Shown here one piece after another: positions 1 to 64,000 of a DNA stretch of 64,000 nucleotides; position 1 is the stretch's first letter, and each line of letters opens with the position of its first letter. The stretch covers positions 576,502 through 640,501 of the forward strand of contig CAWJQI010000005.1 in the NCBI GenBank assembly GCA_963845085.1, given 5' to 3'. This DNA is from Candidatus Fermentibacterota bacterium. Its GTDB lineage: Bacteria; Fermentibacterota; Fermentibacteria; Fermentibacterales; JCC-6. A program made the translations under genes and the position numbers. A model generated the notes under the pieces. It worked only from the letters and a program-made list of their open reading frames with translations. It had not been told where the DNA came from and made no database searches.

Positions 1-355
1 TATGCGTCTTCCTCTCCTCGGGCGACCGGGGATCATCGGGAGGCTTCCTCACGCCCGCAAGGGTGGGCAGCGGGCTCTAGCCCTATGCGGCCCGTCACTG
101 CAGGCAATACCCGGAGTTCAGAATGAACGGCTTTCCCGAACGATATTCCAGACCTGTTCTTTTCGGCCTGTACAACGCAGGATCGATGGGATGGAGTGCA
201 GCCTGCCAGACGGGCGGCGGCCCCGTTTCAGGTCCTCCCCAGTGCACCGCCGGCACGAAGCCGCACAACGTTCAGGTCTGCAGGAACGGCCACCTTCTTG
301 CAGGGGGTGGAGGATCCGGTGGTGTCTTCAACCCCGGAGCGGTCGGAAACGGGCT

Positions 356-1294
356 TTAGCCTTCGGTACTTTCCGGGCGGCGATGCCTTTTCAGCGCAGC
401 CAGGGCGAGAAGCCCGAGAAGAACACCGAACCATAGCGTGCAGAATCTCATCAGCAGCGTGGTGACAGCAGCCTGAGCCGGAGGCATGTACCCGCCAAGT
501 ATTCCGTCTATCGTGAGTTCGGTGAGGCCAAGGCCACCCGGGATCATGCTCACCGCTCCGGCAATCGTTCCCGCCGCATGGCTCAGAAGCGCAGCTCCAG
601 CGGGAAGCGTTGCACCGACCGAGCGGGCGACGACGCAGAGAACCATGGCCTCGATCCCCCATCCCGCCACACCGAGAGGTATCGCCACCAGCATGCTCCT
701 TTTGTCGAGAAGGATCCTCGCGGACCTTCTGAAGGTTTCGAGCGAGCCGGTTCTCCCCCTCATGAAGGGGATCCTTGTCACTACTTTCACGGCGAACCGC
801 CATGCAGGATTCCAGAACAGGACAAGCATGGCCGCCGCGGAGAACGCAACCCCCGCTGCGGCAGCAGGAAGTGCAGCATCACCGCCGGCAATCAGGGCGC
901 CGACCACAGCCAGGCAGACCATGCTCAGCAGGTCGGTGATCCGCTCGGCCACGACGACCGGGCTCGTCGTGCTGACCGGGATAGCCCTTCTGTCCTTCAG
1001 AATGACGCACTTTATGAGTTCGCCGAATTTCCCCGGCGAAACCGTCATGGAGAAGCCGGCCACGAAAACCGCCATGCTTTCCCCGACCGGAACGGCCGCC
1101 CCGACCCTGCGCAGGAAGTAGTGCCACTTGAGGAACCTGAGGAAATAGTTCGCAAGGGGAAGCAGCAGGAAAACCGCGATGAAGCCGGGCCTGATCTTCG
1201 ATACGGCATGACCGATCCCCGCGACGTCCGAACTGAGAACCAGAACCGAGTACACGGCCACCCCGAGGATGACCGCCCAGATGGCCTTCTTCAA
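356..1294 (-). CDS. Polytopic membrane protein, UPF0104 / lysyl-PG-synthase TM-region-like (flippase-like) family
   Basis: 312-aa ORF with many hydrophobic helices. Blocks LRFLKWHYFLRRVG and SPGKFGELIK resemble the LPG_synthase_TM/TIGR00374 family. Its start overlaps the stop of the upstream TPR gene by 4 nt. Confidence 0.55.
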   Translation of the reverse strand: MKKAIWAVILGVAVYSVLVLSSDVAGIGHAVSKIRPGFIAVFLLLPLANYFLRFLKWHYFLRRVGAAVPVGESMAVFVAGFSMTVSPGKFGELIKCVILKDRRAIPVSTTSPVVVAERITDLLSMVCLAVVGALIAGGDAALPAAAAGVAFSAAAMLVLFWNPAWRFAVKVVTRIPFMRGRTGSLETFRRSARILLDKRSMLVAIPLGVAGWGIEAMVLCVVARSVGATLPAGAALLSHAAGTIAGAVSMIPGGLGLTELTIDGILGGYMPPAQAAVTTLLMRFCTLWFGVLLGLLALAALKRHRRPESTEG

Positions 1295-2073
1295 TTGCCC
1301 GCCAGTTCCTTCAATTCGCTGCGAAGCTTGTCCGTTCCCGGAAGGTCGCCGAGAACCTTGAAGGCTTTTGATGAAAGCCTTTTCGCCTCTTCGGGATCGT
1401 TCATCCGCTTCGAGGCGCCTGCCGCAAGGCCAAGGGCCTGAGCCCTTCCGAGCCTTGTGAGATCGCCCTCGGGCATGAGTTCGAACGCGGTCAGTGCGTG
1501 GACCCTGGCCCGGGAGTGGTTGCCCCTTCTCGAGTTCAGCATGGCGAGGTTCAGGTGGACCGCGCTTCTCGAAGGTCCGCTCCCTGATTCGAGTGCGGCT
1601 TCGAGAAGGCTCTGGGCCTCATCGAGCCTGGTGTTCCTCTGGATAAGCATTCCGGCGATGTTCATGCCGAGGGTGGGGGCAAGTGAAGGCTCAAGATCGA
1701 TCGCCCTCCTGTAAAGGGTTTCTGCGTTCTCCCACTCCTCCCGGCCCTGGGCGATGTACGCAAGCAGGGCGAGAGCCCCTGCGGAGCCGTCCCCCTTCCC
1801 CATTGCCTCGGTGACAACCTTTTCGGCCGATTCGAGTTCGCCCGAGCGGATGAAAAAATAGACCAGTGCGTTGGTGAGCGGGCAGGAGACCCGCCCCGTG
1901 TCCATGTTGGCCCTCATGTACTCTATCATGCCCTTGATGTCGCCCCTTGCCGCCATCATCGAGGCTTTGCGGAGCTGCCTCTTCTTCCAGAACGGCGATC
2001 TCACCAGACCAAGGCCGGCAAGGGCTGCCAGCAGGACAAGAACCCCGGTGACAAGAAGCGGGACAGGCTCCAT
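1291..2073 (-). CDS. TPR-repeat protein with N-terminal membrane anchor
   Basis: 260-aa ORF. An N-terminal hydrophobic helix (PLLVTGVLVLLAALAGLGLV) is followed by Ala/Leu-rich TPR-like repeats. The ATG shares one base with the stop of the PBP gene (TGATG at 2071-2075). Confidence 0.6.
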   Translation of the reverse strand: MEPVPLLVTGVLVLLAALAGLGLVRSPFWKKRQLRKASMMAARGDIKGMIEYMRANMDTGRVSCPLTNALVYFFIRSGELESAEKVVTEAMGKGDGSAGALALLAYIAQGREEWENAETLYRRAIDLEPSLAPTLGMNIAGMLIQRNTRLDEAQSLLEAALESGSGPSRSAVHLNLAMLNSRRGNHSRARVHALTAFELMPEGDLTRLGRAQALGLAAGASKRMNDPEEAKRLSSKAFKVLGDLPGTDKLRSELKELAGN

Positions 2074-4286
2074 CAGGGCTGCGGTTCCCCGCGGGATCGC
2101 CTGTCGAAATCGCTGAAGTTGCCCATGGTCGAATCGGCGCCGAATCCCGAGCCTTCTCCGTGGACCATGCAGAGAACAGTGGGGGCCGTCCCGGCCCAGA
2201 AGAGTTCCTCCCTGGCGTGTTCACCGCACTCGGCAACCGCGAGCTGGCCGCTGAGCCCGCAAACCACGGCCTGTTCGACCTCACCCTGTTCCGGGCCCGG
2301 GAAGGACGGCGCCGCTGCCGGGTCGGCATCGGCGAAAGCCCTTCTCATGAAGATGTTCCAGATTGGCAGCGCGATGGAACCGCCGGCCTGCCCTGCACCG
2401 TTCCTGGTGCGCATCCTGATTACGTGGTTGTCGTATCCGACCCAGACCGCCGTTACAAGGTCCGGCGTAAAGCCGACGAACCATGCATCGGCGTAATCAC
2501 TTGTGGTTCCGGTCTTTCCGCCCGCCTCCCTGCCTGCGAACGGGCCGTCCCAGTACCATCTTGAGGGTGAGGCCGTTCCCGACCTGAACACGGATTGAAG
2601 AAGGCTGTTCATCAGGTATGCTCCGGTGCGGCTCATGACCCTTCTGCCCGGATCAGGCTGTTCGTTGCTCTCCAGAAGGTTTCCGTACCGGTCCTCGACC
2701 CTGACTATCGCCGTGGTGTTCCTGGCCAGCCCTCCCGTTGCGAAGGGGATGTAGGCCCTGGCCATTTCAAGCGGGTTGATCATGCAGCTTCCAAGGGGAA
2801 GCGAGTTGACTACCGGAAGCCTTGAGGTGATGCCCATCGAGGCTGCCCGGGCGGCCACGGCCTCGATTCCGACTGCGATGCCAAGCCTGACCGCGGCAAC
2901 GTTGTACGACCTGGCGAATGCCTCACGGAGGGTGACCATGCCGTGGAACTGCATGTCGTAGTTCCTGGGGCGCCACTCGCCGGGGCTCAGGTCGATCACC
3001 ACCGGCTGGTCAAGCACGACGTTGCCGGGCGACCAGCCCTGCTCAATGGCCTCTGCGTATACGAACGACTTGAAGGAGCTTCCGGGCTGCCTCTGAGTCT
3101 GCACGGCGCGATTGAACTCGCTGTCCTGGAAGTCCCTCCCGCCGACCATGGCCCTTATGTAACCTGTTCGCGGATCGATGGCTACAAGCGCCCCCTGCAC
3201 GTAGTCGGGTGCGCCGGCAGTCGTGTCACGAACGGTCTGCCAGTAGGCTCTTGAACTCTGATAGTTGAGCCTCTGGCCTTCAGTGCCCCACTGCTGTGCG
3301 ACGGGGTCCCACACGGGCTCCTTCATTGTCAGTATGCTGTCGACCGCCCACTCTGCCGCGGCCTGCATGTCAGGGTCGAGTGTTGTGTACACGACAAGCC
3401 CCTGTTCGTAGACCGCCGACCAGCCGTAACGCTCGACAAGGTACTGCCTCACGAATTCAGTGAAGTAGTTCCAGTCCTGCTCGAGCTCGGAACGGTGGAC
3501 ATCAACGCCAAGGGGCTCGGCGATGGCCTGATCCCTCTGTGAGCGGGTGATTACCCCGTAGTCCGCCATCATCGAGAGGGCGATGTTCCTTTGCGCCAGT
3601 GCCCTGTCCGGATTGTTGAGCGGGTTGAAACCGCTGGGGTTCTTCACCATTCTGACCAGCAGGGCCGCCTGGTTGAGCGTGAGCTCCGAGGCCGAAATGC
3701 CCCCGAAGTATGTCCTGGCGGCGGCTTCAATGCCGTGGGCGCCGGCGCCGTAGTAGATCTGGTTGAGGTACATCTCCATGATGTCCTGCTTGGAAAACTG
3801 CCTTTCGATCTCGAGCGCGATGAAGGCTTCCTGTATCTTCCTCTGGATGGTCTGGTCGGGTTCGAGGAAGAGCCCCCTGGCAAGCTGCTGGGTTATCGTG
3901 CTACCGCCGTGGCGTGAGCCCGTTCTGATGTTGTGGAGCACGGAGCGCACGATTCCCCTGACGTCGAGCCCCTTGTGCGTGTAGAAGTTCCTGTCCTCGG
4001 TGGCGATGAACCCCTCGATGACCCACGGGCTGACCTGGTCGAGAGTGACCGGGTAGCGGTTCTCAACGAATGCCACGGCGAGCTGGTCGCCGTACATGTC
4101 ATAAATCCTGGTGGCGCTGGCCGGTTCGTGCCCCCTGAGCGAGGCGACGAGCAGGTTTCCGTGTGATTCGCGGAAAGCCTTCGCACTGTCGTGCCATACC
4201 CGGTACAGGAAACCGGCGCTGAATGAACAGAAGACCACGGTTGTGAGCATGGCCCAGAAGAGAAAACGGGGCAGGAACTTTTTCAC
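2073..4286 (-). CDS. Class A penicillin-binding protein (PBP1A family; GT51 transglycosylase + transpeptidase)
   Basis: 737 aa with an N-terminal TM helix. GT51 motifs EDRNFYTHKGLD, GGSTITQQLAR and RKIQEAF are present, as are the transpeptidase motifs SSFKSF (SxxK) and KTGT. Confidence 0.9.
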   Translation of the reverse strand: MKKFLPRFLFWAMLTTVVFCSFSAGFLYRVWHDSAKAFRESHGNLLVASLRGHEPASATRIYDMYGDQLAVAFVENRYPVTLDQVSPWVIEGFIATEDRNFYTHKGLDVRGIVRSVLHNIRTGSRHGGSTITQQLARGLFLEPDQTIQRKIQEAFIALEIERQFSKQDIMEMYLNQIYYGAGAHGIEAAARTYFGGISASELTLNQAALLVRMVKNPSGFNPLNNPDRALAQRNIALSMMADYGVITRSQRDQAIAEPLGVDVHRSELEQDWNYFTEFVRQYLVERYGWSAVYEQGLVVYTTLDPDMQAAAEWAVDSILTMKEPVWDPVAQQWGTEGQRLNYQSSRAYWQTVRDTTAGAPDYVQGALVAIDPRTGYIRAMVGGRDFQDSEFNRAVQTQRQPGSSFKSFVYAEAIEQGWSPGNVVLDQPVVIDLSPGEWRPRNYDMQFHGMVTLREAFARSYNVAAVRLGIAVGIEAVAARAASMGITSRLPVVNSLPLGSCMINPLEMARAYIPFATGGLARNTTAIVRVEDRYGNLLESNEQPDPGRRVMSRTGAYLMNSLLQSVFRSGTASPSRWYWDGPFAGREAGGKTGTTSDYADAWFVGFTPDLVTAVWVGYDNHVIRMRTRNGAGQAGGSIALPIWNIFMRRAFADADPAAAPSFPGPEQGEVEQAVVCGLSGQLAVAECGEHAREELFWAGTAPTVLCMVHGEGSGFGADSTMGNFSDFDRRSRGEPQP

Positions 4287-5671
4287 CAGTCCTCCGGAAT
4301 GTTCTGATCGGTGTAGTCCTCGATGCTGCGTTCCTCGTCCTGCGACAGCTGTGTGGCGCTGAACCTTGGAACGTTGCCCTCGAGGGAGAGACGGTATTCC
4401 GTGCTTCTTGAGTTGCCGATGAGGTTCACGCTGCTGTTGCCGGCAGACCCGGTCTCGATGCCGAACTGACCGTGAAGATCGCTCTCGTACCCTGAGAAGG
4501 TTCTGAAGACAAGCCTGTAGCCGGTGGGCGTGCCGAGGAAAAGGAACAGGTCGCCCGCCCAGTATACGACCCTCTCGGGGTCGGGGTCGCCGTTCATGTC
4601 AACGCCGAGAGCGCGCCAGACCGGAACCCCGATATTGTTCTCGACCTTCTGCTCGACCATGTGTGGATCAAGCTCGACAAGAAGCGCTTCGAGGGGTTCT
4701 CCGGAACCGGTGGTGAGCAGTGCCGGATAAGTGAGTGACAGCGTGTCGCGCTGTTCCACAAGATCGCTCACCGCCATGAAGATGCCGGAAAGGAATTCGA
4801 TCCTTGCGTATTCCTGGGTGAGATCGGGTTCCATCCAGACGCCGGTCTGCCTCAGGTTCTGCATCGCCTCGTGCCTTGCCCGGAGAACCGCCTTGCGCAG
4901 ATAGGCCAGCTCCCTCCAGGCGGCAAGGAGCTCGCGAAGTTCGAGGGGAGGGCTGTTGATCTGGAAGGTGGCCCTGTCCTGCATGATCTGAAGCTTGCCC
5001 GACTGCCTTATGTTGGCTTCCGCCAGTAAATTGTAGCTCTCCTGGGAAAGCCCCGTAATGTACTCGTCGAAGCTGTCCCCGGATTCAAGGGCAGCCTCCC
5101 AGGATGCCCAGCTTTCGGAGTAATCGAACTCGATGTCGTCGAGCAGCATTCGTGCGATGCGCATCTCACGGAGCAGCACCGGATCTGCCAGGATCAGGGA
5201 GACCTGGATCTCGAGGGCCAGAGAGTCACCAACACCGGCCGAACGCTCATAACCGAAGCCGCTGATGTGCCACTCGCCATCGACCAGCACGAAATCGAAC
5301 CTGACCACGGGCGGGAGCTCGCCGAGCCTCGCTATCGTGCAGTGATAGCTTGTCGTATGAAGGCTTTCGTCGGTGACGACGACCTCGGTCAGCCTGCCGT
5401 CAGGGTCGAAAGCCCTCCATCTGCCGAAAACCTCCCAGGGCGGGAGATCGAGCGATTCAACGGAGTCCCTGAAGGACGGCGTGAGGAAGTCGAAGCATGC
5501 CGGATCGTTCATGAGAAGGGAATTGCTGAAGAGCAGGCCCGTCTCAATGGGTGTGCGCGGAATGACCCTGATAATGGTGTCTGCAGGGGCGTCGGAGCCG
5601 GTTCCCCCTGGACCTTCGGACCCGCATCCTGAAAGCAGGGCGAGAATACCGAGGATGACTGCCTTTTTCAT
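4283..5671 (-). CDS. Hypothetical lipoprotein
   Basis: 462 aa with a lipobox-type signal peptide (MKKAVILGILALLSGCGS). I recognise no catalytic motif. It has 4-nt overlaps with both neighbours. Confidence 0.6.
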   Translation of the reverse strand: MKKAVILGILALLSGCGSEGPGGTGSDAPADTIIRVIPRTPIETGLLFSNSLLMNDPACFDFLTPSFRDSVESLDLPPWEVFGRWRAFDPDGRLTEVVVTDESLHTTSYHCTIARLGELPPVVRFDFVLVDGEWHISGFGYERSAGVGDSLALEIQVSLILADPVLLREMRIARMLLDDIEFDYSESWASWEAALESGDSFDEYITGLSQESYNLLAEANIRQSGKLQIMQDRATFQINSPPLELRELLAAWRELAYLRKAVLRARHEAMQNLRQTGVWMEPDLTQEYARIEFLSGIFMAVSDLVEQRDTLSLTYPALLTTGSGEPLEALLVELDPHMVEQKVENNIGVPVWRALGVDMNGDPDPERVVYWAGDLFLFLGTPTGYRLVFRTFSGYESDLHGQFGIETGSAGNSSVNLIGNSRSTEYRLSLEGNVPRFSATQLSQDEERSIEDYTDQNIPEDW

Positions 5672-7374
5672 TCCCCCCCAAGGGTTACCTTGAGCATCTC
5701 CTCCGGGGTGGTGATACCCCCCAGTACCTTCAGCCGGGCGGAGTCACGAAGCGTTTTCATGCCCTGGCTGACAGCCAGCCTTCGAATATCGTCCACAGGA
5801 GCCCTTTCCGCCAGGGCGACCCTGACGGCCTCGTTTACCTCCATCACCTCGTAAACGCCGGTCCTTCCCTTGTAGCCGGTGTTTCTGCAGGCACGGCACC
5901 CTGCGCCCCTGCGAAGGACGGTTCCCCGAGGAATTTCGATGGATGCGGCCAGGGAATCGTCGGGGGTGAAGCTTTCCGCGCACTCTCCGCAGACAACCCT
6001 GACAAGCCTCTGGGCGATGATCCCCCTGAGGGTGCTCATGAGAAGGTAGGGCTGAACACCCATGTCCATCAGCCTGACCGCGGTGGTCGCAGTGTCGTTG
6101 GTGTGCAGCGTGCTCAGGACAAGGTGCCCCGTAAGCGCGCTTCTCATGGCACTCACGGCGGTCTCAACGTCCCTAATCTCGCCCACCATGATAATGTCGG
6201 GATCCTGCCTGAGGATGTGCCTGAGGGCGGAGGTGAATGTGAGGTCGACCGCACTCTGGACGGAGATCTGGTTGAACTCGTCGGTTATGAATTCAACAGG
6301 ATCCTCGATCGTTGTGATGTTGACGGTTTCACGCGATATCTCGGTAAGCGACGAGTAGAGGGTCGTGGTCTTTCCGCTGCCTGTCGGGCCGGTTACCAGT
6401 ATGAGCCCGTTGGGTCTGCCCAGCATCTTCCTGTATTTGACCAGGTCGTCGGCCTCGAATCCAAGGTGGGACATGTCCTGCATGAGTATCTGCGGGTCGA
6501 GGATCCTGAGCACCGTTTTCTCGCCGAAGGCCATGGGCACGGTCGAACACCTTATCTCGACGGGCTTTCCGTCGAAATGTGTGCGTATCCTGCCGTCCTG
6601 CGGGCGTCGCTTCTCGGCTATGTTCAGCCCCGATATCATTTTGATGCGGCTGCTTATGGGGAGATGGAGCCTTTTGGGGATCCTGTAGATGGTGTGCAGA
6701 AGGCCGTCGATCCTGAGCCTGACGATCGTGTTCTCCCGGTGAGGTTCGAGGTGAATGTCGCTCGCCCTCTCCTCGAAGGCGTACTGAAAGAGATGGTTCA
6801 CAGCGTTGACAACCGGCTTGTCGGTGGGTTCTATGCTTTCGGAGGCCTCGCTGTTCACGAACCTCTCGAGGTTTCCGAGGTCTACGCCGTCATCTTCGTT
6901 CAGCTGCTTCACGGCGGCCACGATGGAGCTGTGAAGCCCGTAGAACTGCCTGATCACCCTTTCGATTTCCGCGGGTCGTGAGATGTGGAACTGGACATCG
7001 AGACCCAGCATGAGCTTGAGATCGTGATCGAAGGAGGTTCCGGAAACACTGCTCGTGGCGACGTGAAGAGTGTTGCCCTCCCGCTTGAAGGCGACCAGCC
7101 TGTGCGCCTGGGCGAACTTTCCGGGCAGGCTGCTTGTAACCGTGTCGTAGTCGAGCTCAAGTGGATCGAGCTCCTTGTAGGGAAGGCCGATCAGCGTGGC
7201 GGCATATCTGTAGAGCTTTTCCTCCCCGATGATCCCGCTTTTTACGAGAAGCACCATGGGATCCTCGGAGCTGCCAGCCGTGAGCCTTTCGTACCGTTCG
7301 AGAGATGCCTGGGTTATGACGCCGTCCCGTGCGAGGACTGCGGGAAGCTTGTCGGTCTCAAGCCACCTTATCAT
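5668..7374 (-). CDS. GspE/PilB-family secretion ATPase (type II secretion / type IV pilus assembly)
   Basis: 568 aa. It has an N-terminal T2SSE_N/MshEN-like domain, Walker A GPTGSGKTTTLY, the block VGEIRD, and a C-terminal CxxC...CxxC zinc motif (CGEC...CRAC). Confidence 0.85.
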   Translation of the reverse strand: MIRWLETDKLPAVLARDGVITQASLERYERLTAGSSEDPMVLLVKSGIIGEEKLYRYAATLIGLPYKELDPLELDYDTVTSSLPGKFAQAHRLVAFKREGNTLHVATSSVSGTSFDHDLKLMLGLDVQFHISRPAEIERVIRQFYGLHSSIVAAVKQLNEDDGVDLGNLERFVNSEASESIEPTDKPVVNAVNHLFQYAFEERASDIHLEPHRENTIVRLRIDGLLHTIYRIPKRLHLPISSRIKMISGLNIAEKRRPQDGRIRTHFDGKPVEIRCSTVPMAFGEKTVLRILDPQILMQDMSHLGFEADDLVKYRKMLGRPNGLILVTGPTGSGKTTTLYSSLTEISRETVNITTIEDPVEFITDEFNQISVQSAVDLTFTSALRHILRQDPDIIMVGEIRDVETAVSAMRSALTGHLVLSTLHTNDTATTAVRLMDMGVQPYLLMSTLRGIIAQRLVRVVCGECAESFTPDDSLAASIEIPRGTVLRRGAGCRACRNTGYKGRTGVYEVMEVNEAVRVALAERAPVDDIRRLAVSQGMKTLRDSARLKVLGGITTPEEMLKVTLGGE

Positions 7375-8648
7375 TTCACCCTTTCAAGAACCAAGTGGTC
7401 CGATGGGGAATCCCACTGGAATGAACGCTCTATGGTGCGGGCGGCGCGTTCGGCCGATTCGTTGTCTGACGCGTGAACCACGCCCAGCATCCAACCCGCC
7501 TCGACCGGCGTTCCACAGGGAGTCTCCTGTCTCCAGCCGACCAGGGGATCGACCCTGTCCGAGACCCTGTAGCGCCCACCGCCCAGCATCCTTACCGTCT
7601 CTCCGAGTACCAGTGCTTCGGGCCCCCTCCAGAAGCCGCTTCGCGAGGCCCTTACATCGAGTTTCACCGAAGCTTCGGGCAATGCGGCGAACCTGTCGAG
7701 ATCCCCCCCCTGGGCTTCCGTCATTCTTTGGAACACCCCGAGGGCCTTCCCGGAGAACAGGCCCTTCTCCGCCGTGGCACGAGGCGATTCAAGCCCCGCG
7801 AGCCCCCCCATTTCGGTCGCGAGGGCGAGGGTGATCTCGGTCGTGTCGGCCGGCCCCCGACCTTCAAGCACATCGATGGCCTCCATGACCTCGAGGGCGT
7901 TCCCGACGGACATACCGGTTGGCTGGTTCATGCTGGTGACCAGCGCGGATGCCTCCTTGCCTGCGAGACGGGCTGTGTCCACGAGCATGCGGGCAAGTTC
8001 AAGCGCCTCCCCGCCTGTCTTCATGAAAGCCCCCGAACCACACTTGACGTCAAAGACGATGCAGTCGGGGTTCTCGGCCAGCTTTTTCCCCAGAATGCTC
8101 GCACAGATCAGCGGGATCGAGGTGACTGTCGAGGTCGCATCCCTGAGGCTGTAGAGGATGCCGTCGGCGGGGGCCAGTTCCGGGGTCTGACCGATCATGC
8201 AGACGCCGACCTCCTCGACCTGTTTCTGAAACCTCTCCACCGTAAGGTTGATGTCGAATCCAGGGATGCTCTGCAGCTTGTCCAGCGTTCCGCCGGTATG
8301 CCCCAGGCTTCTGCCGCTGATCATCGGAACCCTCATGCCCATCGTGACTGCAAGCGGCGCCAGCACCAGCGACACCTTGTCGCCCACACCGCCCGTGCAG
8401 TGCTTGTCCGCGAGTGGGGAGAGCCGGGGGGACCATTGCATGACCCTTCCGCTGTCACGGATGGCCATCGTGAGCGCCGTTGTTTCCCCGGGGGTCATGC
8501 CCCGAATGTATGCGGCCATCAGGAAGGCCGAAGCCTGGTAAGGGGTTACCTCACCGGTTGTGATTCCCGAGACGAACCTGCAGATGTCATCGCGGGAAAG
8601 CTGTCCGCCGTCGCGCTTCGTTTCAAGAAGGCTCGTCACGGAAGCCAT
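7371..8648 (-). CDS. deoA: Thymidine / pyrimidine-nucleoside phosphorylase
   Basis: 425 aa. It carries the signature DKHCTGGVGDKVSL plus SGRSLGHTGGTLDKL, which is typical of the family. Confidence 0.85.
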   Translation of the reverse strand: MASVTSLLETKRDGGQLSRDDICRFVSGITTGEVTPYQASAFLMAAYIRGMTPGETTALTMAIRDSGRVMQWSPRLSPLADKHCTGGVGDKVSLVLAPLAVTMGMRVPMISGRSLGHTGGTLDKLQSIPGFDINLTVERFQKQVEEVGVCMIGQTPELAPADGILYSLRDATSTVTSIPLICASILGKKLAENPDCIVFDVKCGSGAFMKTGGEALELARMLVDTARLAGKEASALVTSMNQPTGMSVGNALEVMEAIDVLEGRGPADTTEITLALATEMGGLAGLESPRATAEKGLFSGKALGVFQRMTEAQGGDLDRFAALPEASVKLDVRASRSGFWRGPEALVLGETVRMLGGGRYRVSDRVDPLVGWRQETPCGTPVEAGWMLGVVHASDNESAERAARTIERSFQWDSPSDHLVLERVK

Positions 8649-9688
8649 GGAACCGCGATCCAGCCAAGAGTGTCAGCCAGGTAGACCCCTGCTGCGGCCA
8701 GCACCACCACGGCGGTGATCCGCCACGCGACGCCCATGCCGCGCTTTTTCTTCCTGACAAGGTCAACAAGGGCGCCCACGCTGACCGAGCCGTCGGGCAG
8801 CGAGGAATGCCTCACCTCGTCGTATTCCATCACTTTGCGCTTCCGAAGCAGTACGAGTATCTCGGAAGGGTCCACACAGCTGTACTCGACGCCCGAGCCG
8901 GTTATGACCTGGAATTTCTCGGGCTCCGGGGCATTGTCATCATCAACCGGAACACCCCTGCCGGAATACTCGGGCAGTTCGCCCATTGCGGCAGCGGGGG
9001 CGATGATCCCGGGAAGAACGGAGCCTGCCGGGACCGCCTCGGCCGGGGGCGACACCTGCGGAAGCGGTTCCGGAACAAAAACCCGCTCTGGAATCTGATC
9101 GTGCTGTTCACCCGCATCACCAAGTGCCGCCTGCGGCCAGTTCTCAAGGTCGAACAGCCCGCAGCTTCCAACCGGTTCCCAGGGGCCGTTCGCAAGGGAG
9201 ATCTGGGCTTCCAGGGGAACCCTGGACTCGCTGATCCACCTGCTGATCGTTTCCACATCGGGTGCGGGGTACACCCTGCCGTCGATCATCAGCCGCGGCA
9301 GATCCCCCGTCGCCGTCTCGGCTTCAAGCAGGTGAGCCGAGAGCGCCGGCAATGCCGAGGCCATGACACCGCCGGGTGGGGTTCTGGGCCCCTCGACAAC
9401 TGCGTCGGTGGACAGCCGGCCTTCCCTTGCCCACTTGGCGATGGTCTCGAAACTGCCTGCGGTGAACTCGCCCGAGGACATCCTCACCCGCCAGTGGTTT
9501 TCAGGCGCCAGAAGGGTCTTGAGCCTCGAATCCTGCATAACCGGTTTCCAGTCGTCGGAGCCGGCGGGTCTGAAACGGTCCGAGCTGTCGATCCTGAGAT
9601 CTTCCGCCCATTTCAGGAGTACGTCAAAATCAGCGGCCCTGTGCACCGTACCCCGGTGCTCAAGCTCAAAGGCTTCGCTTTCAGCCAT
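8636..9688 (-). CDS. Tail-anchored protein with four degenerate GYF_2/DUF4339-like repeats
   Basis: 350 aa. Four ~60-80-aa repeats share the pattern 'aromatic/hydrophobic ... W(A/I)..(E/S)(G/S)R(L/V) ... W.PV'. The C-terminus is KKKRG followed by one TM helix (VAWRITAVVVLAAAGVYLA). Confidence 0.55.
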   Translation of the reverse strand: MAESEAFELEHRGTVHRAADFDVLLKWAEDLRIDSSDRFRPAGSDDWKPVMQDSRLKTLLAPENHWRVRMSSGEFTAGSFETIAKWAREGRLSTDAVVEGPRTPPGGVMASALPALSAHLLEAETATGDLPRLMIDGRVYPAPDVETISRWISESRVPLEAQISLANGPWEPVGSCGLFDLENWPQAALGDAGEQHDQIPERVFVPEPLPQVSPPAEAVPAGSVLPGIIAPAAAMGELPEYSGRGVPVDDDNAPEPEKFQVITGSGVEYSCVDPSEILVLLRKRKVMEYDEVRHSSLPDGSVSVGALVDLVRKKKRGMGVAWRITAVVVLAAAGVYLADTLGWIAVPWLP

Positions 9689-9760
9689 GAAACCCCCTCC
9701 CCCTTCCTGGAACGGTTTGCATGTAAAACATAATGCGAACTGCGCCGGGAGAAACCCGTG

Positions 9761-11719
9761 TCAATACGAGCTGACCCTGCCGTCGAAGACAAGGGTTTCC
9801 CCGAGGCCTGCGGCCATGGCTGAGCCGTCGAGGCCCGTCCTGGCGCCTGCGGCATGAATCAGCCTGTCCAGATAGCTGTTCCAGTACTCGGGCACGTTGC
9901 CCGACACGGCATACCTGTGATAAAGCCTCGGGCCGGGCAGGATCGAGACCAGGAACGCCGCCTCCCTGACAGAAAGCTCTTCGACCGAGGTTGCGAAGTA
10001 GTAGGAGGCCGCCTCGCTGAATCCGAACACGTTCGGGCCCATTTCAACAACATTTACATACAGCTCGAGTATCCTGTCCTTGCTCAGCCGCGACTCCATC
10101 CTCCAGGTCAGGAAAACTTCCTGCAGCTTTCTGGCGAGGGTTTTCTCACGGTTCAGAAAGAGGTTTTTCACAAGCTGCATGGAAAGGGTGGACCCCCCCC
10201 TTGCGAACCTGCCCTGGCTGAGGTCGGCACGGATGGAATTCCTCAGGTGGAACTCGCTGAAACCGTTGTGACTGCGAAAAGTGCCATCTTCAGCGGCGCA
10301 GATAAGCGGTTCGAGCCAGGGCGGGAAACTGCCGATCCCTGCAAAGCCCGGGCAGGACTGTGTATCCAGCCCGATCCGACGGGAGTTGCCCCAGCTGTCC
10401 CGCATCAACACCGTCGAGCCCCTGCCGGACGAAAGCCCTTCCATGCCGACGGGACAGTGGTCGACACACAACCTGTCCGCGCAGATCTCGATGGAGACGT
10501 CGGAGCTGTCCGGCCGGTCCCAGTCGAGGAACAGGCTGATGTCGAATGCCAGGCTGCCTGAAAGCCGCAGCCCCCTGAGCCGGCCGAGCATTTCACCCGG
10601 GATCGCGGAGGAGAGCGCAGCGCCGGGCATCGAATCGTTGTAGGCCCTGATCCCGATGTATCTCCTCCCGCCCCATGCACCCGAAAGCTCGTAGTTGCAA
10701 ATGGCTTCCCCGAGCATGATCCTGCCGGAATCGACAGTGAAGACGCCCGATTCAGGAACGATGAGCCCCCTTCCGCTCCCGGCGACCGGAAAGGGGATGG
10801 TGTCGGCGGCAACCGATGGATGGGCGATCCGAAGCCCGGGGAAGGCCACCTCGAAGGTGAAGGAAAGCGTGTCTCCGTCTGTGGTTGCCATTGTGAGCAC
10901 ACCTTCCGGCAGAGCCCCGATGACCGCGCCGTTCGAGGCGTCCTGCAGGAACCCGGAAACCTGGGGCGCGACCTTGTCGAAATCGATGACGATCTCGAAC
11001 CTGGGCCTGCCGTGCTCGATCACGATGCTGAACCCGACCATGACCGGCTGGCCATTTACGCTTGTGACTGCACCCCTGATATCGGCATCCATGCCGCTCT
11101 GCCGCCCGTTCGCGGTCCCGCTGACATGGCTGCCCTCGGCAATCCCCGGCAGCTCGGGAATGCCGGGGAGTCCGGAGCAGTTGCTGAAGACCACGGCGAG
11201 GCTGTCATTGTCCCATCTGACCCCCCACGCTCCTCCCCACCGGCCGGCAAGGCTGAACAGGATCACACCGTCGTCGTACCTCGCGAAAAGGTCGCTTTCC
11301 TGGTCACCTGTTATCAGGGTTCCCTCCAGAATGGATACCGAGGGGCGGTCACCTCCGCGGCTGCCCGGATCGCGGCCCCCATCGGGCTGCTCAACGGGGC
11401 GGACCGTTGCTCCTGTAATGACGACCTCGGTGGCTCCCAGCCCGAAAGGAGCGCCGTTAAGAAGAACCCATACCGAATCGGCAAGAACACCGCGTGAAGG
11501 GAAAACCACCCCGGTGAGGAGAATTGCGCCCGGCCCGCCCGTCACCCCGACCACCGAAACCCTTTCGTCAACAACTGAAAGGGCGCTTACAACGGCATGG
11601 CGGACAATGATCAGGGAGGCTGTTGCAACAAACGCCACCACGACGATGGTCACAAGGGCCGTGATCAGGAGCCGGACAGCCGGGGATGCCATGGGATCAG
11701 CCCTCGAGGGCTTTTTCAA
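9761..11719 (-). CDS. Membrane-anchored protein with C-terminal GT51 peptidoglycan transglycosylase domain
   Basis: 652 aa. One N-terminal TM helix is followed by ~440 aa of unassigned beta-rich sequence, then the GT51 motifs EDGTFRSHNGF, GGSTLSMQLVKN, RKLQEVF and ILELYVNVVEMG. An alternative start is at 11692. Confidence 0.75.
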   Translation of the reverse strand: MKKPSRADPMASPAVRLLITALVTIVVVAFVATASLIIVRHAVVSALSVVDERVSVVGVTGGPGAILLTGVVFPSRGVLADSVWVLLNGAPFGLGATEVVITGATVRPVEQPDGGRDPGSRGGDRPSVSILEGTLITGDQESDLFARYDDGVILFSLAGRWGGAWGVRWDNDSLAVVFSNCSGLPGIPELPGIAEGSHVSGTANGRQSGMDADIRGAVTSVNGQPVMVGFSIVIEHGRPRFEIVIDFDKVAPQVSGFLQDASNGAVIGALPEGVLTMATTDGDTLSFTFEVAFPGLRIAHPSVAADTIPFPVAGSGRGLIVPESGVFTVDSGRIMLGEAICNYELSGAWGGRRYIGIRAYNDSMPGAALSSAIPGEMLGRLRGLRLSGSLAFDISLFLDWDRPDSSDVSIEICADRLCVDHCPVGMEGLSSGRGSTVLMRDSWGNSRRIGLDTQSCPGFAGIGSFPPWLEPLICAAEDGTFRSHNGFSEFHLRNSIRADLSQGRFARGGSTLSMQLVKNLFLNREKTLARKLQEVFLTWRMESRLSKDRILELYVNVVEMGPNVFGFSEAASYYFATSVEELSVREAAFLVSILPGPRLYHRYAVSGNVPEYWNSYLDRLIHAAGARTGLDGSAMAAGLGETLVFDGRVSSY

Positions 11720-12398
11720 CCTCCCGGAGGATTTCGGCTGCAGCCCTTCCGGGATCCTGCGCTCCGGTGATGGGTCTGCCGACCACGAGTGAGTCGGCTC
11801 CGGCAGATATGGCCTCCCCCGGGGTCATAACCCTCTTCTGGTCATCCATTGATGAATCAGCCGGTCTGACGCCGGGCGTTATTATGAAAAAATCCTTCCC
11901 GCATTCCGCCCTGATGGACGAAGCTTCGAGCGGGGAGCAGACAACACCGTACAGGCCCGCTGTCCTGGCGGCGGAGGCGAGCCGCATCGAAGCCTCTCCG
12001 GGCGTGAGCCCGGGAGCGAGGAGCGCAAGGTCCGATGCGTCGAGGCTGGTGAGAACCGTGACCGCTATAAGCCTGGTTCTGCCCGACACCGCCCCTGCGG
12101 CGGCCCTCATCATCCCAAGCCCTCCCGATGCGTGAACGTTCAGAAGGTCCGGCTCGAGCATGCAGGCGGAATGAACGGCCCCGGCCACCGTGTGGGGGAT
12201 GTCGTGAAACTTGAGATCAAGGAAAACCTGGAATCCCAGCTTTCTTGCCTCGTCGACTATCCCCGGCCCCTCGCGGGTGAAAAGCTCGAGCCCGATCTTG
12301 ACCCCCACAGGGAGGCCGCAGAGGGGTTTCAGCATCTCCCTCATATCCGGCCCGCAGTCGCTTGTAACCGCAACGAACACCCTGGAAATCCCGTTCAT
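11697..12398 (-). CDS. pyrF: Orotidine-5'-phosphate decarboxylase
   Basis: 233 aa with the signature FLDLKFHDIPHTV and the C-terminal block VVGRPI. Confidence 0.9.
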   Translation of the reverse strand: MNGISRVFVAVTSDCGPDMREMLKPLCGLPVGVKIGLELFTREGPGIVDEARKLGFQVFLDLKFHDIPHTVAGAVHSACMLEPDLLNVHASGGLGMMRAAAGAVSGRTRLIAVTVLTSLDASDLALLAPGLTPGEASMRLASAARTAGLYGVVCSPLEASSIRAECGKDFFIITPGVRPADSSMDDQKRVMTPGEAISAGADSLVVGRPITGAQDPGRAAAEILREVEKALEG

Positions 12399-12805
12399 TG
12401 ATTGACCACCTTCATCTCCACAAGAACAGCCCCGCGCTCCAGAATGTCCAGCCTGGAAGCGGCACCCCTGGAAAGATCCACGATCCGGCCCGAAACGTAC
12501 GGCCCTCTGTCGTTTACCCTCACTGTCACAGTGTTGTTGTTCTCGGTGTTTGTCACGGACAGAAGCGTGCCGAACGGAAGGGTCCTGTGGGCGCAGGTCA
12601 GGCCGTTCATGTCGAACAGCTCGCCGTTCGCCGTTCTGCGGCCGTGAAAAGCCTCACCGTACCAGCTGGCATAGCCCCTCATTGAAAGACCCGATGTCAC
12701 GACCTGTCTCGCCGTGGTTCCGGTGTACCTGTAAGCCGGGCTCGACACGAGCACGCAGCCGGAGAAGAGCAGGGCAGCAGCGGTAACCGCCACAAGCCTT
12801 CTCAT
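12395..12805 (-). CDS. rlpA: RlpA-family septal-ring lytic transglycosylase (DPBB domain) lipoprotein
   Basis: 136 aa with a lipobox (LLFSGC). The block ASWYGEAFHGRRTANGELFD...AHRTLPFGT...V.V..TNNTVTVRVNDRGPY is characteristic. Confidence 0.85.
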   Translation of the reverse strand: MRRLVAVTAAALLFSGCVLVSSPAYRYTGTTARQVVTSGLSMRGYASWYGEAFHGRRTANGELFDMNGLTCAHRTLPFGTLLSVTNTENNNTVTVRVNDRGPYVSGRIVDLSRGAASRLDILERGAVLVEMKVVNQ

Positions 12806-13671
12806 CCCAGAAGCCCCCCCGCTTCGCTGAGCAGTTCACGCGCAGCGTAGGGCCGGCGCATCAGCCTTGAACCCACCTGGACCATTTCCGCACCGGCGGC
12901 AAGAAGCTCCAGAATGTCCTCCCCGCGGCTCACTCCGCCGGAGGCGAGCACCGGTACCGGAACCGCCTGGGATACCTGCCAGACCCGGGCCACAACGAGC
13001 GGCAGGAGCGCGGGCGACGAGTACCCTGCAACCTTCCTGGCAACAAGCGTTGTTCCCGTTCTCCAGTCCATTTTCATGCCAAGAAAAGTGTTGCATACAG
13101 TGACTGCGTCAGCCCCGCCCTCGCAGGCGGCAAGGGCGGTTTCGACCATGTTGCCGGCATTGGGGGTGAGTTTGACAGAAAAAGGTCTGGCGGTGACGCG
13201 GCGCACCATGGCAGAAATCCTGTTCACCGCGGCGGGGTCGGACCCGAACGGAAGGCCTCCGAACGCGACATTCGGGCAGGACACGTTGATCTCGTACGCC
13301 CACGGAACGGGTGAGCCCTCGAGCACCCCGACCACCGAGGCGAACTCCTCCTCGTTCTCGCCGGCCACGTTCACAATAAGCGGGCATGACATGTTAACTG
13401 ATTTTTCAAGTATTTGGCTTACAACAGAGTAAACACCGGGGTTCGCAAGCCCGATCGAGTTCAGAAGACCGAACTCGGTCTCCTGGATTCTTGGAGGAGG
13501 GTTGCCGTCGCGGGGCTCAAATGTGACCGATTTCGAAACGACGGCGGCCACACCCTGAAGGCTGCCGAGCGCAATTATCTCGGCGCCGAATCCGGCTGTT
13601 CCTCCCGCAAGGATGATGGGCGATTCGAAGTCCTTTCCCCAGAGATGCCTTTCGAGGGTCGGCTGTGTCAT
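12802..13671 (-). CDS. pyrD: Dihydroorotate dehydrogenase, class 1B catalytic subunit
   Basis: The ORF was trimmed to the internal ATG at 13671, which forms an ATGA overlap with the pyrK stop. Supporting blocks are NVSCPNV, GGV..GED and LAGGTAGFG. Confidence 0.85.
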   Translation of the reverse strand: MTQPTLERHLWGKDFESPIILAGGTAGFGAEIIALGSLQGVAAVVSKSVTFEPRDGNPPPRIQETEFGLLNSIGLANPGVYSVVSQILEKSVNMSCPLIVNVAGENEEEFASVVGVLEGSPVPWAYEINVSCPNVAFGGLPFGSDPAAVNRISAMVRRVTARPFSVKLTPNAGNMVETALAACEGGADAVTVCNTFLGMKMDWRTGTTLVARKVAGYSSPALLPLVVARVWQVSQAVPVPVLASGGVSRGEDILELLAAGAEMVQVGSRLMRRPYAARELLSEAGGLLG

Positions 13672-14417
13672 TCGGTCCACCTGTCCCAGTCGAGTTCTTC
13701 GCCCCGGAAAACCGGTCCGTCCGTACAGCACTTCCTGTATCCTCCCCCCGCGGAGGGGATCACGCATCCCTCGCAGACGCCCCAGCCGCATCCCATCCTG
13801 CTCTCAGCCGATACTTGGACCTTGTGCCTGTGTTCCGCCGGTATTGCGTTCCAGACCGCATGCATCATCCCGACCGGTCCGCAGACGGCAATGGCTTCGA
13901 ATCGGGAGGGATCGAGGTCGTGAATCAGGTCGGTGATCAATCCCTGCCTTCCGTTCGTGCCGTCGACCGTTATGCAGTGCTCATCGCCCCCGACGGACAG
14001 CAGCCTCACGGCCGTGGAAGCCCCGATAAGAACGGTCGGGGGTTCGGCCAGCGTTCCTGCCAGAAAGGGAAACCCCGCGGCACCCATTCCACCGCCGACC
14101 AGCAGCCATCTGCCCGGGTGGTGCGTCCAGCCGCGTCCGAGCGGCCCCAGTGTCCGCACGGTGTCACCGGGCCGTAAAGCCTCCAGAAGGGCCGTTCCCC
14201 TGCCCCTGACTTCGAAGACGACCTCGAAGCCATCAGGCAGCAGCCTGTTGATCGTGAACGGTCGTCTTGTCATGGGGAACTGCTCCGGGGAAGGCTCCAT
14301 CTCCAGGAACTGCCCGGGCGAGGCGGTGAAGCCGGGGGCTCCGAATGCCATCCTGACGACCCCGGGGCAGACAGGACCCTTGTCCAAAAGAACCGCATTC
14401 ATATCCATGGCCGTCAT
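13668..14417 (-). CDS. pyrK: Dihydroorotate dehydrogenase electron-transfer subunit (FAD/[2Fe-2S])
   Basis: It has the C-terminal cluster motif MGCGWGVCEGCV and an FNR-like fold block (RPFTI). The start is uncertain: 14417, 14408, 14402 and 14462 are all possible. Confidence 0.8.
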   Translation of the reverse strand: MTAMDMNAVLLDKGPVCPGVVRMAFGAPGFTASPGQFLEMEPSPEQFPMTRRPFTINRLLPDGFEVVFEVRGRGTALLEALRPGDTVRTLGPLGRGWTHHPGRWLLVGGGMGAAGFPFLAGTLAEPPTVLIGASTAVRLLSVGGDEHCITVDGTNGRQGLITDLIHDLDPSRFEAIAVCGPVGMMHAVWNAIPAEHRHKVQVSAESRMGCGWGVCEGCVIPSAGGGYRKCCTDGPVFRGEELDWDRWTE

Positions 14418-14427
14418 CACGTCCCTG

Positions 14428-16077
14428 CTACTCCCCCTCTTCAGGCGGTTCCTCGATGGCATTCAGCCTCAGGGCCGCCTGAAGACCCTCTTCGGTATCG
14501 GGGTAATCGCTGAGCAGCTCCCTCAGATACGACTCGACCAGTGTGTGCGCAAGCCCAGCGCCGTCGGCAGCCCGGTAGGCCGCCCAGAGGACCTGGGCCC
14601 TTGATTCATAGCTCCAGTCCGACCTTAGCAACGCATCGAGCGAATTCAATGCGGATTCCCACTGTCCGGCTTCCATATCGTTCCAGGCCCTTTCAATAAC
14701 CGCTGCGGGCCTGGCCTGGGCGGCCGGCCCGGGCGGCAGGCCAAGAAGCGCCTCGACCCTGCCCGCAAGATCGGAGCTGTCGGCAAGGATGAGGACATCA
14801 CGATAAAGGGCTTCGGAGGAGTCGGAAGGGGTGCTTTCCATGCCTGCCAGAAGGCTCATCGCCATGGCTCTTCTCAACGGGTCTGCGCCCTCCGCCACAG
14901 CTCTAAGTTCCAGAACCGTGCCGGGGGTCGGGCCGTAGAGGTCAAGGCGCTTTTCAGCAGCGAGAAGCCTGAATTTCCACCGGGTGTCGTCGCCGGCTTC
15001 CAGAAGGTTCTCCTCATAGCGCTGCAACAGGCTGAGTTCCCGCTGCCTGTCCGTCGCAAGCCTTGTCCAGAGGTTCGCACCGGAGCGAACGACAAGTGCC
15101 GAGAGGGCCTCGAGGGCATCTTCGATCCTGCCCTGTCTCTCAAGAAGAACCGCCCTCAGGTACAGGGCTTCAGCGCCGGTTTCCAGTGACGTATCATATT
15201 CGGATGCATCTAGATATGCCTGCAGCGCCTCGCTTTCGTTCCCCGAGGCTTCATCCACCCTCCCCTTCAGAAGTGAGATCGCAGCCATCTCGGCATCGGT
15301 TCTGTAGCTTCCAAGAAGGGTGTTGAGCACGTCGGAGGCTCTGTCGGCCCTGCCCGCCATGATCCAGGCCTCGGCGGAAACGAGGTTGGCGCGGTAGTAG
15401 ACGTCGCCCCTCGTTTCTATCTCAACGGCCCTGAGGGCAGTGACGGCTCCGCTGTCAGGCATGCCAAGCTGCATGAGCGTTCTTCCCAGCGTGATGAAGT
15501 ACTCCGCCCTGAGGCTGTCTCCGCCGCGGGGAACCAGAGTGTCAAGAACACCGAGCGCCATGCCGGGCTGATCGGACTGCAGAAGGGCGTCGCAGAGAAG
15601 GAGCCTGGAAAGCGTGTGAAGCCTGCGGTCCTGCGTACTCACCTCGCGGAATGCGGCCGCGGCATCGCTGTAGCGCTGGAGCTGGATCGCGGCTCTTCCC
15701 ATGCCGAGCCTGGCCCTGTCAAGCACGCGCTGGTCGCCGCTCATCACAAGCACGGCCCCGTATGCCATCATCGCGTCCTGAAAGTTCGTTGTTCCGCTGC
15801 CTGTGAGTGTGCGCCTGCCCTTGAGAAGAAGGGCGTCACCGAGAAGAAGCTGCGCGTCATCGACCCACCGGCTGTCGGGGTGGTTTGCCAGAACCTTTCC
15901 CGCGCCGTAGATGGCGTCGTCAAGGAGGGTTTCCTCGAGGGCCACCGGGTTGTCGGGGTTTTCCCGGCACAGAACAAGGGCCTCTTCGTACTTCCTGCGG
16001 GCGTTGTAAAAAGTGTTGAAGTAGGCGCATCCCGTGAAGAAGACAAGCAGCATCAAAAGGATAACGGTCTTTCTCAC
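14428..16077 (-). CDS. TPR-repeat outer-membrane-type lipoprotein
   Basis: A GTG start at 16077 overlaps the pyrC stop (GTGA). The signal/lipobox is VRKTVILLMLLVFFTGC, followed by long TPR-like Ala/Leu repeats. Confidence 0.65.
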   Translation of the reverse strand: MRKTVILLMLLVFFTGCAYFNTFYNARRKYEEALVLCRENPDNPVALEETLLDDAIYGAGKVLANHPDSRWVDDAQLLLGDALLLKGRRTLTGSGTTNFQDAMMAYGAVLVMSGDQRVLDRARLGMGRAAIQLQRYSDAAAAFREVSTQDRRLHTLSRLLLCDALLQSDQPGMALGVLDTLVPRGGDSLRAEYFITLGRTLMQLGMPDSGAVTALRAVEIETRGDVYYRANLVSAEAWIMAGRADRASDVLNTLLGSYRTDAEMAAISLLKGRVDEASGNESEALQAYLDASEYDTSLETGAEALYLRAVLLERQGRIEDALEALSALVVRSGANLWTRLATDRQRELSLLQRYEENLLEAGDDTRWKFRLLAAEKRLDLYGPTPGTVLELRAVAEGADPLRRAMAMSLLAGMESTPSDSSEALYRDVLILADSSDLAGRVEALLGLPPGPAAQARPAAVIERAWNDMEAGQWESALNSLDALLRSDWSYESRAQVLWAAYRAADGAGLAHTLVESYLRELLSDYPDTEEGLQAALRLNAIEEPPEEGE

Positions 16078-17344
16078 TTGAAAACCCTTCCCCTGCAGAT
16101 CGTCATCAGAACCCTGCCGGTGAGTTTCACGCCCGTGAAGGGAGTGTTGCGGGAAAGCGAACGACCGCCCTGGAACACCCATTCCTCGCGCGGATCGAAA
16201 AGCAGGAGTGAATCCGCCCCCTGCCTGAGGTCGGGGATCGCTGTTCCGAGCACGGATGCGGGTATGGTGGACAGCATGGCTGCGACGGCAAGGGGAGCCA
16301 TCCCCGCCCCTCCCGAAAGCACGCTCATTGTGACAGGAAGCAGCGTTTCAAGGCCCGTGATCCCGAAGGGAGCATCCCTCAGGGGTTTCGCCTTTGATTC
16401 TCCGGTATGCGGGGCGTGGTCGCTTGCAACCGCGTTCACAAGACCCCTTGCACACATCTCAACGAGTTCCCTCCTGCTCTTCTCTGAGCGAAGGGGGGGG
16501 TTCATTTTTGCCATGGTTCCCAAAGACCTGGCACTGTCTTCATTGAGCGCGAGGTGATGAGGCGTTGTGTCGCATGTGACCCTCAGCCCCCGGGCGAGAG
16601 CGGCGGCTGCTATCCTGACCGATTCGGGGCATGAGAGATGGGTGAGGTGAAGCCTGGCGCCGGTTCCTTCCAGAAGCGAAACACACCTTGCCGCATCGGA
16701 CCATTCCGCCTCCTCGGGGATACCGGTGACTCCGAGCGCTTCCGAAACCGGCCCGAGGTTCACGACACCGCCCGCGGCAAGTGCAGTATTCTCGGCGTGC
16801 TCGATGATCACACCCCCGAATGCCGCCACCCTGATGCATGCCTCGCGGAAAGATTCATCGGGTACAACGGGGTGCCCGTCGTCGGAAAACGCCGTGATCC
16901 CGATGGATGCAAAGGCTTCAAGGTCGACGAGTCTCCCTCCCCGTCCGCCTTGCGTGACACACGGCACCGGAACCACATGAGCCAGACCAAGGTCGTCGGC
17001 GGCTTTCATGATCCGTTCCACCAGACGGGGGTCATCAAGCGGGGGGAGGTGTTCGGCATCATGCCGACAGTTGTGACGCCGCCTGCAAGGGCGGCGCTCA
17101 GACCGCTCTCAAGGGTTTCGGCGTCGGGGTTCCCCGGGGTTCTGAGATGGACGTGCATGTCGACAAGGCCTGGCATGACCCATAACCCACGGCAGTCAAT
17201 CTCCTCGCAGCCGGAAGGTGCGCCCCCGGTGGCCGGATAGATGACCCTGCCGTTGCGGACCATCAGGTCGGCTTCGGTATCGGTTCCCCCGGCGGGGTTC
17301 AGCACCCTTGGAGCGCAAAGGTAGATGTCAGTCAGAAAAATCAC
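16074..17344 (-). pseudogene. pyrC: Dihydroorotase, split by a single-base frameshift in a C6 run (may be an assembly artefact)
   Basis: ORF 17006-17344 encodes the N-terminus ([14 protein letters not shown]...MPNTSP). ORF 16074-17021 encodes the remainder (..ITAFSDDGHPV..HAEN..HLTHLS..ASDHAPH). Adding one C to the run at 17041-17046 gives the continuous reading [23 protein letters not shown]. Confidence 0.85.
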
Positions 17345-18590
17345 CCTTCACTGCTTCAGCAGTTCCACGATCGGGGGCGTTGTGGGCGCCGAAGCGGCCC
17401 CTTTCAACGAGTATCTTCCTGCAGGGGGAGCTGTTCCAGTCTCCCCGCTCCACAACTGTTTCGATCAGCTTCGATCCGGTGCCGATGGAATTGAACGCCT
17501 CGAAGAACCTGAGGGCCCATCTCTCGGTCTCGTTGATGATCCTGTTCCTGTACTCCTCCCCGACCGCCATGATCCTGTGGTCGAAGGGAAGGTTCAGTTT
17601 CTTGTAGTCGCCCGAATTGCCCGGCATGCCTGCCGAATCGGCATAGGCGGTCATTTCCTTCCAGAGTTCCATCGGTATGCCGCGGTCGGGTCTCTTCACC
17701 CATCTGCCGTTCTCGGTGAACGCGTTGCCGCTCTCGGCGTCGATCTCAAGGCCGAAGAGAAGGTTCTGCCAGAGAGTGCCCACATTGCCCTTGCGGATCC
17801 CGTGTGCGCTGAAACGGCCAACCTTGCCGAGGGGGGTTCCGCTTATGCCGTGCTGGGCAATGACGCAGCCATACCTGTCGATGGCTTTTGCGATCTCGCC
17901 GGTCCGCTCGAGGTTTATGCCTTCGGCCTCCCCGAGTGAGCTGTCGTACGTGCCGTGTTTGGAACCGTTGCTTATGGCAAGGAAATCGGGGAAGACCCCC
18001 CAGCTGTTCAGCCCGCCTACGAAGTACTCCGCCTCGTCGACGGTGGTGAGAACGTCACCGCCCCTGATCTCGCCGACCTCGACCTCGAGACCCACGTAGG
18101 GCGGGATGCTGAGCGCCACGTCCCTCGTGAAGGAGAGGTTCTCCCAGTCCGGGTTGTGGCTGGCATCGATCGCGACGCTTGTCCAGCCGCGCCCAACTGC
18201 GTCGGGAACCGCCCTCATGGCATGGTCCCTGTCCGCCTGCGATTTCACTGCGTAATGGTCCATGTGCAGACCGAAAACGATGCCATCGCCGAGAAGGCTG
18301 GAGATGCGCATGGCAAGCCCGGGAAGGTTTTCGTACGATACCCCGGTGTATGTGGCTTCTGACTTGGCAAGTTCAAGCATCACAACTGAATCGGCCTTAC
18401 GGGCCGCCCTGAGTATCCCGGGGATGCACAGGTGGTGCCTGATGTTGCAGGCCATGACTATCGCATCCGCCTGGTTCGCCGTCAGTGCGATGTCCCTTCC
18501 CGATGCAAGGCCGCACAGACTCCCTGGCAGAGCGTTCCTTACGTTTACTGGGCGCAGCTCAAGAAATTTCTCGTATTTGGAGGGGTTCAT
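17328..18590 (-). CDS. Class II fructose/ketose-bisphosphate aldolase family protein (long form)
   Basis: Trimmed to the ATG at 18590, which is preceded by GGAAGGAG 6 nt upstream. Blocks [22 protein letters not shown] and AISNGSKHG fit PF01116. There is a ~100-aa C-terminal extension. Confidence 0.7.
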
Positions 18591-18610
18591 GACGGCTCCT
18601 TCCGGGGTGC

Positions 18611-18638
18611 TTGACCTTTGGGCTGTAATGGATAAATA
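18611..18638 (+). promoter_or_regulatory. Putative sigma70-type promoter for trkH
   Basis: TTGACC (18611-18616), a 16-nt spacer, then TAAATA (18633-18638), in the divergent gap between the aldolase gene and trkH. Confidence 0.3.
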
Positions 18639-18670
18639 TGCTCCAATCTGCGACGGAAGGGAAAGCATCC

Positions 18671-20392
18671 ATGCAGAGGTTCGCAAGGTCCGTTTATGGC
18701 ACTGCCAACTGCCTGCTGGTCATTGGTTTGTTTGCCGTCTCGCACTACTTTCAGCTCCAGGGCGACAGCATCCTCCGTGCCACCAGGCTGGTGTTCCTTT
18801 TTGAAGCGCTGCTCTACGGTCTGACGCCTTTTCTTGCGAGAAAGGAAGGGCTGGTGCCGGGCAGGGACAGCAGGTGGTTCCCTGTGCTCACCGCCCTGCC
18901 GGTGTTGAGCATCATTCTGTACTTCGCAGCGAGAGCCTGGGGCTGGAACGTTCCATGGAATCCCGAGCCCTGGGTGGCAGCGTCATTTTACTGCATTCTC
19001 ATGGCGGGCAGGGTTTTTCTCAGGCTTGTGGTCAGGCTCACGGGGAAGCTGAACCCGGCACTGGTGCTCCCGACAAGCTTTTTCTTCACGATCCTGATGG
19101 GGGCGCTTCTTCTGATGCACCCGAAGGCAACTCCCGACGGCATGACGATCAGCTTCACCGACGCGTTCTTCACGAGCGCAAGCGCCACATGCGTCACCGG
19201 CCTGACCGTTCTCGACACCAACACCGACTTCACCCGTTTCGGCGAGGTGATCATCTTCCTGCTCATACAGACCGGCGGATTGGGGATCATGACCTTCGCG
19301 GCCTTCTTCGCCCTGTCCCTCGGCCAGAACCTGAGCCTGCGCGATGCCTTTTCACTGAGCCGAATGATGGACAACGACTTCGTCAGCGACCTCAGGCAGC
19401 TGATCCTGTCGATCCTTCTCTGGACCGTGGTGATCGAGGTGGCGGGTGCCTTCCTGCTCATGTCCGTATGGAAGGGGCTCAGGCCGGAATGGGGCACGGG
19501 CGAGCTCATGTGGCAGTCGCTTTTTCACAGCGTGAGCGCCTTCTGCAACGCGGGATTCAGCCTGAACTCCAACAACCTCGAGGGCTTCAGCGGTTCGCCC
19601 GCCACATCGGTGATAATCGGCTCCCTCATAGTGCTGGGGGGACTGGGGTTCAGCGTGCTGACAGCGGTTGCTCTTGGGTGGGTTCATTTCGTGCGAACGG
19701 GCCTTCGGACAAGGCTTCCGCTTCAGGCGAGGTTCGTGTGCCTCGTGACCGTAATCCTCATCGTCGTTGCATTCACGGCCTTCCTCCTGCTCGAGTGGAA
19801 CAACACCCTTAGGGGGATGAACCTGGAACAGAAGCTGGCCAATTCGTTCCTCTCGGCCGTAACCCCCCGAACCGCCGGGTTCAACACGGTGCCAACCTCA
19901 TCGCTGATGCCGCATGTCCAGTGGCTCTTCATTCTGCTGATGTTCGTGGGCGCTTCACCCGGAGGAACGGGAGGAGGGGTGAAGACAACTGCGCTTGGTC
20001 TCATGGTGCTGTCCACGAAATCATTGCTAACGGGCAGGCTCAACCCCGAGATATGGAAGCGCAGGATCCCGAACTTCGATCTACGCAGGGCCGGAGCGAT
20101 CTGTACGATCGGTTTCATAGCCTTCTCGGCCTCCGCCATGGCTCTGCTGATATCCGAACAGCGCTCGATGGACGAGTGGGAACCGCTCGACTTCGTGTTC
20201 GAGTCCATGAGCGCCTTCGGAACAGTCGGGCTCTCCACCGGCGTCACACCGGTTCTTACCACATTGGGGCGCTGGATCATTATCATTACGATGTTCATCG
20301 GGCGAACGGCGCCGGCCACTCTGGCGGCCGCCACCTTCAGGGTGGACTCTTCCAGGTACCTGTATCCTGAAGCCAGGATAACGATTGGATAG
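18671..20392 (+). CDS. trkH: TrkH/KtrB-family potassium transporter
   Basis: About 570 aa and polytopic, with repeated pore-loop motifs (TGLT, NAGFS, RTAGFNTV, GGTGGGVKT). An alternative ATG is at 18638. Confidence 0.85.
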   Translation: MQRFARSVYGTANCLLVIGLFAVSHYFQLQGDSILRATRLVFLFEALLYGLTPFLARKEGLVPGRDSRWFPVLTALPVLSIILYFAARAWGWNVPWNPEPWVAASFYCILMAGRVFLRLVVRLTGKLNPALVLPTSFFFTILMGALLLMHPKATPDGMTISFTDAFFTSASATCVTGLTVLDTNTDFTRFGEVIIFLLIQTGGLGIMTFAAFFALSLGQNLSLRDAFSLSRMMDNDFVSDLRQLILSILLWTVVIEVAGAFLLMSVWKGLRPEWGTGELMWQSLFHSVSAFCNAGFSLNSNNLEGFSGSPATSVIIGSLIVLGGLGFSVLTAVALGWVHFVRTGLRTRLPLQARFVCLVTVILIVVAFTAFLLLEWNNTLRGMNLEQKLANSFLSAVTPRTAGFNTVPTSSLMPHVQWLFILLMFVGASPGGTGGGVKTTALGLMVLSTKSLLTGRLNPEIWKRRIPNFDLRRAGAICTIGFIAFSASAMALLISEQRSMDEWEPLDFVFESMSAFGTVGLSTGVTPVLTTLGRWIIIITMFIGRTAPATLAAATFRVDSSRYLYPEARITIG

Positions 20393-20398
20393 GCAGGT

Positions 20399-21055
20399 AT
20401 GGTCAAGCCCAGCAAAATAGCCGTGATCGGTCTGGGATCCTTCGGCAGCAGCCTTGCAATGGAACTCGAGAAGCAGGGCGTCGAGGTCATAGCGATAGAC
20501 CGAAGCGAGAAGAAGATCCAGGAGATAAGCAACAAGGTCTACAACGCGGTGTGCTTTGATTGCGCCGACGAAAGTCTTCTCCGCGGGCATGGTCTGGGCT
20601 CGGTCGACCTTGCGGTGGTGGCGATCGGCGAGGATTTCGGCACCAACGTCATTGTCACAAGAATCCTGAAGGACATGGGCGTGAGGGTCATAAGCCGCGC
20701 CGGCTCGGACAGGGAGCAACGGATACTCGTGGCGGTCGGCGCCGACGAAGTCTACAGACCCGAGCACGAGCAGGGCATAAACAAGGCGAGGGCGATCACC
20801 TACACCGGCGTGAAGGAGTACGTGCCGCTGCGTTCGGGGATTGAGCTCCGGATCACCGAACCCGCCAGCGACATGCTGAACAAACGCATAAAGGAACTGG
20901 ACATTCGCAGGATCTACGGCGTGAACATCGCCTTCTTCGGCAAGAAGATCCAGAACGGCTACGATTACAGGGTTCCCGTGCCTGACGACATACTTGAAGA
21001 AGGGGACCTTCTCTGGCTCATCGGAAGCCGCGAGGACTTCGACAGGCTGGGCTAG
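20399..21055 (+). CDS. trkA: TrkA/KtrA potassium-uptake regulatory subunit (RCK N and C domains)
   Basis: 218 aa with the Rossmann motif IAVIGLGSFGSSLA and a C-terminal TrkA_C-like block (GDLLWLIGSRED). It starts 7 nt after the trkH stop. Confidence 0.85.
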   Translation: MVKPSKIAVIGLGSFGSSLAMELEKQGVEVIAIDRSEKKIQEISNKVYNAVCFDCADESLLRGHGLGSVDLAVVAIGEDFGTNVIVTRILKDMGVRVISRAGSDREQRILVAVGADEVYRPEHEQGINKARAITYTGVKEYVPLRSGIELRITEPASDMLNKRIKELDIRRIYGVNIAFFGKKIQNGYDYRVPVPDDILEEGDLLWLIGSREDFDRLG

Positions 21056-21065
21056 AAACCACCCG

Positions 21066-21992
21066 CTACGTTAGCTTGTCGAGCATCCCGATCGCGTCCA
21101 GAACAGTTTCCTTCTCGCGGTTTATGCTGGTGAAGAGCTTGAATGCCGTAGTGGGCGATGGATGCTTTTTGCACAGGCTCTTCACGAACATGGCCATTGC
21201 CTCGGGAAAGAGGCTGCTGTCAGGCAGTTGCTCCCTGAGGAAAAGCACCTCGCCGGCTTCATAGTCGAGCACGCGAAGCCATTCCTCACTTTTCTTTATT
21301 TTGGCGAGAAGCTCCGGGATGACACCCTCGCACTGCGGCCAGACCGGTCTCAGCGAGTCGAGCCAGGCGTTGACCGACCCGAGGACCAGTGTCACTTCTG
21401 CGATCCCGAGGGGAGAAAGCTCCTTCACATCGCCCTCTCTGAACTCGGCGATGCCTTCGAGCGTCTCATCGCTCTTCAGAAAATCCACTAGCTTCCTGCC
21501 CAGGAATGTCAGCCCCGATCCCCATCCCCTTGATACCTTACCCTCCTTGATGGGGATGAGAAGGGTGCCGGTCGTGTAGATCAGGGAAACAAGACCGCTC
21601 TCGCCCGATGTCCGCAGGGAGTGGAGAAGCTGCAGAACCTCTCCCTGGCCGTTCTCGAGGTCGGTGAGCACGGGCTCCTCCCGAAGGTACTTCATGAGTG
21701 CGGGCAGGCAGCCCTCCGCGAGAAAGCGGACGGTCAGGCGGAGTTCCCTCGGCTCGTGCTCCAGCCAGTTGATGAACGCAGTCGAATCAAGGCTCGGGTT
21801 CCCGTGGATGAAATAGGGACGCCCGTCCTTCAGGATCATCCTTGCAAGCACCTCGTCATCGGATGTGATCTCCCAGTAGCCGTCCCTGCGGAAATCCCGG
21901 TCGTCCATGGCGCTGTCCAGCACCTTTTTCAACCTGAGGAACTCGACGGGAATGTTCCCGAAGAGAACATCCGAGTATGGGAGGAGCTTCAT
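21066..21992 (-). CDS. Hypothetical cytoplasmic protein
   Basis: 308-aa ORF with protein-like, non-Arg-biased composition. I recognise no motif. It lies directly downstream of lepB. Confidence 0.5.
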   Translation of the reverse strand: MKLLPYSDVLFGNIPVEFLRLKKVLDSAMDDRDFRRDGYWEITSDDEVLARMILKDGRPYFIHGNPSLDSTAFINWLEHEPRELRLTVRFLAEGCLPALMKYLREEPVLTDLENGQGEVLQLLHSLRTSGESGLVSLIYTTGTLLIPIKEGKVSRGWGSGLTFLGRKLVDFLKSDETLEGIAEFREGDVKELSPLGIAEVTLVLGSVNAWLDSLRPVWPQCEGVIPELLAKIKKSEEWLRVLDYEAGEVLFLREQLPDSSLFPEAMAMFVKSLCKKHPSPTTAFKLFTSINREKETVLDAIGMLDKLT

Positions 21993-21999
21993 CGGGAGC

Positions 22000-22737
22000 T
22001 CACCTTACCAGCATGGAGATTCTGGAGAGGTCAGGGAAGCCCTTCCCGGGAATCCATGACCAGTAGATGACAAGCGCCTTGCCCTTTATGAGGTCCATGT
22101 CGAGGGGGCCCCATATCCTGCTGTCGCTTGAATGGTCCCTGTTGTCGCCCATCATGAACAGGTGCCCCTCGGGAACCACATAGGCCGGGTCACCCGCGCT
22201 GTCGAGGACGACGGTTCTTGCCAGCACGTCGAAGGCAAGATCGGGAACCCTGCCCCTGAGCATTGGAAGGCAGCCCGGCCAGTCATCATCGATGATGCTC
22301 GCACTGAACCGGTCCTGGAACATGCCCACCCAGGGGGATGGCTCGCCGTTCACGAACAGGGTGTCGCGGAGCACCTTGACCGTGTCGCCGGACAGTGCGA
22401 CCACACGCTTGACGAAATCGGTGTCGGGCCGTGCGGGATAGCGGAACACGATGACCTCACCAGTCCTGACCGTTCCGGTTCCCGGCATGAGAAGGCCGTG
22501 ACCGCCGCCGCGGAAGGCGTGCAGAAGGGGTCTTGCCCTGTCTGTCCAGGGGATGTACTGCCCCTTGGCCACCTTGAGCACCAGCAGATGGTCACCGACG
22601 AGAAGGGTTCTCTCCATGCTTGGCGTTGGGATACGGAATGCCTCGATGATGTAGGGTCTCAGGCAGCCGAAGAAGATCAGAAGTGCAAGGGCCACCTGTA
22701 GAAACCAGTTGTAAGTCTTCAGGGCTTTCTCTGTCAT
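22000..22737 (-). CDS. lepB: Signal peptidase I
   Basis: Trimmed to the ATG at 22737. It has a TM helix, the catalytic Ser block PTPSMERTLLVGD and the Lys block, plus GDNRDHSSDSRIWG. Confidence 0.85.
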   Translation of the reverse strand: MTEKALKTYNWFLQVALALLIFFGCLRPYIIEAFRIPTPSMERTLLVGDHLLVLKVAKGQYIPWTDRARPLLHAFRGGGHGLLMPGTGTVRTGEVIVFRYPARPDTDFVKRVVALSGDTVKVLRDTLFVNGEPSPWVGMFQDRFSASIIDDDWPGCLPMLRGRVPDLAFDVLARTVVLDSAGDPAYVVPEGHLFMMGDNRDHSSDSRIWGPLDMDLIKGKALVIYWSWIPGKGFPDLSRISMLVR

Positions 22738-22790
22738 GATTCCCCTTTCCGAACGCCCATAATGGGTACAGAATCGGCTTCCGTCAACGG

Positions 22791-22818
22791 TTGACACCCC
22801 CGGGGGCTGCTGTAATGT
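22791..22818 (+). promoter_or_regulatory. Putative sigma70-type promoter for radC
   Basis: TTGACA (22791-22796), a 16-nt spacer containing the palindrome CCCCCGGGGG, then TAATGT (22813-22818). Confidence 0.35.
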
Positions 22819-22945
22819 TGAGTGCGGGCGCTCCGGATGATGGGCGCATCAACTTCGGAGGGTGTCTTGCCGTGCTTCGATGAGAGAAGGATGCCGGGCT
22901 GCGGTCAGGTTTGGAATGTTCGGTTCCTCCGCCGGGCGGCCTAGC

Positions 22946-23605
22946 ATGGAAGGGCATCGGGAAAGGCTCAGAAACCGGTTTTTGAAGGCCGGAATAAGCG
23001 GCTTCACGGAAAGGGAGGCGCTTGAGCTCCTTCTGACCTACGCGTCGCCCAGAAAGGATGCACGGCAGGTCTCGGCCGATCTGCTTGAGAAGTTCGGCAG
23101 CCTGGGAAACGTTCTCCGGCAGTCGCCGGACAACCTTCAAACGGTCACGGGGATGGGGCCTTCCTCATCCGTTCTCCTGGCGCTGGTCTACTCGCTTTCC
23201 GCGATGTCGCTCGCGCCTGAGCGCGGAAAGCTTCGGATAACAGGGCCGGAAGTGGTGAAGGAATACCTGACGAGCCACCTCGGCAGGCTCAGGCGCGAGC
23301 GTTTCTGCGCCTTCCTTCTGGACCAGGACAACACTCTTCTGTCCGAGGTGGAACTTGAATTCGGAACCGTTGACCGTGCCACCGTACACCCGAGAAACCT
23401 CGTGGAAAAGGTGATAGCCCACAACGCAACAGGGGTGATCCTCGTTCACAACCATCCCGGCGGAAGGCTCGAGGCAAGCCCTCAGGACCTCTCCCTCACG
23501 AAGGCTCTCGCAGGACTGGGCGACGAGCTCGGCTTCCGCGTGCTCGATCATTTCATAGTCACCGACTCCGGGGTGATAAGCCTCAGGGAGCGCGGCCTGT
23601 TCTGA
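22946..23605 (+). CDS. radC: RadC-family JAB-domain protein
   Basis: Trimmed to the ATG at 22946 (MEGHRERLRNRF...). It has an HhH-like N-terminus and the JAMM motif HNHPGG. Its 3' end overlaps the convergent FG-GAP gene by 23 nt. Confidence 0.8.
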   Translation: MEGHRERLRNRFLKAGISGFTEREALELLLTYASPRKDARQVSADLLEKFGSLGNVLRQSPDNLQTVTGMGPSSSVLLALVYSLSAMSLAPERGKLRITGPEVVKEYLTSHLGRLRRERFCAFLLDQDNTLLSEVELEFGTVDRATVHPRNLVEKVIAHNATGVILVHNHPGGRLEASPQDLSLTKALAGLGDELGFRVLDHFIVTDSGVISLRERGLF

Positions 23606-24518
23606 ACTCCATGAAGAAGCCCGCCCGATGACCAAGGGCGTACACCTCATCCCCGCACCATGCGCATGACGGGCAGCCCGCCGGAAGGGAATGCGATCCA
23701 CCCGGGGTGTAAAGCATGGAAGCGCCGAGCATGGCAGCAACGAGAACCCGGCCGCGGGAAACCGATACCGCCTTTGGCCCCGGGACGGCCCTGTCAAGTA
23801 CGATCCGTTCCCATGCCTCACCCGATGATCCGGGGTTCAGAAACAGGCACGCACCTCCCTGGGCGCATGCTATCCCTATGGCATCGGGGTATCCGTCGTC
23901 ATCCATGTCGGTGACCGCAACCGCCTTCACCCCGTCCCCGATGACCCCGATCAGGCTTTCGATGGGACCTTCGGGCGTATTGGCAACGAGATGAAGCCCG
24001 CTGCCGCAGCACGCTACAAGAAGGTCTTCATCACCATCGAGATCGACATCGGCGGAGGCAATTCCCCTTGCTCCCGGAAGCGATGCAAGCAGGACCGCTG
24101 CCCCCTGACCGACAAGAAAGACCCCGCCGGCATCACGGGTGACTGCCGCGATGGCGACCCCGGCTTCCCCGGCCCAGCGGGTCTCGACTGCGGCGAAGGG
24201 GCCGCCCTGAAGCGGGTGCCCGATCGTGTGCCCCGGCAGTCCGACAAGAACAAGGTCCGCTCCCCTGTCGCAGATAACGGGCCGGCCATCGAACACGGCC
24301 ACTCCCTGCGGCTCCACAAGCGAATCAGGGTATTCCTCGACGCTCCAGTCGCGTCTGTCGATGATGAACGCCCCGGGAGGATCGATGCACGAGACCACCC
24401 AGGTCCGTTCGTCAACCGATGCGATCCCGGTCGGAACACCGGGAAGCCTTGCGACGCGCTCTGCTCCGGAACCCGCCACCGCGAGCAGGGCGGCGAGAGC
24501 CGCAAGCGGGCCGTTCAC
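23583..24518 (-). CDS. Secreted FG-GAP/VCBS-repeat protein (last gene of the rSAM operon)
   Basis: 311 aa with a signal peptide and Ca-binding-type loops DVDLDGDEDLLV and VTDMDDDGYPDAIG. The start forms an ATGA overlap with the upstream gene. Confidence 0.6.
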   Translation of the reverse strand: MNGPLAALAALLAVAGSGAERVARLPGVPTGIASVDERTWVVSCIDPPGAFIIDRRDWSVEEYPDSLVEPQGVAVFDGRPVICDRGADLVLVGLPGHTIGHPLQGGPFAAVETRWAGEAGVAIAAVTRDAGGVFLVGQGAAVLLASLPGARGIASADVDLDGDEDLLVACCGSGLHLVANTPEGPIESLIGVIGDGVKAVAVTDMDDDGYPDAIGIACAQGGACLFLNPGSSGEAWERIVLDRAVPGPKAVSVSRGRVLVAAMLGASMLYTPGGSHSLPAGCPSCAWCGDEVYALGHRAGFFMEFRTGRAP

Positions 24519-25267
24519 TCTCCCCGCCGTTCAAAGCTCATCACCCTTGCCAGCGAAATGGTCTTCCTGGCGGTGTTCGCAAGCCACAGCAGCGAATAGG
24601 CGCCCAGCAGAAGGGCAAGCCCGGAGACGCCCCGGACCGTGAAGAACGATGCGGCGGCAGCCACGACAGCCAGGTTCACCCACGGGTGTATCACAAGTGA
24701 AAAGAGATGCTCGATCCTGCCCGATTCCGGATTCCTCACGAAAAGTTTCCCAAGGGCTTCTTTTTCTCCGGGCGAACCATCCGACCCGGAATGGTTGGAG
24801 AAGCTTTCAAGAAGTGTTTCCACCGCACAGAACCTCGCAACAAGCCACAGGCAGCCAACAAGCGCCCCGGCTGCCAGAGCGGGCCACCCCGCCCCGGCAC
24901 GGCAGGCCCCCAGCCCCCATGACAGGTGAAACAGGCTTCTCGAGGCTGCGTCGCCAAGCTTGTCGATGTACTCCCCCCTTGCACGGGAACAGCTTCCAGT
25001 GTACCGCGCCACCTCGCCGTCGCAGGCGTCGAGCAGGAACGAGAACTGGAGGAGCAGTGCGGCCGGCAGGGGGTTGAATGCGAACAGAACGGCACCGGTG
25101 CACGCGATCACCCCCTTCAGAATGGAGACGGTGTCAGCCCCGATGCCCAAACTGATGAAGATCCTTGTGAAATGGATGCTGACCGGCCGTATCACGTACC
25201 TTCGGTAAAGGCAGGTGTCCAGCCCGCCCGGCTGGCAGACTGCCCTCAGGTCACGCGCCGGGATCAA
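24515..25267 (-). CDS. CDP-alcohol phosphatidyltransferase family membrane protein
   Basis: The signature D-x2-DG-x2-AR-x8-G-x3-D-x3-D is present as DACDGEVARYTGSCSRARGEYIDKLGD, with several TM helices. The likely start is the TTG at 25267, which overlaps the upstream stop (TTGA). The long Arg-rich 5' extension of the tracked ORF overlaps the methyltransferase gene and is discounted. Confidence 0.75.
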   Translation of the reverse strand: MIPARDLRAVCQPGGLDTCLYRRYVIRPVSIHFTRIFISLGIGADTVSILKGVIACTGAVLFAFNPLPAALLLQFSFLLDACDGEVARYTGSCSRARGEYIDKLGDAASRSLFHLSWGLGACRAGAGWPALAAGALVGCLWLVARFCAVETLLESFSNHSGSDGSPGEKEALGKLFVRNPESGRIEHLFSLVIHPWVNLAVVAAAASFFTVRGVSGLALLLGAYSLLWLANTARKTISLARVMSFERRGE

Positions 25268-26025
25268 GGAGCGTCCGCCTTCGGAAGGCTGACTGTGGTT
25301 ACCAGCACGGCGCCCGGCAGCCTGTTCAGGGGCCAGAGCAGCGCCGAGGAGAGAAGAAAGAGACCGTGAGCGATCCTGCGGAGGATTGCCCGGCGTTCGA
25401 TGAGGTAAACGATGAAGCGGAGCTGCAGAAAAAATCCCCTTCCATGTTCCGTGACCGAAGCGTCGGAACGGTGGCGCAGAACAACGTCTCTCAGCGAGGA
25501 TACCTCCCGCTTCGGACCGTACCTCCAAAGGCCCTTCCGTTCGAGGTGCTCCATTATCAGACGGTGGAGTCGGCAGGGAGCTGCACACACGATAACAACG
25601 GAACCGCCCGGAGAGGTAACCCTGAGCGCCTCGCCCACTGCATCGGAAAGCCCTTCGTCGGACAGAAGGTCGAATACTCCGGAGCTGTATACGAGTTCGA
25701 ACGTGCAGTCTGCGAAGGGCAGACTCGTAACGCCCGCAAGCGCAAGTTCTCCGGAATGCTTCCCCGCGTGCCGGAGGGCGTGCGGAGAAATGTCCACACC
25801 GACAACCCGTGCACCGCTCCGGGCGACAAGGCCCATGACCGTTCCCGTACCGCACCCAGCCTCGAGCACGCGGTTGTTCGGGGCCACCTTTCCGGAGCTC
25901 TGGAGTTCTTCGAAGATCAGCCTTTTCAGCTCGCCCCTGCGGGAGAGGAACTCGCCGGCCGCATGGAAGGGTCCTGCGGAGGGGTGGTCAAGCCACACCT
26001 GGTCCCAGGGGTTCAGCTCAGACAT
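25264..26025 (-). CDS. Class I SAM-dependent methyltransferase
   Basis: 253 aa with motif I VLEAGCGTGTV, post-I VGVDIS, and a hydrophobic C-terminal segment. Confidence 0.75.
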   Translation of the reverse strand: MSELNPWDQVWLDHPSAGPFHAAGEFLSRRGELKRLIFEELQSSGKVAPNNRVLEAGCGTGTVMGLVARSGARVVGVDISPHALRHAGKHSGELALAGVTSLPFADCTFELVYSSGVFDLLSDEGLSDAVGEALRVTSPGGSVVIVCAAPCRLHRLIMEHLERKGLWRYGPKREVSSLRDVVLRHRSDASVTEHGRGFFLQLRFIVYLIERRAILRRIAHGLFLLSSALLWPLNRLPGAVLVTTVSLPKADAP

Positions 26026-26731
26026 TGAAGCGTTTTCCGGCCCGTTCCAGGTCTTCCGGGGTGTCGACCTCGTCCCAGAGACATCCCGTCACATCGACGA
26101 CAGCCACATCCACCGACTCGGCCAGCAGTGTCACGGCATCATCAAGCGATGCGGAAGATCCTTTTGCCCGCATCGCCGCCCCGCAGCAGGCGAACAGCCG
26201 GGGCAGCACAGAACGCCGGAAGAGAAAGATGCCCATGGACTCGCCATGACAGTCGGAAGGCGGGATGTCCTTCGACAGGCGCACGAGCCTTCCACTGTCG
26301 ACCTCGGCCTTCATAGCTTCGGGATCAATTGAAGACGGGTCAACAGGGACCACGGCGGCGGCCGATGATTCGAGGGCGGCGACAACCATGGCAGGCTCCC
26401 AGAGAAGGTCACCGTGGACGACGAGGCAGTCGGATGCGGGAAAACATGACATGAATGACCCGAGAGTGCCCGGGGCAAGGCCGAACGACGACTCAACCGG
26501 GGTTCCCCCCAGCCTTTCGGCTTCACGGCGCACAGCCTCGTGCGCGCAGACGACCGACACCTTCGACGGTGGGATGCCGATGGCTGCGAAGTTATCGAAG
26601 TGCCTCTCAAGAAGGCTTCTTCCCGCCACTTTGAGGCACGCCTTCTCCGCCCCCCCCATCCTCGTCCCCCCCCCAGCCGCCAGCACCACCGGGGACGGAC
26701 TAAGGTAACTTAGTTTGTTGATGGATACCAT
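26018..26731 (-). CDS. Nucleotidyltransferase (LicC / IPCT / MobA-like NTP_transf_3 fold)
   Basis: 237 aa with the N-terminal motif VVLAAGGGTRMGG..K and the C-terminal block WDEVDTPEDLERA, typical of cytidylyltransferases that act on phospho-alcohols. Confidence 0.7.
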   Translation of the reverse strand: MVSINKLSYLSPSPVVLAAGGGTRMGGAEKACLKVAGRSLLERHFDNFAAIGIPPSKVSVVCAHEAVRREAERLGGTPVESSFGLAPGTLGSFMSCFPASDCLVVHGDLLWEPAMVVAALESSAAAVVPVDPSSIDPEAMKAEVDSGRLVRLSKDIPPSDCHGESMGIFLFRRSVLPRLFACCGAAMRAKGSSASLDDAVTLLAESVDVAVVDVTGCLWDEVDTPEDLERAGKRFNV

Positions 26732-26786
26732 TGCAGTAATTGATTTTGCATGGATGGATCACCCTCTGTTGACACTTCCCTGACCG

Positions 26787-26815
26787 ACAATAGGCGCCCT
26801 GACTGCCATAGTCAA
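26787..26815 (-). promoter_or_regulatory. Putative internal sigma70-type promoter in the only gap of the operon
   Basis: On the minus strand: TTGACT (26815-26810), a 17-nt spacer, then TATTGT (26792-26787). It sits in the AT-richer 118-nt gap upstream of the NTP-transferase gene. Confidence 0.3.
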
Positions 26816-26849
26816 CGAAACGTGAAGGCTCGCAGGGTTTAGTTTGAGA

Positions 26850-27998
26850 TCAGCGCAACCTTTTCTCCGACAGTGCAACGAGCAGACGGAACAGGGCGTC
26901 CCATGGGCGGCGTGGAAGAACGAATTCACTCCGCGGCACACTTCCGTAAAGGGCCGGGCGCCCCGGTCCGAAAGAACTCCCCGGAAGCCTTCGGATGGCT
27001 CCGAACCGCAGGCGTGCAAGATTGGCACCCGCAATGGCGCCCCATCTTCTTCCGGCTGAAAAAGCTCTGGTCATCGAAACCGGAGTGGACCAGGGAAGGT
27101 GGGGAAAAAGGCTTATGAACACCCTTAGACCGGCATCCGATGCCGCCTTCACTGCCAGGTCCATGTCTGCGACGCCGAAATCCTTGCCCAGAGCCCTCAT
27201 GTCTGAATCAAGCCCCCCGTCGGGGCTGAAACTCACTGCGGTACAGCCCGATTCCACAAGCATTCCGGCGTACCGGGGGGAGAACCCGACCGGCGAATGG
27301 TACGCCTCCCAAGTAACTCCCGTACCCGCGATCGCCTGAGCCACCTGCTCCCCCCTCCCCGGGCTGTGGTTCAGCACGGGAGCGCAAAGAAAGATGTGCC
27401 CCACGCCTCTCTTCCTGAGCATCTCCACTTCGGAATGGAGTTCGGGCAGGCACTTGTCCCGCACTGTCCGCCCGGAAAGCGAGGGATAAACGCAGTATGA
27501 ACAATCACGCGTGCAGCCCCTTGTCACTTCCACGCCGATGGAGAGGTTGCCCTGATACGGCAGATATGGATTCAGGTCGATCAGGTCCCATCGGGGAACG
27601 GGAATTTCCTCCTCATGGTGGCCAACCGTATCGCCTGAAATGACGGGTACGGCGGCCCTCAATTCCCTGTGGAAAAGGCTGTAACCGGGTCCTCCGGCAA
27701 GCAGTTGGGAATCGGGTAGAACCGCAGCTGCAGTTCTGACCTGCGCAAGGAACGAAGGAACATAGCTGAACCTGTCGAACGGGCTTGTGGTGTCGGCGTT
27801 TCTGAGGGATATGCCGATCGTCGACGGCCTGTCCCGCGAGAGCCTCGACGCAAGCTCACGCATGGGGTCGGCAACCACGTTCAGATCGAGAACAGCGACA
27901 TCTCCGGGGGCAAGGGACGCTGCCACAGTGAGAAGCCCCAGCGGAACAACGGGGTGCTGCTTTCTTCCAAGCCAGGACTGCACCAGGAGGGTTTTCAG
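26850..27998 (-). CDS. B12-binding-domain radical SAM enzyme (class B rSAM)
   Basis: The N-terminus LKTLLVQSW...PLGLLTVAASL resembles a B12-binding domain, and the rSAM cluster motif is TRGCTRDCSYC. There is no ATG at the N-terminus. Candidate starts are the CTG at 27998 (CTGA overlap, with GAGAGGA upstream) or a GTG 5 codons downstream. The 5' extension of the tracked ORF overlaps the methyltransferase gene. Confidence 0.7.
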   Translation of the reverse strand: MKTLLVQSWLGRKQHPVVPLGLLTVAASLAPGDVAVLDLNVVADPMRELASRLSRDRPSTIGISLRNADTTSPFDRFSYVPSFLAQVRTAAAVLPDSQLLAGGPGYSLFHRELRAAVPVISGDTVGHHEEEIPVPRWDLIDLNPYLPYQGNLSIGVEVTRGCTRDCSYCVYPSLSGRTVRDKCLPELHSEVEMLRKRGVGHIFLCAPVLNHSPGRGEQVAQAIAGTGVTWEAYHSPVGFSPRYAGMLVESGCTAVSFSPDGGLDSDMRALGKDFGVADMDLAVKAASDAGLRVFISLFPHLPWSTPVSMTRAFSAGRRWGAIAGANLARLRFGAIRRLPGSSFGPGRPALYGSVPRSEFVLPRRPWDALFRLLVALSEKRLR

Positions 27999-28624
27999 GG
28001 CATCCTCTCGTAGAGTGCTGCCATCATCCGCACCATGAGCAGCCCCCGGGACGGCTTCCGGCCAGCCGCCTCCATGAAACGCCGCTTCGGCCAGCAGCGC
28101 TCGACGAGCCTGAAGCCGGACTCGGCGAATCTCGAGTCCCAATCGGGCCAGGTCAGGTGAAACTCGTCGTTCCCCTGCATGAATCTGATTCGTTTCGCCT
28201 CGAGCTCGGATCTGGTCGGATCGGTGAACGCCCAGTCTTCGAGAAGAAGGAAACAACCATCCGGCATGAGCACCCGGTGAGATTCTTCGAGAGTTCTCGC
28301 GAGGTCGTTCGTGTTCATGTGATGAAGCACCGCCATGGCAAGAACAGCATCGAATGAACCGTTTTTGAAAGGAAGTTCGGCGGGATCCGTGCAAAGGGCT
28401 GTTGACGCAGGTGCGTTAACTTTTACGAAGGGCATGAAAGCCTCGGAGACATCGGTACACACCAGAAGTTGCGGCGAGAGGCGTCCGGATGCCAGCGCAG
28501 GACCGCATCCGATCTCAAGGATCCGCTCCCTCCCGTGAAGCATTCCGACAACCCGGTCATCGGCGGGTGACGCCTTTCTTCCGGCTGTATACTCCAAAAC
28601 CCTTTCCCGGCTCCATCCCTTCAA
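27995..28624 (-). CDS. Class I SAM-dependent methyltransferase
   Basis: 209 aa with motif I ILEIGCGPALAS and Methyltransf_11-like blocks (FDAVLAMAVLHH, LMPDGCFLL). Confidence 0.75.
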   Translation of the reverse strand: MKGWSRERVLEYTAGRKASPADDRVVGMLHGRERILEIGCGPALASGRLSPQLLVCTDVSEAFMPFVKVNAPASTALCTDPAELPFKNGSFDAVLAMAVLHHMNTNDLARTLEESHRVLMPDGCFLLLEDWAFTDPTRSELEAKRIRFMQGNDEFHLTWPDWDSRFAESGFRLVERCWPKRRFMEAAGRKPSRGLLMVRMMAALYERMP

Positions 28625-29796
28625 CGGGCTTCCTCGCCATGCCCAATGGACTGTGCAAGAGGCACGTCAGCCCTTCTGCAGAGGCTTTCGAACAGGTTGG
28701 CAATGAACGCACGGGTCGGCATTCCCAATGGAGACGGCATCCCTTCCTCGATTGTCCTCGAAATGGCATCGAGCAGTGGAAGCGTCCAGAGGCAGTTCCT
28801 CCGGTCGGGACCTGCGCCCCCCCGTGCAAGATGGATCCCATCCCAGGTGCAGCCTCCCCCGCAGATTCCCAACGCAGGGCATTCAGCGCAATCGGGATAG
28901 TTAACCGGGTTCAGGCGGCTCCAATCGGTGATGCTCCGTGTGTTAACACAACTGCTGATCGTGCCATCCGGGCGGAATACAAGTTTTCCGCTCTGAGCCG
29001 AGCAGTCACGATGCCTGAACATCCCGGTCACGATGGGGAGAAGCCTTCGCGCAACCTGGTCAACGAACACCCCCGTATCCAGGCTGAAGTGATAGGCTCC
29101 GACGACAATCCGGCCGTACTCCTCCCCGCTTATCGGATCAAAGGACGACGGCGTGAAGTGTTGAATGTTCACGCCGAAACTCACGGGGTGAAACCTCTCA
29201 AGCAGCAGATAAAGCGATTCGGGCAGCGAGCCATTGTTGTGGGAACCCGTGACAAGTGAAACTCCAGCGGGCAGGCCGATTTCCAAGGCGAGATCGAGGG
29301 CGCGCGCGGCACCCTTCCAGGAGTCTCCCCTGTAAATGCAGTGTTCCTTCTCAAGACCGTCCATTGACACAACCAGCGCCGTCCCTCTGTCCTTGAGAAA
29401 CTGAGCTGTTTCCCTGTCCAGAAGGGTTCCGTTGGTAAAGAGAACGGCCTGTCCACCCCATCTTTCCAACAGGGCCATGACTGCGCGTGGGTGAAGAAGG
29501 GGCTCGCCACCGGTCACGAGAAGAAGCACATCGGGATCGGAATGGGCAAGGATCGCGTCGAGGGTGGCCGAACTCATGTCTCCTTTGAAGCCGCCTGCAA
29601 TCCTGGCACTGCAGTACTCACAAGAGAGGTTGCACCTTCCGGTTACAACGGCCTGAACGGCCCTCAACCGGAGCGGAGGTTCAGGGGGAGGCTCGACAGG
29701 TCCGCCCGAGGGAGGTGAACCGCCGAAAAAGAACTGGTTTGAATACCGGTTCACAAAGCAGTTCTCCCTGAGCCTTGCCCAGCCTGTTCCGATCAC
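28621..29796 (-). CDS. Radical SAM / SPASM-domain enzyme (paralog 3)
   Basis: 391 aa with the cluster motif GRCNLSCEYC, the GGEPLL block, and a C-terminal SPASM motif CAECPALGICGGGC. Confidence 0.8.
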   Translation of the reverse strand: MIGTGWARLRENCFVNRYSNQFFFGGSPPSGGPVEPPPEPPLRLRAVQAVVTGRCNLSCEYCSARIAGGFKGDMSSATLDAILAHSDPDVLLLVTGGEPLLHPRAVMALLERWGGQAVLFTNGTLLDRETAQFLKDRGTALVVSMDGLEKEHCIYRGDSWKGAARALDLALEIGLPAGVSLVTGSHNNGSLPESLYLLLERFHPVSFGVNIQHFTPSSFDPISGEEYGRIVVGAYHFSLDTGVFVDQVARRLLPIVTGMFRHRDCSAQSGKLVFRPDGTISSCVNTRSITDWSRLNPVNYPDCAECPALGICGGGCTWDGIHLARGGAGPDRRNCLWTLPLLDAISRTIEEGMPSPLGMPTRAFIANLFESLCRRADVPLAQSIGHGEEAR

Positions 29797-31085
29797 CTGA
29801 GTTCTCCTCCCAGCATGGCTTCGGGTTGCGGCATGCGCTCCCTGTCAAGAATACCGACCGGAAGAAAGGCCTGCATATCCACCGGGGACAGAACACCGGA
29901 AGCCCCGCCTTTGGCCACGCCGTCAAGGATTGTACCCAGCATCCAGCTGAGAAGTGCCCTCTCAAAACTGCAGCGCTGCTCACGCACGCCGGACAGGCTG
30001 CCCGTGCAGACCATTGAATCGTAAAGACACCCGCCGCCGCAAAGAGCGACGCATGGACACGTCAGGCAATCATCCCTGAATACTGGGACAAGCCTTGAAA
30101 ACCTTTTCAGAATTGCCGGGATTGATTCAGGGTCTGAAACCGTGTACATGCCTGCGGCCGCCATGCAGTCGCACGGGCTTATCCCTCCGCCGGGGGTGAA
30201 GACCAGTCTGCCGCCCCTCGAAGGGCAGTCCCTAAGCCTGGGGGAAGCCGTCACCAGCGGTCTTAGCCTTCTGAAGAGCTGCTCGACGTAAACACCCTTC
30301 GACAGCGCATCGGAAAGACACCCTGTGACTGCATCGAACACATCCTCCCATCGGGCCTCGAACGGATTCTCAGGACCGCACGGTTTCGGGTGCATCCAGA
30401 TGTTGAGCCCGATGTCGTCAGGTTTCATTGTGTCAAGAAGAAAACCAAAGTCATCCCTCACGCTGGATGCGTTGCCCTTTGTGACGGTAAGACTTATCCC
30501 GACGCGGCAACCCGCGTTTCTGAAAGCATCGAAAGACTTCAGGGCTTCTTCGAAGGAGTTTCCTCCGCACAGCGGCCTCAGGGAATTATGAAGCTTTTCC
30601 CGGCCGTCGATGCTCACAATGGCGAAGCCATTCCTTTCGGCAAGCATCTCATCCAGCATCCGGGGATGCTTCCAGCCTCCCGTTGCAAGGGAGAGGTTGA
30701 GATCATCCCGGGATTCCCTGATGACGCGCATGACCAGTTCCGGCTCAAGCAGCGGCTCACCTCCGTATATGAGGATGTCCGCACCCCTCCCGGCCTGCCC
30801 TGCAAAAATGGTCAGTCCGTTCGAAACCTCCCCATCGGTCATGCTTCCCATCGAAGGGGGAACAAAGCAGTAGCAGCACTTTCTGGGACAGCGCCCCGTA
30901 AGAAAGAACGTTGCCATTGTAACGCCGGATGAAACACAGAAATCCCTGTACTTCCCGAGCAGTTTTCCGGCGTCGAACGGAGAAGGTTCTCCCGGCCTTA
31001 TGCACACCTCCAGCGTAAGCGCATTGAATACGGCTTCAATCCCGCCCGGGGATGTAAAGTGATGAAGAAAAACTTCTCCGTTCAT
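29793..31085 (-). CDS. Radical SAM / SPASM-domain enzyme (paralog 2, with ~65-aa N-terminal extension)
   Basis: 430 aa with the cluster motif GRCPRKCCYC, the block YGGEPLLEP, and a C-terminal motif CLTCPCVALCGGGC. Confidence 0.8.
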   Translation of the reverse strand: MNGEVFLHHFTSPGGIEAVFNALTLEVCIRPGEPSPFDAGKLLGKYRDFCVSSGVTMATFFLTGRCPRKCCYCFVPPSMGSMTDGEVSNGLTIFAGQAGRGADILIYGGEPLLEPELVMRVIRESRDDLNLSLATGGWKHPRMLDEMLAERNGFAIVSIDGREKLHNSLRPLCGGNSFEEALKSFDAFRNAGCRVGISLTVTKGNASSVRDDFGFLLDTMKPDDIGLNIWMHPKPCGPENPFEARWEDVFDAVTGCLSDALSKGVYVEQLFRRLRPLVTASPRLRDCPSRGGRLVFTPGGGISPCDCMAAAGMYTVSDPESIPAILKRFSRLVPVFRDDCLTCPCVALCGGGCLYDSMVCTGSLSGVREQRCSFERALLSWMLGTILDGVAKGGASGVLSPVDMQAFLPVGILDRERMPQPEAMLGGELR

Positions 31086-32113
31086 TCAGCGGGCATGCCG
31101 ATCAACGTGCAGAGGTAGCCGGCGTGAATGAATTGGTCAGCACAGCCCTCGGTTGTCTTCAACAATGGAGGGGAAATGCCCCTGAGATGAAAACAGTACT
31201 CATCCGGGCTCGAAAGCCCGGTGTAGTACCTTCTACCGGCACACCCTCCCAGGCAGTAATCCTTCCACGGGCAAGCTCCGCATTCCCCCGGCATGGCGAC
31301 GGCATGACACATGTCTCCGCAGGATGAAAGCAGATCAGGGTTTGTGCCGACCTGTTCGATGGAGAGCCCGGTTTGACCCCAGTACACACAGGGGAGAACC
31401 TCCCCGTGCGGTGAAACCCTGAAACCGTGAAGCCCGCAGGGCGAACCGAGAGTGGAAACCGGTCGGCCGTGAAATGCAAGCGCGGCATTGACAATCGGTT
31501 CAGAGCACGCCAGAACGGATGTCTCTTCGAAAAGCACCGACACAGCGCTCCAGAAGTCATCGTACGACGGCTTCAGCCCGGCATCGAAAACCGGCTTGTA
31601 TACGTTCACCCGAAGAGGCAAACGCGCTTCGCGGGCAAACCGGCACATGTCCCTCATGCAGCCTGCATTCCCCTTCATGAGACACATGGCGAGCGATGCG
31701 GTCACTCCGAGTTCCCTGCAGCGGATTATCCCGTCCTCCACCATGCGGAACGCACCAGTCGCCCTCGTGGCATCGTGCAGCCCTTCGTTCGGGTAATCAA
31801 GCGAAAGGTCCACGTCATGCAGGCGCGAGAGCATCCCGTCGGACATCGCGAGAAGGCTTGGACCGGCGGTCGTAAGGGCCAGGGGGATCCCCCTCTGAAG
31901 AATGGCATCGACAACCTGCAGAAATTCCGGATGCATGCACGATTCGCCGGTTCCGAGGTTGATCGCTGCCGGCGGCATCTTGTCGATAAAGCGGAACAAC
32001 CTTGCGGAATCGAGGTGCACGGGGTTCCTGCCTGCACCTGAATAGCAGTGGGGACAGGTGAACGGGCATGCAGATGTGAGTCCGACACCGATGGAATAGC
32101 GGCGGCCTGTCAT
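31082..32113 (-). CDS. Radical SAM / SPASM-domain enzyme (paralog 1)
   Basis: 343 aa with the cluster motif SACPFTCPHC and a C-terminal motif CGACPWKDYCLGGC. Confidence 0.8.
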   Translation of the reverse strand: MTGRRYSIGVGLTSACPFTCPHCYSGAGRNPVHLDSARLFRFIDKMPPAAINLGTGESCMHPEFLQVVDAILQRGIPLALTTAGPSLLAMSDGMLSRLHDVDLSLDYPNEGLHDATRATGAFRMVEDGIIRCRELGVTASLAMCLMKGNAGCMRDMCRFAREARLPLRVNVYKPVFDAGLKPSYDDFWSAVSVLFEETSVLACSEPIVNAALAFHGRPVSTLGSPCGLHGFRVSPHGEVLPCVYWGQTGLSIEQVGTNPDLLSSCGDMCHAVAMPGECGACPWKDYCLGGCAGRRYYTGLSSPDEYCFHLRGISPPLLKTTEGCADQFIHAGYLCTLIGMPAE

Positions 32114-32901
32114 TGCACCCCCATTTCGCGCAGTGCGCTCTTCAATGAGTTGGCAATATAATCGCCAGGGGATGATGGCAAATCGAAAAGATCGACCACA
32201 ATCGGTCCGGAATAACCGTTCCCGGCAAGGCTCGGAAGGAGTTCAATCCACGGGAATCCGCCTTCTCCGGGAAGAAGGTGAACGTGATCCCGTCCCGAGA
32301 TATCCTCGACATGCGTATGCACAAGACTGCCGCCCGACCTTTTCACGGCTTCACAGGGCCGCAGGCCGTCAAGGAAACAGTGCCCGAAGTCAAGGTTGAC
32401 CCCCGCCCTGTCGCCAACGCTGGCCACCAGTTCGCCAAATGCGGTCAGGTCGGCCAGAACGGTTCCGGGTTCGGGCTCCCAGGCTGGTCTCAGGCTTCCC
32501 GGCAACTCGCCCAGAAGCCACACGCACTCCTCCAAAAATGATGCCCATGACGCCTGGGCCGAAAGAGGGGAACCGAGCACGAGCACACTGGCATCGAGTT
32601 CGACCGCTTTCTCAATGGCGCGGGAAATGCCTGCCCTCCTGGCGAAGGCGCCATCCTTCTTGCCATGATAGCTGACCGCCGACAGTCGCAGACCGCACAG
32701 ATCACCACGGTACGATGAAGCGCCCGGGTGTTCCATGCAGTACTCGACAAGCGAATAGCCCGCCCCGGCGATCAATTCCAGAGCATGTTCCACAGAAAAC
32801 CCGCGCAGCCCCGCCGTCCTGAATCCAAGCCTGTCGGAAACGGACTCAACATCCCCGGCAGATCGATCCATACCCATGTCAGCCGATACTCCGTCAATCA
32901 T
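32110..32901 (-). CDS. Xylose-isomerase-like TIM-barrel protein (sugar-phosphate isomerase/epimerase, AP_endonuc_2 superfamily)
   Basis: Trimmed to the ATG at 32901, an 8-nt overlap with the upstream stop. Blocks GYSLVEY, NLDFGH and HTHVEDISGRDHVHLLPGEG fit the metal-binding TIM-barrel family that includes IolE and IolI. Confidence 0.7.
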   Translation of the reverse strand: MIDGVSADMGMDRSAGDVESVSDRLGFRTAGLRGFSVEHALELIAGAGYSLVEYCMEHPGASSYRGDLCGLRLSAVSYHGKKDGAFARRAGISRAIEKAVELDASVLVLGSPLSAQASWASFLEECVWLLGELPGSLRPAWEPEPGTVLADLTAFGELVASVGDRAGVNLDFGHCFLDGLRPCEAVKRSGGSLVHTHVEDISGRDHVHLLPGEGGFPWIELLPSLAGNGYSGPIVVDLFDLPSSPGDYIANSLKSALREMGVQ

Positions 32902-35224
32902 TTTCTGCCTTCGACAGCGCACCCACGGGACAGGCTGAGGCGCAGGGGGAGTCGGGGCAGCCGATGCAGGCCCGGGTGAAAAACGGGCGGAACGCCTCGA
33001 AATCACCGGGGCATTCTGCAACCACGATGCCTCCGGCGCCTTTGGAAAGCCCAAGCTTCTGAAGGCACGCGATCTCGCAGGCCCTGCATCCCGTGCACCA
33101 TTCCGGGCAAACGACAACGCTCGCGTTTTCAGCGCTGACCGAAAAGACAACGGGTTCCGAAGGACGGGAGAGCAACTCCGGTCCGGAGGTGATACTGCAG
33201 GGAATGCATCGGAAGGGGTACCCGAGCCCTCCTCTTCCCTGCATGCCGTGGGGCAGCAGATCGTTCACGTTCAGCATGCGCCCGGTCTCTTCGGGCAGGC
33301 CGGGCGGCCACCAGCCGTGCTGCGCCATGATGGTACCCGCCGGTACTTTCCGGGTGAGACGGACAACCCTGCCGCAGCTTCCCCAGGGGGAACGCAGGGT
33401 TGCCCATTCTCCGTCGCCCACTCCGTACGCAGCGCCATCTGCGGGATTGACCTCGACGAGAGGAAGGGGATTTCGCTCAAGCAGGCACTCGACGTTCCTG
33501 TGCTCGGAGTGGAAGAACACAGGTGTTCGCGCCCCGGTGGTCAGCACGAGGGGGTGGGCGTCGTCCACGGGCGGGGGCTCGACATACCAGGGCGCAGGAA
33601 GCAGCCCCGCCTTCCCCATCACCCCGGGTTGAAGCTCGACAAGCCCGGACGGTGTTGGATAGCCTGGCTTTCCGTCAGCTCTGAGCAGCCCTTTTTCGTG
33701 CTTCGCATACTCGGTCCCGGGCATCACCCAGCCACGATGCGAAAGCTCGTCCCAGGTCATCCCCGAAGGCTCAAGGACATGGTCGAACCAGCTCTTCACA
33801 TCCTTCCAGGGGAACGCATCCGGCGCCACCCGCCTTCCGAAGTCAAGAACGATCTCCATGTCACTTCGTGCTTCGCCCTGCGGTTCCACAGCCTTGTTCA
33901 CCGCAGCCAGCTGGTACCACCAGTTGCGAATGCCGTTCCGTTCCGGATAACAGGCAACCGGCAGGAACACGGTGCCGAACTGCTCTGCCGTCGGGGTCAT
34001 GAAAAGGTCGCACACCACAACCTCGCCGATGCGTGAAAGAAGCCGTGCTGCCCTGGAAGGCGCTGCAAAACCGTTCACAACCGTTCCCGATCCCTGCACC
34101 CACGCGCATTTGACGGGTCTTCCCGCCTCCATCTCATCAAGGAGGACATCAGAACTGGCATACGGAAAGCCCATCGTGGTCATGGGATACCGTGATGCAC
34201 CCGTCTTTCCCCCGGGGGGCTCTATCCCTCCCCTCCTGGGTATCCCGAACGGGTCAGTCGTGATGACGCACCCCCCGGGTATGTCCAGATTGCCAGAGAG
34301 CGCGACCAGGGAAGCAAGGGCATGGGAGGTTCCCAGAGCCGACGGGCTCATGTCGACAGAAACACCCCAGTGAAGCGAGGCCGGGTGCGCGTTCAGCCAG
34401 AGGTCGGCCGCACGTGCGATCACGTCAGGTTCAATCCCGCACTCCCTTGATGCGGTTTCAAGGTTCCAGGAGCTCGCTGCTTCAAGTGCGCCGTCAACTC
34501 CTGAAACCCATTTTTCGGCAAAACCCGCGTCAAGACAGCCGGTTCGATGCATGCGCGTCATGAACGCCATCGCAAGGGCTCCGTCAGTTCCGGGCCTGAT
34601 CCGAAGGTGGACAGCCGCCTTTCCGGCAAGCCATGTGTTCCGCGGATCGACCACTACAAGCCTTGATCCCAGCTTCATGCACTCGACGAGCCATTTCCCC
34701 AGAAAACCGTCGGGATTCGACGCCACAGGGTTGGAGCCCCACACAAGGATGCACTCCGGCAGCTTCCAGGAAGAATTCTCGTATCGGTCAGGGAAATACT
34801 GGGAGCAGTCCGCAGTGAAAAAGCCCCCGAACAGCGACGCGCAAACGCTCATCCGGGGCATGAGACAGGCCGAACCCGACCCCGGACCGAGCGCGTAGTA
34901 CTCCGGGCTTCCGAATCCGCCAGCCAGCCTGCTAAGCCAGGGACCTATGTCCCGTCCTGTCCCCTTGAGGAAGAGCACGGACCTCGGACCGCAGGTTTCC
35001 CGAGCTTCCAGAAAGGAATCCGCTGCTCGTTGAAGGGCTTCATTCCAGGTGGCCCTTTTCCAGCTGCCACCTTTTGAGCGCACCATGGGGTGAAGCACTC
35101 TGGCCGGGTCGTAAAGGGTTCCGATAACAGCAAGCCCCCTGGGGCACATGCTTCCCCTGTTGTAGGGGTTGTCAGGGTCGCCCCGGACTGCTGTGACCCT
35201 GCCTCCGGAAACGCTGAGCACCAC
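32894..35224 (-). CDS. Molybdopterin/tungstopterin (bis-PGD) oxidoreductase fused to a C-terminal 2x[4Fe-4S] ferredoxin domain; true 5' end lies upstream
   Basis: 776 aa from the GTG at 35224. It has the blocks GDPDNPYNRGSMCPRG and VWGSNP, a molybdopterin dinucleotide-binding C-terminal region, then CTGCRACEIAC and CIGCPDSPCASACP. The conserved N-terminal Cys cluster (VCTTPPGCHCGCG) is encoded in frame upstream of the GTG (35225-35262), so the called start is too short (see finding). Confidence 0.8.
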   Translation of the reverse strand: MVLSVSGGRVTAVRGDPDNPYNRGSMCPRGLAVIGTLYDPARVLHPMVRSKGGSWKRATWNEALQRAADSFLEARETCGPRSVLFLKGTGRDIGPWLSRLAGGFGSPEYYALGPGSGSACLMPRMSVCASLFGGFFTADCSQYFPDRYENSSWKLPECILVWGSNPVASNPDGFLGKWLVECMKLGSRLVVVDPRNTWLAGKAAVHLRIRPGTDGALAMAFMTRMHRTGCLDAGFAEKWVSGVDGALEAASSWNLETASRECGIEPDVIARAADLWLNAHPASLHWGVSVDMSPSALGTSHALASLVALSGNLDIPGGCVITTDPFGIPRRGGIEPPGGKTGASRYPMTTMGFPYASSDVLLDEMEAGRPVKCAWVQGSGTVVNGFAAPSRAARLLSRIGEVVVCDLFMTPTAEQFGTVFLPVACYPERNGIRNWWYQLAAVNKAVEPQGEARSDMEIVLDFGRRVAPDAFPWKDVKSWFDHVLEPSGMTWDELSHRGWVMPGTEYAKHEKGLLRADGKPGYPTPSGLVELQPGVMGKAGLLPAPWYVEPPPVDDAHPLVLTTGARTPVFFHSEHRNVECLLERNPLPLVEVNPADGAAYGVGDGEWATLRSPWGSCGRVVRLTRKVPAGTIMAQHGWWPPGLPEETGRMLNVNDLLPHGMQGRGGLGYPFRCIPCSITSGPELLSRPSEPVVFSVSAENASVVVCPEWCTGCRACEIACLQKLGLSKGAGGIVVAECPGDFEAFRPFFTRACIGCPDSPCASACPVGALSKAEND

Positions 35225-35384
35225 ACCGCAGCCGCAATGGCACCCCGGCGGAGTGGTACAGACCGTTCTAACCTCGGTGCAGTGACAGCCGGTGATAAAG
35301 CCCTCCCTGCATCTGCCTGAAAGTCACGACCACAGCGGAATATGGCCCTTCATCGCGGGCTGCCCAAGCCGCTTGTGAAGGGGA

Positions 35385-38283
35385 TCACCTCGACCCGCCC
35401 GCTTCGCGAAGCACGGTGCAGATCACATCCCTGTAGGCACCCGAGTTTGACTCAAGGGCTGAGTTGCGGGTCAAACCGTAGAGAAATGCGATGTCCCGTG
35501 TGAGAAGCTCGCAACAGCCCTGTACCACCCCGGCTGAGCCGTGCGCCGTGGCGATCATGTCGATGAGCCGCACCATGGCGGGATCGAATGCAAGCATTTC
35601 CAGCCTGTCGGCGGGGAGCGGTCGAACCCCGATGTCACGCGAACCAAGCCTGAACCTCTGTCTGAGGAGGAATACACGGAGCAGGGTTGAGTCGGGGTGC
35701 GATGAGGACATCGAATCCACGATGCCGTACATCCTGTCCAAAACCCCTCCACCAACCAGGGGCAACGCTCCCCGAAGCCCGGATACACCGGACGCACAGG
35801 GTCCACCCAGCCCCACCCAGAAATCATGGACACTGTCGACCCTGGTCGGTTCATGGTGAAGAACGTACGCCTGTCGGGCAAAGCTCAGAGATGAATAAAG
35901 AGTGTTGTCGATGATCAAAGCGTCATCAAAAAGCTGCTCAAGAAGCCCCATGTCTGCAGAGTCACCCTCGAGGGCGATCATGGCACCGAAAACAAGATGC
36001 TCGCCCCGTCCCGGCCATGCCAGCACCCTGTGCCATCCGAACTCACGCAGCGCCAGGCTGAGCTCTCCCAGAAGCACGCCGGTACCAGGATCGCCGGATT
36101 CAGCCGAGAGGGCGCAGAGGGCGTACCGGTGGTAGGGGGCGAAGGCCGGGCTGTTTTCAACGACTTCGCGACAGCGTTCTTGAAGCGACTGGTCCGTGCC
36201 GGAATTCACGTCCTCGAGTATCCGGCGTGACTCGGCGGCCAGTTGAAGCTCGCTTTGAACCGCAGGGCGGACAAGCGCAACAATCCCCTCAGGAAGCGTA
36301 TCCAGAGATGCCACATAGACAGAGGCAAGCGTATCGGCCGCCTGTGCCGACTCGTGGCTGCACAGGGCGAGGGCAAGAAGCATCCCCGACGCTGCCCTGC
36401 GCACCCTCAAATCAAAACCCTCGCTGCCGGATCGGTCACTTCGGGATATCGTGCGCAGGAACACACCGGTGTTAAAGGCATCGTACCGGTACCCCGTGGT
36501 AAACGGAGCGATCCGGTGAACGAGCAACTCACAGTAATCACGAAGATGTGCCCGCCTCGAGTGGATATAAACGGCCTCGGCGAGCGCCCCGTCGTAATCA
36601 CCAGTCATGACGAGGGCGTGAAGCCTGTTCAGACGCATGTCCGAGAAGTCGGGCGCCATGACGGACAGGCTGTCATAACAATCCAGAGCGAACCCCAGGC
36701 TTGCTCTCGCCCCGGCTGTGTCGGCCGGAGCGCCTGAACACCCCGCCCCGAGAATGGAAGCCCTTGCAAGAGCGGCGTTTCCCAGCGTGAAACGGCTCGC
36801 GTACTCCCAGTCGCACAGATCGATCGAAAGCATGCACTCTCGCATGGCCATTTCGCATGCATCCAGAGCTTCATCCCTTGCGGTGGCGGGATCCATGACG
36901 CCATCCGCCAAAATGGCCGGCACCCGGTCAAGGAACTCCGTTTTGGCACGATACAGGTGCCTCGAGGACCGAATCATCCCGAACGTTGTCGGAGTGCCGA
37001 AGGCCAGAAGAAGTGCAGCCCCTGCGATGGGGAAAACGACCGATGCCCGGGGCAGCCGGAACCTCTCCTCCGGGGTTCCTCCGGAGAGGGGAACCGCTGC
37101 AAATACTGCAAGAAGAAACGGTGTGGAGCTCCACCTCAGAGAAACGGAAACAAAGCTCTCAACGACTATGAACACCACACCGGAAACAGCAGCCAGATCG
37201 GTGGTTGTCCAGCTGCGGCGCCTTGACAGCACGGCTCCGATCCACAGGATGAAGAGACCGCCCCAGACGGCAAGCCCGAGAAGACCAGTTTCCGCGGCAA
37301 CCTCCATCATTTCGCTGTGAGCATGGACTGTGTTGGAAGTCACACCGGCCGCCTGGTAGCCGGGGGATCGGAACAGGGGAAAAACGCTTTGAAATGAGCC
37401 TTCGCCCCAGCCGAAAAACGGTTTCTCGAGAAACATGTCATACGCGCCCCGCCAGATCACCTGCCTGACCGCGAGCGTTTCATCCGACGGCGAAAGGTCG
37501 CGCATCCTGGCGCTTAGAAACATGCCTGCCGCAAGAACAAGCAGGCACAAAAGTGCAATCAGACGGAGTTTCTGCCTGTCTGCAGGCCGGATCTTCCTTT
37601 CGGGAGCCCAGAAGGGCCAGGCACACGAAGACGGCTGATGCGATCCCGAAGGCCAGCATGCTGCCTCTCGTACCGCTCTGAATAAGCAGCGTTCCGCACA
37701 ATGCACCGAACAGAACGGAAACCATGAACCCGGGCACCGAACGGCCCCTTCCGCCGCCAAACAGAAGCAACCCTGGCAGGAGAAGCGAGCCCGCAAAACT
37801 GCCCAGCAGATTGGCGTTGCCGAGAGTGCCGGGATTTCTCGCCGCACCGCCGGACGGAACAAAGTCGCCGAGGGACAGGCCCGCCCCGATTGCAGCCGAT
37901 ACAACCAAAGCCGGGAGCGCTGCGAACAGCAAAACGGATAGAACAGCTCTTTTGTCGCCATCCTCCCGCAGCCCTGTGAAAACAAGGAATATCCCGGCGC
38001 AGGAGAGAGTGATGAACAACCTGGTCAGCCCCGAGGAAGTGAACGGGCTGGCGAGTACACGGATCGAAGTGAGCAGAACTCCGATCAGAAGCATCAGAAC
38101 CACGGGAGCTGTTCCCCGGCGCATGACCAGCCCCGTTTTGAACGCATGCGAAAAGGCCGCCACAAGAATCAGCCCGGTGCATGTCACGAGAGCGAACAGC
38201 TTCGGGAGGGTGGAATCGACGCTGCGTGGAAGCACGGCGAGCGAGATGCACACGGTACAGACGGCGAGCAATGCTCGAATCAT
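35385..38283 (-). pseudogene. O-antigen-ligase (Wzy_C)-like polytopic protein with ~700-aa helical/TPR-like C-terminal domain; reading frame broken once
   Basis: ORF 37480-38379 (start trimmed to the ATG at 38283) encodes TM helices and GTLGNANLLGSF. ORF 35385-37985 continues with more TM helices (LIALLCLLVLAAGMF, FFGWGEGSF, VHAHSEMMEVAAETG). The frames switch near 37575-37610; removing one base (for example from the AAA in GAAAGG) joins ..LALLGSRRKIRPADRQKLRLIALL.. Confidence 0.7.
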
Positions 38284-38320
38284 GCGACCGCGGTCGTTGA
38301 CTTCCGTCAGAGACACCCGG

Positions 38321-40477
38321 CTACCGCGCCACCACGATGCGGCCTGTGAGGAGATCACTTCCCTTCTCAAGCCGTACAAGGTACACGCCGGGCGGCAGAA
38401 TGGCGCCGTCTACCAGCGCTTCGTGCCGCCCCGCAGGCAGCGTTCCCTCAACAAGCGTTGAGACGAGCCTCCCTGCGATGTCGTAAAGCGAAAGCACCAC
38501 GGCAGAAGGCTCGGCAATGTCGAAGGCGATGGTTGAGGTTCCGATGACCGGGTTCGGCACCACGTGCAGGCCGGCCGGAGCAATTGCAGGCCCGAACTCA
38601 TGCTCTTCCAAACCAACCAGGGGGTCACGGAATGCAAAGACAAAGCCGTTTGTTCCGCCTCCCCATCCCCATTCGTCATTCAGGAAGCAAAAATTTCGAA
38701 CGTACCTGGACAGTGGATCGGTGACAAGCGTCAGGGTGTACCCGCCGTTTGTCGTTCTGTAGAGGCCGCCCTCGTAGGCTGCCATGTATCCGTTACTGGC
38801 GTCGAAAAACCAGACATCATTGAGTGTTTTATTGGGCTGATTAATGGTGGTCCAGGTAGTTCCCCCGTTCTGCGTTGTGATCAGGATGTCTTCGCCCACG
38901 GCCCACGCGGTTTCCGAGTCAAGAGCATTCACACCCATCAGATCATTTGTTGCACTGTTGTACTGGACCGCCCAGGAATCGCTTGCAAAATCGAAGCTCA
39001 CAACTGCTCCGTTCTCGCCAACAGCCCAGCCGTTGTCGGGACCACCGAAACAGACACTGTACATGAAGTTTGGGGTGACATCGATGCTCTCCCACGATGC
39101 GCCGCCGTCACGGGTGCTGTAAATGTCCCCGTTTGTGCCCACCGCAACGCCATCGTCGGGATTGGCAAAGTCAATCGAGTTAAGGCAAGTGGTGTTGGTC
39201 CAGGCAGGGGTCGCCACGGTCCAGCTCGAGCCGCCGTTCACCGTTTTAATTACAATTGCCTTGCCGTCACTGCCGTGTCCACAGGCATAACCGCAGAGTG
39301 TGTTCACGAAGCAAATCCCGTAAAGATTATCGACGGAGGGTGGCAAGGACTGCATCACCCAGTCGCAACCGCCGTTGGGCGAGTGCAGCACTTCCCCCGA
39401 ATAGGTGCTTGCCCAGACATCGGATTCTCCGATGCAGCAGACGTCTGTCACCGGGGCATCGGTGATTCTACTGGAAATGGCGGACCAGCAGCCCGAGCCA
39501 TCCCTCTGAAAAACCATGCCCAGACTGCCGCCGGCAAACGTACTTGAAAATGAAGGGAGGGAAACACATGACAGTACAACGTTCGCGTCGACGCCGGGTG
39601 GAGTGGCGATATTTTCAAAACCCCAGGTCTGCCCGCCGTTGGTTGTTACAAGCGCGCCTGTTGAAGGTTCCGTTGTGGTTCCACAGGGTGCAACACCAAA
39701 ACTCGCTCCAATGAACTCGAGATCGTTGGCGTACCGCTCGCCGGAATACTGCTGCGACCAGGAAGTGCCCCCGTCGGTTGTCGTGAATATCTGTGAATTG
39801 CCGCCGGGAGAGAAAAGAACCCACCCCTGCTGATCGTCCACAAAGTGTACACCCCTCGAGGTTCCTGAAGAACCGGGCACCGGCTGAACCTGCCAGAGGG
39901 CGCCCCCGGACTCGGTGTACAGCACGCCAATCGAGGGACCGGCGATCCAGCCGATTGAAGGATCGATAAACGATACGGCTCGCAGAGTTCCGGTTCCACC
40001 GGAGCTTTGAACGTTCCAGTTGGCACCGCCGTTGCTGGTTCTGTAAATGACTCCGTTTTCACCTGCAAGGGTTCCGTTCGATGCGTCGGTGAATTGTACG
40101 GCGTGGAATGTAGCGCTGCTTCCCGTGTACTGGCTGCTCCAGTTCTGCCCGCCGTTCGTGGTTTTCAGTACGGTTCCATTGCTGCCGCAGGCCCATCCGA
40201 CCTCTGCACTAGCGAAATAGATGTCGTAAAGACCATAAGCTCCGATGTGCTGGCAGGTCCAGGTGGCGCCACCGTCGGTGGTTCGATGGATCTCGCCGAG
40301 AATATTGGTAGCCTCGCTGGCGACAAGCCACCCCAGGTTGTTGTCAACGAAGTGAATGCCACGGACATTCATTCCCGTTGGGCAGGGATGGCTCCACATC
40401 CAGGTCGGAACGGAAAACGCGGGGACAGAGATACCGAACAACAGTGCAACAAGAACAAAATAAGCCCTGACATTCAT
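38321..40477 (-). CDS. Secreted BNR/Asp-box (Ycf48/sortilin-like beta-propeller) repeat protein with T9SS C-terminal sorting domain
   Basis: 718 aa with a signal peptide and at least 10 Asp-box motifs (TTDGGATW, TTNGGQNW, TSNGGANW, TTDGGTSW, TTNGGQTW, SPNGGCDW, TVNGGSSW, TRDGGASW, TQNGGTTW ...). The C-terminal ~80 aa (VPNPVIGTSTIAF..LSLYDIAGRLV..PPGVYLVRL) are typical of the Por/T9SS CTD. GGGAGGGG lies 7 nt upstream of the ATG. Confidence 0.85.
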   Translation of the reverse strand: MNVRAYFVLVALLFGISVPAFSVPTWMWSHPCPTGMNVRGIHFVDNNLGWLVASEATNILGEIHRTTDGGATWTCQHIGAYGLYDIYFASAEVGWACGSNGTVLKTTNGGQNWSSQYTGSSATFHAVQFTDASNGTLAGENGVIYRTSNGGANWNVQSSGGTGTLRAVSFIDPSIGWIAGPSIGVLYTESGGALWQVQPVPGSSGTSRGVHFVDDQQGWVLFSPGGNSQIFTTTDGGTSWSQQYSGERYANDLEFIGASFGVAPCGTTTEPSTGALVTTNGGQTWGFENIATPPGVDANVVLSCVSLPSFSSTFAGGSLGMVFQRDGSGCWSAISSRITDAPVTDVCCIGESDVWASTYSGEVLHSPNGGCDWVMQSLPPSVDNLYGICFVNTLCGYACGHGSDGKAIVIKTVNGGSSWTVATPAWTNTTCLNSIDFANPDDGVAVGTNGDIYSTRDGGASWESIDVTPNFMYSVCFGGPDNGWAVGENGAVVSFDFASDSWAVQYNSATNDLMGVNALDSETAWAVGEDILITTQNGGTTWTTINQPNKTLNDVWFFDASNGYMAAYEGGLYRTTNGGYTLTLVTDPLSRYVRNFCFLNDEWGWGGGTNGFVFAFRDPLVGLEEHEFGPAIAPAGLHVVPNPVIGTSTIAFDIAEPSAVVLSLYDIAGRLVSTLVEGTLPAGRHEALVDGAILPPGVYLVRLEKGSDLLTGRIVVAR

Positions 40478-40648
40478 GAATACACCCCTCCCGTCCAGAC
40501 GCCATCAGCCCACATTTGATACATATGCATATCGGTCTTTTTAATGTCAACGTAATCACCGCGGGATGGCCTTTTTTTATACACATAAAAGCTAAACATC
40601 CCCCCTTTTTTTGTTGCACGAACGGACCCTGCCCGGTATCGTCCCGTC

Positions 40649-42061
40649 ATGAAACAGAAGGATCCGGCACCGTGGATACTCGTTGTCTGCGCAGCACAGC
40701 TGTTGTTCTACCTTTACTCGGCGTACCTGGGTGATGACACCCGCTATGGCTTCAACCAGCTGAGGCATGTCGACCCCTTCGCCGCAGCCGGTCTTATTAC
40801 GGCATTCCTCGGTGTTCTCCTGCTCGTGCGCAGGCGGAATTGGGCTCTGCCGGCGCAGCAGCCTGTTCCCCGTTCCCGGGTGCTCGCGGGCTCACTGCTG
40901 GTGACCACGGTTGCCCTGCTTCTCTTTACCACCCTTGGAAACGGGTTCGTGAACGACGACGGGCTCGAGAATTCATTCTGCCTCTCGAACGGCACCTTCC
41001 GGGTCCGTTTCGACGAGATGCTCTCGGGAATTTCCGTGCAATCCATCTGGAACACGTTCGGCGATCCGGCCCTTTTCACGCCGTTCGATGCGTACGCTGC
41101 CTTTTCCTCGGCCATGGGCGGTGTTTTCATACTGTTCGCGATGCTGCTTTCCAACCGTGAATCGGGAACGAGATGGCCTTTCTTTCTTCTGCTGATGGTC
41201 ACCGGCGGGTTCATGCAGGTGTTTTTCGGGGATGTGGAACACTACGCGGGGATCACGGCTTTCAGCATGGCATACATCTGGGCGGTTCGGGAATTTCTGG
41301 AGGACCGTTTCACCATTCTGATCCCTGCGCTCTTTCTTGCTGTTGCCGTTTCAATGCACGTGATGGCGCTTTGCTTCCTTCCCGCACATCTGCTTCTCTG
41401 CATCAGGGCCTGGAGAAGGAAACCCCGCAGCCTGGTTCCCGTATCCATGGCGCTCATGGTTACGGTTCTGCTGCTTGTGTTCGTAATCGCCGCATCAATG
41501 GGGATGGACTACAGGAACCTCGAGAACAGCCATCTGTTCGGTTCGGGCGACGGCAGGACAACTGTCGACATGCTTGCAACGCCATCGATTTCGTACTACA
41601 ACGCCGTTACGAGCGTTCTTTTCCTCCTGTTCCCATTCTGGTGGGTGCCGCTCATTCTGCTGTTCACCGGTAACATCGGGAACGACGCTTTCAACCGTTT
41701 TCTCATCACCGCAACGGCAGGCCTGCTGCTGATGGCGTACGTCTGGCGCCTCGGCCTCAGGCCTTATTTTGACTGGAACCTTCTGGCGGCTGTGGCTGTG
41801 CCGCCTTCGGTCCTGGCATGGAGAAACCTCATGCGAACAAGGCCGACAAGACTGCAGCTTCCTGCGATGCTTCTGCTTGCATTCACAGGACTTTTCCACA
41901 GCTGTTCCTGGATCATGGCGAACCATGACTGCTGTTCAACTCCCAGGATGGAAGTGATCAACAGGATCGCGACGGAAAGCCGGATGCCGATATGTCTGAT
42001 CCCCGAGGAATTCAGAGAGCCCGGACTGCCCGGGGTACCGGCGAACTCAGCTACGCCCTGA
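40649..42061 (+). CDS. Hypothetical polytopic membrane protein (12 or more TM helices)
   Basis: 470 aa and very hydrophobic. I recognise no catalytic motif. It loosely resembles polymerase-type or glycosyltransferase-C-type membrane proteins. Confidence 0.6.
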   Translation: MKQKDPAPWILVVCAAQLLFYLYSAYLGDDTRYGFNQLRHVDPFAAAGLITAFLGVLLLVRRRNWALPAQQPVPRSRVLAGSLLVTTVALLLFTTLGNGFVNDDGLENSFCLSNGTFRVRFDEMLSGISVQSIWNTFGDPALFTPFDAYAAFSSAMGGVFILFAMLLSNRESGTRWPFFLLLMVTGGFMQVFFGDVEHYAGITAFSMAYIWAVREFLEDRFTILIPALFLAVAVSMHVMALCFLPAHLLLCIRAWRRKPRSLVPVSMALMVTVLLLVFVIAASMGMDYRNLENSHLFGSGDGRTTVDMLATPSISYYNAVTSVLFLLFPFWWVPLILLFTGNIGNDAFNRFLITATAGLLLMAYVWRLGLRPYFDWNLLAAVAVPPSVLAWRNLMRTRPTRLQLPAMLLLAFTGLFHSCSWIMANHDCCSTPRMEVINRIATESRMPICLIPEEFREPGLPGVPANSATP

Positions 42062-42072
42062 TCCCGGGTTTC

Positions 42073-42237
42073 TCAGAATACGGCGTAGATGAACGGCGCG
42101 AGGGCTGATCCCTGCGCTGCGACCAGCACCACGCCGAGCAGAAGCAGAACTATGATGATTGGCGCCAGCCAGTACTTGCGTCGGACCCTGATGAAACCCC
42201 AAATCTCTGCGAGTTTTCCCATGAAGGCCCTTTCCAT
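42073..42237 (-). CDS. DUF5989-family small membrane protein (not in the supplied ORF track)
   Basis: My own translation gives 54 aa: MERAFMGKLAEIWGFIRVRRKYWLAPIIIVLLLLGVVLVAAQGSALAPFIYAVF. The pattern (..W.F.R.RKK.WL.P....L...G.L......S...PFIY..F) and its position after carbamoyltransferase and SxtJ match the DUF5989 family. An alternative ATG is at 42222. Confidence 0.7.
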   Translation of the reverse strand: MERAFMGKLAEIWGFIRVRRKYWLAPIIIVLLLLGVVLVAAQGSALAPFIYAVF

Positions 42238-42243
42238 GAAAGC

Positions 42244-42657
42244 CTAGTACGGTCTGTCGGGCCGTTCCCCCGGCCCGTCGGGTTCGATTTTTTCCCAGAA
42301 GGAATCACAGCTTGTACTGCGGATCTTTAGGGGATCCTTTCCCAGAAGCCTCATCAACAGCCCGGCAGGTGTGATCACCAGAAAGAAGAACACTGTCAGC
42401 AGCACATTGGTGACAACGAAGCCCATCACCCCGGAAAGCTTCATCCAGAACCATTCCACGGGGGCCAGAATACGGGGAGAAAGCCGGGCGACAAGGGCGA
42501 ACATCAGGGAAACTCCCGCTGGAAAAGGCCACCAGCCGCGACCGCGGAAAACGGCTGCAAGAGCCACGGCGGCCAGGGCGCCGGCCATCACCATGCCGAA
42601 CCTTCTGAGCCCTGCCTCAGTCGAGTTCATGAATGCTTCTCCAATCCGTACTCTCAT
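42244..42657 (-). CDS. SxtJ-family small membrane protein
   Basis: 137 aa (or 128 aa from the ATG at 42630) with TM helices and the block LRRFGMVMAG...FWMKLSGVMGFVVTNVLLTVFFFLVITP. It sits in the conserved position next to a carbamoyltransferase. Confidence 0.65.
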   Translation of the reverse strand: MRVRIGEAFMNSTEAGLRRFGMVMAGALAAVALAAVFRGRGWWPFPAGVSLMFALVARLSPRILAPVEWFWMKLSGVMGFVVTNVLLTVFFFLVITPAGLLMRLLGKDPLKIRSTSCDSFWEKIEPDGPGERPDRPY

Positions 42658-44434
42658 CCATCGGGGGCTGCATCTCCTTCAGGAGCAGGCAGTTCTCAAG
42701 AGCCAAAACATCCATCTCAGTGCGCATGAAGCACAGATATGCGTCCTGCGGGGTGCAGACTATCGGTTCGCCCCTGACGTTGAAGCTCGTGTTGATCACC
42801 ACGCCGTAACCGGTTCTTTCCCTGAACCTTTCTATGAGAGAATGGTAACGGGGATTGTCATCGGCGGAAACGGTCTGGATCCTCGCCGAGTTGTTCACAT
42901 GGGTGACGGCCGGAAGGTCGGAACGGGGCACTTTCAGCATGTCCAGCCCTTCGAGGCTTGTTTCCGCGTCGGTAAGCCCTCGCAGCCGTTCTTTCCGTAC
43001 GGGAACGGTGAGCAGCATGTAGGGGCTTCCGCCTTCGATATCGAAATAATCCGGAGCATTCTCAAGGAGCACGGACGGGGCAAAGGGCCGGAAACCCTCC
43101 CGGAATTTGATCTTGAGATTCATCGTGCGCTGCATGGAGGAGGAACGGGCATCCCCGAGGATGGAACGGTTGCCGAGGGCGCGCGGTCCGAACTCCATCC
43201 GGCCGGCGAACCAGCCCACGACCTTCTGGCTGTCGACGGCATCGGCAACCCTGTCGAACAGATCGTCGTCTCCGAGCCGTTCATACGGGTACCCCTGTTT
43301 GCCAAGCCAGCTCTCGATCGAATCGGTTGACCACTGCGGACCGAGTAGGCTTCCCCTCTGGGAATCATGGAGTTCGTCCGTAATCCTCGGGTTGCCCTGA
43401 ACCTGGTGCCAGGCGAACAGCGCTGCCCCCAGCGCGCCCCCGGCGTCGCCCGCGGCAGGCTGTATCCACATGCCGTCAAAAATCCTTTCCTTCAGGATTT
43501 TGCCGTTTGCAACGCAGTTGAGGGCTACACCTCCTGCAAGGCAAAGCTTCCTCTGGCCCGTGATGCTTCTGACATGTCTTGCCATTCGGAGGACAATCTC
43601 CTCGGTGACGGCCTGAATCGAGGCCGCCAGGTCCATGTCCAGCCTTCTGACAGGGGTTTCGGGCTTTCTCGGAGTGCTTCCGAACAGCTCGTTGAAACTG
43701 CGGGATGTCATTGTGAGGCCCTGGCAATAGTTGAAATACTTCATGTTCAGCCTGAAACTGCCGTCGGGCCTGAGATCAACGATCCGTTCGAGGATCAGGT
43801 CACGGTGGACCGGCCTGCCGTAAGGGGCGAGCCCCATCAGCTTGTATTCGCCGGAGTTGACCCTGAAACCCGTGAAATACGTGAATGCGCTGTACAGAAG
43901 CCCCAGGCTGTGAGGAAATCTGAGTTCACCGTGGAGGTCGATCCTGTTGTCCCGGCCGGTCCCCCATGTGCCGGTTGCCCATTCACCCACCCCGTCGAGC
44001 GTGAGGATCGCGGCCTCGCGAAACGGGGATGGGAAGAACGCGCTCGCTGCATGGGACTGGTGATGCTCGGGAAAGAGGACTTTTCCATCCCATGCGAGGT
44101 TCCTTCTGATCTCATCGCCCATCCACAGCTTCCGTTTCAGCCAGACCGGCATGGACTTCAGGAAGGAAGGAAGCCCGGCCGGGGCGAACGAAAGGTAGGT
44201 CTCGAGAAGCCGTTCGAACGTCAGGAATGGTTTGTCATAGAAGGCAACCGCATCGAGATCCGCAGGAGTGATGCCTCCTGCGGACAGGCAGAAGGCGACG
44301 GCATTTCCTGGGAAACCGCTGTCGTGCTTCCTTCGGGTGAAGCGTTCCTCCTGCGCGGCGGCGATGATCGCACCATCGCGCACCAGACAGGCTGCCGAGT
44401 CATGGTAGAATGCAGAAATGCCCAGAATGTTCAA
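42617..44434 (-). CDS. NodU/CmcH-family carbamoyltransferase
   Basis: The start was reassigned to the TTG at 44434, which is preceded by GGAGG 6 nt upstream. This gives (M)NILGISAFYHDSAACLV...EERFTRRKHD..FYDKPFLTFERL, the canonical N-terminus. Length is 605 aa. Confidence 0.85.
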   Translation of the reverse strand: MNILGISAFYHDSAACLVRDGAIIAAAQEERFTRRKHDSGFPGNAVAFCLSAGGITPADLDAVAFYDKPFLTFERLLETYLSFAPAGLPSFLKSMPVWLKRKLWMGDEIRRNLAWDGKVLFPEHHQSHAASAFFPSPFREAAILTLDGVGEWATGTWGTGRDNRIDLHGELRFPHSLGLLYSAFTYFTGFRVNSGEYKLMGLAPYGRPVHRDLILERIVDLRPDGSFRLNMKYFNYCQGLTMTSRSFNELFGSTPRKPETPVRRLDMDLAASIQAVTEEIVLRMARHVRSITGQRKLCLAGGVALNCVANGKILKERIFDGMWIQPAAGDAGGALGAALFAWHQVQGNPRITDELHDSQRGSLLGPQWSTDSIESWLGKQGYPYERLGDDDLFDRVADAVDSQKVVGWFAGRMEFGPRALGNRSILGDARSSSMQRTMNLKIKFREGFRPFAPSVLLENAPDYFDIEGGSPYMLLTVPVRKERLRGLTDAETSLEGLDMLKVPRSDLPAVTHVNNSARIQTVSADDNPRYHSLIERFRERTGYGVVINTSFNVRGEPIVCTPQDAYLCFMRTEMDVLALENCLLLKEMQPPMDESTDWRSIHELD

Positions 44435-44453
44435 TTCGTGCCTCCAGTCCGCT

Positions 44454-45239
44454 TCAGGGCACGGAAAGCAATGCCCATTCCTGTCTGCAGTAAGGGTCTT
44501 CGGTGTGCCAGGGTCCCCGCGGGTCACGTCCAAGCCTCGCACAGTGAAAGAATATGCCGGGGAGACCGGACTCGATATGGAATGCCTCGAGAGCCCGAAC
44601 GTCATAGTCGAACCTGACGATCTCGACTTCGGGCTCGACGCCTTCAACAATGTCGAGAACCGCAAAGGTTCCGCCGCCGGGTCTGGTTCCCCCGCCGATG
44701 CTTCCAGGATTGACGATCAGCCCGCCCGGCCTTCTGACGATCATCGGCACGTGGGTGTGGCCGCATGCAAGAACGCGGCAGTCGTTCCGCCTGAGCACAA
44801 GGTCGTAAACTTCGTGAGCGGTGTCGGCCTGAAGACCCTCGGCGAGCCGCCCGGGGAGTCCGTGTACGAAGAGGGCGCTCTGTCTGTCAAGAAGGAAGCG
44901 CCTGCTGTCCGGCAGGCTCCTGAGGTAGCCAAGAGCTTCCGGCGAAAGGTTGTCAGATGTCCAGACAAGGGATTCCTGAGCCAGCCTTCTCCAGTGAGGG
45001 TTCTCGAAATCATCTCCGGAGTCTTTTCTGCCGCGGCCCACCGCCCTGTCGCAGTTGCCCTGCACGGTCTCAATCCCGTGGGAGCGCAGGAAGCTTATGA
45101 CCTGCCCCGGAGCGGGTCCGTACTGGACCAGATCACCAAGGCATATCGTCATGTCGGGAGAGTGGACAGCCATGGTTCGAAAGGCCGCTTCAAGGCCGGG
45201 GAGGTTGCCGTGGATATCGCTTAACACCGCTATTCGCAC
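44454..45239 (-). CDS. Metallophosphoesterase (YfcE/MJ0936-like)
   Basis: 261 aa with a GTG start and the motifs LSDIHGN, GDLVQYG and CGHTHVP. Confidence 0.75.
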   Translation of the reverse strand: MRIAVLSDIHGNLPGLEAAFRTMAVHSPDMTICLGDLVQYGPAPGQVISFLRSHGIETVQGNCDRAVGRGRKDSGDDFENPHWRRLAQESLVWTSDNLSPEALGYLRSLPDSRRFLLDRQSALFVHGLPGRLAEGLQADTAHEVYDLVLRRNDCRVLACGHTHVPMIVRRPGGLIVNPGSIGGGTRPGGGTFAVLDIVEGVEPEVEIVRFDYDVRALEAFHIESGLPGIFFHCARLGRDPRGPWHTEDPYCRQEWALLSVP

Positions 45240-45299
45240 CGAATGATCCCATCGTTGTTGTAATGACGCGGGAATATATAATCGACCGAAGGGGAAAGC

Positions 45300-53233: not shown

Positions 53234-55329
53234 CGTATCTCCTCCACCGCGGATGCAAAAAAGCCGAGTTCAACTTCTGTGAACAGGGGTCTCTCGGTGA
53301 AACCGGTCACTTCCTCGGGAGAAATACCCTCGGAGCGGATCACAGATTCGATCAGAGTTTTGCACGTCTTCCCGCCGCATGCGCCGAAACCCGCCCTGGT
53401 AAGCGCCTTCAGCTGGTTCATGTCCCGGATCCCGCTCCGGAGGAGAGCGCGGATCTCCCCGGCCGACACCCTCTCGCATCTGCAGACAACAGCGTCGTCG
53501 GGCAAGAGTGATTCGAGCGGTTTGTCGAGGGGCGCGGTTTCGCAGGCGGCCTGGACCCTGACGCCGGCGACTCTGCACGCGACCGCTGCACCGACTTCAA
53601 CATCCAGAAGCCTCGTGCCCGGAAATCCCGGCGCCGGCTTTACGCCGAGAACCGTTCCGGTTCCCAGCGTCACGCCCTCCCAGTCAGTGATCTCGACGGT
53701 TTCACCAGTGTCGAACATGCCGGCGTCGAACTCCCACGGAACGGTCACCGTGGGCAGAGACCCGCTCTTTCTGAAATCAACCATCGTGATGGCGAGGCCG
53801 GGACAGATCGAGACGCATTTTCTGCAGCCCACACAGCCCTCCGAATAATCGGGGATGCCCAGTATGGGGTGGCCGGAGGTTCCTATCAGGTCTTTGGGAC
53901 ATGAGGTCATGCACGGGTTGCAGGGAATCTCCTGCGTGCAGTGCAGAACAGGGAAGACGCCTTCCCGGCGCTCGGGAGGGGAATAGGGGAACACCTCGCC
54001 GCCAGGGCTTTTAAGAACCGCAGCCTTGTCAGACCAGTCCACCGGACAGGACGAAGTTCCGGCGGAAAGCTCGCACGCAATCTCCCGGCCGCGTATTCTC
54101 CCGCTGAACATCGCGGCGCTGGCTTCGGCTATCTCCTCGGCATCTCCCGCAAGCCTCGAGTTCATCCCGAAACCGGCTGCCCTGCCGTGGAATTCGTTCA
54201 CAGGGTTGAGCCCCACGGCCACGAGCAGGGTATCGACTGCGAAACTCTTTTCGGTTCCGGGGATGCAGCGGAACTGCCTGTCGACCGCACAAAGTGTAAC
54301 GGCTTCAAGCCTTTCCGTGCCGTGGGCCGAGAGCACGGAGTGGCCCGTGTATATCGGAACGCCCATCCGCCTGATCTTGTCGGCATGTACTTTGTAGCCG
54401 CCGCAACGCTGTGCACCTTCAGCGATGCCGACAACCGTCATCCCGGCCTGAAGGGCGTGGTACGCACCGATCAACCCCACGTTCCCCCCGCCGAGGATGA
54501 AGATGCGCTCGCTGCATCTTACAAGGTCACGGTTGACCAGGGTCTGGAAGGCGCCGGCTCCGAAAACCCCCGGCAGTGTGCATCCGGGGAACGGAAGTGA
54601 TTTTTCACGTGCTCCCGCTGCCACAAGAAGCCTTTTCGGCTTCACCATGGCATACCCGTCCGGTCTCTGTATCCCCACCACGCCGTCACTGAATACGGCG
54701 AGGACGGTCGAGTTCAGCCACAGGTCGACCGTGGGGCGGGCGGCAAGGTTTTCGGCGAGCATTTCGGCGATCCTCACGCCCCGGGTACCCGCGTTGCAGT
54801 CGGAAACCGAACCGAAGAACTTGTGGGTCTGAAGGACGAGTTTTCCGCCGGGACGGTCCTTGTCGTCAACCACCAGAACCCGAAGCCCGGCCGAACCCAT
54901 CTCATCGGCCGCCGCCATCCCGGCGGGACCGGCGCCCACCACCAGAACATCGGTTTCAAGGGAAAAAGGCGCCTTGAATACGGTGTGGGGCTGAAGCCCG
55001 AGCCCGGGGAGTCCTTCAAGCGTCTCAACGCGCATCCCCTCCGAAAGGGGGGTGATGCAGCTCTTCCGTGCCACCCCGTCAATCACAAGGGTGCACTGGG
55101 AGCACTGGCCATTGGCGCAGAAAAGCCCTTGCGGAGAACCATCCTTGTGATGATGACCGAATACCCTTTCCCCCGCGGCGAACACGGCGGAGGAAACCAT
55201 CTCCCCCGCAAGGCCCAGGTGTTCGGCGCCGTTGAACAAGAATCGAACCCACTTCCCCCCGGGGGAGGACAGAATGGGGTGAGAGGCAATTCTGCCATCC
55301 TGTTTCACATCAGCCACTCCAGTTTCCAT
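53230..55329 (-). CDS. Multidomain flavo-iron-sulfur oxidoreductase (HcnA-like [2Fe-2S] + HcnB/SoxA-like FAD/NAD(P) domain + 4Fe-4S motifs + BFD-like [2Fe-2S])
   Basis: 699 aa. Motifs in order are: N-terminal CANGQCSQC...SC; VLVVGAGPAGMAAA; ILGGGNVGLIGA; CNPCMTSCP and CVGCRKCVSICP; and C-terminal VVCRCERVSAGEI...CGGKTC. Confidence 0.75.
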   Translation of the reverse strand: METGVADVKQDGRIASHPILSSPGGKWVRFLFNGAEHLGLAGEMVSSAVFAAGERVFGHHHKDGSPQGLFCANGQCSQCTLVIDGVARKSCITPLSEGMRVETLEGLPGLGLQPHTVFKAPFSLETDVLVVGAGPAGMAAADEMGSAGLRVLVVDDKDRPGGKLVLQTHKFFGSVSDCNAGTRGVRIAEMLAENLAARPTVDLWLNSTVLAVFSDGVVGIQRPDGYAMVKPKRLLVAAGAREKSLPFPGCTLPGVFGAGAFQTLVNRDLVRCSERIFILGGGNVGLIGAYHALQAGMTVVGIAEGAQRCGGYKVHADKIRRMGVPIYTGHSVLSAHGTERLEAVTLCAVDRQFRCIPGTEKSFAVDTLLVAVGLNPVNEFHGRAAGFGMNSRLAGDAEEIAEASAAMFSGRIRGREIACELSAGTSSCPVDWSDKAAVLKSPGGEVFPYSPPERREGVFPVLHCTQEIPCNPCMTSCPKDLIGTSGHPILGIPDYSEGCVGCRKCVSICPGLAITMVDFRKSGSLPTVTVPWEFDAGMFDTGETVEITDWEGVTLGTGTVLGVKPAPGFPGTRLLDVEVGAAVACRVAGVRVQAACETAPLDKPLESLLPDDAVVCRCERVSAGEIRALLRSGIRDMNQLKALTRAGFGACGGKTCKTLIESVIRSEGISPEEVTGFTERPLFTEVELGFFASAVEEIR

Positions 55330-55344
55330 TGATCGGATCGGTTG

Positions 55345-55644
55345 CTATCTGAAACGGGGTGCGCCCCGCTTCGCCTTTACAAATCCACGGCATTCCGGAT
55401 ACCGGATGCATCTCCAGACACTGATGAACCTGTACGGAACCTTCTCGGTGTATCCACCGCAAAGAGGGCATTTCGGCGTATTTCTGCCGGTGATGCGCTT
55501 CTTGTTGTACTCTTCCTCCATCATCCTGTAGGCCTCACGTCTGCTCGGCCCGCTGGACAGCTCCCGGAAAACCCGAAGGAGAATATAGGCCCCCGCCGCA
55601 ATGGCACCGGCCACGGGAAGACTCTGCAGAAAACCGTTCATCAC
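55345..55644 (-). CDS. Small membrane-anchored zinc-ribbon protein (topoisomerase-type C4 finger)
   Basis: 99 aa with an N-terminal TM helix, then CPLCGG...CIRYPEC. It lies 15 nt upstream of the flavoprotein gene. Confidence 0.5.
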   Translation of the reverse strand: MMNGFLQSLPVAGAIAAGAYILLRVFRELSSGPSRREAYRMMEEEYNKKRITGRNTPKCPLCGGYTEKVPYRFISVWRCIRYPECRGFVKAKRGAPRFR

Positions 55645-55683
55645 CCACTCCGCGGTTGTCCTGATCGACGAATCGGGATGGCG

Positions 55684-55713
55684 TTGACAGCCATCCCGGT
55701 GAAGCGGTAATAT
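55684..55713 (+). promoter_or_regulatory. Putative sigma70-type promoter for the EF-G-like gene
   Basis: TTGACA (55684-55689), an 18-nt spacer, then TAATAT (55708-55713). A second copy of AGCGGTAATA occurs ~30 nt downstream. AGGAG lies 7 nt before the ATG at 55784. Confidence 0.4.
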
Positions 55714-55783
55714 TGTGTTCTCGTTACGAAAGCGGTAATAATATTTTACTTATAGATACCCATGCTAAAATCAGGAGTGCCCA

Positions 55784-57832
55784 ATGAAAACCTACACCCC
55801 CGACAAGCTTCGCACCATCGCAGTATGCGGCCACGGATCCGTTGGCAAGACAAGCCTGTGCGACTCGCTTGTCTTCCTCTCCGGAGGAGCTGAACGACAG
55901 GGCAGCGTTGACGATGGAACCAGCCTGTTCGACTACACAGCGGAAAGCCGCGACAAGAAGCACAGCCTCACCTCCACCATCGGCATCTGCGAGTGGAGGG
56001 ATTCGAAGATAAACCTGATCGACACCCCGGGGCTCGCCGACTTCCACGGCGACACGATCGCTGCTATCAGCGCATCCGACGGAGCCCTTCTGGTTCTTGA
56101 CTGCACCGACGGCGTCGAGGTGGGCACCTACAAGACCTGGAAGTACGCCGAAGAACTCGAAACCCCTTGTCTCCTCTGGGTGAACAGGGTCGACCGTGAC
56201 AACGCCGACTTCGAGCGTGCCCTTAGCCAGGCTCGGGAGATGCTTTCAAAGGCTGTAATACCGTTCGTCTTTCCCATCATGGAAGGCGATGGCTGCAAGG
56301 GTCTTGTCAACCTGTTGACCGGCAAGGCATTCGACCTGAAGGGCAAAGAGATCCCCGTTCCGGCCTCAGCTGCTGAAAAGATTGACGAGTACATGGCCGA
56401 GCTCATGGAGCAGGCTGCCGAAGCCGACGAAGAGCTTATGGAGCAGTACTTCGCAAACGACACGCTGACGGCCGACGAGCTTTCCCGCGGGATCAGGGCA
56501 GCCGTCAGGAACCGCGGTCTTTTCCCTCTGTTCGCGGGTGTCGCAAACCCTGCATCAGGAGAAGAGCACCTGCTCGACGGCATAGTCGACTGCATACCCA
56601 ACGCGCTTGAGTCCACCGGCATGAAGGCCCTTTCCGGAAACATTGTCGCACCGAACCCCAAGGGTCCATTCGTGGCCAGGGCATTCAGCACAAAGCTCGA
56701 CAAACATGTCGGCGAAATGGTCTACATCAGGGTTGCAAGCGGCTCGCTCGAAGGTTCCAAGGAAATGCACAACATGGAGAAGAACTCTGGCGAAAGGCTC
56801 GGCAACTACTACTACATGCACGGCCCCAACAGGATCGACGCCTCCTCCATGGTGTGCGGCGACATCCTTGCCGTCGCCAAGCTCAAGAACACCTCCACCA
56901 ACGACACTCTGGCCGACAGGGCAGCCGGGATCACGCTTGCGCCGATCGTATTCCCCAACCCCGTCTACCGCGCCGCCATCGCCCCCAAGAAACGCGGCGA
57001 GGAGGACAAGATGGGCGTCGGCCTGAACAAGCTCGCAGCCATGGACCCCACCTTCATCTCCCGAATGGAGCCCGACATCAACCAGACCACCGTGAGCGGC
57101 ATGGGTGAGCTCCATCTGAACACGATGCTCAGCCGCCTGAAGGATCTCACGGGTGTGGATGCCGAAATCTTCAAGCCCAGGATAGCCTACCACGAAACCA
57201 TCTCCAGAAGCGCACAGGGCAGCTACAAACACAAGAAGCAGTCCGGGGGCAGAGGCCAGTACGGACACGTCTACCTTCGGCTCGACCCCCTCCCCAGGGG
57301 TACCGGGTTTGAGTTCGCAAGCGAGGTGGTGGGCGGCACGGTTCCCACCAAGTTCATCCCGGCGGTGGAAAAGGGCGTTCTTGAAACCCTCCACAAGGGC
57401 CCGGTCTCGGGCAGCCGCGTCGTGGACATAAAGGCTGTGGTTTTTGACGGAAGTTCGCACTCCGTCGACTCCTCCGACATGGCCTTCAAGCTCGCCTCGA
57501 GCAAGTGTTTCCAGGAAGTAATGATGCAGGCCGGACCCACCCTTCTCGAACCGATCATGGCACTCGAAGTGACGGTTCCCGACGAGTTCATGGGTGATGT
57601 GATGGGCGACCTGAACTCCCGCCGCGGAAAGATCCAGGGAATGCAGGGCCAGGGGTCCTTCCAGGTCATAAAGGCCCTTGTTCCCGAGGCTGAGCTCTAC
57701 CAGTACACGAGCACTCTTCGCTCTCTGACACAGGCCAGGGGCAGCTTCACCCAGGAGTTCAGCCACTACGACCCGGTTCCGAGAGAGGTGCAGGACAGGA
57801 TCCAGTCCGAGTACAAAACGGAAGAGCAGTGA
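55784..57832 (+). CDS. Elongation factor G paralog (EF-G2-like, divergent GTPase motifs)
   Basis: 682 aa with the five-domain EF-G layout. G1 is GHGSVGKTS, G3 is DTPG and G4 is NRVD. The C-terminal block HSVDSSDMAFK is typical of EF-G domain IV/V. It is not located in an str-operon context. Confidence 0.8.
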   Translation: MKTYTPDKLRTIAVCGHGSVGKTSLCDSLVFLSGGAERQGSVDDGTSLFDYTAESRDKKHSLTSTIGICEWRDSKINLIDTPGLADFHGDTIAAISASDGALLVLDCTDGVEVGTYKTWKYAEELETPCLLWVNRVDRDNADFERALSQAREMLSKAVIPFVFPIMEGDGCKGLVNLLTGKAFDLKGKEIPVPASAAEKIDEYMAELMEQAAEADEELMEQYFANDTLTADELSRGIRAAVRNRGLFPLFAGVANPASGEEHLLDGIVDCIPNALESTGMKALSGNIVAPNPKGPFVARAFSTKLDKHVGEMVYIRVASGSLEGSKEMHNMEKNSGERLGNYYYMHGPNRIDASSMVCGDILAVAKLKNTSTNDTLADRAAGITLAPIVFPNPVYRAAIAPKKRGEEDKMGVGLNKLAAMDPTFISRMEPDINQTTVSGMGELHLNTMLSRLKDLTGVDAEIFKPRIAYHETISRSAQGSYKHKKQSGGRGQYGHVYLRLDPLPRGTGFEFASEVVGGTVPTKFIPAVEKGVLETLHKGPVSGSRVVDIKAVVFDGSSHSVDSSDMAFKLASSKCFQEVMMQAGPTLLEPIMALEVTVPDEFMGDVMGDLNSRRGKIQGMQGQGSFQVIKALVPEAELYQYTSTLRSLTQARGSFTQEFSHYDPVPREVQDRIQSEYKTEEQ

Positions 57833-58434
57833 GAAGCCTTTCAGCCCTGATACTTGCCGCGCTTCTGTTCCCTGCCGCGGCACAGGGTTCCCCTGTCGGA
57901 TCTGGCGGCGGCTCATCCGGGTCGGCCGATGGCGCAAGCTTTGAAGGCTGGCTGGCAATCGGAGCTGCGGTTGGTGTTGCGGGCATTCTGATCTGGGACG
58001 CGATAAACGATTCGCAGACCCCCGAAGCCGAGTCTTCTGCAGCTGACTCCACGATCGAGGATACCGGCGTGAACTGGGCCGGTCTTGAGGCCGCCCGTCA
58101 GGAAACCATTGCCCTGGGCGTGGCGATCTTCCCCGGAGACAACGGCCTTGCCCTGGCGCGGTACTTTCTTCGACTCCTGCTCCCCCTCGAGGAGAGCGGC
58201 TGTTCGTTCGCAGGCGATCCCCTGAACCTTGGCCCGATGACCCCGCGCGAACAGGCAGTGATGGCGGAAGACTTTCTCGGGTACTCGTGGTTCGTGGCAT
58301 CCGACGCTACAGCCCTTTACCTGTTTTCCGACGGCGATGCCCCGTCCTGGTCTGCCGGCATCACAACCTGGGATTCCCTGTCGGTCAGGAATGCCGCGGC
58401 TTCACTTCTCGAAGCCGCACCGTCATTGAGGTGA
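57829..58434 (+). CDS. Hypothetical exported/membrane protein
   Basis: 201 aa with a signal peptide (ALILAALLFPAAAQG), a Gly/Ser linker and one further hydrophobic helix. It forms an ATGA-type overlap with the EF-G-like gene. Confidence 0.5.
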   Translation: MRSLSALILAALLFPAAAQGSPVGSGGGSSGSADGASFEGWLAIGAAVGVAGILIWDAINDSQTPEAESSAADSTIEDTGVNWAGLEAARQETIALGVAIFPGDNGLALARYFLRLLLPLEESGCSFAGDPLNLGPMTPREQAVMAEDFLGYSWFVASDATALYLFSDGDAPSWSAGITTWDSLSVRNAAASLLEAAPSLR

Positions 58435-58523
58435 TTCCCGTCGGGGGAACCGTTGCTTTCCCCAACGGATAGTGCAATGGAGAATTCAGTTTCGGGAACT
58501 CATGAAGGAAACGGAGGAACGAA

Positions 58524-60896
58524 TTGAGCATGAAAGCACTTTTTTTCATCGTTCTGGCCTCGACAGCCGCATTTGCCGGGGAGATAACGGTGGCAATCCC
58601 ATTCGACGGCGCATCCGTCACCATGACGGATTATGCCGGCTACACGACCATCACTTCCCCTGAAACCTATCCCATCGCAACGATCGGGGCTCCGTCCCTT
58701 CCCGTGCTTCCCGCGCATGTCGCACTTCCTCCCGAAAGCCGCGCCGTCTCTATAAGCGTGATCGATGCCGAATACCGGCCCTTGCGGGGCAGGTTCGACA
58801 TCCTCCCGGCAATCGAGCAGGTGCCCCTCAGTCTGATGGACGCTTCCTCCATTCCGATGCCGAGGCCCGATCCCGCCATCTACAACTCCGGCACAACATT
58901 CCCGGGCACCATGGCAAGGCTTGAAGGGTCCGGCGTGGTGGTTGGCTTCCCCGTTGCCACCGTTTCGGTGTACCCCGTGAGGTGGAACCCCGCCGACGGC
59001 ACCATCGAGGTTCTTGAAAGCCTTACCCTTCGGGTCGAGTACGTTTCAGACCCCACCATGAGAACAGTTCAGGTCAGAAGCGCCCAGAGCGAGGAGCGCA
59101 CCTCCGAAATGGTGAGGAACCTCGTCGTGAATCCCGAAGGCGTCCAGCCAAGCGGGGCGGCAATTGTTGACAGCCGCGACCTCACCTTCGGCGAGTACGT
59201 GATAATCACCCACCCTGACTACCTTGCCGCCGCCAACACCCTTGCGAACTGGAAGACACGCAAGGGCATCCCGGCCACGGTGATCACAACGACCGACATC
59301 CAGGCCCAGTACACGGGTGATGACCTCCAGCAGGAAATCCGCATCTTCCTTCATGAAGCCCGCGACAACGGTGTTGAGTTCGCCCTGATATTCGGCGACG
59401 ATGACAAGATCGCCGGACGTGACGTGAAGATCAGCGCCGGCGGCGAGACCGAATATCCACCCGTGGACTACTACTGGTCTGATCTCAACGACACCGCACC
59501 GGGCGTCGACCGCTGGGATTCGAACAACAACAACGTTTACGGCGAGTACAACATAGACGCCATGAGCTATTACCCCGCCATTCTCACGGGTCGTGCCAGC
59601 GTAAACTCCACGGCCGAGGCCACTGTGTTCGTCAACAAGGTTCTCGCGTACGAGCAGGTCTCCCTCTCCGACGATCCCACCACTGGCGCCCGTGAAATGC
59701 GCATCGGCTACAGCACTTCGATGCTCTGGCCCGGATGCTACGGAAGCGCCGGCGCCGAGATAATCTCAACCTACATTCCCGCAGGCTGGAGCCAGGACAA
59801 GCGATACGAGTCCAACGGCACCAACAACTGGTCCGCCACCAACACGATGTTCAACAACGGCCCCCACCATGTCTACGTGGCTGCGCACGGCAATGTGACG
59901 CTGTTCGGTGTTCCGAACGGCAATTTCACGAACTCCGACATATTGAACCTTACGAACATCTCCTCGGGCGGACTTCCCGCGATCTGGAACAGCATCAGCT
60001 GCCTCATCGGCCACCTCGACGGCAATGAGTGCATGCTCGACGCCTGGACCGCCAACCCCAACGGCGGCGGCTTCGGCGGCGCCTGCGCCCGATACGGCTG
60101 GGGCAACCCCGGCAGCCCGGGCAACGGCGACAGCGAGGTTCTTTGCCAGAAGATCTATTACGCGCACTTCATAAGCGGTCAGACGACGCTTGGCGGAATG
60201 CACTTCATGGGCCGCTACTCCATCTGCCCGCCCGCAAGCGTCTACCGTCACTGGTGCATAATGGAGTACAACCTTTTCGGCTGCCCCGAGCTTCCCCTCT
60301 GGACCGTTTCTCCCGCGCAGCTCACCGCAAGTCACCCCGCATCCTTCAGCGGTGGAAGCTTCACGGTCACGGTCACGGCCGGCGGCTCTCCTGTAAGCGG
60401 GGCAAGGGTCACCCTCTTCAAGGGCGACAGCTTTGAAACAGCCGATGTATATCTCGTGGCCACCACCGATGCCTCCGGGCAGGCCACCTTCAGCCCGACA
60501 CCCGCTTCTGCGGGCACCATGTATGTCACGGCCTGGAAGTACAACAACCTGACGTACCTTGGTTCGGCAACGATCTCCGGGACTGGCATCGAGGAAGACA
60601 CCGAGGGAGTGACCGGGTTCGAGAACAGCGTCGGGACTCCCTATCCCACTCCGGCTGCTTCCATCGTGTCGGTGCCGGTCAGCCTTGCCGGTGCAACCAC
60701 GGTAAGCCTGCAGGTGTATGACCTCAGCGGCAGACTCGTAACCACGATCGACCAGGGCGAACTTCCCGCAGGCGCCCACAGCATAGCCTGGAACCTCACC
60801 GGGGCTTCGGGTGTTCCCGTTCCCAACGGAGTCTACAGGATCAGGGTGATCGCCGGTGATTTCACCGCGAACACCGGACTGATGGTTCTTCGCTAG
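58524..60896 (+). CDS. Gingipain-like cysteine peptidase (family C25) with T9SS C-terminal sorting domain
   Basis: 790 aa with a signal peptide and an N-terminal propeptide-like region. The block YVIITHPDYLAAANTLANWKTRKG is typical of C25. The candidate catalytic His is in VAAHGN and the candidate Cys is in NSISCLIGH. The CTD is VSLQVYDLSGRLV..NGVYRIRV. Confidence 0.8.
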   Translation: MSMKALFFIVLASTAAFAGEITVAIPFDGASVTMTDYAGYTTITSPETYPIATIGAPSLPVLPAHVALPPESRAVSISVIDAEYRPLRGRFDILPAIEQVPLSLMDASSIPMPRPDPAIYNSGTTFPGTMARLEGSGVVVGFPVATVSVYPVRWNPADGTIEVLESLTLRVEYVSDPTMRTVQVRSAQSEERTSEMVRNLVVNPEGVQPSGAAIVDSRDLTFGEYVIITHPDYLAAANTLANWKTRKGIPATVITTTDIQAQYTGDDLQQEIRIFLHEARDNGVEFALIFGDDDKIAGRDVKISAGGETEYPPVDYYWSDLNDTAPGVDRWDSNNNNVYGEYNIDAMSYYPAILTGRASVNSTAEATVFVNKVLAYEQVSLSDDPTTGAREMRIGYSTSMLWPGCYGSAGAEIISTYIPAGWSQDKRYESNGTNNWSATNTMFNNGPHHVYVAAHGNVTLFGVPNGNFTNSDILNLTNISSGGLPAIWNSISCLIGHLDGNECMLDAWTANPNGGGFGGACARYGWGNPGSPGNGDSEVLCQKIYYAHFISGQTTLGGMHFMGRYSICPPASVYRHWCIMEYNLFGCPELPLWTVSPAQLTASHPASFSGGSFTVTVTAGGSPVSGARVTLFKGDSFETADVYLVATTDASGQATFSPTPASAGTMYVTAWKYNNLTYLGSATISGTGIEEDTEGVTGFENSVGTPYPTPAASIVSVPVSLAGATTVSLQVYDLSGRLVTTIDQGELPAGAHSIAWNLTGASGVPVPNGVYRIRVIAGDFTANTGLMVLR

Positions 60897-60911
60897 ATCA
60901 AGCTTCCCTTC

Positions 60912-60940
60912 GGGGGGCGCCTTTCCGGGCGCCCCCTTTC
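60912..60940. terminator. GC-rich hairpin terminator between convergent C25 and comM genes
   Basis: A 9-bp stem GGGGGCGCC (60913-60921) pairs with GGCGCCCCC (60928-60936) across the loop TTTCCG, and is followed by TTTCC. Confidence 0.6.
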
Positions 60941-62470
60941 CTATACCCAGTAATCCCTTTCAAGCGCCCTGAACTGAACGGCTTCAGCCACATGGGCCGA
61001 CGATATGCACTCTTCGCCCCCGAGGTCGGCAATGGTTCGCGCCACCCGCAGCGCCCTGCAGTAGGCACGGGCTGAGAAGCCGAACCGGGATGCCGCCGCG
61101 TCGAGCAACTTCCTTCCGGAAGAGTCGATCGAGCAGTGCTTTCTCAGAAGGGATGGCGGCATTCCGGCGTTTCCGAACACATCCTTCATGCCGCGGTACC
61201 TTTCCATCTGAACCGCCCTTGCGGCAGCGACCCTTTCCCTGATGGGAAGCGATGGCTCGCCGGGCTCGCCCTCGGGACCGAGCTGCCTTCCTGCGAGCGG
61301 CGAGACCTCGATGTGGATGTCGATCCTGTCGAGCAGCGGACCGGAAATTTTCGCAAGGTAGCGCTGAACCTGTGCCGAGCTGCAGTTGCATGCCCGGGAT
61401 GGGTGCGTGAGGTAGCCGCACGGGCAAGGGTTCATCGCGGCAACCAGCATGAACCGTGCGGGAAAATCGGTGGATGTGACGGCCCTCGAAACGGTCACCC
61501 TGCATGATTCCATGGGTTGTCTCATGGCCTCGAGAGCGCTCCGGTTGAACTCGGGAAGCTCGTCGAGGAAGAGAACGCCGTTGTGGGCGAGGCTTACCTC
61601 GCCCGGCTTCGGGGTGCTGCCTCCCCCTATCAGGCCGGGAGTGGAAACGGTGTGGTGGGGCGACCGGAAGGGTCGTTCCCGGACAAGCGCGATTCCCTCG
61701 GGCAGAAGGCCCGCCACGCTGTGAATCATCGTGGTTTCAATGGCCTCGGTCTTGGAAAGAGGGGGAAGAATCGTGGGAAGCCGCTGTGCCAGCATGGTCT
61801 TGCCGGCGCCCGGCGGGCCTATCATGAGAAGATTATGCCCCCCGGCGGCAGCTATTTCCATCGCCCTTCGGGCCTGCAGCTGGCCATGCACTTCGGCGAA
61901 GTCAACCCTGTAGACCGGCGGGTCGGACAAACCGGGTGTCTCGGGTTCGGGGAATAGCCCTTCCGCGCCCTGAAGCCAGTTTGCCACATCAGAGAGGGAC
62001 CGTACCGGGATGACCCGTGCCTGCGAGGATATGGCGGCCTCGGAAGCGTTTTCGGCCGGCACGAACAGCCCTTCCAGACCCTCGGGAATGCCCGATGCCA
62101 TGGGCAGCATTCCCCTGACGGGACGCACCCTTCCATCGAGAGCGAGCTCACCGGCGTAGGCGAACCGCTCGACCCTCGAGGGGCTCACGAACCCGCCTGC
62201 CGCAAGGAGCCCCACTGCAATTGGAAGGTCGAAGGCCGGCCCCTCCTTTTTTCTCCCGGCGGGGGCCAGGTTGACCGTGAGCTTTTTGGGGGGGAGGGCG
62301 AAACCGGAGTTTGCGATCGCCGCCTGAACCCTTTCCCGACTCTCCCTGACGGAGTTGTCGGGAAGGCCCACCATGGTGAAGCTGGGAAGCCCCCGGCTCA
62401 TGTCGACCTCGACATCGACCGGAAATGCTTCAATTCCCACAAGCCCGACTGCCCGGGCGACTGCAAGCAT
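60941..62470 (-). CDS. comM: YifB/ComM-family Mg-chelatase-like AAA+ ATPase
   Basis: Trimmed to the ATG at 62470 (MLAVARAVGLVGIEAFPVDVEVD). It has Walker A GPPGAGKT, the block LFLDELPEF, and a C-terminal helix-hairpin region. Confidence 0.85.
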   Translation of the reverse strand: MLAVARAVGLVGIEAFPVDVEVDMSRGLPSFTMVGLPDNSVRESRERVQAAIANSGFALPPKKLTVNLAPAGRKKEGPAFDLPIAVGLLAAGGFVSPSRVERFAYAGELALDGRVRPVRGMLPMASGIPEGLEGLFVPAENASEAAISSQARVIPVRSLSDVANWLQGAEGLFPEPETPGLSDPPVYRVDFAEVHGQLQARRAMEIAAAGGHNLLMIGPPGAGKTMLAQRLPTILPPLSKTEAIETTMIHSVAGLLPEGIALVRERPFRSPHHTVSTPGLIGGGSTPKPGEVSLAHNGVLFLDELPEFNRSALEAMRQPMESCRVTVSRAVTSTDFPARFMLVAAMNPCPCGYLTHPSRACNCSSAQVQRYLAKISGPLLDRIDIHIEVSPLAGRQLGPEGEPGEPSLPIRERVAAARAVQMERYRGMKDVFGNAGMPPSLLRKHCSIDSSGRKLLDAAASRFGFSARAYCRALRVARTIADLGGEECISSAHVAEAVQFRALERDYWV

Positions 62471-62585
62471 GCGAAACCCCCTCCCGGTGAAGTACGGTCC
62501 GGAGAGGGGGTTTTTCAAGGGATGTCAGGGAATGATGTTTACAAGGCTTCCCGGAACGACGATCACCCTTCTGGGCGCCTTCCCG

Positions 62586-64000
62586 TCAAGTATCGAAACG
62601 ATCCTGGGATGGGAAAGGGCGAGTTCCTCTCAGGGTCTCAGTGTCCGCTCCGCTTGGAACCTCCATCCTGCCCCTGAGCTTGCCCAGCACCTGGAGCGCT
62701 ATCTCGACAGTGTCCGAGAGGAGGTCCGCTTCACACACGCAAGGCCATTCCGCCCGGTGTACTGTCTCGCCGGGAAAACCCAGTCTGTGCCAGAGCTCTT
62801 CGGCGATGAATGGAGCCATGGGGGCAAGAAGAACGAGCACGTCATGCCGGGCGGTATTCCACTCGTTCAAGGCGGAGCCCGCATTGTCACGATGCGATGC
62901 CATGAAGTTTATGAACTCCATGAGGGCTGCAACAGCCGTGTTGAACTGGAAGGAGTCTATGTCCTCGGTGACCTTCCTGACGGTTTTGGCGAGGTTGTGC
63001 CTTATCTCCCTCTGAAGTGCCGGGTCGGGATCGGCGGGTTCGGGCGTCCGCAGGAAGAGGTTCCATACCCTCTTCACAAACCTGTAGGTTCCCGAAATCC
63101 CCTCTTCGCTCCACTCAAGCTCGGCTTCAAATGGGCCCATGAAAAGTATGTAGAGCCGGAGGGCGTCGGCGCCGTATTTCTCCACGACCTCGTCGGGAGT
63201 GACAACATTGCCCTTGCTCTTGGACATTTTCTGGTGGTCGTAGCTGAGCAGCATGCCCTGATTCTTGAGGCAAGTGAACGGCTCGGCAAATTCCACCATG
63301 CCTGCGTCGTACATGACCTTGGTGAAGAACCTGGCGTAGATGAGGTGCATCACGGCGTGCTCGGCCCCGCCCACGTACATGTCAACGGGAAGCCATTTGC
63401 GCACTGCCTCGGGATCGAACGGCCTGTCCTTCTCACGCGGGGATGCGAACCGCAGGAAATACCAACTGGAACAGGCAAAACCCGCCATGGTGCTCGTTTC
63501 CCTCTCGGCGGGGCCTCCGCAAACGGGGCAGGTGGTCCTAACCCATTCCGCAGCCCGTGCCAGAGGCGACAACCCTGAATCATCCGGCTCGAAACCGTCG
63601 ACTTCGGGGAGAAGTACCGGCAGATTCCTGTCAGGGACCGCACCGCAACTGCTGCAATGGATGACTGGGATCGGGGCGCCCCAGTACCTCTGCCTGCTCA
63701 CGAGCCAGTCCCTTATCCTGAACCGTATCTCGGGTTTGCCGAACCCGTTGGCAGCGGCGTGCTCGGCCATCGCATGCCTTGCATGGTCGGAGGAAAGGCC
63801 GGAGAATGCGCCGCTGTTCATCAGGATGCCGTCAGCCTCGACAGCTGCATCCTCGACTCCCCTCGGATCGCCGCCGGGTGCAATGACCTCGACGATCGGG
63901 AGAGTGAACCTCTTTGCAAAGTCGTGATCCCTCTGATCGTGACCGGGGACGGCCATGATCGCAGCAGTGCCGTAGCCGCCCAATACATAGTCGGCAACCC
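62586..64000 (-). CDS. leuS: Leucyl-tRNA synthetase, C-terminal ~470 aa (gene runs off the window edge)
   Basis: It has the KMSKS motif (KMSKSKGN) and the CP1-flanking block YGTAAIMAVPGHDQRDHDFA. The frame stays open to position 64000 (..VADYVLGGYGT..). Confidence 0.9.
   Translation of the reverse strand, partial: VADYVLGGYGTAAIMAVPGHDQRDHDFAKRFTLPIVEVIAPGGDPRGVEDAAVEADGILMNSGAFSGLSSDHARHAMAEHAAANGFGKPEIRFRIRDWLVSRQRYWGAPIPVIHCSSCGAVPDRNLPVLLPEVDGFEPDDSGLSPLARAAEWVRTTCPVCGGPAERETSTMAGFACSSWYFLRFASPREKDRPFDPEAVRKWLPVDMYVGGAEHAVMHLIYARFFTKVMYDAGMVEFAEPFTCLKNQGMLLSYDHQKMSKSKGNVVTPDEVVEKYGADALRLYILFMGPFEAELEWSEEGISGTYRFVKRVWNLFLRTPEPADPDPALQREIRHNLAKTVRKVTEDIDSFQFNTAVAALMEFINFMASHRDNAGSALNEWNTARHDVLVLLAPMAPFIAEELWHRLGFPGETVHRAEWPCVCEADLLSDTVEIALQVLGKLRGRMEVPSGADTETLRGTRPFPSQDRFDT

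Follow-up and report, generated by a model that had tools for sequence, protein, structure and literature searches.

Genes G1 to G11, all on the minus strand at 23583-35296 of the 64-kb window (the whole stretch of DNA analysed, from a Fermentibacteria MAG), belong to a recurrent cassette of 10 tightly packed enzyme genes plus one that is lineage-specific; at least two candidate phyla carry it, as do further uncultured, unclassified anaerobic bacteria. We tentatively read the cassette, from protein families and conserved motifs, as a single pathway in which radical SAM enzymes would tailor a nucleotide-activated sugar or polyol phosphate into an unusual, heavily modified group, to be installed as a phosphodiester, likely at the membrane or cell surface. 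This is the reading we favour, at a level a little short of evenly balanced.

Layout of the cassette

A sequence-only reading of this DNA had described a run of minus-strand genes joined by short start/stop overlaps. Every listed junction was recomputed and its overlaps, gap and motifs were all borne out, as were its domain assignments in Pfam and NCBIfam profile searches, some of them with matches below cutoff. Overlaps of 8 nt join G1/G2 (32901/32894) and G8/G9 (26025/26018), and overlaps of 4 nt lie at 32113/32110, 31085/31082, 29796/29793, 28624/28621, 27998/27995, 25267/25264 and 24518/24515. GC content was 0.607 in the cluster and 0.605 in the window. The features are as follows.

35324..35326, minus strand: in-frame TGA cutting the ORF begun at ATG 35353 (start-codon analysis)
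32894..35296, minus strand: G1, cytoplasmic bis-MGD Mo/W enzyme with N-terminal Fe4S4 domain and fused C-terminal 2x[4Fe-4S] ferredoxin-like domain (Pfam/NCBIfam)
32110..32901, minus strand: G2, xylose-isomerase-like TIM barrel of the metal-dependent keto-sugar epimerase/isomerase/dehydratase type (PF01261)
31082..32113, minus strand: G3, radical SAM/SPASM enzyme type 1 (Radical_SAM; CxxxCxxC from residue 16, no N-terminal extension)
29793..31085, minus strand: G4, radical SAM/SPASM enzyme type 2 (Radical_SAM)
28621..29796, minus strand: G5, radical SAM/SPASM enzyme type 3 (Radical_SAM)
27995..28624, minus strand: G6, class I SAM methyltransferase (Pfam/NCBIfam)
26850..27998, minus strand: G7, class-B-type radical SAM enzyme, Rossmann B12-like domain plus radical SAM core (BzaD/TsrM/AprD4-like)
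26732..26849, minus strand: sole intergenic gap, 118 nt (G7/G8), a variable junction between two sub-operons
26018..26731, minus strand: G8, IPCT/LicC-like nucleotidyl (cytidylyl) transferase (NTP_transf_3, PF12804)
25264..26025, minus strand: G9, class I SAM methyltransferase (Pfam/NCBIfam)
24515..25267, minus strand: G10, membrane CDP-alcohol phosphotransferase (CDP-OH_P_transf, PF01066; hydrophobic segments)
23583..24518, minus strand: G11, hydrophobic signal-peptide-like N-terminus (by eye), borderline FG-GAP_3

The cluster had been taken to end at ATG 35353, which is wrong, as the TGA at 35326-35324 interrupts that frame. No ATG, GTG or TTG lies between this stop and the invariant Fe-S cysteines of G1, and the first canonical start, GTG 35224, would drop three of the four. 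ATC 35296, located 4 nt downstream of AGGGAGGG, is probably the start. At the other end, the FG-GAP gene G11 (26.3 bits, cutoff 26.9) was correctly placed in the operon in that it is translationally coupled; it occurs in Fermentibacteria versions only, outside the conserved set.

Recurrence across lineages

The cluster had been called an orphan, which was not borne out by neighbourhood comparison. Some 20 loci of Fermentibacteria, Aegiribacteria and Sabulitectum had the same 11-gene order, with differing flanks, and candidate division LCP-89 carried 10 of the 11 genes with G7 shifted to the front. High-GC MAGs labelled Deltaproteobacteria (L027, L029, L072/L092, L074) carried G1-G8, with or without G10, rearranged and interleaved. 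G9 was present only in Fermentibacteria and LCP-89, and G10 was not detected in outgroup loci L027 and L072. The arrangement is not due to chance, because the same genes are conserved together in different phyla, and the claim that its order matches no characterised pathway stands: no characterised cluster or NCBIfam equivalog fits, and no published description of the gene set was found in the literature. In several lineages envelope genes (Wzy_C, MurJ, LPG_synthase_TM, lipid A acyltransferase) flank the cassette; they vary by lineage and may be coincidental.

The one gap raises the question of whether G1-G7 and G8-G11 are unrelated operons that merely abut. It holds a sigma70-like promoter (TTGACT-17-TATTGT, 26815-26787), although promoter-like matches are no more numerous than expected by chance, and relatives carry unrelated insertions at exactly the G7/G8 junction. 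We consider this explanation extremely improbable; it is already contradicted by the cross-phylum co-occurrence. Homologues of G8 and G10 are interleaved with or adjacent to those of G1-G7 in varied orders (L029, L027, L073, L074, L092), and the position of G8 between or beside G1-G7 homologues in the Deltaproteobacteria-labelled MAGs implies that the two halves are not independent. Fusions of G8 with G9 (L004) and of G1(+Fer4) with G2 (L085 and P0064) also support a single pathway. A single pathway can be served by two transcription units, probably G1-G7 and G8-G11 here. The genes belong to one co-conserved set rather than to unrelated operons, and none of the outcomes that the sequence-only reading had named as refuting it was observed.

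The Mo/W enzyme

G1 matched Molybdop_Fe4S4, Molybdopterin and Molydop_binding, together with a weak Fer4_9 match, and its cysteines 22, 28, 32, 60, 153 and 709 were invariant in an orthologue alignment. The best PDB sequence match was acetylene hydratase (2e7z, E=3e-44), and identity to Gordonibacter/Eggerthellaceae Mo enzymes was about 39%. The earlier assignment to the Mo/W oxidoreductases holds at the family level and can be refined to the acetylene-hydratase/catechol-dehydroxylase clade, the small ferredoxin subunit being part of the same chain here. The Gordonibacter catechol dehydroxylases, which are also present in natural-product clusters, are of the soluble two-subunit Mo+Fer4 type (PMC7028382), and this is the wider family of G1; within the cassette lineages the ferredoxin domain is fused, separate or absent. 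Some lineages have a MobA-like gene within the cassette, consistent with an active G1 of the bis-MGD type.

No version of the cassette lacks G1, which at 46-80% identity is also its best-conserved member; this would be expected if G1 were itself the functional end product and the other genes matured it, by post-translational modification or by supplying a modified pterin or cofactor, in the manner of the MCR modification enzymes or anSME. The MobA-like gene, a likeness of the G7 fold to the MCR glutamine methylase MgmA, and weak matches of G5 to a tungsten-cofactor oxidoreductase radical SAM maturase and to MoaA point the same way. We nevertheless judge this unlikely: Mo+Fer4 homologues of about 40% identity function without these partners, and maturation does not account for the IPCT-like G8, the membrane enzyme G10 or the sugar-epimerase-like TIM barrel, which is fused to G1 in some lineages.

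G2 matched AP_endonuc_2 (PF01261) at 59.9 bits, with MJ1311 (3wqo) as its best PDB sequence match. The nearest folds to its AF2 model (pLDDT 92.8) were SCO6571, MJ1311, UlaE, D-tagatose/psicose 3-epimerases and AsbF. Its description as a xylose-isomerase-like sugar enzyme was retained; the placement with IolE/IolI was not, since ketose 3-epimerases, UlaE and MJ1311 were nearer in the fold comparison.

Three SPASM enzymes and the precursor-peptide question

The motifs CPFTCPHC, CPRKCCYC and CNLSCEYC and three C-terminal CxxCx5Cx3C blocks were confirmed in G3-G5, and across 13-15 orthologues in several phyla the radical SAM and SPASM cysteines did not vary. Pfam PF13186, the model proposed earlier for these proteins, gave no match in the cluster, but G3 (28.4 bits) and G4 (29.7 bits) both passed the cutoff of 27 for the NCBIfam SPASM model TIGR04085. 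The three types behaved as 1:1:1 orthologues across lineages. The G3 family is rare (51 representatives at E<=1e-30 among 1.84 billion), and the outgroup clusters L027, L029, L072 and L073 have one such gene each, with none in the fifth, L074, within the DNA examined. Weak matches also linked G3-G5 to MoaA, BlsE and viperin, radical SAM enzymes whose substrates are nucleotides or sugars.

The substrates of most SPASM enzymes are peptides or proteins. The cassette could accordingly be pictured as a RiPP or peptide-derived cofactor cluster, similar to those for mycofactocin or PQQ, in which SPASM enzymes cross-link a peptide, methyltransferases decorate it, and the precursor is encoded elsewhere or escapes detection through shortness or divergence. 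The best NCBIfam matches of G3-G5 include the MftC, PapB, FibroRumin and SCIFF maturases (56-66 bits, against cutoffs of 265-400), and their PDB matches include SkfB and CteB. The claim that a precursor gene would not fit was upheld, as the genes overlap and the 118-nt gap holds no credible ORF. In addition, no small ORF within 2.5 kb was conserved between lineages, no cluster protein matched a PqqD/RRE domain, G3 lacks an N-terminal extension, and the cassette contains no peptide-processing, protease or exporter gene. Because conserved small ORF, RRE domain and processing gene were all absent, an ordinary RiPP cluster is unlikely. RiPP logic also has no place for the cytidylyltransferase, CDP-alcohol transferase, TIM barrel or Mo enzyme, yet these are co-conserved and fused, and we regard the peptide-based explanation as a whole as very improbable.

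Methyltransferases, G7 and a possible cofactor ligand

The two predicted class I methyltransferases (G6, G9) were confirmed by domain search, and G6 adjoins the Mo enzyme gene in all non-Fermentibacteria versions except LCP-89. In G7, Radical_SAM was present and the B12-binding match was sub-threshold (21.4 vs 32.1 bits); the codon at 27998 is CTG, and an identical database protein is called from GTG 27983. Its fold resembles TsrM (the top structural match), AprD4, MgmA and TokK. The class-B "B12" call holds as to type, with an AprD4-like dehydratase equally possible.

Among characterised proteins, G7 comes nearest to the benzimidazole methylase BzaD (132 bits, cutoff 450; 256 bits for the LCP-89 orthologue), with 29% identity at a genuine bzaC-bzaD-bzaE locus. 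TsrM methylates an aromatic carbon, the clade of G1 dehydroxylates catechols, G2 weakly matches CbiR and AsbF, and the LCP-89 G8 orthologue weakly matches CobY. These matches would suit an anaerobically made, phosphodiester-joined soluble cofactor or aromatic/heteroaromatic ligand, such as a quinone-like ring or a variant of the cobamide lower ligand or nucleotide loop, following cobamide (CobY/CobS) or F420 (CofC/CofD) logic. All are weak and generic, however. BzaA/B, CobT, CobS and other corrin or flavin genes are absent from every cassette version, and inositol-phosphate enzymes are consistently closest to G8 and G10, so that we consider a product of this kind quite unlikely.

Proposed pathway

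The LicC/IPCT-like identity of G8 was supported, with inositol-1-phosphate cytidylyltransferase IPCT closest: its best NCBIfam match was the IPCT/DIPPS model (59 bits, 580-bit cutoff) and its best PDB sequence match A. fulgidus IPCT (2xme). G10, likewise correctly named a CDP-alcohol transferase, had DIPPS, AF2299 and archaetidylinositol-phosphate synthase as its closest matches (best NCBIfam matches AIPS, DIPPS and PIPS; best PDB sequence matches 4mnd and 4o6m). Its motif DxxDGxxARx9GxxxDxxxD is intact and conserved in 11 orthologues. Residues of the radical SAM, SPASM, Fe-S and CDP-alcohol motifs are all invariant in orthologue alignments, which counts in favour of the pathway proposed here. 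Several points count against it, among them the patchy occurrence of G9 and G10 and the usual role of SPASM enzymes in modifying peptides or proteins. All family matches are far below NCBIfam equivalog cutoffs, and no inositol-phosphate synthase motif was found in the 64-kb window. The CDP-alcohol phosphotransferases closest to G10 (AIPS, PIPS) take a CDP-lipid donor, with which G8 would not be needed.

For the sugar or polyol phosphate pathway that we favour, we infer the substrate class, step order and acceptor as follows. G8 would convert an alcohol phosphate and CTP to a CDP-alcohol, the nucleotide then serving as a handle. G3, G4 and G5, as non-redundant enzymes, and G7 would carry out oxygen-independent steps on the CDP-linked scaffold, candidates being alcohol-to-ketone oxidation, 1,2-diol dehydration/deoxygenation, C-methylation and C-C rearrangement. 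G2 could catalyse enolisation, epimerisation or dehydration beside the new carbonyl, and G1, which some lineages join physically to G2 and which has its own ferredoxin wiring, may remove or add a hydroxyl reductively or hydrolytically. G6 and G9 would methylate. The DIPPS/AIPS-like membrane enzyme G10 would then pass the phospho-alcohol on, most likely to a membrane lipid or envelope component or else to a second polyol phosphate, and we infer a polyol or cyclitol phosphodiester as the product.

Architecture of the cassette

Eleven genes, designated G1 to G11 in order of transcription, encode a Mo/W enzyme (G1), a TIM barrel (G2), three SPASM radical SAM enzymes of types 1, 2 and 3 (G3, G4, G5), a methyltransferase (G6), a class-B-type radical SAM enzyme (G7), an IPCT/LicC-like protein (G8), a second methyltransferase (G9), a CDP-alcohol phosphotransferase (G10) and an FG-GAP-like protein (G11). 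The domain assignments proposed in a sequence-only reading of the region were upheld by Pfam and NCBIfam for all eleven proteins. Recomputation also reproduced all of its junction coordinates (two overlaps of 8 nt and seven of 4 nt) and its single gap, 118 nt at 26732-26849 between G7 and G8. The GC content of the cluster equals the window average.

Features of the cassette and its upstream neighbours
23583-35296, minus strand: eleven ORFs, G1-G11, read from the sequence
32894-33140, minus strand: 2x[4Fe-4S] ferredoxin-like module, fused as the C-terminal ~80 aa of G1
35385-37985, minus strand: Wzy_C (O-antigen ligase/polymerase-like) membrane protein, 866 aa, with a long C-terminal extension, directly upstream
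38321-40477, minus strand: BNR/Ycf48-like repeat protein, 718 aa, bearing a T9SS C-terminal sorting domain; second of the two upstream genes

The start first assigned to G1, ATG 35353, did not hold, as an in-frame TGA (35326-35324) comes after it, and no canonical start codon lies between this TGA and the invariant Fe-S cysteines (35294-35353, minus strand). An ATC at 35296 is placed 4 nt downstream of a strong AGGGAGGG, G1 orthologues start 5-15 residues ahead of the same VRTVCTTPPGCHCGCG motif, and a nearby out-of-frame ATG at 35311 opens an ORF of only 14 codons. From the sequence, the region may contain either a real ATC start or an assembly indel. For G7, the proposed start coordinate of 27998 was recovered, but its codon is CTG and the public gene call of an identical protein (P0001, 377 aa) begins at GTG 27983, which gives an 11-nt spacer instead of the 4-nt overlap; CTG 27998 aligns with the ATG start of G7 orthologues (27983-27998, minus strand).

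Recurrence of the cassette across phyla

We surveyed one genome per GTDB species and then used tblastn with all eleven proteins. The full 11-gene order was found in about 20 loci of the host phylum at 40-80% identity, with G7 homologues carrying the names Candidatus Fermentibacteraceae, Aegiribacteria and Sabulitectum, and further copies were present on metagenome contigs. Within the phylum the position of the cassette is stable and syntenic. Candidate division LCP-89 (GCA_005223185.1) has the order G7-G1-G2-G3-G4-G5-G6-G8-G9-G10, and four high-GC loci outside the host phylum, from MAGs labelled Deltaproteobacteria (L029) and 'Rickettsiales' (L027) and from metagenome contigs (L072/L092 and L074), hold G1, G2, the G3-, G4- and G5-type SPASM enzymes, G6 and G8, usually together with G7 and a G10-like gene, in varying orders and strands. 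The cassette had been described as an orphan; it instead recurs in more than one phylum as an uncharacterised set and is no one-off. The interleaving of its genes in other phyla also argues against two unrelated operons lying side by side, an explanation that we regard as barely credible.

Gene fusions were found at two points of the set. G8 and G9 form a single 486-aa protein, and G1 (with its ferredoxin domain) and G2 share one reading frame both in a database protein of 1017 aa and in locus L085. Among orthologues no signature residue of the radical SAM, SPASM, Fe-S or CDP-alcohol motifs varies. Wherever the cassette was complete, profile searches assigned exactly one gene to G3, one to G4 and one to G5, from which we conclude that the three SPASM paralogues are ancient and that none is redundant. 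The G3 orthogroup, with only 51 representatives at E<=1e-30 among 1.84 billion, is rare; G11 is confined to Fermentibacteria.

Several lineages (loci L004, L005, L009, L014, L015 and L017) carry a twelfth gene of ~190 aa between G10 and G11 (13475-14053 in L005) that resembles MobA, the molybdenum cofactor guanylyltransferase, and scores 68 bits to TIGR02665; the cassette in the window is without it. That the genes constitute a maturation system for the Mo enzyme is in our estimate unlikely.

Two groups of homologues were rejected. Those of G1 at ~40% identity were stand-alone Mo+Fer4(+MFS) modules and not the cassette. Those of G2 at 33-38% identity, followed as a route to more copies, included an Armatimonadetes case in an unrelated PCMT-TIM-PHP context.

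Three SPASM enzymes with a probable non-peptide substrate

G3, G4 and G5 carry the CxxxCxxC motifs noted earlier in three tandem radical SAM proteins (CPFTCPHC, CPRKCCYC and CNLSCEYC), each accompanied by the complete C-terminal 7-Cys SPASM motif (Cx9-15Gx4C ... CxxCx5Cx3C ... C) that serves two auxiliary clusters. None of the ten cysteines varies among 13-15 orthologues. TIGR04085 scored above its cutoff for G3 and G4; PF13186 was unmatched by the cassette proteins. Matches to characterised enzymes were weak and generic (MftC, PapB, AhbC/NirJ, MoaA, BlsE, viperin, anSME and SkfB). Anti-phage defence, as by prokaryotic viperins, was considered and set aside, PADLOC giving only generic radical SAM and methyltransferase matches of 25-52 bits, and the cassette keeping its place within the phylum and a GC content equal to the background.

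SPASM enzymes raise the question of a RiPP or peptide-derived cofactor, whose precursor might be remote, very short or divergent. The earlier failure to see a precursor gene was borne out: the genes overlap, and the 118-nt gap contains no credible ORF. Among ORFs of 18-130 aa outside the cassette genes and within 2.5 kb, none was conserved between lineages across 21 loci. No cassette protein gave a PqqD/RRE match in Pfam, the cassette contains neither a protease nor an exporter gene, and none of its genes is unassigned. Counted from the N-terminus, the radical SAM motif begins at residue 66 in G4, at residue 55 in G5 and as early as residue 16 in G3, which has no N-terminal extension. With the overlapping genes and the absence of a conserved small ORF, an RRE/PqqD domain, a protease and an exporter against it, we consider a peptide product very unlikely.

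A Mo/W enzyme and an epimerase-like barrel

G1 has Molybdop_Fe4S4, Molybdopterin and Molydop_binding domains and a weak C-terminal Fer4_9 match. Its best PDB sequence match is acetylene hydratase, and the cysteine aligned with the tungsten ligand of that enzyme is invariant in orthologues. The position of the catalytic Asp13 of acetylene hydratase, next to an Fe-S Cys, is His in all G1 orthologues, within a conserved GCH[CN]GCG, and G1 is thus no acetylene hydratase in the strict sense. G1 begins directly at the Fe-S motif and combines the three domains and the Cys metal ligand with a small 4Fe-4S partner and no TAT signal, features typical of the acetylene hydratase/catechol dehydroxylase clade of bis-MGD enzymes. 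At ~40% identity its family is made up of soluble Mo enzymes accompanied by a small 4Fe-4S protein and often by an MFS transporter. The catechol dehydroxylases of Gordonibacter, which form a sister clade of acetylene hydratase and also occur in natural-product clusters, have been described with this Mo plus small 4Fe-4S architecture (PMC7028382). G1 resembles these enzymes in its lack of a TAT signal, its length class (~740-800 aa), the N-terminal Fe4S4 domain, the aligned Cys and the 4Fe-4S partner, and their clade likewise occurs in biosynthetic clusters; it differs from them in the C-terminally fused ferredoxin, the radical SAM cassette setting and the occasional TIM-barrel fusion. The ferredoxin-like module varies, being fused in some genomes and a separate small ORF in others. 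The comparison covered L001, L073, L072 (18640-19020), L029 (9564-9995) and L074 (from 9552), and the module was undetectable at the locus in the closest relatives (L001) and in LCP-89.

G2 is an AP_endonuc_2 TIM barrel (PF01261, 59.9 bits against a cutoff of 31.1), and its structural model (pLDDT 92.8) is a xylose-isomerase-like barrel. The nearest folds were ketose 3-epimerases, L-xylulose-5-P 3-epimerase (UlaE), MJ1311 and dehydroshikimate dehydratase AsbF, with a Foldseek probability of 1.00 to the ketose 3-epimerases, UlaE and AsbF; the enzymes nearest in fold act beside a carbonyl on sugars. Invariant residues (E142/E144, D171, H174, H197/E199 and H206/H208) include an E/D/H/E set of metal ligands. 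G2 is predicted from sequence and model to be of the sugar epimerase, isomerase or dehydratase type. Their fusion suggests that G1 and G2 act in succession, with enolisation or epimerisation first and removal or addition of a hydroxyl next.

In Armatimonadetes (GCA_900174595.1, L094 9324-11555), a PCMT-like methyltransferase, a TIM barrel and a PHP domain form a conserved trio. These barrels, at 33-38% identity, share all invariant residues of G2, and because they occur in this unrelated trio the G2-type barrel belongs to a wider uncharacterised family.

A class-B-type radical SAM enzyme

The AF2 model of G7 (pLDDT 94.2) comprises an N-terminal Rossmann domain of cobalamin-binding type and a radical SAM core. 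Its nearest folds were TsrM, then AprD4, then MgmA, TokK and OxsB. AprD4, the second-best fold match, was also the best PDB sequence match; this cobalamin-free enzyme, a 1,2-diol dehydratase by its PDB description, is as close a relative of G7 as BzaD. The Pfam B12-binding match of G7 reached 21.4 bits against a cutoff of 32.1. From sequence and model G7 may be a C-methylase or a dehydratase, since its nearest relatives include both kinds. A lipid-acting enzyme of the tetraether or ladderane type was rejected, as the fold search returned no lipid-acting radical SAM enzyme and TIGR04072 scored 107 bits against a cutoff of 360.

By sequence G7 is a distant sister of BzaD, at 132 bits against a cutoff of 450 and thus below equivalog level. 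A route to a soluble aromatic or cobamide-type cofactor appears to us quite unlikely.

A 29%-identity relative of G7 at L006 (8470-12828) sits in an apparent bzaC-bzaD-bzaE-type arrangement, in which two B12-radical SAM genes come after an O-methyltransferase carrying DUF2284, beside corrinoid-methyltransferase genes. This locus is an outgroup that marks the limit of the cassette association.

A putative activation and transfer pair

G8 is an NTP_transf_3 protein whose best solved relative is the Archaeoglobus fulgidus inositol-1-phosphate cytidylyltransferase, and among NCBIfam models it matches the bifunctional IPCT/DIPPS best (the LCP-89 orthologue reaches 91 bits). To NF041135, G8 scored 59 bits and G10 28 bits against a cutoff of 580, so that neither match is at equivalog level. 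The best relatives of G10 were the DIPPS domain of the same A. fulgidus protein, AF2299 and archaetidylinositol-phosphate synthase, all scores for G8 and G10 lying far below equivalog cutoffs; PF01066 gave 28.1 bits against a cutoff of 22. The signature DACDGEVARYTGSCSRARGEYIDKLGD, which follows the CDP-alcohol phosphotransferase pattern D(x)2DG(x)2AR(x)7-12G(x)3D(x)3D, is kept in 11 orthologues, and G10 has at least four hydrophobic segments. G6 and G9 are class I methyltransferases, and G9 splits the G8 and G10 genes. G11 gave a borderline FG-GAP_3 match. A six-frame translation of the 64-kb window contained no MIPS signature motif.

Flanking genes and the G7-G8 gap

Cassette flanks vary by lineage. 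Wzy_C and RadC flank it in the window and its closest relatives; the neighbours are unrelated genes in Aegiribacteria and in a lineage with 70% GC. The Wzy_C gene, whose stop lies 88 nt from G1 and which overlaps G1 in L001, is retained only in the closest relatives, and the envelope genes beside the cassette differ between lineages (Wzy_C, MurJ, LPG_synthase_TM and lipid A acyltransferase). We take them as weak hints at a membrane or surface product.

The 118-nt gap holds a sigma70-like TTGACT-17-TATTGT at 26815-26787. A riboswitch or structured RNA there was rejected, the Rfam search at gathering score being empty for the window and three related loci; across the window (1-64000) it returned zero families. 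In close relatives an insert of ~600 nt separates G7 from G8 (L001 11115-11756, L012 11067-11636). It carries an opposite-strand ORF with 53% aa identity over 118 aa between the two genomes and zero Pfam and Rfam matches. In the Sabulitectum MAG L017 (7439-8956), a T9SS repeat protein is inserted at the same junction.

A proposed pathway and its relation to known systems

The most economical reading of the cassette is one pathway, which in its general form we hold to be nearly an even bet; its specific chemistry is much less certain. In this pathway G8 would attach CMP to an alcohol phosphate. The sugar or polyol moiety would be remodelled in an O2-free manner by the radical SAM enzymes, four in all, together with the TIM barrel, the Mo/W enzyme and G6, a methyltransferase; G9 would methylate, and G10 would move the phospho-alcohol onto an acceptor. 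A soluble di-polyol phosphate is possible as an alternative product. The probability left by the single-pathway reading and its four rivals falls to something else.

The closest parallel is IPCT/DIPPS of A. fulgidus and Thermococcales (PDB 2xme, 4mnd and 4o6m), the best sequence matches of G8 and G10. Its cytidylyltransferase makes a CDP-polyol and its membrane CDP-alcohol phosphotransferase yields a polyol phosphodiester, a pairing like the one proposed for the cassette. In the cassette, however, G8 and G10 are encoded apart, and a methyltransferase either lies between them or is joined to G8. DIPPS systems lack radical SAM, TIM-barrel and Mo partners. The cassette hosts are mesophilic anaerobes. 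The G8-G9-G10 block is also predicted to have the three activities of Kennedy-type routes, but seven more enzymes appear to build the cassette head group. Kennedy-type head-group pathways, including the bacterial LicC/CPT route, combine a methyltransferase, a cytidylyltransferase and a CDP-alcohol phosphotransferase.

The radical SAM enzymes can be set beside AprD4, BlsE, MoaA, viperin, BtrN and Fom3, non-peptide SPASM/twitch or class-B-type enzymes with polyol or nucleotide-tagged substrates. BtrN performs a radical SAM alcohol dehydrogenation, Fom3 acts on cytidylylated HEP, and AprD4 is a 1,2-diol dehydratase on paromamine. By analogy, Fom3 may serve as precedent for radical SAM tailoring on a nucleotide handle, BtrN for alcohol dehydrogenation and AprD4 for diol dehydration. 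The similarity is below equivalog level, with G3-G5 matching BlsE, MoaA and viperin weakly, and the cassette has no aminoglycoside or phosphonate genes; compared with the sugar and nucleotide systems, three full SPASM enzymes with the 7-Cys motif in one non-peptide cassette are unusual. AhbC, AhbD and NirJ are an example of multiple SPASM paralogues that work one after another on a single small molecule, a tetrapyrrole, but G3-G5 scored 25-51 bits to their models against cutoffs of 500-650, and the cassette is without tetrapyrrole genes.

A more specific proposal, which we think doubtful, is an undescribed O2-independent route. Three dedicated SPASM enzymes and the class-B-type radical SAM enzyme, together with a catechol-dehydroxylase-like Mo/W enzyme that works alongside an epimerase-like barrel (fused to it or adjacent), would oxidise, deoxygenate and C-methylate a sugar or cyclitol bearing a CDP tag. 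The lipids or envelope glycans of these uncultured anaerobes would in this way receive a new class of deoxy-/methyl-carbocyclic (or aromatised) phospho head group. If true, this would be the first biosynthetic role of the G1 clade of Mo enzymes on a carbohydrate-derived substrate and the first three-SPASM pathway to a product that is neither a peptide nor a tetrapyrrole.

Novelty and biological meaning

None of the ten proteins G1-G10 reached an NCBIfam equivalog, and G11 had no NCBIfam match at all. We found no paper on the gene set in the literature on Fermentibacteria, LCP-89 and the cassette enzyme families, and the Hyd24-12 genome paper is silent on it. Every part falls into a known superfamily, and the logic of activation and transfer is familiar; the multi-phylum set is uncharacterised, not categorically new. 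It directly resolves no long-standing question; the non-peptide triple-SPASM set and the coupling of a Mo enzyme to a TIM barrel would surprise radical SAM or lipid specialists. Its compactness (~11.7 kb, ten conserved genes) makes the cassette a realistic target for heterologous expression.

Should the single-pathway reading hold, an undescribed membrane or surface constituent would exist in two or more candidate phyla and in further unclassified, environmentally abundant uncultured anaerobes, among them LCP-89, the Fermentibacteria that live in digesters and sediments, and MAGs bearing the Deltaproteobacteria label. Its chemistry would unite elements not previously seen together, an ancient, non-redundant, peptide-free SPASM trio coupled to a Mo/W enzyme of acetylene-hydratase/catechol-dehydroxylase type, a sugar-epimerase-like barrel and an activation and transfer pair of inositol-phosphate type. 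More kinds of substrate would then be known both for SPASM enzymes and for the G1 Mo-enzyme clade, and the product could be a lipid or metabolite biomarker of the lineages that carry the cassette.
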